Part shown: piece after piece, positions 1 through 64,000 of the stretch
How the letters are laid out: every line of letters starts with the position of its first letter
Position numbering within the stretch: position 1 is the first letter of the stretch
DNA from: Obrimoposthia wandeli
Lineage: Eukaryota
Direction of reading: 5' to 3'
DNA length: 64,000 nucleotides
Assembly (NCBI GenBank): GCA_977020255.1
Contig: CDROCS010002100.1
Span: 434,001-498,000 of the forward strand
Translations under genes and position numbers: made by a program
Notes under the pieces: model-generated
What the model was told of the DNA's origin: nothing
Databases searched by the model: none
Seen by the model: only the letters and a program-made list of their open reading frames with translations

Positions 1-429
1 TCTGTTTCTCCAACATTTATGGGTCGAGTTCCGTGAGAACAGTGATAATTAAAATTGATCTGACAATGACTCCTAGAGAATATATGTGATATTTCGAGTA
101 TATATAGCTTAGATGATCTAACATAAGACGTAATTATTGGATATATGGTCAACAAAAACTTCATTATGCACTACAGAATATTTTATAACACTATTAAAAT
201 GTAACATATTCTCATTTATAAATTCTTGATAAATGTATATACAGAAAAGTGTAATTTTTAAGATATGTACAGAAGATTTCAGTTAAAACGAATTTCAGCA
301 GACCGTTGAAAAATATTCAAAAAGGCCGAAATTAGTATCAGAAAATTAAACAAAAGTGTATCAATTAATTATAAAATGTATTCGCATTTTAATTAGCTGT
401 ACGAAAAAGAATAATAATTACAATAGCAA

Positions 430-730
430 TGGCGGGTCTAAACTTAAAATCCGTACATCACTTGAAATTTGAGACACACGTTTGATCGGGCAAAGTTGGT
501 GAGAATATGAATGATAGATATGAATTATACCACTGAAAAGCAGAGAGAAATCCAAAAAGTAAAAACATCTAAACTTCTTACACAGTTAAGAAAAGACTAT
601 CTCCCCGTCCATTGTCATGGATGAGGAGTCGTATTTTACACTCAGACATGGTAAGCTACCTGGTAACAGCTATTACTATGCTACTACTCGTGGTGGTGCT
701 CCTGACAATCTCAAATTTATGACACTAAAA
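430..730 (+). pseudogene. Tc1/mariner transposase remnant
   Basis: Manual translation from ~608 gives SIVMDEESYFTLRHGKLPGNSYYY, matching the 'VMDDESYFTL..N..Y' first catalytic-Asp motif of IS630-Tc1-mariner transposases. Flanks are degraded and boundaries approximate. Confidence 0.6.
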
Positions 731-2086
731 AAAATAAAAGGAAGATGCTTGTATTTTATTTAAAAATGTATGGATTTCAGATATACATCCGTTATTATGA
801 AATTTGAAGAATAAATATTATTCTAAATGCAATAAAGGAAAATTGTATTATAAAAGAAGTTTGGAGTATTCAACAACTGACAAAATGGTCTGAAGAAGAA
901 TATTTTTGAAATATTTCATGGGGCGTTACAATATTTTAGTTTACTTTTGATGAAGGGTGAAGGGCCAAACGGATTAATTTGATAAAAATATTTTCAATAA
1001 ATATTTTAACTTCAAAAAGATAATTTTCTCTGACTAAAGTCAACTTTTGATTTGGGGACTCATGCTATTTCATGTCCTGCCAATAACACCATGTTGAATC
1101 AATAACAAAGATCATTTGGTGTAGATTATATAATGGTGCTCAGGTATGCTACTTCAAATGGTAATGGGGATAAAAATGAGACAATCAAGTAATACTTTTG
1201 TTAAGATTAGGTTTTAAATAATATTAAAATAATTAATATATTTATATTAAAATAAAAATCCTTGAAAGCAAGGTTATAATTAAAAATAAAATTAAATTAT
1301 AAAAGTAAATTCATAAGAATAAAATTAGCGAAAAAATATTAGGACCACGAAGGTCATGTGTAAACATGTGTAGTATATAAAGAAGTTAAAGTTAACCAAA
1401 AGGGCCCCCGAAAAGTTATAGAAGGTTAATTAAGAAATAGAGAAACGGAAATTAGAAAAAGAAGAATTGCTTAAGAAGAAACAGAAAACAGAAAGAAAAA
1501 GGAAATCAATTAGCCAGAATTTAGAAAAAGAAGAATCCATTAAGTCTAGACGGATTATAACGGCAGGCCTCAATCCCACGGTAAGAACACTTAATTTTAA
1601 GTGCAATTTATCCATATTAATTTAGAGTCCATTAGGAGCAGATGGCAGCTACCACAGTGCGAGGTAAATTTAGTATATATAGCAATCAGAATTGACTATT
1701 CAGGCTCGCAGAAAATAGATTAGATAAATCGGAATTGAGCACAACAAAAAGGAAACCAGAAAATATAAATCGAAATTGATAAAGAACTGTAGAAGACGAG
1801 AAAATAATTTATATAAAATTGAAACTGACAAGAGTTTTAGAAACAGAAAGCAGCGAAACTATATTGCTCGGAATCGACAAGTGGCACCGGAAGGACAACA
1901 GCTATTCCAAAGGAAAGGCCAACTCAACGAACTAACAGAGATCGGAAACACCTCAACCATCGGAACGATTAGGCAAGGACTTTGGCCAGCAACTGGAACT
2001 CAGCAAACGGAGGACCGCAGCAGCCGATTCGTCGATCGACACTAGGAAACCAAACTAAAGGTATAACATCCCGGGTAATCGCGAGT

Positions 2087-2237
2087 AATTTGAAAGTTCA
2101 TTGTTTTGTTTATAATTCTATATTCTATCAAGTTGTAAAAGTCGATAACAGTTTTAAAAGAAATTTGAAAGTTAATTGTTTCGTTTATAAGTCTATATCC
2201 TATCAAAATTATAAAAATTGATCACAGTTTTAAAAGA
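2087..2237. repeat. Tandem duplication, 75-bp unit x2
   Basis: AATTTGAAAGTT...CAGTTTTAAAAGAA begins at both 2087 and 2162. Confidence 0.85.
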
Positions 2238-2294
2238 AGAGTAAAAAATTAAATTGTCTCCGTTACATTTTTGATATTTATATCAGTTTAAACT

Positions 2295-2470
2295 ACCCAT
2301 ATCTTTAGAGCACCAGCTCTCTAAACTACTCATATTTTTGGAGCAAACAGCTCACTAAAATCAATTCTCTATTTTCAACCAATTCTTGTTTTTAGACCAA
2401 ACTGCTCACTAAAAACAATTCCCTATTCTAAACTCATTCCCTATTTTTAGAGCAACCAGCTCTCCAAAAA
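2295..2470. repeat. Degenerate tandem repeats (TTTAGAGCA..CAGCTCWCTAAA motif)
   Basis: About 4 imperfect copies of the motif are visible. Confidence 0.6.
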
Positions 2471-2889
2471 CCTAGCACTTTAACGTTGCCACCATTAGAG
2501 TAAAGACTCTAGCGATCAACCGCCCCTAACCTTAAAATCGATACGTGGTTCATCCCCACTTGTGTAGAGACTTACAGAAGTCTTAGGAATTTTATTGTAA
2601 TTTTTAGAACGTACTTAGACGTGTTAATTCGTGTTAAATTAGTGTGCTTAGTAATAAACGATTTCTTACAACTAGAAAGCGCTGTTATAAACCCTTCAGA
2701 TTAAGAAACAACAAACCTTCAGATAGAATTTGAGACAGGCAAGCATAACATTAAGTAGGCCACAACCATCTACAAGTCCTGCTTCTATAGAATTCACGTT
2801 GGGGCCCTCCACTAAAGAGGATCTATATTAGAACACAGTTTCATATAGAAACCCCAACACTTTATTAAATCAATAAATACTACCAGACA

Positions 2890-3328
2890 TACGACAGACA
2901 TGGAGTTCTAGCGGCGGGATAACGTCAGACCTCATACTGCGAAATCAGTTCTAGATAACTTTGAAATAAACGTCAATGGTCATCGTACAGTCCAGACATT
3001 TCTCCATTGAAAATATTGGGAATATTTTAAAAAAATGGTTCATGCTGGCCCTGATATAGAATGCACAAGAGATTTACTGGCTTGAACCGTATATTACACG
3101 GTTAAAATAATCGATGATGTTTTGATAATAAAAATGATGTTGTGGACAGATGTTTGAAATTTCTTTTATTTTAATTTTATTTAATGTACACTGAAAATTT
3201 CGTATTAGTGTGGTTAATTAATCGTTCATATTGTAAAATATCATTATTTATAAAATAATACAGAAATATTTAAAGTTTATATAATAACTAAAATTAAATT
3301 ATTAATCATAATTATTTCACACGGTCTG
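2890..3328 (+). pseudogene. Tc1 transposase C-terminal remnant
   Basis: Frameshifted translation RRDNVRPHTAK...SSYSPDISP..NIW matches the 'QQDNA.PH...WP..SPDL.PIEN.W' Tc1 motif. Confidence 0.7.
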
Positions 3329-4079
3329 TGGGTTCGCTCTCTAAACAATGATGTGAACATTTGTTGAAATTGTAAAAAAATTAATCACAATGTCAATTAG
3401 CAATTTAGATAGTTTAAAATAAATTGAAATTTCTATTAAGTAATTCACGCAAATATAAATTTGCAAAGAAAAATATAAGAAAATATTTTGTATTTTATTT
3501 CTTAACATCTTTAAACACATTTAATACGTTTCTTAAATGATTGACTAATGACCAATCTTTGATAAGCAGAATTGACGATTTAAGTAGAAGTTGTTTAAAA
3601 AGAATATTTTAAACCGTTGTACAAAACTGGCTTTTAATTTTTTAAATGATACATAACGCCGACTAGGCCGTTATTTGCAAGGCTATCATTGCAGAGTTTT
3701 ACCTATAACTTGAAAATTGGATTCTTAAGTCTGGAACTAGTACTGAAGCACATTTCAACTTTTTCGATAAATTATTTATAACAATTATTGTCTGATAAAC
3801 ATTTATTACCACAACAAAAACAATTAAAAACTTCAGACATAATTGTAAACTGATATAAATAAGGAAAATAAAGTTAATTGTAAGCTTTCGTAAGTGTATT
3901 CAACACTGTATCAGAGAGAAAAGATGGTAATCTGAGGAGGCTGAATGGGGTGAGTATGGTTTAAGTGTAATAAATTAAAATATATGAAATAAAATAAGAA
4001 CCATTGTAATAAATATAATGTAGAAGTATTTTGAATTTATAAGATATATATTATTACATATAAAGTTATTTTGTTTACG

Positions 4080-4760
4080 TTATTATTATTTTAAGTTAAA
4101 ATGGCAATAAAATAGTATCGGAAAGTAAAACAAACAGTAAATGCATCAAAAACATTAAATATTATTATTAAGATAATGTTAGTTGAAGAACTTTACAAAA
4201 GTTCCTGAAGAAAAATAGTGAGTTTATACTTTAAAATAGTACAGATGAAGTACAGAAAGGTTACAGAATTGAAATTATGAAGTCAAGCTTTAGAAATAAC
4301 ATTAACTTTAAGAATGTGGCGCTTACTTACGAATGTAGATTCTCGTTTGACGGACCTGGCTATATTTTAGCTTAAGAGCTTGACAATGATGAATTTTGCC
4401 TTTGCAGCAAAGTAGATCTTTCAGAGGAGGCTCTATAATGATTCTTGGAACCATCGCTTATCGAAATAATCAAAGTAGTTGGCAACATTTATTGTGAAAA
4501 GTATGGGGATTTCCTGCAATCTAATATTTTACCTGGATTCTCTTCTTTCTACCAAAACGAATTATGGCTTCAGCAAGACAATGCTCCATCTCATAGATCA
4601 AACTTGGTTAAAGATTACCTTCCATCTAGTAACAAGAATTTGCTTCAATGGCCTCCATTCATTCCCAACATGTACATTATAAAATGGGCATGGGAGAAAT
4701 TAAAATATATGGTGTATGACATTTATCGTATCTATTTTTTATTTATAAATTTGTCTTATA
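4080..4760 (+). pseudogene. Tc1 transposase remnant
   Basis: NVALTYECRFSFDGP (first-Asp region) upstream, and ORF 4445 contains LQQDNAPSHRS...LLQWPPFIPNMYIIKWAWEKLKYMVY. Confidence 0.8.
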
Positions 4761-5468
4761 GTGTTTATTTTATTGTTACTTTTTTGTGTACACAATTAAT
4801 AATTCGCATTTTCGGTATAAAAATAAATTGTACTAGATTTAAAATTACAATTTTATCCAGCAAATAAAAGTATCATGGTTCATATTTAGTCCAAAATTAA
4901 TATAACATTGATGAGTATGTAGCATAATCTTTTTATAAATGTATCATATTTTTAATTTCAAATCCTTGCAAAAGTTTTATGCACAACTATTCGTTGAGTA
5001 TAGATTATGTTAGTTGCGTGACTTTGAAGTATGGAGAAAATTGAAAAAGGTTCCCAATCTGACTTGTGTGCATAGGAATGCAATAGTAGAATGCTGCTGA
5101 AATATATTGAAATTAGTCGATACAATATTACTTTTATCTGTCGTTTAGTAGTAAAATAACGTGTGAACATTCACCGTCAATTGTGCGTACATTATGGAAG
5201 CGCCTGTGAGTTACCATAAAAGTGTAGATCAGGCCCACGTTCCAAGTGGATCGCCTGCAGTTTGGTAGGTTCTTCTGTTTTTAGGAACTCACAAATTAGA
5301 GGCCTCAACAGTTAGGTACTTACTATAACCCCAACAAATCTAGCATTAACTTAAAGTCAAATCTTATCCTGAAAAGTAGTCATGCAAAAAAACTAATGAT
5401 TTACTTATAACAAAATGTTTTTTATAATGTGTTCTGTTGCTACTTTTATGATTGTAACCTACATTAAG

Positions 5469-5558
5469 CCTAATCGAGTACACGTATCTGACACCTTCTA
5501 CTCCAACATCGAATCTTGTCCCTACAACGTCACTGCTAGAGGTCAAATGGAGGTCAAG
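5469..5558 (+). CDS. Class III nucleotidyl (guanylyl-like) cyclase, catalytic-domain exon
   Basis: 90-nt exon (acceptor ...TTAAG, donor GTGAGT at 5559) encodes PNRVHVSDTFYSNIESCPYNVTARGQMEVK, the 'P.RIHVS...RG..EVK' cyclase motif. It joins in phase 0 to GKGQMQTYFI at 11780. Upstream exons were not identified. Confidence 0.85.
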
Positions 5559-5899
5559 GTGAGTTATAGTAACTAAATCATAAAAAAAAACATAACGAAT
5601 GATTTTTACTGCTTTGCATAATTTTAAACACTATTTCAAATTGTAATTTGAAATTAATAATAAATAAGATTTAAAATATACTCAAATTGAATACACATAA
5701 ACATTTATTTTTGAACTAAATTAATTTCGTCGTTCTTAAAAGAAATATTTTAAAATAAAATCAATTTGTAAAATTTTGCATAGTTTTCAGCGCATCTTTC
5801 TAACATTTGTTTCGTGTAAATAGTTTATATAAAATTTTGAAAATATTGAATTTAGATATTTCCTTTTATAAAAAGCCATTAATGCGATTAAAATGTTTT

Positions 5900-6530
5900 A
5901 AAAATGCAGCAATAGCTGCGGAGTGAAGGAAAATCAAATGTTGACATTGGGGAACAGTTAAGAATCTCAAGGTCATCTGCCAGAAATTTATGTATTTATA
6001 AACATAATAAGATTAAATCTCAAAGAGGTTCAAAAGAAAAAGTTTAAATACAATCGAAAAATAGAAGGTAAGCATGTTACCACAAATAAAATTTTGAGTA
6101 ATTGTGTTTCAAATATGTTTCAAACAATAGTTTGGAGAACATTGAATAGATTAGGATCTAAACATAGAATATGTAAGAAAAATATTAAACTTACAAAAGA
6201 TACGAAAGATGGCGAATATAGGCCATAACAAAGAGGTTCTTAACTGAGCACAATATTCAGTGATGTGAAACTGTATAAACTAGATAATCCATATTGTTTG
6301 TGTACATATACAACTGATCGTGAAAATATAACAAGGGAGTTCAGACAGTGTGATGGTGAAGGAGTTTTTGTTTGGTTCCCGGTTCTTCCCAATGGATTCA
6401 TTTTCGAAAGAATATTAAAAGAAACATTTAAATCCGATAATTACCTGAATTTACTCTAGGAAACCGCTGTTCCAATTATGAAACTTAATATATGGCGAAA
6501 CATTTCCTTATCAAGAAGGTGATGCTCCTG
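5900..6530 (+). pseudogene. Tc1 transposase remnant
   Basis: TIFSDVKLYKLDNP resembles IFSDEKKFNLDGP; HTH-like remnants upstream; multiple stops. Confidence 0.6.
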
Positions 6531-8719
6531 TTCCTAAGTCAAGAACTAACTAAGATTTTCCTGAAAACAGTTTTATCGAAAGTCAAAGATATTTGGAAAA
6601 TTATATCTGAAATCATTTATGACGAATTTAGCGAACTCAGTTAAGAAAGCTGTTACACATAAAATCATCTTCTTTATTTTCCTCAAACTCACACTCCCAC
6701 ACGCACACAAAATGTACCGAAATATGCATAAATTTCGACCTCCAATCGGCCCAAATCTATTCAATCTGAGGTTGTAATTTAAACTAAAAAACAACAACAA
6801 ATAACCATTGTAAAGATAAAGGAAAATCAAAGAAGCATGACTCTAAAGTCTCTAGACGTTATTAAAAGTTAATTGTATTATGAAATAAAAAGAAATAATT
6901 AGTTTCTAATTAAAAATAAGTCACATCGGTCTCATATTATAGTTTAAACTCTCAATATAATATGTAAAAATTAAACAAAGCTTTATAGATATAGAGAAAT
7001 AGCTGTTCGTATTCGTAATGTTTAATTTAGAATGTTTAGATTTACTAATATACCAAATTATTTTTTAAATCTCAATTTCATTTATGTTCTGTTCGTTAAA
7101 TTTTATATTTCACAACGTTTTTTCCTGTTGGGCTCAATATTCCAGAATACATTTTGATTTGCTTGCCATTTAATTGAAATTAGTCAGCCAAACTTATATT
7201 TGAGTGCTAGAGCCTGCAAAGCCACTATGTTACACAGTAATCGACAAGACTTCAACACAAGTGAATTATCACGATGAAAATCTTTAGACAGTTTCTCTCT
7301 ACCTACATTTACCGTTCGAAATAATTCACTAAAGACTGAACAGTTCACAATATGTTTTACATTTATCTTTTTACATTTCTATATTGTATTATGTCTCATA
7401 ATGTGTTTTAATTTACACGTGGAATTTTTCTGAGCTAATTGATCATTGAAATTCGTTCTTATTCAATACAATGTATTCTTATCGTTGCTATTAATTCACA
7501 TTTTTGAGTTGATAATATTCAATCCCTTTTCATTTAATTTTTTGTCAAATAAATTATTGTTACGAGATGTTAAAAGTGATCTTGGAATTTACACATTTAT
7601 TTCTCGAGCAAACTCATTCGATTTCGCAGCTAAGCAGATTTAATTAAATATGACAATGCCAAAGAATATGAGAGCCATAGTTGTTTCTGGGCTTTTATAT
7701 TCAGCGAAGCACAGTAACTAGATCAATTGTGCATCACTTATTGACTAAGTAATCTCTACTCTACGCAAATTCGGTGAAATCAAATTCACGGTCAAATTCT
7801 TTGATACAAGCACCAATACATCTTCACAAATTCAACCCGACATTCTACCAGTTTGTTAAGTCAACGAAATGGCACTGTAAAGTTTTTAAGTCAAGCACAA
7901 CTTTGTAAGTAAATGAAAAGCCAACAAAATACATTATATATATACATGTTGTGACCCTATCATTTCTTAAATGAAACTTCACAGGCTTTCTTTTTTCGAT
8001 GACCTTATAACCAGAAACCACATAGTGTCAAATCTAAGATCATTATAATGGTATTTATCTACAAACAAACAATACTTCACAAACATTGCAAATTTGACAA
8101 ATCAATCCTGTGAAAATAAGTACTTCTGATCATTCGCTTTACTAGAGATAACTATGCTCTAAATAGCAAAATTGATAGAAGCATTCCTAACTGAATGTTT
8201 AGTTAATCCCATATTATCCCATCGGCTTGTAAAAATGGTCCACTAGGCACCCGTATTAAATCGAGCAACTTCAACAAAGAAAGACACATATCGTATCCAT
8301 TCAAAATAGTTTACACATTAAATAGTAACTACAACTTCTTTGATCTTTTATAAATAAATGATATTGTGTTTTCTTAATTGGAATAATTACATCATCACAT
8401 TTATCCTTTTTCATAAAATGTCCATAGAATTGAACCAGATATTTTACCTATTTTGAACTGTATCTGAACCATATTTAGTGGAACTCATTAAAAGATACAA
8501 ATGTAGCTCTCATTTTTGTAGTATAAAATATTTTTGTCTAATATTACTTTTCATTTTTCAAAGTCTTAGATTGCATTTACTTTTAAACTGTTCACATTAA
8601 ACCACATCATTTTTTTCCTATTCAAGCTACTTTATATTAGTAATTTATTAATATTATTCTGGTAAAATTTGAAAGCAAAAATATCAGGATATATTTTTAG
8701 TTATTCAACTTTGCAATGG

Positions 8720-9250
8720 ACAAGATACCAGAGGACATACTAACTCGCTAAACCACTTTATCAATGTTCCATTCCATTTATTTATTTTACATTTTACAAG
8801 GTCTGCAAACAGGTCTATCATTCAGTTACAATCAACGACAATCTGGTACAAATGTGATAATGTTTTTGCTAAACATGCCCTCAAGCGACTGTTTATACTA
8901 AGTTGTATTCTAACAAGTGGTACTGCTGAAAACATTACGTCGGCTTTTACTAATGTCCACGACTTCCTTAAATCATGTCAAATAAATATTGTGCCACTCA
9001 TGTCAACTCCAGCAATGCTCAAAACAACAACAAAATCACAAACACTCTACTATTCTTCATTTAAGATGTGCTGATCACATTGTCAATCTGTCTATCAGGG
9101 AGGCATTCAAGGAAGCGAATTTCCTCCAAACAAGTCTGCAGTTACTTCATGAAGCAATTGATCGAGGAATTTTTTCTAGACATTGTGGGACATTGCGCAG
9201 TTTATCGTCTCACTGATTTTTAGCAATTATATCTGAACGTGGGGAGGCAA
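8720..9250 (+). pseudogene. hAT transposase remnant
   Basis: ORF 8989 contains HLRCADHIVNLSIREA, the hAT 'H.RC.AH.LNL' CxxH motif. Confidence 0.7.
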
Positions 9251-9846
9251 ATTCACATGATTCCTCTTTAATACACAATATCAGCAATCAAATTTGTTTG
9301 TACTTATCATGATAAATACTATGTTCATCTTTATTTCATGAAAATAAAGATTATTTTTAACTCTTCAAAAAATTGTTCGGGATTTTAGTAAATTTACTTC
9401 CAGGTCATTAAGCTCATGTTTTAATTAGATTTTTAAGAACATTATTGTATTCATGTATACTCATGCGATTGATAATTTGTTAGTACATTTCAAAGGCAAT
9501 ACATAGAAAACTCTTAAGATCATTTATAAGAAAAAACGAAAACCAAAAAATGTATTTAAACGTTTCTTTGAGGAAAGATTATATCAATTTCGTGAGTTAT
9601 AAAAGCAAACATGTTCATTACATAACTGACTGAGAATGTTACTTATGTAATTATTCTCTTTATAACGGCAATATCACATCTTTTACAAAACTACCAATAT
9701 TGTTGAAGGTTTCAATTAGAGTCACTTTGGAGTAGAAGACAACCTTACCATTTGTTAACGAAAGAGCTAGTATTCTTCAAAAATCAAACAATTTCATTTT
9801 TAATTTACTGGATTTGTAGTAAACGATTAAAGAATTTGAAGCCAAT

Positions 9847-9925
9847 AGGGGTTCCCAAACATTTTTGGCCGCGGAACCCTTTGGTATTATTTAAAAAATA
9901 TTGGAACCCCTACATATTTAAAAGT
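9847..9925 (+). mobile_element. hAT-type terminal sequence fragment
   Basis: TAGGGGTTCCCAAAC...GCGGAACCC resembles hAT/Charlie MITE ends. No partner end was found. Confidence 0.45.
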
Positions 9926-10411
9926 GCTTAAAACCATAAAGTGAGGAATACAAATAAAACTTATTTATAGTGAAATATGAATAAAAAAATTAAAGTTAAA
10001 CTAATGAAGTATTTATTACGTAGTTATAGTGGTCCTATGTTCTGGCAGGTAGAAGCAAGTAACGTTAATGCCAAGTTTTGTAAATGTATTTTTATTAAAT
10101 TTCAGCTCACAAAACCCTTGATTTTGTCTACAGAACCAATTTTTAGAATCCATGATAGAACCATTAGAACCATTACTTTTCACCTTCTTGCATTTTCTCT
10201 TTTAAATTTGAAAAATGTTACTCCTAATTTGCTCCTATTGTACTTATTGTATTATGTTATTTGTACAAATGTTGCAGTAAACTAATTGTGAAATGTTACA
10301 ACATAAATCCTTGTATTATCAACAATATGTTTAGTATGGAATATGACAACAGCTTCCCTAAATAAAATTCATGTAATATTCCCAGAAATAGGACAGGATC
10401 ATTGTTGATTG

Positions 10412-10442
10412 CTTTGTCCTGAAAGACACACATCCCCCTACT
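10412..10442 (-). mobile_element. Orphan 31-bp copy of the Maverick terminus
   Basis: CTTTGTCCTGAAAGACACACATCCCCCTACT is the exact reverse complement of 54671-54701. Confidence 0.85.
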
Positions 10443-10677
10443 ACAATCATATTGCAACTTTTTGCAAGTTATGTGTAATACATATCTTTATTCTAAGATT
10501 TTAATAAACAATTTCTATTAACAAATTCAAGTTCTTGGAAAAATTTATAAACATGAAATAGTTTTTGATGATGAAAAATAGCTCAATAGTACAGATTTCA
10601 AAATGAGACTATGACAAGTAAATCTAAAAAGTATCCATTACCGAAATTTAAACCCTCAAACACTGTTACTCAACGTA

Positions 10678-10956
10678 CAGTCAGACCTCTACATAACGAA
10701 CACTCTACATAATGAACACTTTTTTTTAACGAACGGTAAACCAAAAAAAAAAAAAAACCAAAAAAAAAAGAAAAACATTTTAGCTTCTAAAAAACCAAAA
10801 GACATTACTGACTATTTGGTTAGGAAAAAATAAATACATGTCTTATTGTAGTTTATTTTGTTTTATAAATAAAAGTTTATTAAATTGTTCGTTCCTTTTT
10901 TTAACGAACATGGAATTTTTTGAAAAGTTGGTGTTCGTTATGTAGAGGTCTGACTG
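10678..10956. mobile_element. pogo/Tigger-like MITE (279 bp)
   Basis: Perfect 26-bp TIRs CAGTCAGACCTCTACATAACGAACAC (10678-10703 and 10931-10956), flanked by TA on both sides. Confidence 0.92.
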
Positions 10957-11779
10957 TACTTGGAATATTTATACTTTTACAAACGATTTTATATTCCCCA
11001 CATTTCAGAACTATATTACTTGATTTATTTGAAATCTTCAAATTTTAAAATAAATTGATTAAATTTAAATTTAAATGAAATATTGTTAAAATTATAATGG
11101 ATAAGTCATTGGCGACAATTATTGAATATGAAGAAAATATATTTGTAAATAAGAATACATTTTTTAAACCCAGTTAGAACCGAATCTAACTAAAGCTTAT
11201 AATCAAATTTATATATACTAGTATATCAGAACCAATACTAGTAGGAGGTACTCGTGTACCTCTAATTAAAGCCATTTGGGTTCAACAAGAAAAAATAAAT
11301 ATGGAGATATTATCAATGTTCCTATCGAATATCCAATGTGTCTCCCAGTGAGTTCTGTCATTAACAATTTCTCAATTTCTCAACAATTTCTTCAATCATT
11401 TCATTATCTTCCACAGCATCTTCAATTACTTCGTCATCTTAGTCGACTGCCACAGTATATTTATTGTCCTAAGATTGTTACAAAAACCTCCTTAAACATA
11501 TTTTCTTTTTTAAAATATTTGAAACTTTTATGCTAGTTTCTAAATAAATATATTATAAAAATAAATGTTAGATTTACAGTAATATCTCATCCGCCATATT
11601 CGCCGGATGTATCCACTAGAGTAATACCCTTTCTCACCACTCTAAACACAGTCACTAGAGAATATGTATGAAAATTTCCCTTTTTATCATCCCTTGGTTT
11701 GACAATAAACCTGACATAACTGTGAATAATGTAAATGATTATTTAAATAAATAATTTCACTGATATTCAAATTCTGCAG

Positions 11780-12056
11780 GGAAAAGGTCAAATGCAGACG
11801 TACTTCATTGACTCGCGGAAGGAAGACGATGCCTATTTGCAGTTTAAGGAACTTCTGGAAGATGATCGTATGATCGAGGAATCGAGTCCCGATGATTCGT
11901 TGTCGATCGGGTCAAGGATCAGCTCTGCATTTCTACCTGCCCTGGATATGTACTCGGGCCTGGAGGAGCGCTTGCCACCTAATACGGCAATGAATGGTGT
12001 TGTAGATTCTTCTCAGTGGATATGTTCTCCTACGGGAACTCCAACAGACAACGGAG
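11780..12056 (+). CDS. Class III nucleotidyl cyclase exon (end of catalytic domain plus tail)
   Basis: Acceptor TTCTGCAG ends at 11779. The exon begins GKGQMQTYFID, the 'GKG.M.TY(W/F)L' cyclase motif. Likely donor GTAGGC at 12057 (phase 1). GC-rich compared with its flanks. Confidence 0.85.
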
Positions 12057-12218
12057 GTAGGCTGTAGACACAATGTTCTCACAACTACACTTTTGTTATT
12101 GACAGACAACTCAGAACGGTACCTGTGCCATATAGAATCTTTGGGACCTCTCTGATTTCTTGTATTTCAGACCTTCGACATATATGATTTCTACTCACCA
12201 TAACAATCTGTCTACCAG

Positions 12219-12622
12219 CAGAAGGTGACGAGGAGATGAAGGATGTCATGTCGCAGCGCAGCAAAGAGCTGTTGTTTGAGGAGACAATGAAGCTGCTGGA
12301 AGAACAGGAGAATCTTTGCCGCAAAGACGGGGAGCTGCTGCAGAATGGGTTCAGTGAGGTGATCGACGGTGGCGCCAGTGTCGTAGACACCGAGGAGGAG
12401 CCTGAGGTGGACACTGAGGAGGAAAGCAAGATCATACAGGAGCAGCAACAACTGCCCCATTCAATCATCCGGTCCAAGAACAGCAGGCGGAAGAAGGGCA
12501 TTGTCTTCTTCGACAACAACCAGCAGATCATATCGCCACATCGTAGTGATAGCAGCAGCCACGACAAAAGTGACGGCTCCAGGACACATTCTTCCAGTAG
12601 CAGCAGTGAGTCAGACTTCTAA
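12219..12622 (+). CDS. Probable C-terminal exon of the cyclase (acidic, Ser-rich tail)
   Basis: Acceptor ...CTACCAG at 12218 is phase-1 compatible with the 12057 donor and continues into ORF 12236-12622. An optional 43-nt intron at 12606-12648 would move the stop to 12692. Exact structure is uncertain. Confidence 0.6.
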
Positions 12623-13995
12623 AACGCCTGGAATATTGTCTTCAACAGAAAAACATGAAATTTTAGCATCTGAAGATACCGACCCCCGTTGATAATGTTA
12701 TGAAAACGTTTTGAAGGTAGCTAAAGTTACCTACACTGTCAGCTTTTAAGATCTAATGACTTTACTACTATCTGGGATATATTCGTTTCAAACCATTTGA
12801 TGCAATTACAGGTTAACATAATTTCTTCGAGGTAAAATTCGAATCATTATTTCAAAAACGTATAACATTAATATATTTAATATGGCGATAATATCTCGTA
12901 TATTTATGATTGATTACTCAAAAGTACTTCTTATTTTCCATTATTCTTCATAATATTCCTGCAGCTTAATGGATATTTGCATAGTTTGATACCATTTCTT
13001 ATATAATGTAAATTAGTATAAAAATGTAACTTTGGAAAATTGGCTCATTCAACTTTTTGTAGACCCACGCAATGTTGAAATGCCTGCATATACATGCTCA
13101 CTGCAGCAGGATCAAGTATATCATATAAATATTAGGGCTTTTGTGAGAGATACGTACGTGATAATACTTAAGATATTAAATTCAATGCTAATATTCATCA
13201 GTAGTCAATGAAGTTTCAATAAATGTTCACTTGAACTAGCACTTTTCTTTAATTTAAATCTTATTTTGACGGCTATGTTTAAAATTGTTTGCTAGCGATT
13301 TAATTATCAACATTGATTCAACATGTGATTGAATTATGAAAATTAAGTAGATGTAATAATTGTCATCGTTAACATTGTAGTTATATCAGTAGTAAGATAT
13401 GTATTCTCTTTAATTTAATACGAATAATTTTATCATGAGGTCCTAATAATAGAGCCTCAGTTTTATCTTCAAAAGTTTTGATTTCATTTATTTAGCTATT
13501 TCATTAATAATGCTTTTCCTTTTAGACTGTGATTTCATGTTTCCTAGAATCAAAAGCAACATGAAGTGGTTTGTCTTCAGCATAAATGTGGAAATTAATA
13601 TTATATTTCTTAATAATAGTTATGTTTTCAATCGTAGACATAATTCAAAAGAGTCAGATTCTACAAACACAAGATTTATTCATGTATGCAGGATATTTAT
13701 GAATAAATATTCTCGGTAGGATATTTCTGGCTTCTGATTACATAATTATAACTTATATGATTGAGAAAGTATAAGAGTCAAACACCGAGGAACACCGCAT
13801 TTTAAGTATTCAAAATGTGAGACAGTGGTTACAATTATAACAGATTGTTTGCACAAAAATAAGTAACTTTTAAACCAATTCAGCACCTTTCTATTTATAA
13901 GACTAAAAATCTTTTCTTATTTAAATTTCTAAATTTGAATTAATTTTAAATTCGTTTGAGTTATTTTTTATTCAACTAAAATTGAGTTATTACAG

Positions 13996-14070
13996 GAACT
14001 ATTGAAGACTATCTGAAAGACGTTGAAATCGAAGAATACAAAAGAAACAAACATCTGTGGAAAGAATTAG
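13996..14070 (+). CDS. Exon of a Dpy-30/RIIa-type docking-motif protein
   Basis: TACAG acceptor and GTAAGT donor, phase 1-1, encoding TIEDYLKDVEIEEYKRNKHLWKEL. Splices in frame to the exon at 16048. Confidence 0.75.
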
Positions 14071-15086
14071 GTAAGTAACAATTGATATAAAATTATTTTA
14101 TTTATAATAAAATTATTTATCAAGTAATTTGACACTGTATAAATCACTATCTTATTTTTATACGACATATCAAAAATCTAAATAAACATCATTATTACGT
14201 AGCATAAAAATAATAAACTTATATTCTATTCTTGTTGTCTAATGCTACTAACTTATAAAGCCAGTTTATTTGTTCATTTTAATATTATACATTTACTTAC
14301 CAAATTAGACGATATAGTTTATTTTTATAAGATCAATAGTTAACACAAAAGTTGTAAAAACAAATTTTTTTAAAATAAAATAATCAGAGTTAATCATAAC
14401 GAATAATAGTAAATTACTTTGGCTTGATTTATTCAAATATAATTTTCAGCTATTCTATCTTTTATACAAAAATAAATTACATTTCAAATGCATGAAAATC
14501 GGAGCTTTAACTGGTTCCAATATATAGCTCATTACGATTAATATAAAGGAGAGAAAATAAATGTTCATGTCAGTACCTATCTTATGTCCTAAATCGTTCA
14601 CTTCACGTTAATTCCTTTGATGATTTAAAAGTAGCTAAATATTGATTTCGATCATTCTTTTACAAAAAAAATTAAATTCTTTTAAAATATAACGTTATTG
14701 TTCAAATTATCCGTATCAATTTATATTTACCTAAGCCATATTTACTTACAAACATAAGAATAAATAACCAAGAGCAAAAAGTACTTTAACAACTATGACA
14801 AATGAAGTTGTTTATTTCACTAAACAAAACATCACAAATTCATGGAGTATTATGCTGCACATGTATAGCAAAGAATTCCTAACCAAGGGTTCATTTTTGT
14901 TGCATGCACAAAATGGTTATTTACCAATAATTGATGTAGTTAAACAAGCTTTAATTTCAAATCACTGATTAATTATTATATTATTTTTTGTAAAAAAAAA
15001 AAAAATGTAATATCTATAAATTATTTATTAGATTTTTTTCTACTTAAAAAATTGCAAGTGAAAGTTTATGAGTATGTAATTTATAT

Positions 15087-15900
15087 CAGGGGTGGTAAAC
15101 TTATTTGGAGTACGATCGACTCTAAAAGATGAAAACAAGTGGCAATCGATTAACACAAAATAATCACAAATAACTGTATATTATTATTTATAAGATGTTG
15201 AAAACAGCATTAATGACACGTATTTGAGTTTTCATGTCTTGTACCTAATCTTTATAGTAAGACAAATACAATTTGAGGAATCGAATATCAAAATCTTTCA
15301 TAATATCAATAACTCAACAACAAAAATCTGTACTAATTTAATGAGTACATTGACAAGTTCCTGATATACATAGCTTCTTTAGATATAAGAAAATTTCAAG
15401 TAAAAATCAAAGTACGTATGCATTGAAGATTATCACTAAGAACATAATTCAGGCATTTAAATGTATTTTAAATCATTTGACATCTTGCGATGATAGGGTT
15501 AATTTCAAAAACGTAATTTCGATTGTTCCAAATGCTGCAAAGGTATTTTTCTAAATGATCTTTTAGATTTGGGAAGAACTAGAAAGTTCGTTATTGAAGA
15601 TCAAATATTAATGACGGTCCCATTCTTCCCTTTTTATTGTAGATTCAATACTCTCAATTTACCAGTAAATCGGCAATAAAAGTCAAGTCTCAACCAATTT
15701 CATTGAAAATTTTATTGATTTATTTGAAGAGCTATTACACTTGCTAGAAATAGTTACGTTTGACTGTTAAAAATTTAATGAAACTAAATAACGATAGTAG
15801 ATCAGTAAAATTAAAAAATATATAAAATTTCGAAATATGTGATAAATTTCTTATTGTATACGCAATCGACTAGAAAATATTTTACATACTTTTGAATTTT
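15087..15900 (-). mobile_element. hAT element end and transposase C-terminal remnant
   Basis: CAGGGGTGGTAAAC hAT-type end at 15087; minus-strand remnant resembling 'F..RF' (MKDFDIRF). Inner boundary approximate. Confidence 0.45.
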
Positions 15901-16047
15901 ATAATTATGATGCTAAGAAAATTTAGTGGTGAAAATAGACAACTACTAAATTAATTTGTCTATTTTGTGATTAAGAACTTTTTCTCAAATATTTACTCTA
16001 TAAACAAATTTTAGGTCATCTTATTTTCACTCTTCACTTCATTGTAG

Positions 16048-16166
16048 ATCGATATTTGACAAAGGGTTTGGCTGTGATCGCGAACAACCGACCTAGTGAT
16101 CCCATCAAGGCTCTTGCTGATTGGCTGAGATCTTCTGCGGAGGCTGGATCAATGGACACTTTCTGA
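16048..16166 (+). CDS. Terminal exon encoding a Dpy-30/RIIa dimerisation-docking motif
   Basis: After the ATTGTAG acceptor: DRYLTKGLAVIANNRPSDPIKALADWLRSSAEAGSMDTF*, matching 'L..GL..la..rP.DPi..LA.wL'. Confidence 0.8.
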
Positions 16167-16899
16167 CTACGTTCTTCTTCCGGTAACCCCTCCCTAGTCT
16201 TATAAATCCATATTTACACCGATTTTCACTCATATATTCATTGTTATAAATTTTCCAGACTTTGTCATTCCATTGCCCTCTCCCACAATTCAGTGTAGTC
16301 TGAGGTTTCAGAACTCAATTGTATATAAAACGGTAGCGTTCTCATTAAAAAATCCCAGATTTGAGTAAAAGTAATCTCATATTAAACCTTTCTTTTTCAG
16401 AGACTATTGGATCCGGCTCTTCTGTGAAGGAAATCAAAATCAAAACTTAACTACTTAAATTAATTAATAACACAAAAAAATATTTAGAATAAAAACTAAA
16501 TATTAAAAAATATGCTTTCATAGTCGACTCCGATTCTGCAAATATTAATTATCCTTAATTAACAAAAATTATAACCAAAATATAGTTCACAAAGCAAAAA
16601 TATTATCAGATACAGTCAAAGGTATTTAAATTATTAAAACATATATTTAGTATACTTTAACCAAATTATCATTTACCACATGTATTCTTCGGAAGAAAAA
16701 ATTGTAAAACGATCAATAAAACTTTACATATATTTATTAAAGAAAATGAAAAACTTAACTTCTAAGAAAAAATATATTTAAATATACAAATATAATAAAC
16801 GAAATGTCTACTTTCTTTAGAACCTTTATTTTCTAAAACTTTAAATAAGCAGTCATGGTATTCTTGGTATAAATTACCGATCGTTGTCGATCTTATTGC

Positions 16900-17760
16900 T
16901 CAGTATGATGTCAAAGCGTTTCTAGAAATGGAAAAGACTCAAAAAAAATAAACTTCAATCTTCATTTTTTCTCAGATATTTTTAATCAATGGACTCTTAG
17001 ATGGTCATGGAGACGTTTTATTTCCCGATTCTTTGTTGTATTCAGTTTTTATAGTTGTATTTCTACAATCTGGCATTAGAATCTTGAAATTTAGAATGTT
17101 TTCAAATATTCTCTTCAAGTAAAAGTATTTAATCACTGCATAATATTTTCTTATAATTTCCTCCATTCAAAGTCCTGTTGCTTTTTTTAATAGTGAAAAA
17201 TCCGTCAGAAACTATAAATCCATAAATCCGGATCCCATCACAATCTTGGAATCTACCTTTCTTCAGATTATAGGTCTGAAAATAAAAACTAGCGTTTATA
17301 AACTGCTGATCTATCAAGCAAAAATCGACATTCATCCAAATAGAACTTTTGAACAGCTTACATTATTCCTAAACCATACCTTTATCATTTTGTAACTCCT
17401 GCGATACAAACTCTTATAATTGATAAAACCTTTGAATTAAAACGTCTAATTTTGTTTTTTCTTAAGATATTGATCGATGTTTTACATTCTTTCTTTATTA
17501 TTGCTTTATTAAAACTTAATTTTCTATCTATATTGCCTCTGATACATTTTCTTTGATATTGTATACTGTTGGTCGTGATACTTTGAATATTTGAGAAATT
17601 TTGACTATTGACACTTTATCATTAATTGCGTATTTAATCAAATGTGTAATGTCTTGGGATATGTTACATTTGATAGAAGTTTCATTTTTGATGGGAAAAT
17701 GTAAAACTAATAATACAATCGAATTTCATATCAAATATTTATAATAATTATAAAAAAAAA
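16900..17760 (-). pseudogene. Tc1 transposase remnant
   Basis: Minus strand reads VQKFYLDECRFLLD (FSDE.RF.LD motif) and includes ORF 17129-17335 (..IYGFIVSDG..LNGGNYKKIL). Confidence 0.6.
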
Positions 17761-18845
17761 CATTTGCACATTAATTTAATTATAAAAAAATAACGTAATT
17801 TAAAGTAACTTCAAAGTTTTGCAACAAAGCGTATACTTTTCTTGTCCTTACAGATATCTATCCAAAATGATAAATCCACGAATTCTGCTTGAATGAAATC
17901 TAATCCGTAAATGTCCATTGTATTTACAAAATAATGATATTCATTTGATCCAGGCTAACCATTGTTTGGAAAAGGGTATTTTTAAAAATCTCGGTTACCT
18001 CATACTGGGCACGGGACTGATATAATACTTTCTTCTTTCTGTTTTTTTATATTTGTGCTATAAACTGCTTTAGAATTGATAAAAAAAAACGATGTGAAAT
18101 TTGGACTTTTTGTGAAAACAACATTAACACTGAACATTACCCTGAGTCGACTCTAGCGCTGTGGCTAATAATTTTGGCACTTCTAAAGTCATTCTTGGTT
18201 GAACACTGTTACCCAACTGTGAACCCGACTGCAAGTTGGAGAACGAGGTGCTCTCTTCTACTACTGACTGATATTCGTTCAAATATTTTGAATTTGATTG
18301 CTAATCATTGCTAACTTCGTAAAACACATTGGGCATATTGACAATTGATATACTACTTAAATTGCCAAGAATGCATTGAGCTAAATAAGTTTTGGAGTAA
18401 AAAATTCTCGTAATACACTTCTAAGTAAATTGAAATCACTACATTACAAAATTGAAAATGTCTTGCAAAATAAGATGAAAAGTACAGGAAAATATTCGAA
18501 AAATATACAGAGATTTTTTCTGTATTAATTATATTTTAAAATCTTATCAATAAAATAAAACAAATATATTTATTTTATGGTAATTTTAATATCAATACAA
18601 CATTTATCACAATTTTACTTGTTATAAAACAATAATAATCTAATGAATCATGTAATATTAAGATAAATAATAAGCATGTTGCTATAAATAGTTAATATAT
18701 AAAGTATCTTTTGTGTAATATATAAAAATTAATTTATATATTAATGTTCTATTTTATGATATAATTATTAAAAGATCTTCAAAATAAATCCCGTTTAAAT
18801 GACTAAGCTAGAAATAGCCATATTTTCAATACGGTTATATTTTTT

Positions 18846-19270
18846 GGGGCATTTAAAAAACTACTTTTGGCATTTAAATTACCACTTTGGGCATTTAATA
18901 AACGGCATTTAATTTACTAGTTTTTGGCATTTAAATTGGTATCTTTTGGCATTTAAATTACTACTATTTGGCATTTAATTTGCTACTTTGGGCATTAAAA
19001 TTACTAATTTAACTAAATAGTAATTTAAATGCCAAGAAGTAGTAATTTAAATACCCAAAGTAGTCATTTAAATGCCAAAAAGTAGTAATTTAAAAGCCAA
19101 TTTAGCAAATTAAATGCCTATTTAGTAATTTAAATGACCAGAATAGTCATTTAAATGCCAAAAGTAGTAATTTAAATGCCAAAAGTAGTAATTTAAATGC
19201 CAAAAGTAGTAATTTAAATGCCCAAAGTAGAAATTTAATTGCCAAAAAGTAGTAAATTAAGTGCCCCGTT
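18846..19270. repeat. Foldback element: inverted arrays of a ~21-bp unit
   Basis: About 8 copies of GGCATTTAAATTACTACTTTT followed directly by about 12 copies of its reverse complement AAAAGTAGTAATTTAAATGCC. Confidence 0.9.
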
Positions 19271-19909
19271 AATTACATGCCTTTTCAATATGCAATCTTT
19301 TATTAAATATACGGTCAAACAGTTTATTTGAATAGTGCATCTGGGTATTATCGCACAAATTTCGAATTACTACCGTTTAATCCTGTACATACGCTATATG
19401 AAGTTCTATTAAGCAGTTTTTTTTCAACATGAGATCTTCTGACTGTGATTTGCAGACAGTTCGGTCAAAAATATCAGATCATATATTCATGTATATTGTA
19501 TTGAAAATACAACAAAACAAGTACAGAGATCTGAAACAACCTCGAGCAAAAATCAAAAGTTTATTTGATTAGAAAAATTCCTCAGCTCCTCAAATTAGAA
19601 GAGTCTGATTAAGGTAGGTATTTTTCCTTTCAATTCACTTTCGAATCTCACAAAACACAACTACCTACAAATCACACAAACATCAAAATCAGGCAACCGT
19701 TTCTGTGTGTATGGATGTGTGTGTGTGTGTACAAATTAAGCTCCTACGACTTGAGTTATGGTGTAATCGTGTCTGTGTATGTGTGTAGTTGATCGAGCAT
19801 CATTTTAAAACTTCAATCGAAATTGGAGGCAGTTTCTTTTCATTATGTGAAGCGGTTTCTGGAAGACGGCTATTTTTGTGTATCGAGTATAAATGATGAT
19901 AATAATTCG

Positions 19910-20330
19910 TAATATAGTTGTAATATAGTTGTAATAATAATGGGAGCTGACAAATACACAATATAATAGATACACTATACAGTATACGGCGCTTGAAATA
20001 GGAGCAGTAGCAGCAATAGTAAATCTTCAGCTGTGTGTTTTGTTCCACCACCAATCGCAATTTGTAGAGAGCGATATCAGCTCAAGTTGAAATGTGTAAC
20101 TTTCAGTCACACTACTTTTATTGCTGCCAGTAGTAGAGTGCAACTTAAAGACGACACATGAGGACTTTTTAGTGGAATCGAGGCCACGCTCAAGTGTTGT
20201 TTATTGCCAATTAACGCCAATTGTAACTGTCATTTTCTGGAATGGAGTAACTGTCGATCGGAATGTCATTTTACGGTGAGCATTAACATTAATTTTTTTT
20301 AAAACTTTTTACAATAACTTAAAATATAAT
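19910..20330. mobile_element. Solo-LTR-like GC-richer island
   Basis: Non-coding island beginning near TGTAAT, with composition like the better-defined solo LTRs. Boundaries not proven. Confidence 0.3.
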
Positions 20331-21989
20331 TGTGAATATGTTTTGAAAAATTAGTTTAGTTTCTTAAAGTTGCTCTTAAGTTAAAGGCATCTTCAAAAAT
20401 ACGATTTGCTGTAATGTTGACATACTATTTCTTGAGCAATGTAACTAATCATTTGAAGTAAAATGAGTACTTATGTAAATATGTAATAACACAGCATTAA
20501 AATTGAAATAATTCGGGAGTTAAATAGTTTGACATAATTTAACATTATTCTAGTTTACCTTTTACTGGAGTTCAAGAAGAATTTCACATTATTGGTTTCG
20601 ACGAAATATAACTTCAATTATCTTTATAATAAAATTATAATTCTATTCTATGTAATAAATTCGGAAAATTTATGTTGGCTACATCTTCTTGGAATTAAAG
20701 AGATCTGGTGAAGTGGAATGACGCAAACATGCATTTCCATTTAAGATAATATAAATGTAAATTGCGTTAATAGCTAATGATTACTCCTAAAGGTACGTCT
20801 CAGAATTGTTTTCAGCTGAGTGGAATTAAGTGACATATTTTATTGTAGCTTAAAGTAGATGTCACATTAACTATTTCTAATACTTCTTCAACATTATTTT
20901 AAAAGTCTCTCAATTTCTTATGCTTTGGATAACTTTTGTCTTCTTGTTTTAGTGGAAGTTTACACAATTATTTTTGAGATTTATTTTTATGATGAAAATT
21001 TGATTACCGATAAATAATTGTAGAATATTATACCTTTCAAAGGTTTTGTCAAGCAAGCTCCAAATAAGTATGTAAATACATAAATTAAGCCTTAAATCTA
21101 TATTTCCTATTCGATATATTACAAGGTATAAATTACTTTCGGACAATTCATCATGCATATTGAAAGATAGAAAAATTAATATTTGTAGGAACAATAAACT
21201 AATGTAATTTTATAACTTATGTTTTATATGCATAAAATAAATTGTTTATTAAATAATTTAGCCACAAATTTCACTAATATGTAATCTAAATATATTATTT
21301 TATCAGATGTTGCTGTAATTATTTGAAATAAATGAATAAAATAATAAAATAATTATTTAAAATATTATTGAATTTGCACATGATCATTTATTGTAATTCT
21401 TTGTTTACAACATTGTATATAAATCTACATTATAAAATATTGCTATTTACTTTAATTACTATTAAATAAATTTAAAAAAACATATATTTGTTAAATAAAT
21501 TACAGTCGCAATGCAAACATGCACAAGAATTTCATAATATATTTTGAATTTTACTGAAATGAACTTTTCTACTGTTTAATTTGTGTAAAACAGAATTTTA
21601 TTATTTTCAGAATAATTGACTTAATTTTGAATTCAATTATAGTTCCTACAAAGAATATTTTGAACTCGAAATAATGATTCTACTTCCTTGTTATGTGATA
21701 AATTTATTATTATTTCTACAAATAAATCTAAAATATTTGTATTTGTTTTAACAAATCAATTAAGAAAATAATTTTAATAAACATTTTAACCAAAATAAAA
21801 TCAGTAAAATAATTTTTTTGCTTGTTGAATTTTTAAAAATAATATTTTAAAAGTTAAATTGTAAATGCTACTAATAACCATAATCCACTAATTTACTTCC
21901 AAATTAAATTAAATGATTGCAAGAAAAGTATATTTTAATCTTAATATTCGTAATAAAATTGTCTCAACTAGAATAGAAGCAGTTTAAAA

Positions 21990-22300
21990 ATTAAATAATC
22001 CAAAGGCAGCACTGAAATCTCTATGTGATTATTTTACTAAACAACATATAAGTTCTAGAAAAACCTATAAAAATATGTAGCATAAACAATTATTGGGAAA
22101 GCCACAAGATGTATATTAGGATATTTATTGACTGGTTACATTCATAAGAGTCCATCGGGCTATACTGCAAAAGTTCAACCACTAGACGTTTATTTGAAAT
22201 GCCTATTAAAAATAATATTATTTTATATGAAACAAAGTTGATTAAAAGTCTTTACATGATATTGTTTTTTTGTCATTCTCAGTCTTCTTTCTCTTTCTTT
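21990..22300 (+). pseudogene. pogo-like transposase remnant
   Basis: PSGYTAKVQPLDVYLK at ~22150-22200 matches the pogo 'P.g.T..lQPlDv' motif. Confidence 0.65.
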
Positions 22301-25299
22301 GTAAACATGAAAATTCTTTTTAAAACTTGAATATGTGGTCATCAAATGTTCCTGGAATTTGAAACATGTGTGTATAATTATTTTACTTGGTAAATGACAT
22401 TTTCATGAAATTCATTGTTAGTTTTATTTTAGTTTTGTGACACTTTTATGACATAATTTTAATTTATTTGTATCATTTATTGAATAACTTTTAGATTGAA
22501 AACATGTTGCTCATTATATTTGATTTTACCTTTTACATGTCATTTATGAAATATATTAAAAAAAAACTTTAAATTGTAAAAATATGTCAAATGATGTGGG
22601 AAAATTTTGAACGTTCCCCAAATAAGGGAGGAAAGCCAACCTATATGTTTAAAATTAACTTGTATATAGTTTAATTGACATAATAATATTTGATTTCATT
22701 GTATAATGACTATTCATTTTAATTTAAAACCGAGACTGGAAAACGTAGCATTAGAAATGGTTCTGTCTTCTGATTCATAAATTTCTTCTGGAAACTTAAA
22801 TTTTGAATGGGATTTGTATTTTCGATGTTTTAATTTACCTTTGCCATTTGTTGGAATTCATTTAGTTTGTACCTTTGTAAATGTATATTTTGTTCTGAAA
22901 ATAATCTCCTTAATTCAGCTTACTATGTCGTTTCCTTTTTAGATATTTATATGTTAATCTCCCTCCAAAAGTTTGCAAATGTAAGTCATTTTTCATGTAA
23001 AATTTAACAAGAATAATTATGTTTTGATTTCCATTTTGCATTTTAATTGCCTTTTCGTTTGAGAAAATTTAAAACATTTTCTTTCTTTATATCTGAGTAC
23101 AAATAAAATTTGAGTGCAAATGAAAATTAGTTGAAAATTATTGGAAAAAAATGACAATTTGCTTCTTCATTTTCAAGAAAACAATAATAGAAATTAAATT
23201 AGAGCGTAATTCGCGGAGTTATTCACACGCAAAGAGAAAATTTATATTTATAGTAACACAAGTGTGTGAAAAAATTATTTGGTGGGGGAATATTTTCGAG
23301 GCCTCTCAATCATGATGAATGGCGGGAGGAATTTTTTCCCATAATTTCCGATCATACCGAAAACAGGGGAAATGTGTTTTTTCGGAAATCCGAAAATCGC
23401 CGCAGCAAAACTCGAATATGTGTGTGAATATTTATTATTTTCGAATAAACTCTTCACCTACTTGTAGCCAATAGACTGAGCTACCCTTTTCATATTCCTT
23501 GTTGTTTTATAAATTATTGTGACATTCTAATTAAATATGACAATGATACCTAAACTCTACAGTAGTTTTTACCTTGTTCAACGGCCTTCGCTGCAAATTA
23601 AGGGAAATCACATTTGAACGAATTATTTATCAGATTTGGAAATAAAAGTACAGTCTGAAACAAAGTTCCATTGACTATTGATAATAAAGTTTATTACCAA
23701 ATATAAAAACAATCAAAACTCGTCGTATATTAATTATTTGAAAAATCTTCACAAAAATGGTTCTTCATCGGAGTCAACAATGAACCTCATGTTTCATAAG
23801 AATTATTGCAACGTAAGATTGGTTATGTTTGGAATCAGCTTGCATGCAGTCAAGATTTTAATTTCTTTCTTAATTGCTTATTTAATTTCTTAATATATAA
23901 GCGCAGTCACAGAAATTTCAATAGTTATCATGACTTAAAGACTTCCTTGATAACACTTGTAAGGCAATTGAATGGGAGCAATTTTTGAGATTAATTGAAC
24001 AATTATTTTATGATTTAAACTTTTAAAAAAATGTATATTTAAACAATTTTTTAAAATTTAGTTAAACGTTCTGCAAAACTAAACTAATAATTAACTTAAC
24101 GATGGATATTACTCATTTTATTTAACATTACTGCTATATGTATCTAATGGCAAGGTTAAATGTATTACATGAACTATGTATTATGTCAAAATGTAAAAAT
24201 TCAAATTTTTATTCAAACTCATTTCTTCACCCCCTAAAATACTGAAATTTCCCCAGGGTGAATTCCCCACAGTTTTGGGAGCACTGATTTAAAGAAATGA
24301 TAGAAGGAACTGATAATTATTTGTATTTGCTGGAAGTCTTATTATATTCAAATAAATATACGTTGTTTGTGATATTTTGTAAAATGTAAAAAATGTAAAT
24401 CATTAATTACTCTGATTATATTGAATAACTACAAAAGTCTGATAATTTCTAAAAATAAAAAACATGCAGAAGCAATTTATATATTAATTATTATTTTCTA
24501 AGAAATAAAACGTCAATTTGCTTTCATTGTGCTTATTTCATGTTTCCATTACACACTAGTTCCAATTTCATTATACATTTTTAGAATATTTTTACAGTCA
24601 ATTTTAGAATTTGCGATTGATTTTAAAACACAATTTATTTTGTACAGTAAATACACATTCAATTTCTGTTGTTGTTATAATATTTTTGAATCCTGTTATT
24701 AGATTATAAGGCACAAATAAAAGTAAATTTTATAGGTTAATTATCAAGGTTATTTGAGATTTTTTAGTGAATTTTTGCTAACTACCCCAATTTGACTTTA
24801 ATGGCTTTTTACGACCAGATTCCTTTTCTACTGTTATCTTCAAAATATTATTCAAAATTCAATGGTGACAGCTTCAAAAGTATCTTTTAGTTTTAGCATT
24901 TTTAGATAGTTTACCATTTATATTTCTATATAAATAATTAATGTCAACATTAAATAAAATGTACAAGAAAAGTGCAAAGGACTCCCTGATTTCGAAGCCT
25001 TATCAATATTTATATTGGTTATTTAGTTAAAAAAAACTAAAAATGGTTCTTCATTATTAAATTTTTATCAGTTATATTATTAAATAAAATAATAAAAAAT
25101 TAATTTAGCGTATTACTGTGATTATCTACTGGTTTTGAGTAAAAGCTGAGAACGGTAGCGCAGAGGTTCGTTTTTATATATTAAAGTGGGTCATTAAAAT
25201 AACCGTTTTCTATTTAAAATTACCAGCATCACTATCAATGATTTGTTTCTATCTTTTTATAGATTCTTTGAATTTAGATTCAAAATTTTTGAATCTCCA

Positions 25300-26030
25300 T
25301 ATCGAAATTCTATTAGAACCAGATCTGATTGAGTGCACATATTTCTTGGGTTCTTTTCAAGGTATATGAAAACAGCATTATCATGTTGAAGTTTAACTCG
25401 CTTTCTAATCATTGAAGCAGGTTAATCTTTAGCTTAAACTTCATAGACCTTCCGGTTGTCTACAGTAATAGTCTGAGCTTACCATTTGACATTTATCTAA
25501 CAAACTATAATGAATGTATAGCAAAAAGCACCTCTTCGAGTTAGCAAATCTTATTTGATCCATGCCAAGCTTTAAGTAGCACACCAAGGGCGACGTCCAT
25601 TTTCAGGCTCAGCACAGATCATCGCCGACTCCAGTCCCCACATTGACTGTCAACCTGCACCCAGCTCACTTGCACCAACTTCAACCAGCTTCATTGAAAT
25701 TGAACACACTGTTTGGGCTTCGTCAGTCCCAAAACAAGGTCAGTGCTGACCTAAAATAACAACGTATATGGTTCAAATCTTGTAGCTTAAAAATGCACTT
25801 TTCTGTATAAGGTTTATTAACAATATTAATAACTTAAAAGCGCTTCTAATAAATTTTGAAAATTACGTTCTTCAACAGCTTCTTGAATTCTTCAACATTC
25901 TTACAGTTTCTTATATTCATCAGTAAATTGTTGTAAATATTTAAATCATAAAATACAATATTCCATAACTTTATTTGAGAAATTCTTAGCCAATCTGGCG
26001 TCAACATCGTACATAAGAGTACCTGCAACG
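25300..26030 (-). pseudogene. LINE (L2/CR1-like) 3' remnant
   Basis: ORF 25846-26028 ends ...YNNLLMNIRNCKNVEEFKKLLK, resembling the 'WN.LP..IR....FK..LK' C-terminus. It is interrupted by an LTR-like island near 25600-25750. Confidence 0.45.
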
Positions 26031-26049
26031 GTAGACAGGAATTATGGTC

Positions 26050-27266
26050 TAGTTGGACATTTAAACGGTTATCGCAAATTTCCGAGATTTCTCCATTGTC
26101 ATTGCATCATTCACCGGGTCTCACCCGTTGCCCAGTATTTAAAAAATGACAAAGTTATGAAAACAGTTTTACAAATTGTCAGTTATATCCGTTCAAATGT
26201 AAAAACTCTTCGCTAATTCAGAAACCTTCTTGAAGAACTGGATCTGGAAGATAATCCAAATGGTATTTCATTCTATTGTCTCGTTAAGTCGTTATCAACT
26301 GGTAATGTCTGGAGCCGATTCATTTTAATTATTGGGACCAATTATTGGTTTTCTTAAATCAAGGGAAGATGTTAACCACAATTACAAAATGACGAGTGTA
26401 CCCAACATTTAATGTTTGCTACTGATGTAATGTAACATTTGCAAATACTTAATTTAGCTCTTCAGGGAAAAATATAAATATTCATGATTTTAGTCTGACT
26501 ATTAACAATTTTCAAATAAAAAATTCCTTTTGAAACGATCTAATTACAAAAAATAGTCATTTTCCTAATATGAAGGATAAATTAAACGATGTACAGGATC
26601 AAAAACCTAAAGAATATGAATCTAAATTGCAGGAAATGCATGATGATTTTTAAATAATATTCGATGATATGAAGATGCTGAAATCTTCTCTCAGTTTTCT
26701 TGTTGATTTATTTCTGGTTCATGTAATTGTAGGAGGTTTTTCAATTCTCAAAACATTTATCAACTTACCATCTCTTGCCGAGTTCGAATTATTAGAAATT
26801 CAGGAACTCTGTTAGAATTTTGGAATCTAGTTCCAGAAAGCAAACACCCGCAACTAAAGATTACAAGTTGTCACCTTATTTAATTTGTTTGGTACAACAT
26901 ATTGTTGTAAATCGTTGTATTCAACTTTGGAATTCCTGAAGTCGAAAAATCGTGCACAACTTACGAATCAACATTCTGGACTGCAATTAAAGTTTATCAA
27001 TCAGATTTCAATAAGCTTTCCACAAGCACGCAAATACAAACAGTTTCTACATCTACCGGCAATAAAAAATCCTATTATTCTGTAAAATTTGGGTTTATTT
27101 TTTAAGTCAAATCAAATCAAAATACTTTGAAATAATATGTTAGTAAAAATGCGGCTAATCTTTGTATAAAAATTAATTATCGTAGAAACAACATTTGATT
27201 TGTTTTGTGGCTCCATATTTTATATATTTGTTTCGGCTCGATTTTCAAAAAGGTTGGCCCTCCCTG
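26050..27266 (+). mobile_element. hAT (Charlie/SPIN-like) transposase remnant with right end
   Basis: HCIIHRV..., IVSYIRSN and FYCLVKSLSTGNV (variant of the VRWLS motif). Ends in GGTTGGCCCTCCCTG, a hAT-type TIR. Confidence 0.75.
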
Positions 27267-27608
27267 GTCTACATAATCGAACACGTGAATGAATTTTTAT
27301 GTGATTTATTAACAAAACATCTGAAATAACTTTAATCTGATAGGAAAATTGGTGGAATTGTTTGGAAAGGAACAGCGAGGAGAGAGAGAAAGTATTGTTT
27401 TACACATATATAATCAACACGTTTGTTTATTCTAGATTTCATGAGTTTGATCGTAGATATGCTTGTGTAATAAGCTTAGATGGAATATTAAGAAGTTGAT
27501 ATGTCTTTAAGAGTATTAGGATAAAAGAATTAAAATTTTAGGGGATGAATAATTTTAAAAATTACATATTTACATTATTTATCAATCTCCGCCGGCCAAA
27601 AACATTTC

Positions 27609-27953
27609 TGTAATTATAGATGGAGAGTTGTTTGCAGTTATGTTGACGTTTTTAAACCACTAAAATATTCGCTTACGAAACATATTGAATCAATGGGCAC
27701 TGATACATCACCAGTCACACTCATGCGTTTCCCTGACTCCGAATATCTCGTGTGGAGTCGGTAATTAGTGTTTCTGGGTCGATGGTGCACGGATAGCAGT
27801 TGGGATCAACTGATCCCCTACTAGGACAGTTCGCTATCTGTCTCCAATGATCGTCGTTGGTCGGTTTCCTGTACGCCTTCTTCCTCCATCAGCAGCAGTA
27901 GAAAACAACAAGAGAGGCAGCAGTGAGATCCAGATTCCAGGCCGCTGCTTTTT
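27609..27953 (+). mobile_element. Solo LTR-like repeat, copy 1 (3' truncated)
   Basis: Starts TGTAATTATAG; highly similar by eye to the reverse complement of 34856-35207. Confidence 0.7.
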
Positions 27954-28009
27954 AGTTCTTGTGATGTATTTGCGACACATTTGTATTTTGTATCATTAAA
28001 GTCATATTA

Positions 28010-28890
28010 TCATGTTTCAAACAAATGAAGAAATCGAAAAAATAATATCGTATTCAATTTCTGAAAGAAGTATCAAAACAGTAGAGTATCATTTATCTGA
28101 AGAATTTCATATAGTAGCCCCTTCAAACAAGACCAAGAATGATTGGCAAAAGTTATTTAACACAGACAAACGAAATTCCACAACAGACAAGGTATGAAGA
28201 CATGAATATGTACAAACACAAATGACTAGAAGAATTTCTAGTTACTGGAGGACTGAAACGCCGTGAATTTTGAAAGACAATGTCTAAGAACGAATTATGC
28301 ATGCTCCGAGATGTACCGACAAGATAATGTTTAGTGTTGTGGCAACGTTACATCTCTTTGGAACAATTAACATGCACAATATCTTTATTAATCTCTCCAA
28401 AATGAAAACAGAAAGTTTGAAACCTACTTGAATTTCTCATCAATTGCTATTCAGGCAATTGTGTCATCCAACGAGTGTATTCACGTTAATTTTTTGATAA
28501 CTACAATGGGCAGCGCTCAGTACTGTAGCATTTTATGACATTTTTGTACCCATATTAAGCAGCAGTTGTCACAATCAGTATAAATATCTACAAGTATCCT
28601 TAAATTGATTAATATCTGAAATATATCTCGAAATGCTGATTGGGATAAATGAATGGCTTCTCCGAAACCCAGATCTAACTGTATGTAACTATTTGTTCTG
28701 GCCGTACTTACGACAAAAAGTCTTCAGTCAACCTCAATCAACTACCATAGCAGAGTTAGCACAGAGATTGAAGACGGTCTTGAAAATATTGAAACGAACT
28801 TTTCACAATTTCCTTAAGCATTGCAATCTCTGTATTGCACACCAAAGCAGCCATTTCGGGTACTGAATGAAATAAGAAACTGTGACAATG
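28010..28890 (+). pseudogene. mariner/maT-like transposase remnant
   Basis: HTH-like ORF at 28012, and EWLLRNPDLTVCNYLFWPYLRQKVF, matching 'WP.RSPDL..cD..lWg.lK.kV'. Confidence 0.7.
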
Positions 28891-29099
28891 GTGAAAAAAT
28901 CACGAATTAGTTAAATATGTTATTATTCAGAAAATAGTACAAAGAATAAAGAAAACCTGGTGGCGGTTTTGATTAATTAATCTTAGATTTATTAGATATT
29001 AGCGCTTTATTAAATATATTATTAATTTTTTATAATATGGAATATTTTGTTAGAGAATGATTTTAAAAATTATTTCCCTTCTATTTACCATTCAACTTA

Positions 29100-29420
29100 T
29101 AGATGTTGTCATACAATGAAATCAATGATAAAGAGCTGAATTGGTTTAAAATTTATTTACTTTTGCACAAGCAATCTGTTATAATTGATAAGGGTCTCAA
29201 ATCCTGAATACCTAATCAACATTTACAATTTATATTATTTAATGTATTTTTTTATTTCCAGATAATTAATAAATCACCCACAAAAGTTTTAAACAAAGCT
29301 GTCAGAATTATATTCAAATTAAATCAAAGTATTATTACACTTGGCCACTTAATGAAGGTCCATTGGCTACCGACCAATTCCAGAATTAAATTCAAGATCC
29401 TCATATTATCAAAGAAATGT
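29100..29420 (+). pseudogene. L2/CR1 LINE reverse-transcriptase C-terminal remnant
   Basis: LNKAVRIIFK...HLMKVHWLPTNSRIKFKIL matches the 'LHWLP...RI.FK' motif. Confidence 0.75.
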
Positions 29421-30739
29421 ATGAAATTGAAGAAATAAAATTTAAATATTTTTCTTCAGCATACAAACTCTATTTTGTTTGTTACTAGGCATTTAATTGT
29501 ACGTTTTTTTATTATTAAGTTTTGTGAATTTACTCTTGATTTATTCAATTATTGTTTTTCAAGTAGACAGGAAAAATAATAGAAACCTTTTGAAATTAGT
29601 AGAGAAAATGGTAATGAGACAAAAAAGTTTAATTGTAAATTAAGATAGAAAAATCCTAGAAAATGGAGAATTAATCGAAGAAACTAATTTAATCAGATGA
29701 TGGACTGCAGTTGAAACATCTGGGAGAAACAGCAGAAATCGAACAGTCTCTGTGAGAAATTGGCGAGATGGGAAGTTGTGGGTCTGCGTGGAACCAGTAC
29801 GAAATCAGGGAAGGGGGCAAACACGGCCTAATTAGTCAATACTGGACGCATTGAAATTTTCTGTCAACAATGTGGAACATCTACGGATACGATGATGACG
29901 AAAACTCAGTAGCAGGAATTACCAACCCAGTCGAGCATGACTGTGGATGGGATTTGGGATTGTCGGGTGGGAGATGAGCAGATCCTGCGTGAATCATATT
30001 TGAAGTAAGAAAAAAGAGAAGCTTTTTTAAGCTTACGAACGATAAACTACGTTCTAAAAAATGTGTTGAAATTTAATTAAAAGGTTTTGTCATTTATAAA
30101 AATGTAAATCAATATTAAATTGCACGAGTATATTTTTTCCACAAAATCAACTGTATCTTCCTTAGAGGCTATAAAGTCACATAACTTTATTTATAATTTT
30201 TCATTCCATTATCTCTTTAGGTACATTGATTAAGAGCACCATTGTCAGTTGAACTTATGATTAACAATAAGTCCTCATCTGTATCATTTGGAATGTTTCA
30301 ATAGGATCGCCATTCATAACTTATCATGGTTGAACCAAGTATTATGGCATCTCCATACAGGAAACCTTCATGAGTTTAGCAACAATATCAACCCAAGGCT
30401 CGTTTGAACATTCGACTTCCGTTGTTTTTACTTCTGCTGAACATGGGTTGGTTAATCTCAACTGTGAGGCAGGATCATCAGAGCCCAACGCAAACCTCAC
30501 TGAAATATTATTTTAATCAGTAATCCGTAGTTGACGCTGGTATTTCTAATACAGATTCCCAATTCTTATTTTACAGAACTTGATGTTTGTTAATTCATCA
30601 AATCAACAATAATTAAACATAACCACTTTGCGAAACTCAAAGAGATAACTCTCAAATCGTATATTACTTCGAAATGTAATAGTGAAGAAATGCAGGCCTC
30701 TAGTAATTCACCATTTCAGATGGCGTCAAAACTTAATAT

Positions 30740-32088
30740 GGTAGTATTAGACAGTATTCCCTACTTTTAAATTTGCCGCTAAAAACTCACAAAAATAATT
30801 AAGTATTATTAAAACAATTTATTCAAAGAAGTTAAAACTTTATTTTTGGATGTTTTACCATTTATTTTTATCTCAATTTTACGTGTAAAATCATTAAAAA
30901 AAGTTTAGAAATTTTTGGAATACAATTTGTACGATAATAATCCATATGCATTAAAATAGTCATGCTTTTTTAATTATTGTTTTTTAATCATTTTAATTTT
31001 GTCAATATGTCTTTTGAATATATAACCACTGAAAAGCGGACGAAGAAGGCAAAAGATATTTGCCAAACATTGAAAGACATGGCTCTTATCCATGTAGAAA
31101 TGTTTTGTAAATGTCATCGGCCTATGAAATTGTCCTACAGGGGTTTGAAAGATCTGTCTTATTGGAAGTGCACAATAAGTCACGAATTATCCCCACGGCA
31201 TAGAAACTGGTTTGATGGATACAACGTAACGTATAAACAGGTTATGAATGTTTCATTTTATTGGCTCCATGACGTGTATCAAACACAAACATCACGGATA
31301 ATGGAGCTCAATTTACAAAAAGTGGGGAAATTGTAAGTTTCTTTTTAATTTCATTATCTATCTTAAATATATTTATATATATTGATTCTATGATTTCCGA
31401 ATGCACGCAATTCATTTGCTGCAAAAAAACAACCAGAAGATTGGCGGTCCAGGCAAAGTGGTGGAAATTGACGAAAGCGTGTTTGGTCGCCGTAAATACA
31501 ACCGCGGCAGGCTGAAAAAGACGATATGGATAGTTGATACGGACTGCCACAGAGACTTTTGGAACCTAGGAATTCATACGTGCATCATAATGTAAACTAC
31601 AGTCGTAATTTTGTAGATCTAGGCACTATTTAATTTTAATTTTTAGCATTATAAAACTGATATTAAACGTGGTGGTATCAGAAGAAAATACACCATGGAT
31701 TATTTATTGTCCAAAATATGGAAAGTGAAACATAAAAGTACACCAAAAGAAGATTTACTTGTAACTTTTATGCAATCGGCCGTTGAATGCGTGGACTGCT
31801 TCGGCTTACAATGATGTATAAAATTTAAATGTTTCTAATAAAATATTAATACTATCTTTATGCGTTATCTTTAAATATAGAAATTTATATTAAATATATA
31901 TATATTTATAATTTATGCCGTTATTATAATTAATGCTTACAATTTAAACAATATTTTACAATACAATTTACAATAAACAATTTAATTTCAAATTATTAAA
32001 TATTAAATTAATAAAATAGGTGACCTATTTTATTTTTTTTCTATTTAAAAAAATTAAAATTCATTGTGGAAGACTATCGAATACTGCC
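30740..32088 (+). mobile_element. Merlin (IS1595-like) transposon, internally deleted
   Basis: Transposase motifs IGGPGKVVEIDES..RKYNRGR and H.VN.S.NFVD. Imperfect TIRs GGTAGTATTAGACAGT / ACTATCGAATACTGCC. Exact 8-bp TSD CTTAATAT at 30732-30739 and 32089-32096. Confidence 0.88.
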
Positions 32089-34274
32089 CTTAATATAAAT
32101 CGAAAGTTAAATTAAAATCATTTAAAACAAATAATGTAAACTATTTCGATTTATCTATAATTGATGGTAGTAGTTTAATAAATAAAAAAAATATATTAAA
32201 ATATTTGTTTTATTTTAATTCCCCGTCAATTTAACAAATTATTCCACAAAAAATCAGTTTAACCACCATTAGGAAATCAGATATTTATAAAACAGAATAC
32301 ATTGAAGTTCCCATTTTTGGATATTTGTGGTATATTTTATCTTACAATTTTATTCATATATTTAATCAGTGTATCAAATCAATAAAGTTTCGTTTTCATA
32401 AACCCTTCAAAACAGCGAATATGTTCCTAATGATCGACAATTAGTGGAGATTGCTTTTAAAATAACATTATTGAATGGTTGGCCTCATTTTACCTTTGAT
32501 AAAATAATGAAATGGTTTTTTGTTATAACTTTCAAATACTTTTAATCCACAAAATTTGTAAATATTGTCGGAGAAAGAGTCACACGATCTCTTTAAAATA
32601 CAAAATTAATCATCTTAGTTAAATATGACAATTCAAAGAAGTAGAGAACATAAATCAGAACATTGATAAACATTTACGGTCGATCAAAAAATTTTCCAGT
32701 TTTTCAAAATGTCATAACCTTTTTGTATTACAAAATAAGTAAGTAAAGACGAAAATATTTTTTATTCAACAGTTTATTTGTAGCGTTTGCATTCTATTGA
32801 AAATTTTCCATCGCCACCAAAGCAATTAATAACAAAATGTTATTAACTTTTGGAACTGATTGTACAACAATTAGACCTGGGGTTCCACGTAGATGCCACC
32901 TCACGTCTCATCTTCAATTATCCGTATCCAGAGAGTTATATAGCCACGTTTGAGTAAACATTTGTTAAAACCTTCTGAAGAATTAACTCTGCTCATTTGA
33001 TTATCCGAAAATTACAAATCTTTCTCATATCAAAGTCTTGGTCAAGATAATCCTCGCTATTTCGTGCTTTATTCTTGTAATTATTCCTTTATTCAACAAT
33101 GCAAATAACTATAGGATCATTAACGATGCATTCTTTAACTTTAGTAACAAATTCCTCATTTCGTATTGAAAATTCACCTTTTATTGATGCATCAGATAGT
33201 GGCTTTCGTGGACCACTTTGAAAAAACGTTACTACATGATGCATCTGTGGTAAATTTAGAAACTTTTCCTAATATGGATTTCATTTTATATGTTTGTGTA
33301 ATAAAACAGTGCTGCAAATATTTTAGTTATCCGACAACGTTAATGACAACATGAATCTAAATATGTATTGCAAAAAATAAAATGCATATGAATTCAAAAT
33401 TTGATTTTGAAAACTTAAAGAATGTGTTTAATTTATCATTATTTTATTGATTCGAAAAAAACAATACCGTCAGTTAAAATTTTGTGTCATACGAACATGT
33501 AAAGTACGACATGGGCGATTAGACAACTTATCTTTTATGTTAAATGTGGGAAATGGTAAATAAAGTCAAAAAGTTACAAAAACAAAAATTTAAATTCTTT
33601 TTAAAAAGCCATGCATTAGAAAAGATAAAGTGAAACTTTAGAAGTTCTTTTATTATACAAATATTTAATGAAAATATTATAATTTTTCATATGAACCCAT
33701 TTAGTTACATTGTTAAGATCTAGAATGGATAAATATATTTATACAAATTGAATGAAATGGCTAATATTTATAGTCCTCGCCAAGGACAAAGAATTAAATT
33801 AAATTACAAAACAAACCCTCAACAACAATACCCTAAAAAGAATGTAATTTATTAACCTCAGTTGACCTGAGCTGACTATATTAGTAAGTCTCTTGACGCA
33901 CCAGGACAGTATTTGTGAATTGTAGAGGAATTGTTGAGTAGAAGCAGTCTAATACGCCGAGGATTTGGGAGCTGCAGAATTGCCGTAAAGAGATATCGAT
34001 ATTTCAGGACTATTCTTAACGATTATGAAGAGAACCTTAAGTCCAATTTTGATAAACCCGCTTTGATAAAGACTATTTTGACTTTCGGTCTTAAGTACAA
34101 TGGAAATACCTTTAAGAACTCTCGAGTTAGAGGCGTCTCTTTGAAGAGCAATAACTCTAACAACAACAATATCACGACATTTGTTAGATTTTTCAATTGT
34201 AGGCAGACGTTTTCTGAATATGAATTATCCATAACAAAATGTGCATAATGCCTCCCTATGTTGACCTAATAATC

Positions 34275-34588
34275 TGTAATGTTTAGTTAGACAGTCATGG
34301 TACTGGTAAGAGGGTGATGGTGATGCTCGTGTGGTATCAGTTTGACCGCTGGCCAGATGGAAATGTGTCATGGTTAGCATTACAGAGAAGTTGGAGAGAG
34401 AATTAGAGAAGCAGAAGGAAAACAAGCCTACAGGCAGAGTCTACGACTGCTCTAATTAACACGCCGATTTTAGGCTTCCTTGCTGCTGCGTCTAGTCTTC
34501 CCCATCGATGGCAGCTGCTTCTCGGGAATCAACGTAGACATCAGTACAGATGTTTGATACTTTTCTGACAAATAAAAACAACATTACA
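34275..34588 (+). mobile_element. Solo LTR (314 bp)
   Basis: TG...CA ends with a perfect 9-bp terminal inverted repeat (TGTAATGTT/AACATTACA) and AATAAA at 34571. No clear TSD. Confidence 0.65.
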
Positions 34589-34839
34589 ATAAATTTCCAA
34601 ACGAATGAACTGTTACGCAATTAATTTTGACATTGTGTATATGTGACCTTGAAATCGAAGGAATTCTCTGATAGGAAAGTGAATAGGTAAAGCTGATTTA
34701 TTCGCTGCAACTCTGTACTTATAAGTTATCAGAAGATTAAGTTTAAAAAGGGTCACATAAATGACGGGATTAAACGAATATTTTAGCTCGCAAATAAATC
34801 ATAATTATGCCGTATTTCACGAATTCTCATTCAAATCCC

Positions 34840-35207
34840 GGTAATAATTGAGGCCAAAGAAGCAGCGGTCTGGAATCTGGATCTCACCGCTGCTTCTTCT
34901 TGTTCTTTTTCTGCGGCTGATGGAGGAAGAAGGCGTACAGGAAACCGACCAACGACGATCATTGGAGACAGATAGTGAACTGTCCTTGTACAATGTAGGG
35001 GATCAGTTGATCCCAACTGCTATCCGTGCACCATCGACCCAGAAACACTAATTACCGACTCCACACGAGATATTCGGAGTCAGGGAAATGCATGAGTGTG
35101 ACTGGTGATGTATCAGTGCCCATTGATTCAATATGCTATGTCAGCGAATATTTTAGTGATTTAAAAACGTCAACATAACTGCAAACAACTCTCCATCTAT
35201 AATTACG
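34840..35207 (-). mobile_element. Solo LTR-like repeat, copy 2
   Basis: Reverse-complement match to 27609-27953; ends resemble a degenerate TGTAAT...ATTACA. Confidence 0.7.
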
Positions 35208-35539
35208 GAATCGTATGTTGGGATCTGAAGATGAACTTATTCCTTCGTAAACATAATGTAGTCTAAAGAATTTCTGATTTGTATCTCTCCAATCGTAATT
35301 CTGTATTTCCCTTTTAAATTTATATTCAATTATGTAAATGTTACAACAAATAAATTAATTAGCATGTAAATATCGTACCTAAATTTTAAAAATGTAATGA
35401 AAAAGGTAATATGTATAACCAAACATGCTACAAATTCAAGAAATACTACATTTTTTATATTTATTTTAATTAACATTTTATAACAATCGTAAGATTTAGT
35501 TATTGTCATTCTTCTAGTCATGTTGTTGTGGGTTTGAAT

Positions 35540-37390
35540 ATTGCTCAGAACAGTCTGAAGATAAAATTATATAATTCTAATGTCGTGTATCTCTTGTCCA
35601 ATGGTATCTCAAAATCCAATGCATCCAGTCTTTTAATCGAATTAAACAGTAATCGAAGTGAATCTTTCAAATGTGAGGATGACTTTATTTCAAACCATGC
35701 AGGAGCGAAAACGGAAACTATATAAGTGACGAGTTTTACTAAGACACTTGAGGGGCATAGCTCCCTTGTGTATAAACAGAGAAGCCGTATTGCAAGTGGT
35801 AATCACCTTACATGGTTGACCGGGCCAATTTTCCACCTTGCCCATATTTCATCAACTGCATCATTTCCAATACCCTTGCAATATTCGTACAGAAGCCGTT
35901 GATCATGACTAAGATCTTTAAGCACCAAATCGGAAAGATCAACGATTGCTGTTTCAATTATACAAAATTCAACTTGTGGTTTATCTTGGGTGTCTTTAGT
36001 GCATTTCTTTCCTAAATGACCACTAAAGCTTCTTGGACCCGTAGTGAACCCATCTAACTTATTAAACAAAGCTTTAAATGGTAATTCGTTCTGATGAAGA
36101 GAGCAACCAATGATATGTAGTTGTCTGTTTACAAGTTTCTCTAGATTTACTACTAAACCGTTATTACATCCAGTATTTATAGAAGTATTATCGATAAGAA
36201 TGGCTCACACTTTATATGCTTTTATATTCCATGAGCACACTAGATGCCTCATGTGCCATAACTAGTCCAGTTGATCCAACAATAGGTATTGCTCGGTGGG
36301 TTAGATATCCGGATTTGTACCCATCTTCATATGTGAAAGTTAAATGATGCTCTCGATGCATCATTTTTTAAGCCGGTTTTCCCCTTCTAAGTCGTTAACC
36401 TCTTTATAACACAATGTTTCATCATCAATTTTAAGCCAAATTCGATATATCTTTCGAAATATCTGAACTTACTAGCTGTACTTTTGATTAGGCCTTGTCC
36501 AATTTACACTTATCAATTATGGTGCCCTCAATTGCTACTGCAGGTTTTAATACATGTATGATATCATGTAGCAGTGCATTGCTAAGTGCAGCACCCAAAT
36601 TTGACGAGCATTGACTTCTCACAAGTTCAACAGCTAATCTTCGGACTTTAAACAAACTGTATTTCCCTGATTGTGTTCGCTCTGGCTCCCATATTTCTTC
36701 ATCATCAGTTAATGTTCTACTATCTGTTGAACACCAACAATATATCCCTTTATTTTGATTTCATTCATCCTATTCGATCCTCTTTTGCCGTTTTACAGCT
36801 ATTGTATCTACCGAGGAGGACATTTGATATTCACCTTTGGGTCCTATCTTTGAGCGTTGATTTTTAAGATATACCCTTTATTCGTATGGAACTTTACATT
36901 GTGAATTACAAATGCAAATTATATGATCAGTTTGACAATTCTTCGTACAATTAATCTCGGAACAAGGAAAAAAGTCAAATGAGCACGAACATGCAGAAAT
37001 ATCAAAAAGTTTATAAAATATTTTATCTAAGTTACTCTTCTGACTTGAATTTTCTTGTTTGCGGTTGATGTCTTTACCAAAGTTACCAAATCTTTAATCT
37101 TCCTAATTATGGATTTTTCATTAATCAGAGGCACATTTGGATTTACTGTCATCCAAATACAATATATATCTTGTTTGACTTTCTCCACAATTTACAAAAA
37201 AAATCAATATTGGGGTTTGTATTCCATATAAAATAGTAATGCTGTATTACTTGACGATATGTACTGGGTTCTGCTTGAAGTAATTCACATATTCCTCCAC
37301 CATACTGTATTTTTTTGGTAATTTCTTGTTAATCGTCGTTTAGACATTAATAAATCCGAAATATTAATTTTAATTGACTTTAATAAGGTT
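35540..37390 (-). pseudogene. Divergent hAT-like transposase remnant
   Basis: Minus strand reads ILIDNTSINTG...IGCSLHQNELPFKALFNKLDGFTTGP...DLSHDQRLLYEYC...IGPVNHVR*L, with a CxxH motif. Many stops and frameshifts. Confidence 0.6.
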
Positions 37391-37401
37391 AGATTATATT
37401 A

Positions 37402-38041
37402 CCGTAAATTCGCATGTACAAGGTGCATCTCGAAAAAATCGGAATTTTCGATATGAAATACACGTATTAGACGCAGTGGCGTTTAAGGCGCATTATCTGT
37501 TTAAACATGTGCCTGAATAAATTCAACCAAATAATCTCAACTATTCATTTATTTATCACTTTCATCTTCAAATCCATTAAAGTCTTCATCAATTGAGTCA
37601 GTATCCATTAACTGGGCTAATTCTGGTGGAAGTATGGATGGCTCCATTTACCATTTCAAGCCTAAAAAACTGATTTTTATATTTATAAAATTAGATATGA
37701 TATTTATTGATCTATATTGAAATCATGCTATTATTAAGTATTTCATGTATTGCCATATTATTTCATGATTTTCTTGATAAAATTTTGCCGACGATCAAAA
37801 ATAGAAATTATACATCTAAGAAATGAACTGAATAAGTTAAGTATAGTATACTAAACATATGAAGCTAAAATCAGAGGAGGGGAGTCAACTATTATATTAT
37901 ATTTATAACCCCCTTCTCAAGGTTAAATGACTAGAAATATGTTTCAATTTACAAGATATACACGTATAAGGCGCAGTGGTGTATAAGGCGCAGCCCCTAA
38001 TTTCTTTATAAAAATATGTAATTATACATGCAAATTTACGG
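37402..38041. mobile_element. pogo-derived non-autonomous element (640 bp)
   Basis: TIRs CCGTAAATTYGCATGTA flanked by TA. Subterminal ~34-bp direct repeats at ~37460 and ~37960. Minus-strand DTDSIDEDFNGFED acidic pogo-like tail. Confidence 0.75.
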
Positions 38042-39879
38042 TAATATAAAAATTACCTGTAATTCTAAAATCTAAATTTATATATTCCAATTACTATAAT
38101 TCAAAATAATTACTAATTAATATTTAAGGCCGCATTCAATATATATTTTAATGTAATAAAATAATATAATAATTATCTTGTGATATTTATCACTTATTTC
38201 AAGATTAACTTTTGTTTAAAAGAACCTAATATTAATTTTTATAATCTTTCAGTTAAATTTAAATTCGCAAAGAAATACTTGACGAATATAAATTATAATT
38301 ATATTTTTGTGATGCTTATGTGATACCACAGCTATCGGTATATTACGAGTATTCCAGTTCAGAAATCGACCTACCCTATTGTCCATGGCAAAGTAAATAA
38401 AATATAATTTGTAATGAATAATCTGTGAATAACACCAAAAGGCCGAAACGAACGATCAGTCTGCAAGAATGTACTTGAAGCAGTGGTCAGTCTTCGATGA
38501 TGTCGATGAGGCAGTGGTATGTCTACGAAGATCTTGGTGATGCAATGGTCTCAAATCGAGAATCTAGGCGGTCACAAATCAAGAAACTGAAAGGCTGGAA
38601 TCTGGATCTGATGTGAAGAATTAGCACTTAGATGATTGTTTCGGTTGTCCGAAAGTATATTAATTGAAATGAAGATTGCTAGATCGGTATATGTCATTTG
38701 TGATCTTTTGATCATGGTGGTATGTGATGCAATAATTTGTATATGTATTGTTTTGACAACAAATATATTTTGTGAAATCAGTTCTCTTTTCTTTTTCGTT
38801 ATTTCACACTACATTTACTCATTATTGTCTTTCGTCTTCTAACAACTTCCTTTTACATATTTAAGGCGTTTTATACTTCAGTCAAATTTAAGAATAAAAA
38901 GTTTCATTAGTATGTAATCCTAATAAAAAATTATTAAGTATAAGTGACAAATTTTCAAAAATTAAATGCGTATTCTAATTTCAGTGTTTCACATATTTCT
39001 CAGAAAGGTGATAGAATTAATCAACATAAATTGCTGATTTAACAAAGGCTGTAAGAAAGAATTAATTTGAAGAAAGGAATGAGACGATCATTGGGTAACT
39101 TCAAAAGATCATTGAAAACGAATTTCTTTGAAATAATTGACAAGTTGGTTTCCTTGATCTAAGATCGATTGGAGCAAAAAGACAATTAGGAACAGAAATT
39201 TAGGGAAAAATCACTAAACAATGAGAAATTAAACATCTGACGATTTGTAGTGGAAATAATTTGTTTCTTATAACGGAAAATTGCAATTAAAATCATTTCG
39301 GTTACTAAAAATGGGCAGAAGTATAATGTCAACTTGAAAATGTTAATTGTTAGGTGCTATCATTGAAAATTATGAAAAGTAATAGTAAAACACAATTTAT
39401 ACATTATTAATAAACAATCATTTAGCAAAAATATTATCAATATTGCTGTAGGGGATCCCAGAATGATCTCCACATCTGCATTTTACATTAAACTTTACCA
39501 AATTATAATTTAATAGTTTGAAATTTTAATATATTATAAATGGAATAAAGTTTTAAAATATATTTTAGAGTTATCTCAAAATAAACATTGTCCCATTAAA
39601 AATATTCTATGAAATATTATTTATAAATTTCTTCATATTTTTATTGATTATATTATAACAGATAATATGATTTATACAACTTTCATACTAAAAGTTTATA
39701 GAAAGAAAAAAAGAAATTACGAAAATACACTAGGAAGAAATGTGCCCAAATATAATATATGAGAATTTTTTTTTTTTTTTTTAACGGATAGAAAATTTCT
39801 TAAAGAATAAGCTTTATTCCAATTAGTAAATAAACAGTTTTTTTAAATATTTATATATAAATTATCTGAAAAAAACTTT

Positions 39880-40690
39880 GAATAAAGTTCACAAAGATCA
39901 AGGTTAGATTTCTCAAAGAAAATACTTTTAGAAGTCCCAGTTAGTACGATAAAATATTTTTTCGGTTTAAAAAAGATTTTACCAATAAGGGCATAATGGA
40001 TATAGTTATTATTGGCCGGATGAAAAGTACCGAAAACTAATTTGGAAAAAGTATAGCTTCACGATAGGTACGAGGCATGGTATCAAATTTTGAATATATG
40101 GCAAAATTATTCATTGATGGACATCTAAAAAATATATAAATATGGTAATTTATTTACAGAGTATCTTATAAATGAATCCATATCAAATATTTCTCACTTT
40201 CATCAAGATAACGAATCCTCACATGTTCCTAAATATACTCTATCTTAAATAAATGAAGATAATAATATTTACGTTTGGAGAATATCATAAAGTTGAATTT
40301 TCATGAAAAGCCTCAACCGTACAATTATTAAAGCATGGAATAAGACATAATGACATAAAAACACTATAGAAAACTTACCATATAGCTTTTGTATGGTAGT
40401 TGAAAGAATATATTTGATTAAATAAATGTTTACTATTTAATATTTTGACGTTTACTTTAGTTAATTTTGAGTTAAAATATGTTAGAAATGTAATTTTTGG
40501 GAAAATTTAATTTGTGAAATTTAACATATTTTTTTAATTTATGTAGTCAAACTAAACCTCGATGAAATACTTCTTTCAAAAAACATCAACATTTATGTTA
40601 TCTCAAACGTATTAAAATTTCAAGTCTTTACGGTAAAAACTTGTAAGTTTCGTTCAAAAATGTAGTTAGGAAATATAGTTTTAGGACTGT
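39880..40690 (+). pseudogene. Tc1 element remnant
   Basis: Degenerate 'IFS.EK.F...G.NGY.YYW' region; ends ...TTAGGACTG-TA, a Tc1-type terminus. Confidence 0.5.
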
Positions 40691-41049
40691 ATATATATAT
40701 AATATTTTGCCGATCGTATTTCAATATATTTTCATTATTCGCCGTCTTAATATTAAAAAAAGTAATTTATTTCTATTCATTATTTTTGTGAAAACTCATT
40801 CAAACAAATTTTAAAAATAATTAACATAAGATTTTTCGTTACAATCTGCGTAACTTATTATTACTGCTGTAACCCTTTTTATCCCAGTGTTGTGCATTTG
40901 TAGCGTGCTGTAGCTTTGTCATTCTTAGCGAATAAAGTCATTTATAACCTTACTGACTATGAAGTAAAAACATAAAGAAAAATATTGTTTCAAAAAAATG
41001 TTTTGTGTCTTAAAATAAGAGTTAATATATATTGTATAGGAATTAGAAT

Positions 41050-41343
41050 CTGTGCTTTTCAACCTTTTTGCTGGAGCGGAACCACATGGAAACATTCCAC
41101 TGGCTGGAGGAACTTCTGTGCAATAATTTAATTGTCTTATGCTAAAAACAACATTTAATTAATAAAATGAAAAGAAAGTACTCATGTTCAGAGTATTTAT
41201 TTAAACAATATGCATATAATAATAAAATAGATTTTCGAATTTGAATTTAAAATGTCGTTTATTTGTTCGTAGTTCTAATTTAGAAATTTAGAAATTTCAG
41301 AACCCCTGAACTGTACTGGCGGAACCCTGGCTGAAAACTACTG
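41050..41343. mobile_element. hAT-type MITE
   Basis: Degenerate TIRs (CTGTGCTTTTCAACC / GGCTGAAAACTACTG), GCGGAACC subterminal motifs, and near-identical AATTAGA flanks. Confidence 0.55.
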
Positions 41344-42399
41344 AATTAGATAATATTAAAGTGCGAAAGTTTCAACAGCTGAAAAATATAGATATTAGCA
41401 AGATTTTTATCTATATAATGGTTCTAATAAAGATGGGAGTATTGGGATTTGATAAATGTTCCCGAGGAACTTTTATCAAAGTTAGAAAAATAAATAAGTT
41501 AAAAAGTCGAATTTCAAACTTACACTATTGATAAAATTAATAGACAAATTTAAAATTTAGATTTTTAATGCATTCAACTCAGTTATTGCATTTAATTCAA
41601 CTAAAGCCCATATGTAATTTTAAAAGTGTGATATTGTAAAATAACTATACGATATATACATTTAATTAACAGAAAAATGTTCTCAATTTATTAGGGCTTC
41701 CTTTTAAGACGGGCTTTTTTCGAGGCATTGATTTGATAAGTTTTCTAAGGATTTCCTGTATATTTGTGTCACTGTTTTGTTATTACATTTTCACATCTCC
41801 CATGATATTTTTCCAATTAGAAAAGATTTTCAAGAACGTTAAGATTTTGGATATTTCTATTTCAGTTAGGCACCGTTAGTCTCCAGATAGTTAGATATGA
41901 TCTCGGCTGTATGGCACAGAAATCGATCATGTAAAAATATACCACTTCCATCAGGATACCATTATTCCATCTGTCTGTCCATCTGACTGCCAAGTACTGC
42001 GCTTTTCTTATGGTACCCTATTTTATACTACATTATAATTCATGGAATTTAAAATTATTCTGAATGCTGAAGATAAATTTAATTTGCAATATACTGTTAT
42101 ATCTTCTCGATATTATTAGCACTAACATCCAAGATGATTTTAGCATATATATAGTGATCATTGAAATAGTGAAATAACTATTTTAAATATTTTTATCCAA
42201 GTAAAATGTTCTCTATTAAATTATGCGATTTAAATAATTTCTATTATTTAAGTTAGAATCCAAATTAAATTAAATTATTTTTTTTAATACATACGAAAAA
42301 TCAATTTGATCCATATTTTCTTTTAATATTTTAATCAGAGAAATGAAAAAAACTCGCATATGTTAACAACAAAAAACACAACTTTACCAAATATTAGGA

Positions 42400-43250
42400 A
42401 TGTATTTTAAATAATATTTAGGAAGAAGGGTTGTGTAAAAAATGGATTCATTTTGATAGGGGTCGGATAAGAAGATATAATATCCCTCATGGATATAGTG
42501 CAAAGAATCAACAATTATATTATATTTATATGGCATGACGTCAAAATTTCACTGAATCAATATATAAAGAAAATAAATCTTTACTAATAGACAGCGATAA
42601 AATATGTCTTAGAAATCAGGCCTCTAATTCAGTTAGAACTGCTAACACCATAATAGATGAGCTAAATGTTGATTTATTTAGACAATCTACAGAACCTTGA
42701 AAACGTCAGAAATTAAATAAGTTTAAAAAAACAAGTACCAAAGTATCTTGTAGAAAAAAGGATAGAATTCTGTAAAATTTATGTCAAACTTGATTGATCT
42801 AAAGTTTGGTTTTGCGACGAGAAATGCTGGGACCCAGATGGACCAGATCGTGTGAATTATTATTGCCACAATCTCAGGAAAGTTGACGACAATCTGGGGG
42901 AGCTAGTGGTGCTATAATGATATGGTGTGCCATATGGGAAAAAATCCAGAGCTAAATTGCATTGAAGGAAGCCTGAATAGTGAAATGTATCGAGATAAAC
43001 TGCAGACTGAAGTGGTAAATACTGGGAAGCATGACGAGAAACATTCTCCACCGCATGTAAAAATTTGCATTTGAATATCTGGAAAATGTATGTCAAATTC
43101 GTGCAATGTCCGAGTCTTTCCAAATCTGAATCAAATAGAATTCGCCTGGGATTACTCGCATCACGTATTTGTACAAAATAGAGGCTTCTTAAAATGAGGT
43201 CTCTAAATTCCCTGACAGGATTTCACACACATTTGTAAAAAAAATATTCT
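42400..43250 (+). pseudogene. Tc1 transposase remnant
   Basis: DGPDRVNYYCH...IMIWCAI...IEGSLNSEMYRDKL...PNLNQIEFAW, all Tc1 motifs, disrupted. Confidence 0.7.
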
Positions 43251-44879
43251 ACTATACGCAATTGATGATTTTTTTATTGTAGTTCATTTATCTTTTTTGC
43301 TTTTTAAAATTTTAATGATAATCAAAATGTATCATGAATATAATTAATTGATTTTCTTTGATTTATAATAACTTTGTAATCATTGAATTTGTACTTTTAT
43401 TAAAATTTGTAAATGTGCCTTTTTTATTTAAATTATCATTATTTACTTATACTAAGCACAAACTTAATCTATATATATATAAATGTAAATTTATATAAAG
43501 TGCAGCAGAGAAAAGGCCACACATAGTCAAATACACAATGCATTATAATCCATCTTAAATAAATAAATTTATTACCGGGTAGTACAAGCTGAATATAGAA
43601 ATCTCGTCAACAATTGGTATTATGCTAATGCTACTGAAACTTCGCTCAAGAATTTTATTTTAATATTTGAAATTGTTATAAAAATAAATATAGATTAATA
43701 ACTTATAAATTATTTGACAATGTTAAAGCATTGTTAACGGAAGTTTAACATAAATAATTTTAAAGTTACCAAAAAGTTTACCATTCATTTTTATTATTTC
43801 AATATCAAGAATATAATAAATCACAAAAATGACGAATTTGTTCATGTAAATTATTGAGGATTAATTCGTATTGACCACGATGTTTAATTAATAATCTAAA
43901 AAATATGTGAATATAGTCAATAGCTCGAAATTGATAATTAGAACATGAACAAACTTCAAACCCCAGGAACCAGCGTTAGGTCCCATTTTATTTCTTATAT
44001 GTACCGGAGTGATTAATCATAATATGGAAAATTTAATATATATTAATGTCCATATCTCAGCGGATAAAAAATAAAATCGAAATTGTGATTATAATTCAAA
44101 ACATATATTCATCGAAAGATTTTTATTGTTAGTCAGTCAATTTGTAGTTCAAAATGAGAATTTTAAAGTTTATTGTTTCATAACTTTCTAACTAAAAATT
44201 TGAAAATGTTTCAAATTATTCTTAACTAGCTAGTTTAGCATTGCTACCACACAAAAAAACTAGAATTAAATTTAAAATGATCTTAATAATCCAAATTAAT
44301 CCTCAATCACAAACAAACAAAAAACTTTTTTTTTTAATTTTAATGCAAAATAGTATAATCATATACCATTATGTATTCAGAATTGCCACAATATATACAC
44401 GTATAAAACAAAGCTGAAGACTTTCATATTTAAGAAATAATACGACCACTCTCTGTAGCTTCATAATGGAAGTTGAAGGAGCTCCTGTATGCAAATTTGA
44501 TGCGCATTTGAGTAATTTCTAATATTAGATTCTGACGCTTTATAAATATAACTTATCAAATCTTATCTTTTCGAATATCATTAGTACAGTTAGGCTAATG
44601 CAGTTTTTTATACAGAAATCTTTTGTTTGTCACGGGTAGACACAAAATCTGTAACGTTGTTCAGGATGCTGCTGCAGAACTTGTTGAATACTGGATTACT
44701 GATGGTCACAGTGAAAAATGATTGTTTTGGATATTAAAGAGGACTTGGAGCTGAAGGATAATTTTTGTTGTTGTTGATGATGATTGAGGATAATTAATAA
44801 TTTACTCTCGATTTACCAATCAAATTATAGAAGTTAACATTCAGCTGAAACGACATTGCTTAGTGTCAAAAATGTCGTA

Positions 44880-45470
44880 TTAGGATTTTCAAAAATTGTA
44901 AAATGTGTACATAAGATACTTCTAGATCTATCTGCAGCATTTGACATTGTTAAACATTTAATATTATTAGAAGATTAGGAAAATATTGGAATCGATGGAA
45001 TTAAAGTTATTAACTATTGCACAAACTTTCAGTTATAATTGATGACTGTATCAGATCCTGAATACTAAAAATGCCATTTTCGTCAAACGCAATGATTATT
45101 AAGAAATATAATTTCCATTTCCACCTTTTGGCTGATCACACAACTATGAAATCCCATTTTCTGAATTTGAAAATCTTATTAATGAAACAGCTGTATGGAT
45201 GAAATAGCTGTATGGATGAAATTACGACAGTTAAAGACAAATGAAAACAATCGTAAAAATATATAAATCATGTTAAAGAAAAAACTGTTACATATATGTG
45301 AGGGAAAATATTATTAATTTAAAAACTGAAATACAGAACTTTCGTTGTGATATCGCTGAAAACATTATAATGAATTATAAGCTTAATAAGGTGATAGGAA
45401 CATGCAACAGCCATATTCAAAAGAAATAAGTAACTACTGGGATGACTACAATGCTAATACAAGCGATTAT
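44880..45470 (+). pseudogene. L2/CR1 LINE reverse-transcriptase remnant
   Basis: ILLDLSAAFDIVKHLILL is the canonical 'LLDLSAAFD.V.H.ILL' motif. Confidence 0.8.
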
Positions 45471-48400
45471 TACATCAAAATTTACATTGTTTCATATTTC
45501 AGATCATACATTAAATCGTTTACAATTTTTTTAACAAAGCAGTACAATTAGTTTCAAATGCATGAAAAGTGCTAGTACAAGTGAACATCAATTACGTATA
45601 CCACTTCAGTTTCAGTTTTTCAGTCCCTGGCTTAACATAGAAAATAAATGTAAACAAGTATATTTTTATTTAACGTCAACATGTATCTATATACTGTTTA
45701 TTTTTCTACATATGACCGTTTTTCTTCTGCGAATAATAATCTCCTGGAAAGCCTGTTCAAAGAAATCAGGCTCGCTTTTATTTAAAAAACGCGAAAACTA
45801 TCAATAAATTCATCTCTGGTGTTGAACCTTAATACAAAATGAAGAAATGAATAACACTTCTGTATTCAACTTGATTTATCATTAATTAGCAGAAATTTGA
45901 AAATGTATAAATAACAAAGAAAACCAAAGAGAGTAATTACAAAAAAAATCTATATATAGTGATGAAGTTATATAGAAAATTACAGTTTCTATTTGTTTTA
46001 TTTATATGTGAGGTTAGGTACTTTTTGAACGTATCACTTATATCAGGAATATGTACAAAATGAATAAGAACATTGTAGTAGCCTCTTTTGTTCTTGTCGA
46101 ATATCGGGAATTAAAAAAGAATCTACCTTTTTTAGAAATCTCAACTGAATGTCTTGGATGATTTTTGATTAAGTCAAATTTACAGTTTCTATGTATTATT
46201 TCTTTTCATTTAGTCTGTTTAGCTGCATAGTTATCAAGCGCTGACTTTTAACTAAATACTGAATAATTAAAACTATAAATCACGAATATTTGAGATCTTT
46301 TAACTATTCTCAAATATATATCTACTGACCCTGATATTTGAATCGGTCTGAGTTTGAGGATTCAAGATGATTTTCTCACAGCATTGCCTTTGTCAACTTT
46401 TGGATTTCTTCTTATAATAAATTACTGTTGAAAATTCTAAAATAACTTTTTTGGATTTGAATTTCGAAATTTTCAGATCTATCACTTTCATTCTGCTACA
46501 TTTTTCCAGCTCCCTCTGAAATGGACATAATTTTTTTTCTGTCACAAATTTAGATTGAAACCATCTTTTTAAGAATAACCATAAATCTTTTTCGTCCTTA
46601 TCTAAGAGAAAGTTAAGCAAAGCCGTATAATTCTTAGCCAAATATTTGCATCTTCGTCGAATCAGCGTGGAATTACCGAATTCTCGCCTCAAAACTTTTT
46701 TTAGATTCCTTTGGTGAAGCCTGAAATAATTTCTTCTGAGCTTTCGATTGGGATTTCTTTCCAACATTACTGTAGTAACCAGTACCAATCGAAAATTGTG
46801 GAGTATCATATTTATATATTCAGTAACTACTCTTCATGTTTTTATTTTAAAGCATCACAACTTACTGACAAAGAAGTTTAACACCCTTCCGTTTTGAATA
46901 ATTGTGTCGTGAAAATATTTTGCTCAGTTTTCAGACAACTTCAACAATAAATTGAGAAAGAATGATAACGAGGATTGTCCAGTTTGTTTTCTCAATTTGA
47001 TTACTTGCGTTTTATTAGTATACCTTTAGTATTTTTCCTTAGCACAAGGAACTTGTATAAACTCAAGATATTTTATAACGAAAGAATGATTTGCGAATAT
47101 TTCTTAAAATAACCATTTACATCAATGTTTACTAAATATTTTATTCTTCTGACATTTTCTTTAATTTTTAAATGCATATTTTATATTCGTTTTTTAAATA
47201 TTTTAAACTCTTTGGAATTTATTTTAAAACGTCAATACAGTCTGTAACATCATATTTTGATCAGTATTAAAAATAAGTTTTACACAATTACTATGTACTC
47301 GAACTGACAAGAATATAGTCTCATACAAACACAATCATTTACAAATATCCACTTATACGATATTCTTTTTTGAATTTCTCAATAGATTTCCTAATTGCGC
47401 TTCTTTTCTTCTTGAACACAGGAACTTTTTGAAACCGAGTAACTTTGATTTTTCTTTAAACATCTAGTATTTATTTTCTTTAAAATCATTATTTAATGCG
47501 CCAAATAACCTTTTCCTTCTTTTGAGAAAGTTTTTCACTTTTTTAAATGGTTAAATAATTATGTTAAATAATATATAAATTTCTGTGTGATATTAGCAAA
47601 ATTAAGCAAAAGCAGATGATTGAAAATGTAAAGATGGAAATTTATTGGAAAAGAATAGAAGTGGTCAAATAATTATGTTACAGACTGTAAATTCAATATT
47701 CTGGTAAGTTCGTAACTTATTTACTTCTAATAAAAGCTCATTTAAATTTTAAAAATCCTATTATTTCTTATTAGTCAAATTGAGTTTAAAACTTTCTTTA
47801 TCTGACTACCCGAGGCGGCTTTCATATGAAACATCTTGTATATGTGACTCTCAGCTTTGCAAACCAATATATGACATGTTATGTGGGATTTTTCTCCAGG
47901 ATGATTGTAGCCTCTGGGGGAAATCGCCCTTAATTTGGAGACCGCTGATATGAATCACAGATTGAAAGAGATACAAATCCAACTTCAGTTATGCGGGATG
48001 CGGGATCATTGTGTTTCACCTACCTATTTGCATAAATGCTTGGTCGAAATTTCTGTAATTCAAATGTAATTGAGATTTTTCAGCTGATTTCCCACAACAT
48101 CAGACTTGCTTCGAGAAACAGCTGTAATTGAATTCTAGACCACCCACAGCGGGGGAACTCAATTTACATCCAAGCCATCATATGTAAGGAGGCAAATAAT
48201 GCTATAGATGTATACATATCTCTGATTGCCAACAGAAGACTGTCTAGGCATTCAATTCAATCAAAATATCATAAATTGCTCCAATTACGAAATCTAGGAC
48301 AAATGGGAACAGGGAACAACTTTCAAAGTTATTTGGCAAAAATAATATTAATTCATAAAAGTCTATATTGGGATACTTTGAACAATGAGACCTTCTAAGT

Positions 48401-51400
48401 CATTGATATTTCTTTTTAAAACATTAGAATATTCGATGAAAATTTCATTTAAAAAATTTGAAATAATTTAAATTCTAAAAAAATTGTAATTTCCCCAAAT
48501 AACAAGGTATTTTAATATTTTGTGCTTACTATAATATAGTGATGTAACTGTAACATAAAATGGTACCTGAGTTTAATATAATTAAATTTACATCTATGAC
48601 GAATAATTACCAGATGCATTTATTAAGTCTTTTAAATCGAACATCGGAATTTCTGTTACGGTGCTTAGATTCTAAGAAATAAAAAATACACCAATAAACA
48701 AATTAAAATCTGGGTTATATAGATACTGGTTCTAAACACTGACACCCTTACGTTACAAAAACACGACAAAAAAGTTTCTTTCGGCACATGAGGTCAGTGT
48801 CATTGTCAACCAACTGATTGAGACAGCATTGAACCATTTTTCAAGAAGATTTTTCAAAAAAATAATATTAGGTAATAGTTCAAAATAAACTTCATTATCT
48901 ATAGTCACTGCTACATAGTCATAGTGATGGAACTTTTTTTTATCATATTATATCTATTTTTCATTTATATTTACCGGTTCACCAGGTCGACCTATGTTAT
49001 GTTGTTTTTTCTTGTGCCAAAATGTACGAAATAGATCCGTTTTTATCGACTATCGTCAACTTTTTACAAATATTATTTATCAACTTCCATACGAGTTTCC
49101 ATTTGTGCTTCAGTCATTTCCTTTGGAATCATTTGCGTTAAGAAAATTAAGTAGAAGCCCTGGTTACTGTTTGTTTTGAGAATTGTCATCCGCCAATAGA
49201 TACAATCTTCAACTTGTTTAACTCTACTGGTAGTGTAGTCAATAAAAATACGAAATTACAAGTGCTCTTAATATGATATCTAATGAAATGTAGAGCCATG
49301 TGTATAATTCTTTTAGGGTTTGCATTGTTAGTTGCATTTATAATAAATACATGTACTCCTTATATACTGTGAATTTTAGTTCACAAACATTATAATTTTT
49401 GAGTTTTTTAATTTTAATCTGTAAAGTTACTTTTTGAACAGCAAATTTTCTTTACGTTTTTAAGAAGTTGTCAAAATGTACAGATAAGCAGAACACTAAG
49501 ACATATAAAATAGAAGTTCATTACCGAAATATTTTGCTGTAGAAGAAAACAAATAAAATAAGTAGTTCCTTTTTTATAATTAATTTGTTGTTGAGTATTT
49601 GTTATGTACTTTGACAGATTTCTGGCTTTCAATATGGATATCTGCACCTGGACAGATATATCGAGGAAAATTTGCTATTAATTGTATTTGGGTTGCAGTT
49701 CTTTTAAAATTTAACCAAAAAATGTAGAGTTTATTTTTGATTAAAGCCATTTAAAATAAAAATAGATACGGTGGTTTCAAAAAATTGAAATTTATTTTCA
49801 TCATTTCTTGTGCAGATAATTGAAAGGTCAATTTACTTTTTACTTTTCAGCTGACAATGTTTATTTATAAAAGATTTTTAAAACACAGTGACTAACTTTT
49901 TCTGTCAATATTTTGTTCTATTAACAAGTATGACTTTTTATAGAATTAACAATAAATTAAATTGTTATAAGTTTCCTTGTAACATTGGTTTTATGGGTTA
50001 AATATATCTAATTCAAAAGAAAAAAATGTTTATTTTTCACTTAATGTATCTTATAAAGAAGAAATGTTGTATAAGAAATTCATTAAAAGTTTGTTTTAAA
50101 TATAACTTCCTTCAAATTTAATATTAATTTAATGAATTAATATGTAATGTATCTGATACAACAATAACTTATAAAACTAATGTAGTTTGAAAATATTTAA
50201 CAATAATTATATAATTATATAATTTGTATTTAAATAATAAACTTGATAAATATAATGTGATAAATTCATGAAAAATATGCATTATTTATTTTCGTTCTAA
50301 ACTACTCTAACTAAATAAACACGTTTTAAAAATTAAATAAATTGAAATAAAGTATTCTTAATTTCTATATTAATAGACTAATCGTTATTTATAAGTTAAT
50401 TATTTGTCGAATAATATATAATTTGTTGTTATCTAACCTTGAACCTTATCAGGTAAACTCTAGTGAAAATAGTAAATCTTAACTGAAAGTAAAATTTAAA
50501 AGGAAGAACAAAACCATTTCAATAAAAAGTGAATAAAATATATATAGTTTTACGCATAAATTAAATTAAAATATGTAACAATTTCTCAAAATCATTGTTT
50601 TAAAATAAATGGGAATGTGAGTGTAATTTTTTTGATTCTAACATCATTCAATTCACTTTTAGATATAACTCTTTAATTGTTAATTTATAATTAATAGAAA
50701 CAGAATTGGTTTCTCAAAGTGCTACTGTATTATTATATAATAAAATTAGTACGTTTCATCACATTAGTAGAAGTAAACGTCGTAATTAGACTAATTAATT
50801 TAATTCTGCACCCTGCGGTTATTCGTGGACTTTAAAATAAGCAATTAATAAAAGTAAAAACAGAAAATTAATGTTGTAATTTCTAGGAAAAAATAAAACA
50901 TAAACTAACACGTTTTAGAATTATACTTTCAATTATCTGTCAATGTTTATAATTTCACTTCTACCAAAATTTACATTTGTTTATATGCATCAATTATTGA
51001 TACCCTTCAAGTTACAAGGGAATTGACTAAAATAAATTACAAAATGAAATCCTAAAGTAATATTTTTTTTGAAAGTAAAGTTTTCTTTGTGTATACTTTT
51101 GACAATTTAACATTATTAATTTTGTTTAAATATTTTATTTATTTGTCTAATTTTTAGTTTTTATTTTTAAATCATAACTTTGTTATAATTTTATAATACA
51201 TATTATAATTTTCTGAATATATTGTAAGACTTACAGTTTATTGTTATGTTAAATTTGAGACCAATATATTCATCGGATGTTAAGATTTGAATAATTTTAT
51301 CTAATTTAACAAGTGTCGCTATTTTATATTTGCATAGTGGATATTTAAAAAATGCAGTAATAATCAAAGATATTGAGTTTTAATGAATTATATTTTAACT

Positions 51401-54400
51401 ACTTATACAAGTAAGTAAATCAGACTTTTAATAATTGTAAATGAGTAAAATAAATAACAACTAAAGATATAATTTTAGTGTCATAATGTAGAAATGATAA
51501 AATATTACAAATATATCGTTCAATTTATTCTTAAAGCACTCAAGAAACAAGATTTTAATTATTGATCAAAACTTTGAATGTGGATTTAAAGTGTGTTCAA
51601 TAGCATATAGCTTTCTAACCCTGATCTACATTTGATATAAAACTAGAATAAATCAAAAACAATTACGAAAGCGATATAGACAATAAATGTATACTTCATA
51701 TAGGCGTAGAACAAAAAAATTTGAGACCAATTGTTCTTATGTTTTCCATATTAATGAAAATCTGAAACTGACTTTTTTAAATTATCAATATAGTATGTTT
51801 ATCATTCTAAATGCCGAAAATTTAATTAAAGATAGTGCACAGTCGGTTCGAACTAATTTTCCAATCGATAAAATGTCTCGGCAATTCAATTAATTTATGC
51901 CAAAAAGAAATATAAAAATAGTTTATGTTCTACTTATGTTTTGAATGAATTTGTTATCAGGAATATTAAAAGCATAATGTATAATTATACAAATTTATAA
52001 CATATTTACGAGAGAATATTTTTTAAATTTAAAACAGCCAATGAAATAAAAAAAATTATTACATTTGACATAATTCTGTATTTTATTGAAATTAAGATAT
52101 TTTTCATTAAATATTAAGATATTTAAAAATTAATAAGATTGAAAATGTTTGTTTTTGTCAGGAGTATTTAAGCTACACTGTATTTAAATATCGGAAAATA
52201 AATTAACGATTTATTCTAGAGTTTATAGCGTTAAACATTTATTTTGGTTTTAATTTGAATCTTGAAGCTATAATATCAGTAATGTAATCAGAAACCGGAA
52301 TTATCTTACTTTCAATAATTTGTTTAAGAACTGTGTCTATATCTATACTAGTCAGTCATATATCTGAAATATTCAGTTCCCTTTCATTCAGGCATTTTTC
52401 TTATCGATTTATTTTGACTTTATCCCTTACTTTAACATGGCCATATTTGTTTAACATATTCACAAATGCTGTTATTAACTAATATTTTGATTTAATTGAC
52501 AATTGCCATTTCTAATAGACTATTATTTCTTTCTAGAAGATTATTAGTTGTTCATCTCTATGGATTACTTAATGAGGTCAGAAACAATAGTTTTTGAAAT
52601 CGCAGACCCAGAAACATTTTGTTAAGCCTTTAAGCCTTTGAATTGCCCCAAAATATTTTTATTTAACAACATTCATATTTTATTTTTATTTTCCTCCATT
52701 TTTTACTCCTAACAATTGTTAATGAAGAAGTGTACATCCTGGAGAGGGCTTAAGGTGTTGACCCTCTTGTTTCGTGACACGACCTTGACATTGTTATCGT
52801 TGTAAGTATTATAAGTTTCTTTAGACAAAAAATTAGGTTTTCTATTAGTGGTTTTTATTTCTTCTTTAAATCATGCTCTGTCTTTAGGTGGCAGTTGCAA
52901 CTAATGAAAATTCCATAGTTATGACAGAATGGTTATGTTGTGAATTGACATATTTTAATTTGAAGTTTTAATTAATTAATCGAAGTGCTCACAGTTGAAC
53001 GGCGACTTTGTGCTTCGCGATGGGCACATTATCCGCGAAATAGGATATAACACAGAAAATATTACTTGTTCCTCTGTTATTTTACTGCCTCTGTCTATGT
53101 AGTGGTGCTGATTACGTAAATTTTTATAATGTCACTTACGACAGAAAAATGAATATAAAATTGGTTGGCATAGAGAGATTTGTTAAAATCTCTAAAACCA
53201 ATTTTTAAATTGCTATAAAAAAGTAGTATTATTACTGACCATATTGATTACTGTTATTACAGAAAACATAATTATTCCTGACCATTGTTATGGCATTTAT
53301 TGATTAAATCTGAAGTTTTACTGATCATTATTTTTATTGTTTATCTGAAGACTTTAGAGATTTTTACGAATGGATTGGTTGAAAATAATTATCCATCATA
53401 AAATATAACGATTATCAAATATAACACTTACGAAAAAGTATGAATTGATGAACAATCCAGCTTTAATATCTTTCTGGTTAAAAAAAATCAAAAATATCCT
53501 TTCAAAAATTTATTGACAAATGTAAAAATCTCACTACTGGTGATCGTATGCTTACTTTATAAAACGTTGCATGTATTGTATTTAAAAAGGTAAAATAATG
53601 CAGTGTTAAACAAAGCAGTATTTGTAACAAAACAAATTAATTAAGATAAAAAGTAAATCCATAAATGTCTATACGAAAATCAAATAAATGTTTAGTATTG
53701 AATAGAACAACCATTATATAATTAAAATAGGTGGACAACTGCCTTACTCAAGAAAGTAAAATAGGCCATCATCTGAAGATGTTGAAAAGCACTTTTTGAA
53801 ACTTTGCTAAATATACAGATTGTGGAAACTAAGTTTATTTTCAAACATTATTATACAATTAGAAATATCAAATGGATTTAGAATCCGTCTACAGAGAGAT
53901 TCCTGCGAAGAGTGGCTGAGTAGTTGGTAGTCCCAGTAGTACAATTAATGGGATATTTTGCCAACTAAAACTGTAATTACTGGAAAAGTCAATCTCAATA
54001 ACGCTGCTGACTCACTCAGCAGTCAGATCGGATCGAGGTCATTGAGATCTCGTCGACAATGGGACAGTGGAATCAAAGTGAAGAGATCAGAATCGAACTG
54101 ATGAGTTGATGTCAATTTTCGATATCTTGTATCTGATTCTTATCTGTGCTTTACCTCACTTTCTAATCGATTATTAATTCAATTTCAAAATTCATTAAAT
54201 ATTTTACGAATGGAAAATCACAGAAATATTAACACATTAAAGTAGGACTTATCAAGATCGACTATAGAGATCCTTACTATGTCGATCTCGATATGCAAGG
54301 GGTCCATAGAAATTTTAAGGACTATTGCAGGACGATTTTCAAATTCAAATTAGGAATATAATAGCGTTTTCTAAACTTTTCCTTGATTTTGAAACATATG

Positions 54401-54433
54401 AACTTATACCACTGATTTTCTATATTTGTTTCA

Positions 54434-54669
54434 AGTAAGTGTGTCAGGAGGTAGATGTGGCACTTCTGGAACAAAACCCCCCCCCTAAGGACAAAATTTT
54501 TTAAGGTCAAGTTGAGGACAAAAAATCTAGGTCAAGTTAAGGTCACGGTGAGGTCAAGATGTAGGTCATGACCTCATGAGGTCATGGGAAAAATCTAGGT
54601 CATGACCTCATGAGGTCATGACCCCCACTATGCTCAGGAAAAAATTCTTTGTCCTGAAAGACACACATC
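54434..54669. mobile_element. Mini-Maverick-like terminal derivative (~240 bp)
   Basis: The left end is a diverged direct copy of the terminus (AGTA..GTGTGTC..AGGA..GAACA..polyC) and contains an AGGTCA array. The right end is an inverted copy of the terminus. Confidence 0.55.
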
Positions 54670-54670
54670 A

Positions 54671-54910
54671 AGTAGGGGGATGTGTGTCTTTCAGGACAAA
54701 GACATTTTGAACATACCCCCCCCCCCTTGAGCACAGTTTAAGGTCACGATGAGGACATGACCTCATGAGGTCAACTTAAGGTCACGGTGAGGACAAGGTG
54801 TAGGTCATGACCTCATGAGGTCAAGTTAAGGTCAAGTTAAGGTCAATGTACTTTATGGTCAACATAAGGTCATGACGTCATGAGGACAACTTAAGGTCAC
54901 AGTGAGGTCA
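54671..54910 (+). repeat. Maverick terminal repeat region with AGGTCA array and palindromes
   Basis: More than 10 AGG(T/A)CA hexamers, mostly at 11-bp spacing, and recurrent TGACCTCATGAGGTCA palindromes. TIR status is inferred because the other end is not visible. Confidence 0.75.
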
Positions 54911-56725
54911 AAAAGATTATATTTTTAGTAACATACTTTAAATCTATATATCTTTTTATCTAAAGACTGTATTAACACCAATTCACCAAAATACATCTCG
55001 TGTGTGTGTTTTATAATTTAAATTAAATTATCTACTTATAAAATAAAGTATTATATAATTTGATAAATTTATTTAAACTAAATTAAATTAAACTATCTAG
55101 TTATAAAATAAAGTATTATATAATTTGATAATCATGTTTAAACGTTCCTATATCTATCTAACAAAGACAGTCACGTACTGCATCTATATTGCAAAAACCT
55201 GCAAATTTATGTAAATAATTTTAAAATAAAGACAAGTATTTCAAACACATATATTCCTTAAAATCACAAAGGAGAATAAAAATATGTACAACACATATAA
55301 AAAGTTTATACAACCTCGTCTGGGTATAAAAAGTGACCATAGGCGACTGAACGGTTTTTCTCCACCCACTTGCTCTTATCATCACTACTACTTAAGACAA
55401 TTTTACTTAACCTTACAGTAAAAAGTTGATGATTTAGCGAGCGTGTTGTTGTACACGCTCGCTAACGCCACTCTCATATACGGCTAAGTAATTAGAGTGC
55501 CTAATACTCGTCTGTCGGAGACTAATACCTTTCGCTCTCATCTGAGATTCACCTTCTGTAGTCTCTAGGCTATATGATTTTGGTCGTAGAAAAATCCCTT
55601 GGCTATAACTAAATAATCCCTTACTCTCATCTTTAAATTTTCCTATCGCTGTATTAAGCGTCGTATAAAGCGGATGGGTTTTTGGAAATTTCGAGGTATC
55701 CAACAGTCCATCAGCAATCATAGCAGGTAACAGTGATTCTTGAACATTGACATTATTACACTTCAAGAAAAAGCTATCAGTGTCACCCGCTATAATTCTA
55801 ATGTCGCAGTTAAATTGAACTCGATATTTCTCCAACTGCTCATATTGTAGCTCATACATACGAAGTTTGCTTAAATCTAATACTGCCTGACCCATGTAAC
55901 TAGGACGATCCAAAACAATATTTTCCTTATCCAGTAAAACTGCAATAAGGTCCGTATCGATTTCGATTGTCCTACGAAAGTGGGCTTTACTGCAATAGAT
56001 AACCAGCTTCTGTGGAGTATTACAAATCCGGAGGTTAATTCTTTTCATCAGATTCTCAATGAGTTTTCCAAATAAAGAATTCACCTTCAGTTTATAATAA
56101 TCCCGCTCGAAATCTGTTGTAGCCGCAGCTCTTTTGAGAGAATTATCCTCAATATATTTTGAAAAAACATTAGTTTGTTCAAACTGTATTGCTCTGTATA
56201 CAAAATCTACCTTAGCACCAAGTCTAACGTACATTTGTAGCAATCTAGAATGCACAACATAATGTTTCTTAGGGTAATGCGTTAATAACAATTTTTCAGT
56301 CTTACACGCTGTTGGACGCTGTTTAATGGGAGCAAGGGGAAGATCGTCGAATTTATTATGAAGCTCGTTGGGAATGGATAAATCTATTTCCAATAAATGA
56401 GCGAAGCGACTACAGGATAAATCTGCTGATTTTAAGCTGGAGATAATATTCCCCAACTCTAACCTATCAGTCACCCAGGAAAAGTTACCACAAGGTAAAA
56501 ACTGGGACATAGCCCACCCGTACAAATTGTTTACATCAATGTACAAAAGTTCTGTACCATTGATGGCGTCCACGCGGTGTTCATTAACAAATGTCATACC
56601 CCCGCGAATCCCAGACCGGAAGAGTCGGTACATTTCTGGATCCTGTATTAGCTCGACTCGCACAACGGGAGCAGAAGAAGAAGCCGGACGAAGCAGGGAT
56701 TTGAAAGCACTCGCGAAAGTCAGTC

Positions 56726-56858
56726 CTGGAAATAAAAACATTTATTAAAATCATTGTGAAAATCATTACTTTGAAAATCATCTATCTAACAAAGACGGTC
56801 ACGCATCTATATTGCAAATACTTGCATCTTTATGTAATCAATAGTAACATTTATTCTT

Positions 56859-56899
<41 letters not shown>

Positions 56900-57041
56900 A
56901 GTATCTAACAAAGACAGTCACGTACTGCATCTATATTGCAAATACTTGCATCTTTATGTAATCAATAGTAACATTTATTTTTATACATGTATATATATAT
57001 GTGTTAGTGTCTAAAATTAGAAAAATTAGAAAAATACAAAA
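56726..57041 (-). other. pPolB intron 2 (316 nt, phase 1; donor reads TT instead of GT)
   Basis: Removal restores FFSIP-G-LTFASAF. Polypyrimidine acceptor TTTTTATTTCCAG. AT-rich, with an internal ~120-bp tandem duplication and a (TA)n tract. Confidence 0.75.
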
Positions 57042-59516
57042 CAGGGATGGAGAAGAAATTGAGTGGCTCCAATCCATCGTCAGCAATGGCCTTGGTCCGG
57101 AATGCTGTAAACACGTCTGCTAGAAGGTAGACGTCCATCTTCATATAGACCAGCATATAGTCCCAGAGCGATGAGCAGCCGCTCTGAGTCCAGACCATCT
57201 TCGCCATTTCATATTGTGCTGGCTTGATCTTCTCATCCCACTTTGGCGGTAAGCTGGTGATTGCGCGAAGAGCAGTCTCTGATACTGCCATATCGTATGG
57301 GAAGATTCCCTTGGCGCTCACCAGATGTTGCGGGAAGACCGAATGTGTAAGAGGAGTCACACCCAGGTTTTCCACAAGTTTTTCTAAGCTGCTGTTCAAA
57401 AATTGAAGGGAATCGATGAAACGTATACAGACTCCTCCAATATACACCATCATAGCCTGGAATTTCTTTGTTGATTGAGGTATAACAGATACATTCAAGT
57501 CGGAAAACTTGCATAGTGCGTGCTTCAATATGTGGTGCATGTCATAACCCATAAGATTATAAAAAATGACTGGAAAAGATCGATTAATTCTCCTTGATAA
57601 GTTGCATTTTGCATGTGCAGCTCCCAGGTATTCGCCAGTCATGTGATTGTGATCTCGAACTTTGTTTGTGAGTTTCTTCTTACACAGGTAACAGATTCTT
57701 GCTGCATTGAAACTCGATACCTGTTCCTGTGTGAGTTGTCGCATCACCTCGATCGCAGGCTTCTTGTACCATGGGAGTACAACCTCTTTCGCCAAGTCCT
57801 CTAATTTCTGCAAAAAGGATACCACACAAGATTCTCCGGTAAAGACCGAGTAATCATGTGTGTACCCTCTCGTGGCTGCAACGGGAGACATGAGCATACC
57901 GGCCGAGATTGGAAGCTGAATCTGATGGTGGATCCCATGTGGCGGTAGCACAGCCTCAAAGTCCGCGTAAACAGCAAAAGGCGGAGAAATCGTTTTTGAA
58001 AAGACCTTAAACTCAATATGCTTCTCTGTAGGTATTGAATAAAGTGTTGTATGATCTAAATTCATCCTACAGAGCGGAACGTGTTTGGCGTAACTTATCG
58101 GACTACGGAATCCATGAAGACATTTATGGCACCAAGTACACCGAATGCAATTAGATACACCTTTGTTCCTATAATTAAGCAGCCTATTGAGTTTAGGAAT
58201 ACCGACATAATGAAAATTATCATTATTTTCTAAAAGGATAAGATTGATTGGCTTAGCGTCCTGTTAAACTGTAGGTTTGTGGTTCTGTAAATGACATCCA
58301 CATAGGGATTTTTGAAGATATCCCCATCTGTTTGTACATTAGAGAACCTATTGAATGTAAATACGTTGGTTGATAGAGATGGATTCTTTCTCTCAAATCG
58401 CGGTATATTACATAGACGCATCGGCATATCATTCTCATCAAAAACTAATTGACTCAAAAAGGCATCATATTGATTAACCCGATGAGGATTAGAGCGAAAT
58501 ATTTCGCGGAAAAGTACAGATAAGATACTGTAAAGGAAGCAAAACGCGTTAGAGTTCTGCACATTGATAACGCAATGTGAGAGTGCTAACTCAGATGGAG
58601 TAGGTATATAACTACTCCCCTGGAGATAGTTCATTGTTGTTGTTTTAGTCACAACAAACGAAATCTCCAGGAAGCTGTTCACTACCCAATTACTGCTACT
58701 TTGAGAATAATTCTCAATCTTCTTGTTGATCCCATCTACTCCCGCATCTATAAACCCCTCATCTATGGGGAGCCCTCTATTGGAAAAATTCCAAGCGCGT
58801 GTTTCTCCAATATTGGAAAATTCAACACGCACCCCGAATTGAACCTCGCAAGTCGCAAACTTGCTGACTGTGTCCCTTAAGCTAGTCAAACGTGATACAG
58901 GAACTTGTAAATCGATGAGATTGTCATTAGAAACATCTAATGACAATGTCTCAATCGTGCCCCGAAGACTAGTCTTACGCTTAACATCATCAACCCTGGA
59001 AAACTTCGCAACAGAGCTACCTGAAGTGGGCATAACACTTCTCTTGCGGGTAGATGCTGGTAACGGCGCGGGGATCATACCAACTGGAGGAGGCATAACT
59101 GGAACCATTGGTGCAGCAGATGATGGTGAAGCAACTGGGGCAGCAACTGGAACCATTGGTGCAGCAAATGATGGTGAAGCAACTGGACTAGTAACAGCAG
59201 CAGCAATTGGGGCAGATAGTGGAACAGCAGAAATTGGGGCAGCAATTGGCGAAGCAGCAACAACTGGACCAGCAACCCGAGAAATAGTAGCAGATCTATT
59301 CTGAAAGATGGCCTTCTTGCCACGTTGCTGGAAATGGCGAAGATGGACACGATGACGCGCCACAAACTCCAGCCAATCAATCTCCTCCGTAGAGAGACAT
59401 ACTGGACATACGTAGAATTGTTGTCCGTTGAACTTCTGTCCAAAGTAGCTCTTCATTTTTCCATCTCATTCCTTGTGACTCTCCTCGAAGCATAATTCTT
59501 TGTTCATATTGCAATT

Positions 59517-59558
59517 CTAGAAAGAAATAAATTAGCAGAAAAATAACAATAAACTTAC
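59517..59558 (-). other. pPolB intron 1 (42 nt) directly after the ATG
   Basis: ATG|GTAAGT...GCTAAT...TTTCTAG|. Splicing puts the ATG at 59561-59559 in frame with pPolB, apart from one TGA. TATA box (TATATAA) about 50 nt upstream. Confidence 0.7.
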
Positions 59559-59692
59559 CATTTTCAATTTCGTTTATAATAGGGGATTATTTGTTGATTG
59601 ATGCTTGCTTATATACTATTTTCGAGCTAGTATTAAGCCAATCAGATTCATTCATTATTTAAACCAACCAGATTAATTTAAAACAGAATAGT

Positions 59693-60202
59693 TTACTGAC
59701 AGATGTGAGTAGTTGAATTTTCATTAATATTTAAATAATCCAAACTAGCTGCAAAGCATTTCTTGTATGCACAATGCTCGCCATGTTTAATATATGGACA
59801 ATTGATATTTGATGGATTTAATTGTTTTAATGTTTTCGAGTAATTTATCACTCTAAATGCAGGAAAATATTTATTGATTGTCTTTATTTTAGCTCCATTA
59901 TTTTCATCCAAAACATAGAAAATTGATTTGGATACATCACAACAACGTTTTATTTCCTCAGTTATTTCTTGTATCTTGAAATTACTATTACCATCAACTA
60001 GTTTTAGTCGATGGTAATGCTTAATGAGATATCTATTTATTTTTCTTGATTTTCTATTCATCATGTCCCATATGGGTTGCATTTTAAAAACATAATGTTT
60101 AGGATAGAAGATTGCATCCACATCCATTATACATAGTTCTTTTATTACAAATTCAGTATTATTATCAATAAAAGCTTCAAAATCAATAAAATAAACAGAC
60201 AT
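59693..60202 (-). CDS. DEDD/DnaQ-fold nuclease-like protein with putative E-C-H-C zinc site
   Basis: Intact 169-aa ORF with N-terminal YFIDFEAF...IKEL and C-terminal CPYIKHGEHCAYKKC. Confidence 0.65.
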   Translation of the reverse strand: MSVYFIDFEAFIDNNTEFVIKELCIMDVDAIFYPKHYVFKMQPIWDMMNRKSRKINRYLIKHYHRLKLVDGNSNFKIQEITEEIKRCCDVSKSIFYVLDENNGAKIKTINKYFPAFRVINYSKTLKQLNPSNINCPYIKHGEHCAYKKCFAASLDYLNINENSTTHICQ

Positions 60203-60239
60203 TTTTTATAGCAATAATTTTATTTGATATTGTTTACAT

Positions 60240-60617
60240 CTATTGTTTATGCTTTAACCAAAGCAGACAGAGTTGTCCACATGACTGTGTTAAAACATTT
60301 TGATAATGTTTCTTACTAAAATGTACTTTCTTTCCAGAGTCAAGTACTGTAGATACTAATTTAGAAGGGTAATATATCCTAAAGGGGTCAAAAACAAAGA
60401 TTTCATTTTCATTAACATGTATTGCAATCCAATGTTCACCACGCAAATTACATGAATGTGTATTGATTACATATCCACCTAGTCGAGTCAAAGAGGGTAT
60501 GTGATCAAGACTGTAGACTCCATTGAAACGCGAACCGAGTAGTTTTCTTCCGCTTTTTGTTATCTCGTCCGAACTAGAATATATATTAATTAATAAATTC
60601 AAACTGACTTACTTCAT
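60240..60617 (-). CDS. Adenain-like cysteine protease, spliced
   Basis: GEHW, FDPF and QNVLTQSCGQLC catalytic motifs. Exon 1 ATGAA (60617-60613) plus exon 2 (60573-60240) gives MNSDEITKSGRK. Confidence 0.9.
60574..60612 (-). other. Protease intron (39 nt, phase 2)
   Basis: Canonical GTAAGT...TTCTAG; without it the ORF has no in-frame ATG. Confidence 0.8.
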
Positions 60618-60648
60618 TTATATATCTTCTTTATTGTTTTCATTCTGT

Positions 60649-61867
60649 TTATACTAGTACTGTTCCTCCTTTGGTAATTTGCATCTCAGAATCGAATACT
60701 CCATAGATTATAATATTAGTAGGATGTTCAAGTGCTTTTGAAAACTTGATTTATACTTTCAAATTTCCCTGTTTAGGGATTTGAGCTTGATTAATATCGA
60801 AATCAGGAGAGAGAACAAATGTGAACAGTGTATACTTGTCCTTGAAATCAGTCATTGAAATTCCAATATTAGCATCCTTATCCAAATGACCAAGATTTCT
60901 AATTAAAGATTGCACATAAGAAAACACATAATCATCGTTTTCAAAGTCATTCGTATAAGATTCTTGATAATCAATATTTCGTGCAAGTTTAATTGAACTC
61001 ACATTCATGTGTCCAAATTGAGAAACCTCATTTTTAGACTCACCTCCATAGGTAGAAGTGTTTTGGAAAGCAATTAAAACAAAGTTTGGAAGTTGCATAT
61101 CACCAAAAATCTGATCCTTGTAATAAGATAGTGCCCCAGTAGGGATAGCGTGAGAAACAAGATTAGTTTTTCTAATAGGATAACATGCATTTTGCTTCTC
61201 CAACCCTATTCGATGTGCAACGAGTACAGATGGTTCCACCTTTACTCGTCGAACCAGCAGTTTTGCTTCCGTAATCTCAATGCGGTTTTAATAGTATCGT
61301 CGCAAACAACACTAAAACCTACTGGATTTCTCTTCATTCGAGTATGTGCACTTACACCGGGTAAAAGATACTTTGGTTGCTTAAAGAAATCCAAATGGAG
61401 ACTCCCACAAAGTGACAATACTTTAGACTTTGCAATCGAGGCAATTCTTCTTTTTTCATCATTGTCAAACCCAATTGCATCAAGATTAATCAAATTCGTA
61501 TCATTACCGTAATTCAACAATGTTTCAATCATTGCTTTATGGGTGTAACTAGTATTATTTCCCTCAACTTGAGACTGAGAATCACATCCTTGAAAAGAGT
61601 ATGCAACATGTAATTAGCTGATTTGATATCCATACCATCATCCAAATCACCTCCACCTTCCTTTGTAACTTTCAATTTAACGAGAAATAAACTATCATTC
61701 AAATCAAGATATTGAGTATTGGATCCATTAATATTGAATTCTAAATCCGGAGAAGATGTCCCGTTAACCGTATTTGTAGGAAATATTTCTTCAAAACTAG
61801 CACTATCAACCACAACCTGAGATATAGGTTTATCGAATATACACAATTCAGTTTTAGCACAACTCAT
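60649..61867 (-). pseudogene. Double jelly-roll major capsid protein (Polinton PY), disrupted
   Basis: KTELCIFDKP, LEFNING..YLDLNDS, LHTLF, LHLDFFKQPKYLLPGV, YTLFTFVLSPD and IYGVFD motifs. Two -1 frameshifts (~61570, ~61275) and an in-frame TAA at 60751-60753. Confidence 0.9.
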
Positions 61868-62210
61868 TACTTAAAAATTGTTCCACCTAGTTTCAAACGT
61901 TTGTTTATACCCGATGCTTTAGATGTTTTCTTACGTTTATAACCACTTCCCTTTTGAGTTTTCCTTTTCGAAAATTCAGCTAGACTTGGTGAAATTTCAT
62001 TCACCTGATCCAAGGCAGAAATTTCCCATCACCAGACAAGTATTTTGATCCAACATTAGCAATAAATTTCCCGAGTCGCTTGAGTAGTGGGAAAGCAAAG
62101 CGACCAAAAACCTTCATCCATCCTGATCCATACTGTTTTCCGGCAAAATAAGGCAAATCACCTCCTTGCATCGGTTTACTATACGCCTCGATTATACTTG
62201 AATCAATCAT
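61867..62210 (-). CDS. Small Polinton virion protein with adenain-type sites and basic tail, one frameshift
   Basis: MQGG|D and QYGSG|W sites, amphipathic WMKVFGRFAFPLLKRLGKF. After a frameshift at ~62025 it continues ...QKGSGYKRKK...LGGTIFK*. Confidence 0.7.
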
Positions 62211-63228
62211 AATTTACGAAAATGAACCGTTAAACTTGTTTTAGCTCCGTAAGCAAATGTAATTAATCTTCCAGAATCATTACGTATATTAACTTCAATA
62301 TTGTTTATAGAAGAAGAACTCACGGGAATATACATTGGATTTTCAATTGGAATATGTATAACATCACCATACTTGTGCTTTTTCTGTTGAACCCAAATTG
62401 CTTTAATTAAGGGAAGTTTCCTTCCTCCTACGAATATTGGTTCGGTAATACTCGTGTAGATATAAATCTGATTATATGCATTAGTCATTTTAGGAATAAT
62501 CTTTGCTTTGAAAACCTCATTTTTATTTTCAAATTCATTTTCATCAAAACCGATAATTGAGGCTAATGATTTATCCATGATGATTTTATCAATATTGGAT
62601 TTCAATTTGAAATGAATAAATTTATTAACTAGTTTAAAGTTTTCAAATACATTTGGTAACACTGTTTTAAAATGTTTACACATACTTTTGCTATCGGCAA
62701 AAAGAAAATCATTGGGAACTGAATATATTTTTCTCTCGCGTTTAACGAATCTGTTTTTTATCTTGAATGTAATTATCGGATATTTGACATGATTATCCAT
62801 AATTTGTGAAACTGCATGCTTACCTTTTTCAACGTTAGGCGGAAATCCATATTGTTCTGCAACAATTTCATCATTAAAAACTATTTCAAAATTATCCCCT
62901 TTTCCCATAATTTGAATTCGATTCTCTTTATTTAAATAGACTGTGAAATCATCACCTGACTTAATACGAGCCAAATCCATTTGACCCTTATCAAATAGTA
63001 AAGTCACATCAGTTACTTTATCAGCTTCACGTTGGGTAATATATTCAATCTCAGTTTCACTTTGAATAGATAGAAGAGAGTATTGAAAGAAAATTCCATA
63101 AGAGCAGCTTCCCAACAACCTGGTAAATTGATTGAGCTTTGATAATCAATACTAAAACTATTAGCAGTATTATTCGGCTGTGTTAATTGGGAACCATTAC
63201 TTGGTAATACAACATACATTGAGTTCAT
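62207..63228 (-). pseudogene. Minor capsid (penton-like, Polinton PX) protein, one frameshift
   Basis: N-terminal MYVVLPSNGS...NNTANSF...WEAALMEFS; C-terminal IYIYTSI..VGG..NPMYIPV..IEVNIRNDSG..HFRK. Frameshift at ~63090. Confidence 0.88.
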
Positions 63229-64000
63229 TCTATTTGAGAAGCTAATATCCAACTAGGTTCAGTATATCCATGCCACTTAACTTGATATTGTTTATGCTTT
63301 CCTCTACCTTTTGTCTCTAAAATTTCTTGGATTCTATATACATTTGATTTCTCAGGCAAGACTTGTAATTCCTCATGATAAAATTTACCCGTGATTACAT
63401 TATTGGTTTCATCCTCAATGAAATACATTACCGGCCCACGTTTATTATCAATTTTAGTTATACGAAATACTTCATCGCTCCAATTCTCTTTGAAATTCTT
63501 TATAAAAGGAGTAGTACTAATTTGAGAAATACGTACATAATCACCAACTTTATACTTGGGTTTCCGAGCAAATTGACTTTGGTTACGGCGTTGCCAAATT
63601 TCCATAGCATTCTCATCTGTAACATCAACGGGTCTCTTCCAGTCTAATGATGAGTGTTCACTATGATTGTATGCATGTATTATTTGAGGTAAAACAGTAA
63701 CCCAGGACTTATTTCCCTGCTTTGTGAAATACTTTTTTAAACGATCTCTCAATGTTCGATTAAAACGTTCAACTAAAGCGGCTTTATATTGGGAAAATAC
63801 TGAGTAATGATTAATATTATGTTTTTCAATGGTGTTTCAACATGTTTATTATAAAATTCCTTTCCACTATCGGTTTGGAAATTTCTTGGTTTTATTTCTT
63901 TAATCAAAAGCTTCATTGCGGCTAAAACATCGGTACCAGACTTAGACTTTAATGGAATAGCTCGCGCGAATCTGCTAATGACATCAACACAAGTTAAAAT
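63225..64000 (-). pseudogene. Retroviral-like integrase with C-terminal chromodomain-like region, 5' partial, one frameshift
   Basis: ILTCVDVISRF, QTDSGKEF, VERFNRTL and VKWHGY..SWI motifs. Frameshift at ~63822. Confidence 0.93.

Follow-up and report, generated by a model that had tools for sequence, protein, structure and literature searches.

Introduction

The core gene set of animal Mavericks/Polintons (adintoviruses, Polintoviricetes) is described in PMC5718144 and PMC8097293 (here and below, papers are cited for individual sections), and the element studied here shares with it a protein-primed family B DNA polymerase (pPolB), an rve integrase, an adenain-type protease, probable major and minor capsid genes and terminal repeats. 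In the sections cited, intact vertebrate Mavericks are reported to be intronless (PMC8097293), nematode Mavericks have intronless core genes and carry introns in cargo genes only (10.1101/2022.07.12.499685), and at the time of PMC8097293 no Maverick particles had yet been seen.

Introns are nevertheless known from several related systems. Maverick-Polinton-like proviruses of dinoflagellates contain insertions of introners (host intron-generating transposons), which, according to the section cited, were mostly acquired after integration (PMC11957031), while protist Polinton-like viruses (PLVs) are reported, in the part cited, to have self-splicing group I introns of 309-376 bp in a small accessory gene (PMC12220804), with no need for the host spliceosome. 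In the E2B unit of Mastadenovirus, pol and pTP both receive, by splicing, the same 9-bp coding leader, and some adenovirus lineages have lost this spliced leader (PMC5744146, in the section concerned).

In the window analysed here (the whole stretch of DNA, 64,000 nucleotides long), an earlier note had proposed that a Maverick/Polinton depends on host splicing to make its polymerase and its maturation protease. Based on the comparison of the locus with its protein relatives, what appears to be new is a position-conserved start intron in a core virion gene, unlike the Mavericks described as intronless in the accounts cited above. The element would share with the dinoflagellate proviruses the presence of spliceosomal introns inside a Maverick-like element, but its introns differ from introners, as the latter are described in the section cited, in being 35-47 nt long, in their dissimilar interiors and in keeping one position throughout a clade. 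Additionally, a search of the 64-kb window for further copies of the 39- and 42-nt stretches described below, such as an introner would have, gave none.

Results and Discussion

The element and its genes

Judged by its sequence, the element is a decayed Maverick/Polinton. Stops and frameshifts interrupt its genes, and because of them the window copy is unable to make full protease and pPolB proteins. All genes lie on the minus strand. The broken pPolB gene is recognized by PF03175 on two segments, an N-terminal and exonuclease part (57042..59516, E 3.8e-9; stop at 59468-59466, frameshift near 58260) and the polymerase domain (55306..56725, E 9e-16; frameshift near 55445). The retroviral-like integrase (63225..64000; rve_3 E 7.6e-4, under the curated cut-off) is frameshifted and partial, running off the window end. 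The probable double jelly-roll major capsid gene (60650..61867; two frameshifts and one stop) leaves about 30 nt between its end and the protease ATG downstream, and the probable minor capsid gene (62207..63227; frameshift near the start) presumably encodes the penton, a label that we take from synteny and motifs. For both capsids, ESM Atlas provides leads with recognition below 2300: 0.96 for the major capsid ORF, to clusters with 12-15% DJR-like or NCLDV capsid families (a lead only), and 0.98 for the minor one, to unnamed Preplasmiviricota clusters; Pfam and PHROG gave no match for these candidate capsid genes. Between protease and pPolB lies a conserved-looking ORF with no assigned role (59693..60202), for which there was no Pfam match and a weak PHROG match (E 0.033). 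The capsid, penton and 59693-60202 ORFs all have plain, unspliced ATGs.

The window holds one terminus of the element alone (54469..54911, no strand assigned), with AGGTCATGACC-type repeats and, at 54671, an AGTAG-type end, which we take to be Polinton-like, facing a second partial inverted terminus. An FtsK-type packaging ATPase is absent among the window ORFs, and the element extends beyond base 64000. A second Maverick relic (10412-11380) is uninformative on introns, because only terminal and penton-like pieces remain.

Pfam scans covered 147 of 190 GC-selected ORFs of at least 45 aa (323 existed), 148 of 645 ORFs of 28-44 aa and six further ORFs outside the element, and returned only Dpy-30, ATG8, DDE_3 and two weak stray matches. 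The host introns of 40-50 nt that had been predicted elsewhere in the window, and to which the introns of the element had been likened, found no support: these scans established no multi-exon host gene with such introns.

The start of the protease gene

The letters match exactly the start that the earlier note had described. A first coding exon of 5 nt (60613..60617, minus strand), consisting of the ATG and two bases and giving a phase-2 junction, is followed by a 39-nt GTAAGT...TTCTAG stretch (60574..60612, minus strand), a predicted U2-type intron, and by an open exon 2 (60240..60573, minus strand) encoding an adenain/Peptidase_C5-like protein, in which the His, Asp and Gln-x-Cys columns are conserved (PF00770 E 0.0034, under the cut-off). 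The stretch has the GT donor consensus, a branch motif and a YAG end, its removal gives an N-terminus homologous to that of relatives, and its position is conserved, as seen via the proteins. Intronless core ORFs, a descriptive trait of Mavericks, not a strict requirement, are not what is found here: unspliced, the protease has an in-frame stop at codon 3, and there is no Met among the 122 codons of its unspliced ORF.

The 39-nt stretch and the 42-nt stretch at the start of pPolB (see below) have much in common. Both are 79-82% AT and 3n long, both have a branch-like YTRAY 16-20 nt from the 3' end, and in both an unspliced reading from the ATG meets an in-frame stop inside. Two of the three minus-strand GTAAGT hexamers of the element have an ATG 0-2 nt before them and an acceptor 30-70 nt further on. 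This is more than chance would give: with this pattern, which was picked after the data were seen, 1000 dinucleotide shuffles held a mean of 0.069 such sites, and two shuffles reached two.

The protease has 1338 homologues at E<=0.001, many of the close ones carrying PF00770; a single-sequence search had given one homologue among four candidates, and a PDB sequence search one spurious match (E 1.5). Starts were compared in the best 60 of 258 homologues, of which 39 are truncated or have a residue other than Met at codon 1, bearing out the earlier expectation that ORF-based annotation misses the true N-termini. Codon 1 is not Met in 26 of these 60, and 25 of the 26 have, after a leader rich in F/L/I/Y, a Ser at codon 2, as an acceptor AG|Y would give. 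This Ser is found in one of 20 intact starts (Fisher 9e-11) and in nine of 30 distant proteins without Met (2e-7), and the residue before it is always NNY-compatible (never M, W, K, E or Q). The share of F/L/I/Y in the leaders is 72% in the close homologues without Met and 22% in the distant ones. All nine leaders of at least 13 residues contain, in one of three frames, a tripeptide that ATG-RA|GT would encode, against a background of 0.25% per 8-residue stretch (for the two commoner patterns), the patterns having been written once the leaders had been seen. The introns implied for these nine relatives, deduced like all those of relatives from ORF-called proteins, measure 35-47 nt: 37 nt in P0122, 40 nt in P0275 and P0287, 41 nt in P0305, 38 nt in P0280 and P0292, 47 nt in P0127, 35 nt in P0272 and 42 nt in P0303. 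In seven of the 25 relatives with Ser, the leader is at most four residues long, and a genuine start is possible there.

In a tree of the best 110 of the 258 homologues (minus six without the anchor motif, and with the leaders excluded), all 26 rows with the trace (25 relatives and the window) fall in one 50-row clade (99/93) and none among the 55 rows outside it, in an alignment of 106 columns whose bootstrap had not settled. Across the clade, the position and phase of the intron trace are the same at about 40-59% protein identity, with unrelated interior sequences. Ten of the 50 clade members, including the top match P0276, have an intact start: a subclade of four (P0128, P0294, P0297 and P0298; 100/98) and six more, among them P0277 and P0124. 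These starts may reflect intron loss or spliced transcripts. As to the relatives' own DNA, a pattern scan of genome contigs yielded, from 74 pattern matches, one locus (L001, 1286 nt, mid-pPolB) that reaches no junction, and tblastn of the phage collection gave no match. From these protein-level traces, we consider it very probable that the protease intron is real and clade-wide.

The start of the pPolB gene

Here too the letters are exactly as first described. An ATG-only coding exon (59559..59561, minus strand) is followed by a 42-nt GTAAGT...TTCTAG stretch (59517..59558, minus strand), a predicted U2-type intron in phase 0, whose TAG acceptor, read in the frame of the exon downstream, is a stop. 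The GT donor consensus, branch motif and YAG end are again present, and removal leaves a homologous N-terminus, with a Cys/His motif from 59513, a CxxC..H..H unit and an Ala/Pro-rich linker. Without splicing, reading from the ATG stops after nine codons, and every ATG usable without splicing lies downstream of the first conserved Cys. The spliced Met would stand two residues ahead of that Cys, compared with 3-4 residues in P0006, P0009, P0011 and P0024, where two or three residues stand between Met and Cys; the alignment of P0009 begins at the Cys of 59513 (E 0.009 against the window).

Among the 1704 pPolB homologues found, the starts of 120 relatives include one clear read-through trace, in P0036, whose N-terminus (M-V-S, a run rich in F/L/I/Y, then Gln) fits the reading through of a 45-nt phase-0 intron. 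In the tree, which took 63 of the 120 relatives, P0036 lies outside the clade of the window, and within that 26-row clade four members have an unspliced start and none has a read-through trace. A profile of the relatives' N-termini aligned from 59492 only, short of the first Cys. In P0005, P0010, P0015, P0051 and P0062, V-D or V-E follows leaders rich in F/L/I/Y, and these could be candidate phase-1 acceptor traces.

We regard it as rather likely that the pPolB start intron is real. It is doubtful, though worth weighing, that the 42-nt stretch is no intron and that translation starts at an unspliced ATG, or that the original start has decayed. The in-frame ATGs at 59507 and 59456 could yield a shorter pPolB, five clade relatives (P0002, P0003, P0008, P0018 and P0022) start at a Met matching 59456, four other relatives have an unspliced long start, and the window copy is decayed. 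However, unspliced starts would cut the Cys motif, an internal-Met start is also what ORF callers would be expected to give with a TAG-ended intron, and a perfect donor right after the ATG, a branch motif, a pyrimidine tract and a TAG acceptor end exactly ahead of the conserved Cys motif.

The spliced initiator codon for which adenovirus had been invoked holds as an analogy only. As in Mastadenovirus E2B (as described in the section cited), a protein-primed polymerase would take its initiator ATG from a tiny spliced exon, but the leader there is shared, and the two genes here each come with a separate micro-exon next to them (3 nt and 5 nt, with local introns of 39-42 nt), and one of the two genes encodes the protease. 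We assume that the E2B leader and the Maverick start introns are convergent.

The 316-nt stretch in pPolB

A third intron had been proposed at 56726..57041 (minus strand), where a 316-nt AT-rich insertion does split the conserved I-P-G of pPolB, but its first letters are TT and not GT. Splicing from the neighbouring GT (57042) to the acceptor would shift the frame and run at once into a stop, so that no GT-AG removal keeps the frame. The insertion contains two units of about 124 nt, a (TA)n run and three AATAAA, and a 73-nt core that is 88% like the 3' non-coding flank of pPolB (55155..55227, minus strand; E 6e-21, score reached in 0 of 2000 shuffles). We rejected the possibility that the whole insertion is a copy of the 3' flank, both ends being within chance (635 and 529 of 2000 shuffles). 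In a search that took only proteins of at least 735 aa, the I-P-G region is uninterrupted and in frame in 52 of the 53 closest pPolBs (41 by motif pattern, 11 by eye); in P0050, the remaining one, the frame is lost at this point, apparently by an ordinary frameshift. An indel of about eight residues exists among the relatives at I-P-G.

The stretch is probably not a functional intron, and most likely represents a later disabling insertion of subterminal Maverick DNA. That it is a true third intron, with a junction that lost its register through decay of the dead copy or through faulty assembly, seems unlikely. Its 77% AT, its T-rich tract and CAG end, a GT one base off the in-frame position and the numerous small indels elsewhere in the copy would fit such an origin, and the length limit biases the sample toward uninterrupted genes. 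On the other hand, the CAG may be just Pro-Gly codons, and the AATAAA motifs, the tandem duplication, the piece of the element's own 3' flank and the continuity of the relatives speak against it.

Possible explanations

The explanation that we favor, and hold as a whole to be likely, is that the element is a defunct copy from a Maverick/Polinton lineage in which the protease gene, and probably pPolB as well, opens with a coding micro-exon and, next to it, a short U2-type intron. The protease intron would have been gained once, in the clade ancestor, and retained because active elements would rely on nuclear transcription by host Pol II and could not do without the protease. Supposedly intron-free Mavericks appear to need host splicing, because relatives carry the same protease intron trace. 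The proposed dependence thus finds strong clade-wide support for the protease, at the protein level, and is probable for the full-length N-terminus of pPolB, given the Cys motif and the relatives' Met, though with a single read-through trace. Splicing would probably be constitutive and license expression, by way of processing and export and perhaps by sparing transcripts the silencing to which intronless RNA may be subject. Given splice sites of consensus strength, constitutive splicing seems a better fit than the tissue- or stage-specific switch first suggested.

Less probably, a real intron was gained once and has persisted as a frozen accident, without benefit, since an element that replicates as DNA seldom loses an intron precisely and the protease requires the splice sites. 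The intact starts of the four-member subclade and six other members suggest that the intron may be dispensable, and the absence of the trace outside the clade is also in keeping with an accident, but introns within 5 nt of the ATG in two different genes of one element suggest that position matters. The two accounts agree on anatomy and differ solely in benefit.

A broader version of the favored explanation is tentative at best: a whole unannotated Maverick clade in which protease and polymerase both need start micro-exons, convergently with adenovirus E2B, and in which splicing is a control point, either germline- or stage-specific or a licence against the silencing of intronless RNA. A regulated switch, with splicing of the start introns limited to particular tissues or stages or to late infection and gating protease and polymerase (much as P-element IVS3 gates transposase), is more doubtful still. 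Unspliced RNA would yield just 2- and 9-residue peptides, making an on/off gate possible, and the start introns sit in the replication and maturation enzymes, the ORFs with plain ATGs being the capsid, the penton and 59693-60202. Against it, the donors are perfect GTAAGT, intron length and interior vary freely among relatives, and no conserved regulatory element was seen. Finally, chance splice-like sequence in an AT-rich pseudogene that lost its protease ATG by mutation, as the 28% GC of the window, its 24 short GT-AG-like stretches (mostly tied to no exon) and near-cognate codons at 60584-60602 might suggest, is largely refuted and highly improbable, because it leaves unexplained why 25 relatives from a single clade share the junction residue, the make-up of the leader and the donor tripeptides.

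Conclusions

A lineage-wide intron in a core virion gene would imply nuclear transcription of these elements, processing by the host spliceosome and long-standing selection on protease expression, which would support real virion formation. In practice, screens for intact Mavericks count ORFs, and ORF-based catalogues mis-start the protease gene; reading intron traces from the leaders of ORF-called proteins is an approach that can be reused on other viral genes. Spliced junction reads would be a cheap marker of where and when Mavericks are active and, if splicing is indeed a control point, the splicing of these 35-47-nt introns would be a direct read-out, in time and place, of the virion-producing phase.

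Results

The Maverick/Polinton identity proposed in the earlier note is confirmed by a gene set and a terminal-repeat region on the minus strand, from ~54,450 past the window end. The genes are those for an integrase, a probable penton, a probable major capsid protein, a protease, an ORF of unknown function and the polymerase (pPolB), together with one terminal-repeat region; the ATPase and the second element end fall beyond the window. Two pPolB segments match PF03175 (Pfam), while PF00770 is matched by the protease and rve_3 by the integrase, both with scores below the curated cut-offs; the capsid and penton labels are probable, resting on ESM Atlas leads and on Maverick gene order. Decay is evident in this copy. 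A stop (59468-59466) and two frameshifts (near 58260 and near 55445) break pPolB, and one stop and two frameshifts break the capsid gene. Host GC is ~28%.

Both short candidate start introns, in the protease (39 nt, 60612-60574) and in pPolB (42 nt, 59558-59517), have exactly the coordinates first proposed. They share a GTAAGT start, a TTCTAG end and branch-like motifs 16-20 nt before the 3′ end, and both are 3n long yet contain in-frame stops, so that unspliced RNA would yield only 2 or 9 residues. The element's minus strand holds three GTAAGT hexamers, two of which lie at most 2 nt after an ATG and have an acceptor, a pattern picked post hoc (shuffle mean 0.069; two sites reached in 2/1000 shuffles). 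The 40-50-nt introns predicted elsewhere in the window were not confirmed by Pfam scans of selected ORFs.

The 122 codons of the unspliced protease ORF include no Met, and splicing places one 17-21 residues ahead of the G-V-F/Y motif, matching its position in distant homologues. A prokaryote-style gene caller, faced with a phase-2 intron after codon 1, would choose an internal Met or read through the intron 3′ end, and the expected trace of read-through (YAG/Y, slash at the junction) is an NNY codon followed by Ser. Homologues (258 pooled) were ranked by score against the window protein, and the best 60 of 258 divide into 20 with an intact start, 13 truncated proteins, 26 that lack a codon-1 Met and 1 unclassified. 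Among these best 60, Ser occupies codon 2 in 25/26 no-Met versus 1/20 intact proteins (Fisher 9e-11); the comparison with distant no-Met proteins (9/30) gives 2e-7. In the no-Met relatives this Ser is preceded only by I, F, N, S, L, C, Y or V; F/L/I/Y content is 72% in close no-Met leaders against 22% in the distant set. All nine leaders of at least 13 residues (best 60 of 258) spell the first exon and donor, by patterns set after inspection: [Y/H/N]-E-V (n=5), W-S-[K/N] (n=3) and M-K-Y-V (n=1), the three frames of ATG-RA/GT, with a background for the first two patterns of 0.25% per 8 residues and implied intron lengths of 35-47 nt.

A 105-row tree from which the leaders were left out (alignment of only 106 columns) has one 50-row clade (99/93) that takes in all 26 trace-bearing rows, window included, and 14 of the 16 truncated rows, the trace being found in 0/55 rows outside. 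Against the intron stand leaders of at most 4 residues in 7/25 Ser cases and intact starts in 10 clade members, four forming their own subclade. Related Mavericks carry the intron trace, in their ORF-called proteins, across one clade.

For pPolB, the codons just 3′ of the acceptor are in frame with the main N-terminal ORF and open a Cys/His motif, where the alignment with one relative, P0009, begins (Cys 59513; E 0.009 against the window). Four relatives with contiguous starts (P0006, P0009, P0011, P0024), within the window's 26-row clade, begin with Met, 2-3 residues and Cys, 35-39 residues ahead of the CxxC unit, an arrangement that the spliced window protein would share. Cys 59513 would be included only by splicing: it precedes the first unspliced ATG (59507), and the acceptor TAG is an in-frame stop. 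Five other clade members begin at a Met equivalent to 59456, and a profile from the relatives aligned only from 59492, short of Cys 59513. This intron may or may not be conserved: the four relatives with matching N-termini have contiguous starts and the sole clear read-through trace (P0036, 1/120 relatives) lies outside the clade, yet a TAG acceptor would leave none. A second start intron is probably present in this lineage.

Six other pPolB relatives (P0005, P0010, P0015, P0051, P0062, P0073) have F/L/I/Y-rich ORF-called leaders that terminate in V-D, V-E or S and may record further start-proximal introns of differing phase. The N-terminal CxxC..H..H unit, without a Pfam label in the window, is tandemly duplicated in P0003, P0029, P0031, P0039 and P0053, some with a preceding Cys/His motif. 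In the window's own pPolB, an Ala/Pro/Val-rich linker of 48-nt and 27-nt tandem repeats (59059-59270, minus strand) separates the N-terminal Cys/His unit from the conserved core; relatives' linkers there are low-complexity and unrelated. A 1286-nt contig from a bacterial MAG carries a Maverick-type pPolB fragment (L001:90-1132; 39% identity), probably eukaryotic or viral contamination.

The 316-nt stretch in pPolB (57041-56726) is most likely subterminal Maverick DNA copied to an ectopic site. It holds two ~124-nt units, a TA run and three AATAAA, and its 73-nt core shares 88% identity with the 3′ flank of pPolB in the same element (E 6e-21), likeness outside the core not being significant. 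A damaged intron is unlikely: the apparent CAG acceptor may be just Pro-Gly codons, and 52 of the 53 closest pPolBs are continuous in frame across the site, in a set biased toward continuous genes by admitting only proteins of at least 735 aa; the remaining one, P0050, goes out of frame at this point, apparently by a simple frameshift. The third intron of the earlier note finds no support: at the coordinates given the stretch starts with TT, the GT next to it is in the wrong frame and runs into a stop, and nearly all close relatives are continuous.

Elsewhere, 10412-11380 (plus strand) is the relic of a second, related Maverick: 31 nt match the terminal repeat 54671-54701 exactly, and a penton-like piece, now decayed, has 73% identity to 62315-62675, split by a small element (10667-10967; inverted ends of 37 nt). 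A 69-nt fold-back (54641-54708; 84%), where an AGTAG-type terminus at 54671 meets a second, partial inverted terminus, may be two elements joined end to end or a by-product of replication. Between the penton and capsid genes, a short minus-strand ORF with G-G motifs (62020-62209) presumably resembles Maverick core or membrane-lytic protein precursors. Long inverted repeats (27606-27953 and 34857-35210; 216 nt, 97%, ~7 kb apart) are probably DNA transposon ends, and an inverted array of ~21-22-nt repeats (18843-19285) is satellite- or MITE-like. A GC-richer coding stretch (11780-12622, plus strand; possible ~160-nt intron at 12057-12218) is, judged by motif, possibly the 3′-terminal exons of a nucleotide cyclase; it has no Pfam match and upstream exons were not found. 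Isolated fragments are Dpy-30 (15975-16163, plus, E 4e-9), ATG8-like (25260-25421, minus, E 0.0095) and DDE_3 transposase (4442-4864, plus, E 0.0013), and a basic ORF of 146 codons (46393-46833, minus) matches neither Pfam nor PHROG.

Discussion

The Maverick core gene set is described in PMC5718144. Intact vertebrate Mavericks are reported to be intronless (PMC8097293), nematode Mavericks to have introns in cargo but not core genes (10.1101/2022.07.12.499685), and viral genes are taken to lack introns (PMC9356565). Titles and abstract openings mention no spliceosomal intron at a conserved position in any core gene of Mavericks; annotated maps in supplements (e.g. that of PMC8502044) or in Repbase may show such spliced starts already. 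Nor is one mentioned in passages of 10.1101/2023.08.22.554363, PMC8502044, 10.64898/2026.07.28.741278, 10.1101/2024.03.25.586562, PMC8363768, PMC3370646 and PMC11296320. Known systems include group I introns in PLVs (PMC12220804), the 9-bp leader of adenovirus (PMC5744146) and introners inside dinoflagellate Maverick-like elements (PMC11957031).

The proposed dependence on host splicing holds for the protease, whose translation, judged on its sequence, demonstrably requires it, given the Met-less unspliced ORF and the trace in relatives' leaders; for pPolB it is probable for the full-length protein, whose Cys 59513 lies upstream of the first unspliced ATG. The element would be transcribed in the nucleus by Pol II, the major spliceosome would remove the start introns, and protease expression would be under long-term selection. 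Splicing would be constitutive, perhaps enhancing or licensing expression. A frozen intron without benefit is a fair rival; a regulated switch is less likely than constitutive splicing, because the signals are of consensus strength and the intron interiors unconstrained. This Maverick clade has a predicted conserved start-codon intron in its protease and probably a second start intron in pPolB.

What the first reader, a model, noticed from the sequence alone, without database searches (positions are those of the whole stretch)
59693..60202. Cargo gene resembling the Maelstrom / arenavirus-NP exonuclease fold
Seen: an intact 169-aa ORF, one of only two undisrupted genes in the element, between the protease and pPolB. 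It has D7-x-E9, E22, C135, H140 and H143-C144 (HCAYKKC). Known: the arenavirus NP C-terminal DEDDh domain uses D-x-E, a Zn site of E/C/H/C and an H-C-A-x-x-D-C motif to degrade dsRNA and evade innate immunity. The piRNA factor MAEL shares the fold and ECHC site but lost acidic catalytic residues in animals. Inference: here the last acidic position is K148, MAEL-like. This could be a virus-borne RNase or decoy that interferes with piRNA/RNAi defence.
Basis: partly seen in the sequence, partly recalled or inferred. Interest (0 to 1): 0.75.

Follow-up and report, generated by a model that had tools for sequence, protein, structure and literature searches.

The report
Polinton Maelstrom-like zinc pseudonuclease gene
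A virus-like giant transposon (Polinton) carries a small conserved gene whose protein is predicted to fold like the piRNA factor Maelstrom but likely lacks a working nuclease site, so it likely binds RNA and would dampen host silencing; published Polinton maps already use the label 'MAEL' for what is likely this gene.

Summary
The 169-aa ORF (59693-60202, minus strand) and every residue named are real. A confident model (pLDDT 94, pTM 0.88) has the DnaQ/DEDDh fold. Maelstrom is the top hit among 48,161 PDB chains (Z 13.0), tied with one DinG domain; Lassa NP scores Z 10.8-11.9. The E/C/H/C zinc residues are conserved, and K148 matches Bombyx Maelstrom R306. Neither position 148 nor 105 (the inferred third acid) is acidic in any of 264 relatives, and position 9 is Gln in 105, so a canonical exonuclease is unlikely.

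It is not stray cargo. It follows the protease in 15 of 18 metagenomic loci and in three Polinton families of this genome, and is under purifying selection (dN/dS about 0.18). Its intactness here is unremarkable: 12 of 29 copies picked independently of it are open.

The resemblance is already in print as a label ('MAEL', Starrett 2021; 'mael-associated polintons', a 2026 preprint). I did not find in print the active-site analysis, the structural relatives in ichnoviruses, or an eight-domain wasp protein. Best reading: an RNA-binding pseudonuclease acting against host RNA silencing (0.45; function untested). New member of a known kind; interest 0.42.

The parts
59693..60202 (-). MAEL-like gene, 169 aa: minimal DnaQ/DEDDh-fold domain with E22/C135/H140/C144 predicted zinc site; D7, E9 and H143 kept; K105 and K148 at (inferred) acidic positions
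60240..60608 (-). Adenain-type cysteine protease frame (122 aa stop to stop, no in-frame ATG at its start), ending 37 nt upstream of the MAEL-like ATG
   Evidence: Pfam Peptidase_C5 E 0.0034, below the cut-off; the protease part of the fused homolog P0173 passes it, E 9e-7
60640..61867 (-). Major capsid gene, in pieces in this copy (frame breaks near 61280 and 61570). The name is inferred from gene order and recall; Pfam gave no match
61870..62213 (-). Small conserved Polinton gene (about 120 aa in other copies), broken near 62020; unnamed here
62207..63252 (-). Minor capsid-type gene, broken near 63080. The name is inferred from gene order and recall
63225..64000 (-). Integrase with C-terminal chromodomain-like part, broken near 63820, continuing beyond the window. 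The integrase name is recalled; Chromo E 0.006 is below the cut-off
57004..59515 (-). Protein-primed PolB, N-terminal and exonuclease part, in pieces (breaks near 58260 and 59140-59150)
   Evidence: Pfam DNA_pol_B_2 E 2.6e-9
55300..56741 (-). Protein-primed PolB polymerase part (break near 55440); left boundary approximate
   Evidence: Pfam DNA_pol_B_2 E 9e-16
54443..55150 (.). Repeat-rich terminal region of the element; similarity to other copies stops at 54443-55148

Best explanation
This is a conserved Polinton gene, placed directly after the protease, whose 169-aa product is predicted to be a minimal Maelstrom/arenavirus-NP-type DnaQ domain with a likely structural zinc site, and which likely works as a catalytically disabled RNA-binding protein that would blunt host RNA silencing. 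Shown: the ORF, its residue conservation, its gene position and purifying selection between families. Predicted: the fold, and that E22/C135/H140/C144 bind zinc. Inferred: K105 and K148 fill the two positions where DEDDh enzymes have metal-binding aspartates, and K148 pairs with D7/E9 as R306 pairs with D122 in Bombyx MAEL, so two-metal hydrolysis is lost and the basic pocket (pI 8.9) binds RNA backbone. Most weakly inferred: the bound RNA is viral transcript or guide-target duplex, and binding shields the element from piRNA/siRNA or dsRNA sensing during its replicative phase.
For: Model pLDDT 94.2, pTM 0.88. Foldseek PDB rank 1 and 3 are Maelstrom chains (9nhs_F, 9nhc_F; TM 0.63). VIA-align against 48,161 chains: 9nhc_F Z 13.0 (rmsd 3.1, 154 aligned), Drosophila MAEL 11.5, Bombyx MAEL 11.1, Lassa NP 10.8 (rmsd 3.0, 139 aligned), LCMV NP 10.3. 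In the second look the four best rows are all Maelstrom, Z 12.5-13.0, and Lassa NP scores 11.9. The Atlas's own model of homolog P0002 also matches DEDD nucleases, TM 0.63-0.67. In A2 (103 proteins): E22 103, C135 100, H140 99, C144 99, K105 101, K148 91. In the diverse set A3, E22, C135 and C144 are invariant in 72 of 72. Of 264 members filtered for E22 and C144, out of 309 aligned, 0 are acidic at 105, 0 at 148, and position 9 is Glu in 147 and Gln in 105. Bombyx MAEL has D122, N124, R306 and binds ssRNA without cutting it (PMC4408791). The eight-domain wasp protein P0172 has Asn or Ser at position 9 in all eight full repeats, which fits avidity binding rather than catalysis. Structural relatives occur in ichnoviruses, whose packaged genomes lack replication genes and serve against host immunity (PMC4553618). 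dN/dS against a sister family is 0.17-0.18.
Against: No direct evidence on substrate, expression or phenotype. The lead of Maelstrom over other DEDD folds is small: DinG's exonuclease domain (Z 12.2) is tied with it, and 3'hExo and epsilon score 11.2-11.5; identity is 10-15%. No Pfam or PDB sequence or profile search links the family to MAEL or NP. This copy and its clade keep D7, E9 and H143, so residual catalysis is possible, and one paper states that metazoan MAEL domains have endonuclease activity in vitro (PMC8881725). The protein lacks the HMG box that mediates Mael-Siwi binding in Bombyx, and its 167 residues span 210 residues of MAEL, so much of the partner surface may be missing. The fixed position in the capsid-protease block fits a virion or late role equally well. 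The register that puts K105 at the third acid is inferred from secondary structure and spacing, not from a residue-level superposition; D99/E100 in a nearby loop could supply an acid.
Confidence: 0.45

Rival explanations
1. Housekeeping role in the virus-like cycle: a nucleic-acid-binding (DNA end or core) protein of the late capsid-protease block, unrelated to silencing.
For: Directly downstream of and co-oriented with the protease in 15 of 18 metagenomic loci (the other 3 lack enough upstream DNA) and in 6 of 6 loci from two other families in this genome. One homolog record, P0173, is a protease-MAEL fusion. Basic protein. The DinG exonuclease domain is tied for best fold match.
Against: Absent from that slot in one other Polinton type in this genome (one locus, L022) and from the cupiennin/gasderminX polinton group, so it is not universal. 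Structural relatives in ichnoviruses and tandem wasp proteins suggest use outside virion assembly.
Confidence: 0.25
2. Active RNase with a remodelled site (one metal plus lysines, or an endonuclease as reported for some MAEL domains) that destroys dsRNA or small-RNA intermediates, as the arenavirus NP domain does.
For: D7, E9 and H143 are kept in the query clade (98, 95 and 91 of 103). K21, K105 and K148 are strongly conserved. The NP fold match is Z 10.8-11.9. MAEL endonuclease activity is cited in PMC8881725.
Against: DEDDh enzymes need all five residues (PMC3429428); two positions are never acidic in 264 members, position 9 is Gln in 105, and H143 is kept in only 150. Bombyx MAEL, with a similar pocket, was inactive.
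Confidence: 0.22
3. Protein-interaction module or relic: the fold is kept only as a scaffold for binding a viral or host protein, with no nucleic-acid role.
For: The wider family keeps zinc ligands and core aromatics but varies at the pocket. MAEL itself supports protein contacts.
Against: Pocket residues D/E7, E/Q9, K105 and K/N148 remain constrained. dN/dS below 1 excludes a pure relic at lineage level.
Confidence: 0.08

Closest known systems
Polinton/adintovirus 'MAEL' gene (Starrett et al. 2021, PMC8502044, Suppl. Fig. S2; 'mael-associated' polintons, bioRxiv 10.1101/2025.02.07.637071)
   Same: Same element type. In the first map the label MAEL stands among Hexon, Adenain and Oncoid (text of the figure). 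An uncharacterized protein of Drosophila-associated adintovirus 2 is a near-top viral fold match (TM 0.75, 166 aa).
   Different: There it is only a map label or cluster marker: 'MAEL' occurs 0 times in Starrett's main text, and no residue or function analysis appears in the passages seen. I could not compare sequences with the labelled proteins, so identity of the families is inferred from position and fold.
Metazoan Maelstrom MAEL domain (PDB 5AF0, 4YBG, 9NHC; Pfam PF13017)
   Same: DnaQ fold (best structural match), E/C/H/C residues, 15-residue D-to-E spacing, basic residue at Cys+4 (K148 against R306), lost DEDD set.
   Different: Stand-alone 169 aa with no HMG box or disordered tail; about 40 residues shorter over the aligned span; 10-15% identity; no PF13017 match; C-x4-H-x3-C against C-x2-H-x8-C; keeps E9 where Bombyx has N124.
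Arenavirus NP C-terminal exoribonuclease (Lassa 3R3L/4G9Z, LCMV 4O6H)
   Same: Fold (Z 10.3-11.9), ECHC zinc finger shared with MAEL (PMC7968707), D-x-E, and His five residues before the last catalytic position.
   Different: NP has D389, E391, D466, D533 and H528 and digests dsRNA; here the D533 position is K148 and the D466 position is inferred to be K105. There is no N-terminal nucleocapsid domain, and the host element is a DNA virus-like transposon.
Protist MAEL (Entamoeba EHI_192630)
   Same: ECHC plus DnaQ fold.
   Different: Keeps the full DEDD set and is an active ribonuclease; this protein does not keep the set.
Ichnovirus ORFs GfV-D6-ORF1, GfV-B38-ORF1, AsIV-cont00151-ORF1, AsIV-cont00163-ORF1; Microplitis mediator LOC130677000
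   Same: Foldseek E 2e-7 to 9e-6, above all generic DEDD nucleases. The wasp protein is a sequence homolog with eight full domains.
   Different: Uncharacterised. The ichnovirus link rests on predicted structures only, three of the four being shorter (106-131 aa), and they may be Polinton remnants rather than recruited genes.

Membership tests
MAEL domain (Maelstrom) | DnaQ/RNase H-like fold, closest to MAEL structures | tested here: met
   top Z 13.0, but tied within 1 unit with the DinG domain
MAEL domain (Maelstrom) | Conserved E-C-H-C residues in sequence (E on strand 2, C/H/C near the last helix) | tested here: met
   spacing compared with PMC4408791. The His column is variable in distant members: 150 of 264 in register, 236 of 264 with a His between the two Cys by a loose pattern
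MAEL domain (Maelstrom) | The four residues form a tetrahedral zinc site in 3D | not testable with these tools
   model coordinates are not delivered; needs inspection of a model or a metal assay
MAEL domain (Maelstrom) | Full EHHCHC signature (PMC2628886) | tested here: inconclusive
   E22, H64 (102 of 103), C135, H140 and C144 are present; a second early His was not identified
MAEL domain (Maelstrom) | Match to Pfam PF13017 | tested here: not met
   0 of 12 and 0 of 101 proteins; Atlas feature score 0.86-0.87 is a lead only
Maelstrom protein (metazoan) | N-terminal HMG box | tested here: not met
   the domain fills residues 1-167 of 169
Maelstrom protein (metazoan) | Acts in the PIWI complex with GTSF1 | not testable with these tools
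   no host PIWI or MAEL sequence obtained; the primary structure papers were not held
Arenavirus NP-type / active DEDDh exonuclease | First D-x-E pair and general-base His | tested here: met
   D7, E9, H143; Gln at 9 in 105 of 264 relatives
Arenavirus NP-type / active DEDDh exonuclease | Fourth acid, five residues after the His (D533) | tested here: not met
   K148; acidic in 0 of 264
Arenavirus NP-type / active DEDDh exonuclease | Third acid at the start of the helix after strand 4 (D466) | tested here: inconclusive
   K105 occupies the inferred position and is acidic in 0 of 264; the neighbouring position 104 is Glu in 102 of 264 but Ala here; the register was not confirmed by residue-level superposition
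Arenavirus NP-type / active DEDDh exonuclease | dsRNA-specific 3'-5' exonuclease activity | not testable with these tools
   needs an assay
Polinton 'MAEL' gene | Lies in a Polinton beside the Adenain and major capsid genes | tested here: met
   published map labels
Polinton 'MAEL' gene | Sequence homology to the proteins labelled MAEL in the published maps | not testable with these tools
   the labelled sequences were not in the readable part of the supplement (file cut, slide files unreadable); no fetched homolog carried the name

The most novel reading that the evidence does not exclude
Polintons carry a stripped-down Maelstrom mimic that competes with host Maelstrom for the PIWI-guide-target duplex, making it a mobile-element-encoded decoy against the piRNA pathway. 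It forms a third ECHC branch beside Maelstrom and arenavirus NP, and parasitoid wasps and their polydnaviruses have recruited it (single copies in ichnoviruses, an eight-domain array in Microplitis).
Probability: 0.15. Interest if true: 0.85.

Novelty: new member of a known kind. Interest (0 to 1): 0.42.

Why it matters
How Polintons reach high copy number in animal genomes despite piRNA surveillance is open; here there are at least 150 near-identical copies of this gene. A small, single-domain, well-modelled Maelstrom look-alike present in a large polinton group makes a counter-defence hypothesis directly testable. It also adds a DNA-virus branch to the ECHC nuclease lineage, which the paper I read describes only from Maelstrom and arenaviruses (PMC7968707). 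The value lies in the family-level question; this particular copy is ordinary.

Tried and rejected
Sequence-level naming failed. Pfam gave no relevant family for the query, 12 close members or 101 further members; PHROGs gave none for 72; PDB sequence and profile searches gave nothing under E 0.2.

Host Maelstrom search in the own genome: no match, and no control rang, so it is uninformative. Viral contigs: 1 weak 30-residue match of 59 candidates (L040, a phage-like contig), rejected because the family profile does not hit it.

E9-K148 / Q9-N148 co-variation (141 and 85 of 264) is mostly one deep split. On a 261-row tree there are 8 and 10 single changes and 14 joint changes, so about 4 coupled events: weak support for contact only. 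Within-family polymorphism (19 gap-free copies; singletons 16 synonymous, 34 non-synonymous, 6 stops; pN/pS 0.48) does not separate selection from mutation bias. The comparison with the more distant family gave dN/dS 0.42, with synonymous sites saturated in the control genes. TATAAA upstream of the gene was present in 8 of 16 testable loci, not a consistent motif, and one spacing value (L042) was a script mis-pick. The C+4 column was off by one and is not used.

Literature: searches polinton+Maelstrom (4 papers, listing only), Maverick+Polinton+DEDD (2, listing only), adintovirus+Maelstrom (0) and MAEL+polinton (2) showed no functional study. Passages of PMC8097293, PMC11161782 and 10.1101/2023.08.22.554363 do not discuss the gene. 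The two primary PIWI-GTSF1-Maelstrom structure papers were not held. Earlier scan findings: none. No complex prediction was run, as no host PIWI sequence was available.

Full report
OBSERVATION. The frame is on the minus strand at 59693-60202 and encodes 169 aa. It sits 37 nt downstream of an adenain-type protease frame and upstream of a protein-primed PolB, with capsid-type and integrase-type genes further upstream, all on one strand (the capsid and integrase names rest on gene order and recall). The element runs from about 54.4-55.1 kb to beyond the window end. The genome holds at least 150 copies of the gene at 98-100% amino-acid identity (only the best 150 were scored, so this set is biased toward open frames).

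INTACTNESS IS NOT A SIGNAL. Of 8 gene regions in the window copy, the protease and this gene have no private frame-changing indel, and the other six hold 9 such sites. A 510-nt gene would escape that load with probability 0.57. Among 29 other copies picked by protease DNA, 12 are open, 7 have a stop or lost start, 6 an indel, and 4 aligned only partly. Function at lineage level is shown better by divergence between families: dN/dS is 0.17-0.18 against two loci of a sister family (protease 0.21, capsid 0.06-0.07) and 0.42 against a more distant family.

A WIDESPREAD FAMILY WITH A FIXED SLOT. A single-sequence search gave 11 homologs among 23 candidates, a profile gave 109 among 573, and a full HMMER scan gave 1,335 representatives at E <= 0.001, 222 at 1e-10. 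Atlas look-alike clusters are unnamed, mostly eukaryotic, commonest Arthropoda. In 15 of 18 metagenomic loci the protease lies directly upstream in the same orientation; the other three begin under 130 nt before the gene. The same holds for 6 of 6 loci from two further families in this genome. One other Polinton type here lacks the gene in that slot (one locus). It is therefore a lineage-conserved accessory gene, not stray cargo.

FOLD. No sequence or profile search named the family. AlphaFold2 with 103 sequences gave pLDDT 94.2 and pTM 0.88, with strands at 2-12, 18-27, 30-40, 93-97 and 118-120 and a long last helix at 145-165. Foldseek against PDB ranks Maelstrom chains 1 and 3 (TM 0.63), followed by DEDD nucleases. 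VIA-align against 48,161 representatives gives Maelstrom 9nhc_F Z 13.0 (rmsd 3.1, 154 aligned), DinG 12.2 (tied), Drosophila MAEL 11.5, 3'hExo 11.5, epsilon 11.2, Bombyx MAEL 11.1, Lassa NP 10.8 and LCMV NP 10.3. In the second look the four best rows are Maelstrom and Lassa NP reaches 11.9. The Atlas's separate model of the 44%-identical homolog P0002 matches DEDD nucleases at TM 0.63-0.67. The DnaQ fold is thus secure as a prediction. Placement nearest MAEL rests on a modest Z lead plus the zinc residues.

RESIDUES. Bombyx MAEL binds zinc through E137, C290, H293 and C302, and has D122, N124 and R306 in the dead pocket, with R306 bonded to D122; it bound ssRNA and did not cut it (PMC4408791). 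The query has the same D-to-E spacing (15) and the same Cys+4 basic residue. Lassa NP uses D389, E391, D466, D533 and H528 (PMC3429428); H143 to K148 matches the H528 to D533 spacing. In 103 close homologs: D7 98, E9 95, E22 103, H64 102, K105 101, C135 100, H140 99, H143 91, C144 99, K148 91. In 72 diverse ones E22, C135 and C144 are invariant. I aligned 309 of the 311 proteins then fetched (the two long tandem proteins were left out) and kept 264 with E22 and C144 in register; the set includes close relatives. Position 148 is Lys in 151, Asn in 86 and never acidic; position 105 is Lys in 243 and never acidic; position 9 is Glu in 147 and Gln in 105; H143 is kept in 150. K105 opens the helix after strand 4, where DEDDh enzymes carry their third acid; this register is my inference, not a superposition. 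E9/K148 and Q9/N148 go together (141 and 85), but mostly as two clades, with about 4 coupled changes. Whether the four zinc residues cluster in space could not be measured.

MECHANISM. Shown: ORF, conservation, position, selection. Predicted: fold and zinc site. Inferred: loss of two-metal catalysis and RNA binding in a basic pocket. Weakly inferred: counter-silencing. In favour of a host-directed role, Foldseek against viral models places four ichnovirus ORFs (E 2e-7 to 9e-6) just behind an unnamed protein (Q4FEW2) and an adintovirus protein, and above all generic nucleases. Packaged polydnavirus genomes lack replication genes and serve against host immunity (PMC4553618). A braconid wasp protein has eight full tandem copies, all lacking the second acid. 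Reviews state that Maelstrom joins PIWI and GTSF1 on target engagement and contacts target positions 23-25 (PMC13269885; PMC13618286), which offers a decoy route. Against it, the HMG box that mediates Mael-Siwi binding in Bombyx is absent (PMC8881725), the domain is about 40 residues shorter over the aligned span, identity is 10-15%, and the position in the capsid-protease block suits a virion role. I put RNA-binding pseudonuclease acting against silencing at 0.45, a housekeeping nucleic-acid binder at 0.25, a remodelled RNase at 0.22 and a scaffold at 0.08.

PRIOR KNOWLEDGE. Starrett et al. 2021 (PMC8502044) label a gene 'MAEL' four times in Supplementary Fig. S2, in the first map among Hexon, Adenain and Oncoid; the word does not occur in their main text or preprint text. 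[quoted passage not shown] That these labels denote this family is inferred from position and from the adintovirus fold match; the labelled sequences and Fig. S1 (slides) could not be read and may already hold an HHpred argument. My searches showed no functional or active-site study of the Polinton gene and no link to ichnoviruses, within an open-access library only.

WHAT I SAW OF EACH PAPER. PMC8502044: passages, section 3.2 and the text of Fig. S2. PMC4408791: parts 1-2 of 4. Passages only: PMC7968707, PMC3429428, PMC2628886, PMC8881725, PMC13269885, PMC13618286, PMC4553618, PMC8097293, PMC11161782, 10.1101/2023.08.22.554363, 10.1101/697771 and 10.1101/2025.02.07.637071. De 2025, Portell-Montserrat 2025 and Matsumoto 2015: nothing beyond citations in those passages and PDB titles.

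VERDICT. The RNase option is the less likely one, the intactness argument is empty, and the gene type is already labelled. New member of a known kind; interest 0.42. The anti-piRNA decoy reading has probability about 0.15 and would deserve 0.85.

Noticed in passing
L029:7358-7705(-); L043:6502-6966(+); L046:804-1274(+): These Polintons carry a TBP-like gene (Pfam PF00352, E 3e-13 to 1e-17). In metagenomic loci L043 and L046 it lies directly downstream of the MAEL-like gene (similar ORFs in L041, L042 and L047 were not scanned); in this genome's family it lies beyond the ATPase.
   Followed up: partly
L029:7969-8967(-) and L029:6161-6949(-), same family, outside the window: Further accessory genes: an IAP-type protein (BIR E 2e-13 plus RING E 1e-11) and a dual-specificity phosphatase (E 6e-13), so the family has other host-directed genes.
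   Followed up: partly
window 60243-60608(-); L059-L071; L022:5382-5726(-): The protease frame has no ATG at its start in the window, in 12 other copies looked at, or in a second Polinton type. A short intron or a non-AUG start is possible.
   Followed up: no
window about 56740-57000: PolB is interrupted by an AT-rich stretch at a similar place in the other copies listed, which suggests an intron or an old insertion rather than decay of this copy.
   Followed up: no
L061, L064, L071, L080: 4 of 29 protease-picked copies share a stop at codon 22 of the MAEL-like gene: either copies lacking the gene still spread, or the site mutates recurrently.
   Followed up: no
L089, L090, L093, L094 and L091, L092: At least two more MAEL-bearing Polinton families occur in this genome (about 62% and 43-45% identical in this protein). 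The first is about 92% identical in the capsid C-terminal part but under 60% in most PolB N-terminal matches.
   Followed up: partly
L022:4300-6400: A Polinton type in the same genome has the protease followed by a convergent PolB and no MAEL-like gene (one locus).
   Followed up: partly
proteins P0172, P0177, P0237: Tandem arrays of the domain: 8 full repeats in Microplitis mediator LOC130677000 (1521 aa), 4 in P0177 and 2 in P0237; a 1022-aa unnamed viral protein (A0A0K1Y8R3) also matches by fold.
   Followed up: partly
window 54500-54915: Short direct and inverted repeats rich in AGGTCA/TGACCT words lie at the element's end; the likeness to nuclear-receptor half-sites is recalled and untested.
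   Followed up: no
L022, L026, L030, L031, L039: Nested insertions are seen among copies: Polinton pieces beside or inside other Polintons, and retroelement-like ORFs within or next to them (retroelement names recalled).
   Followed up: no
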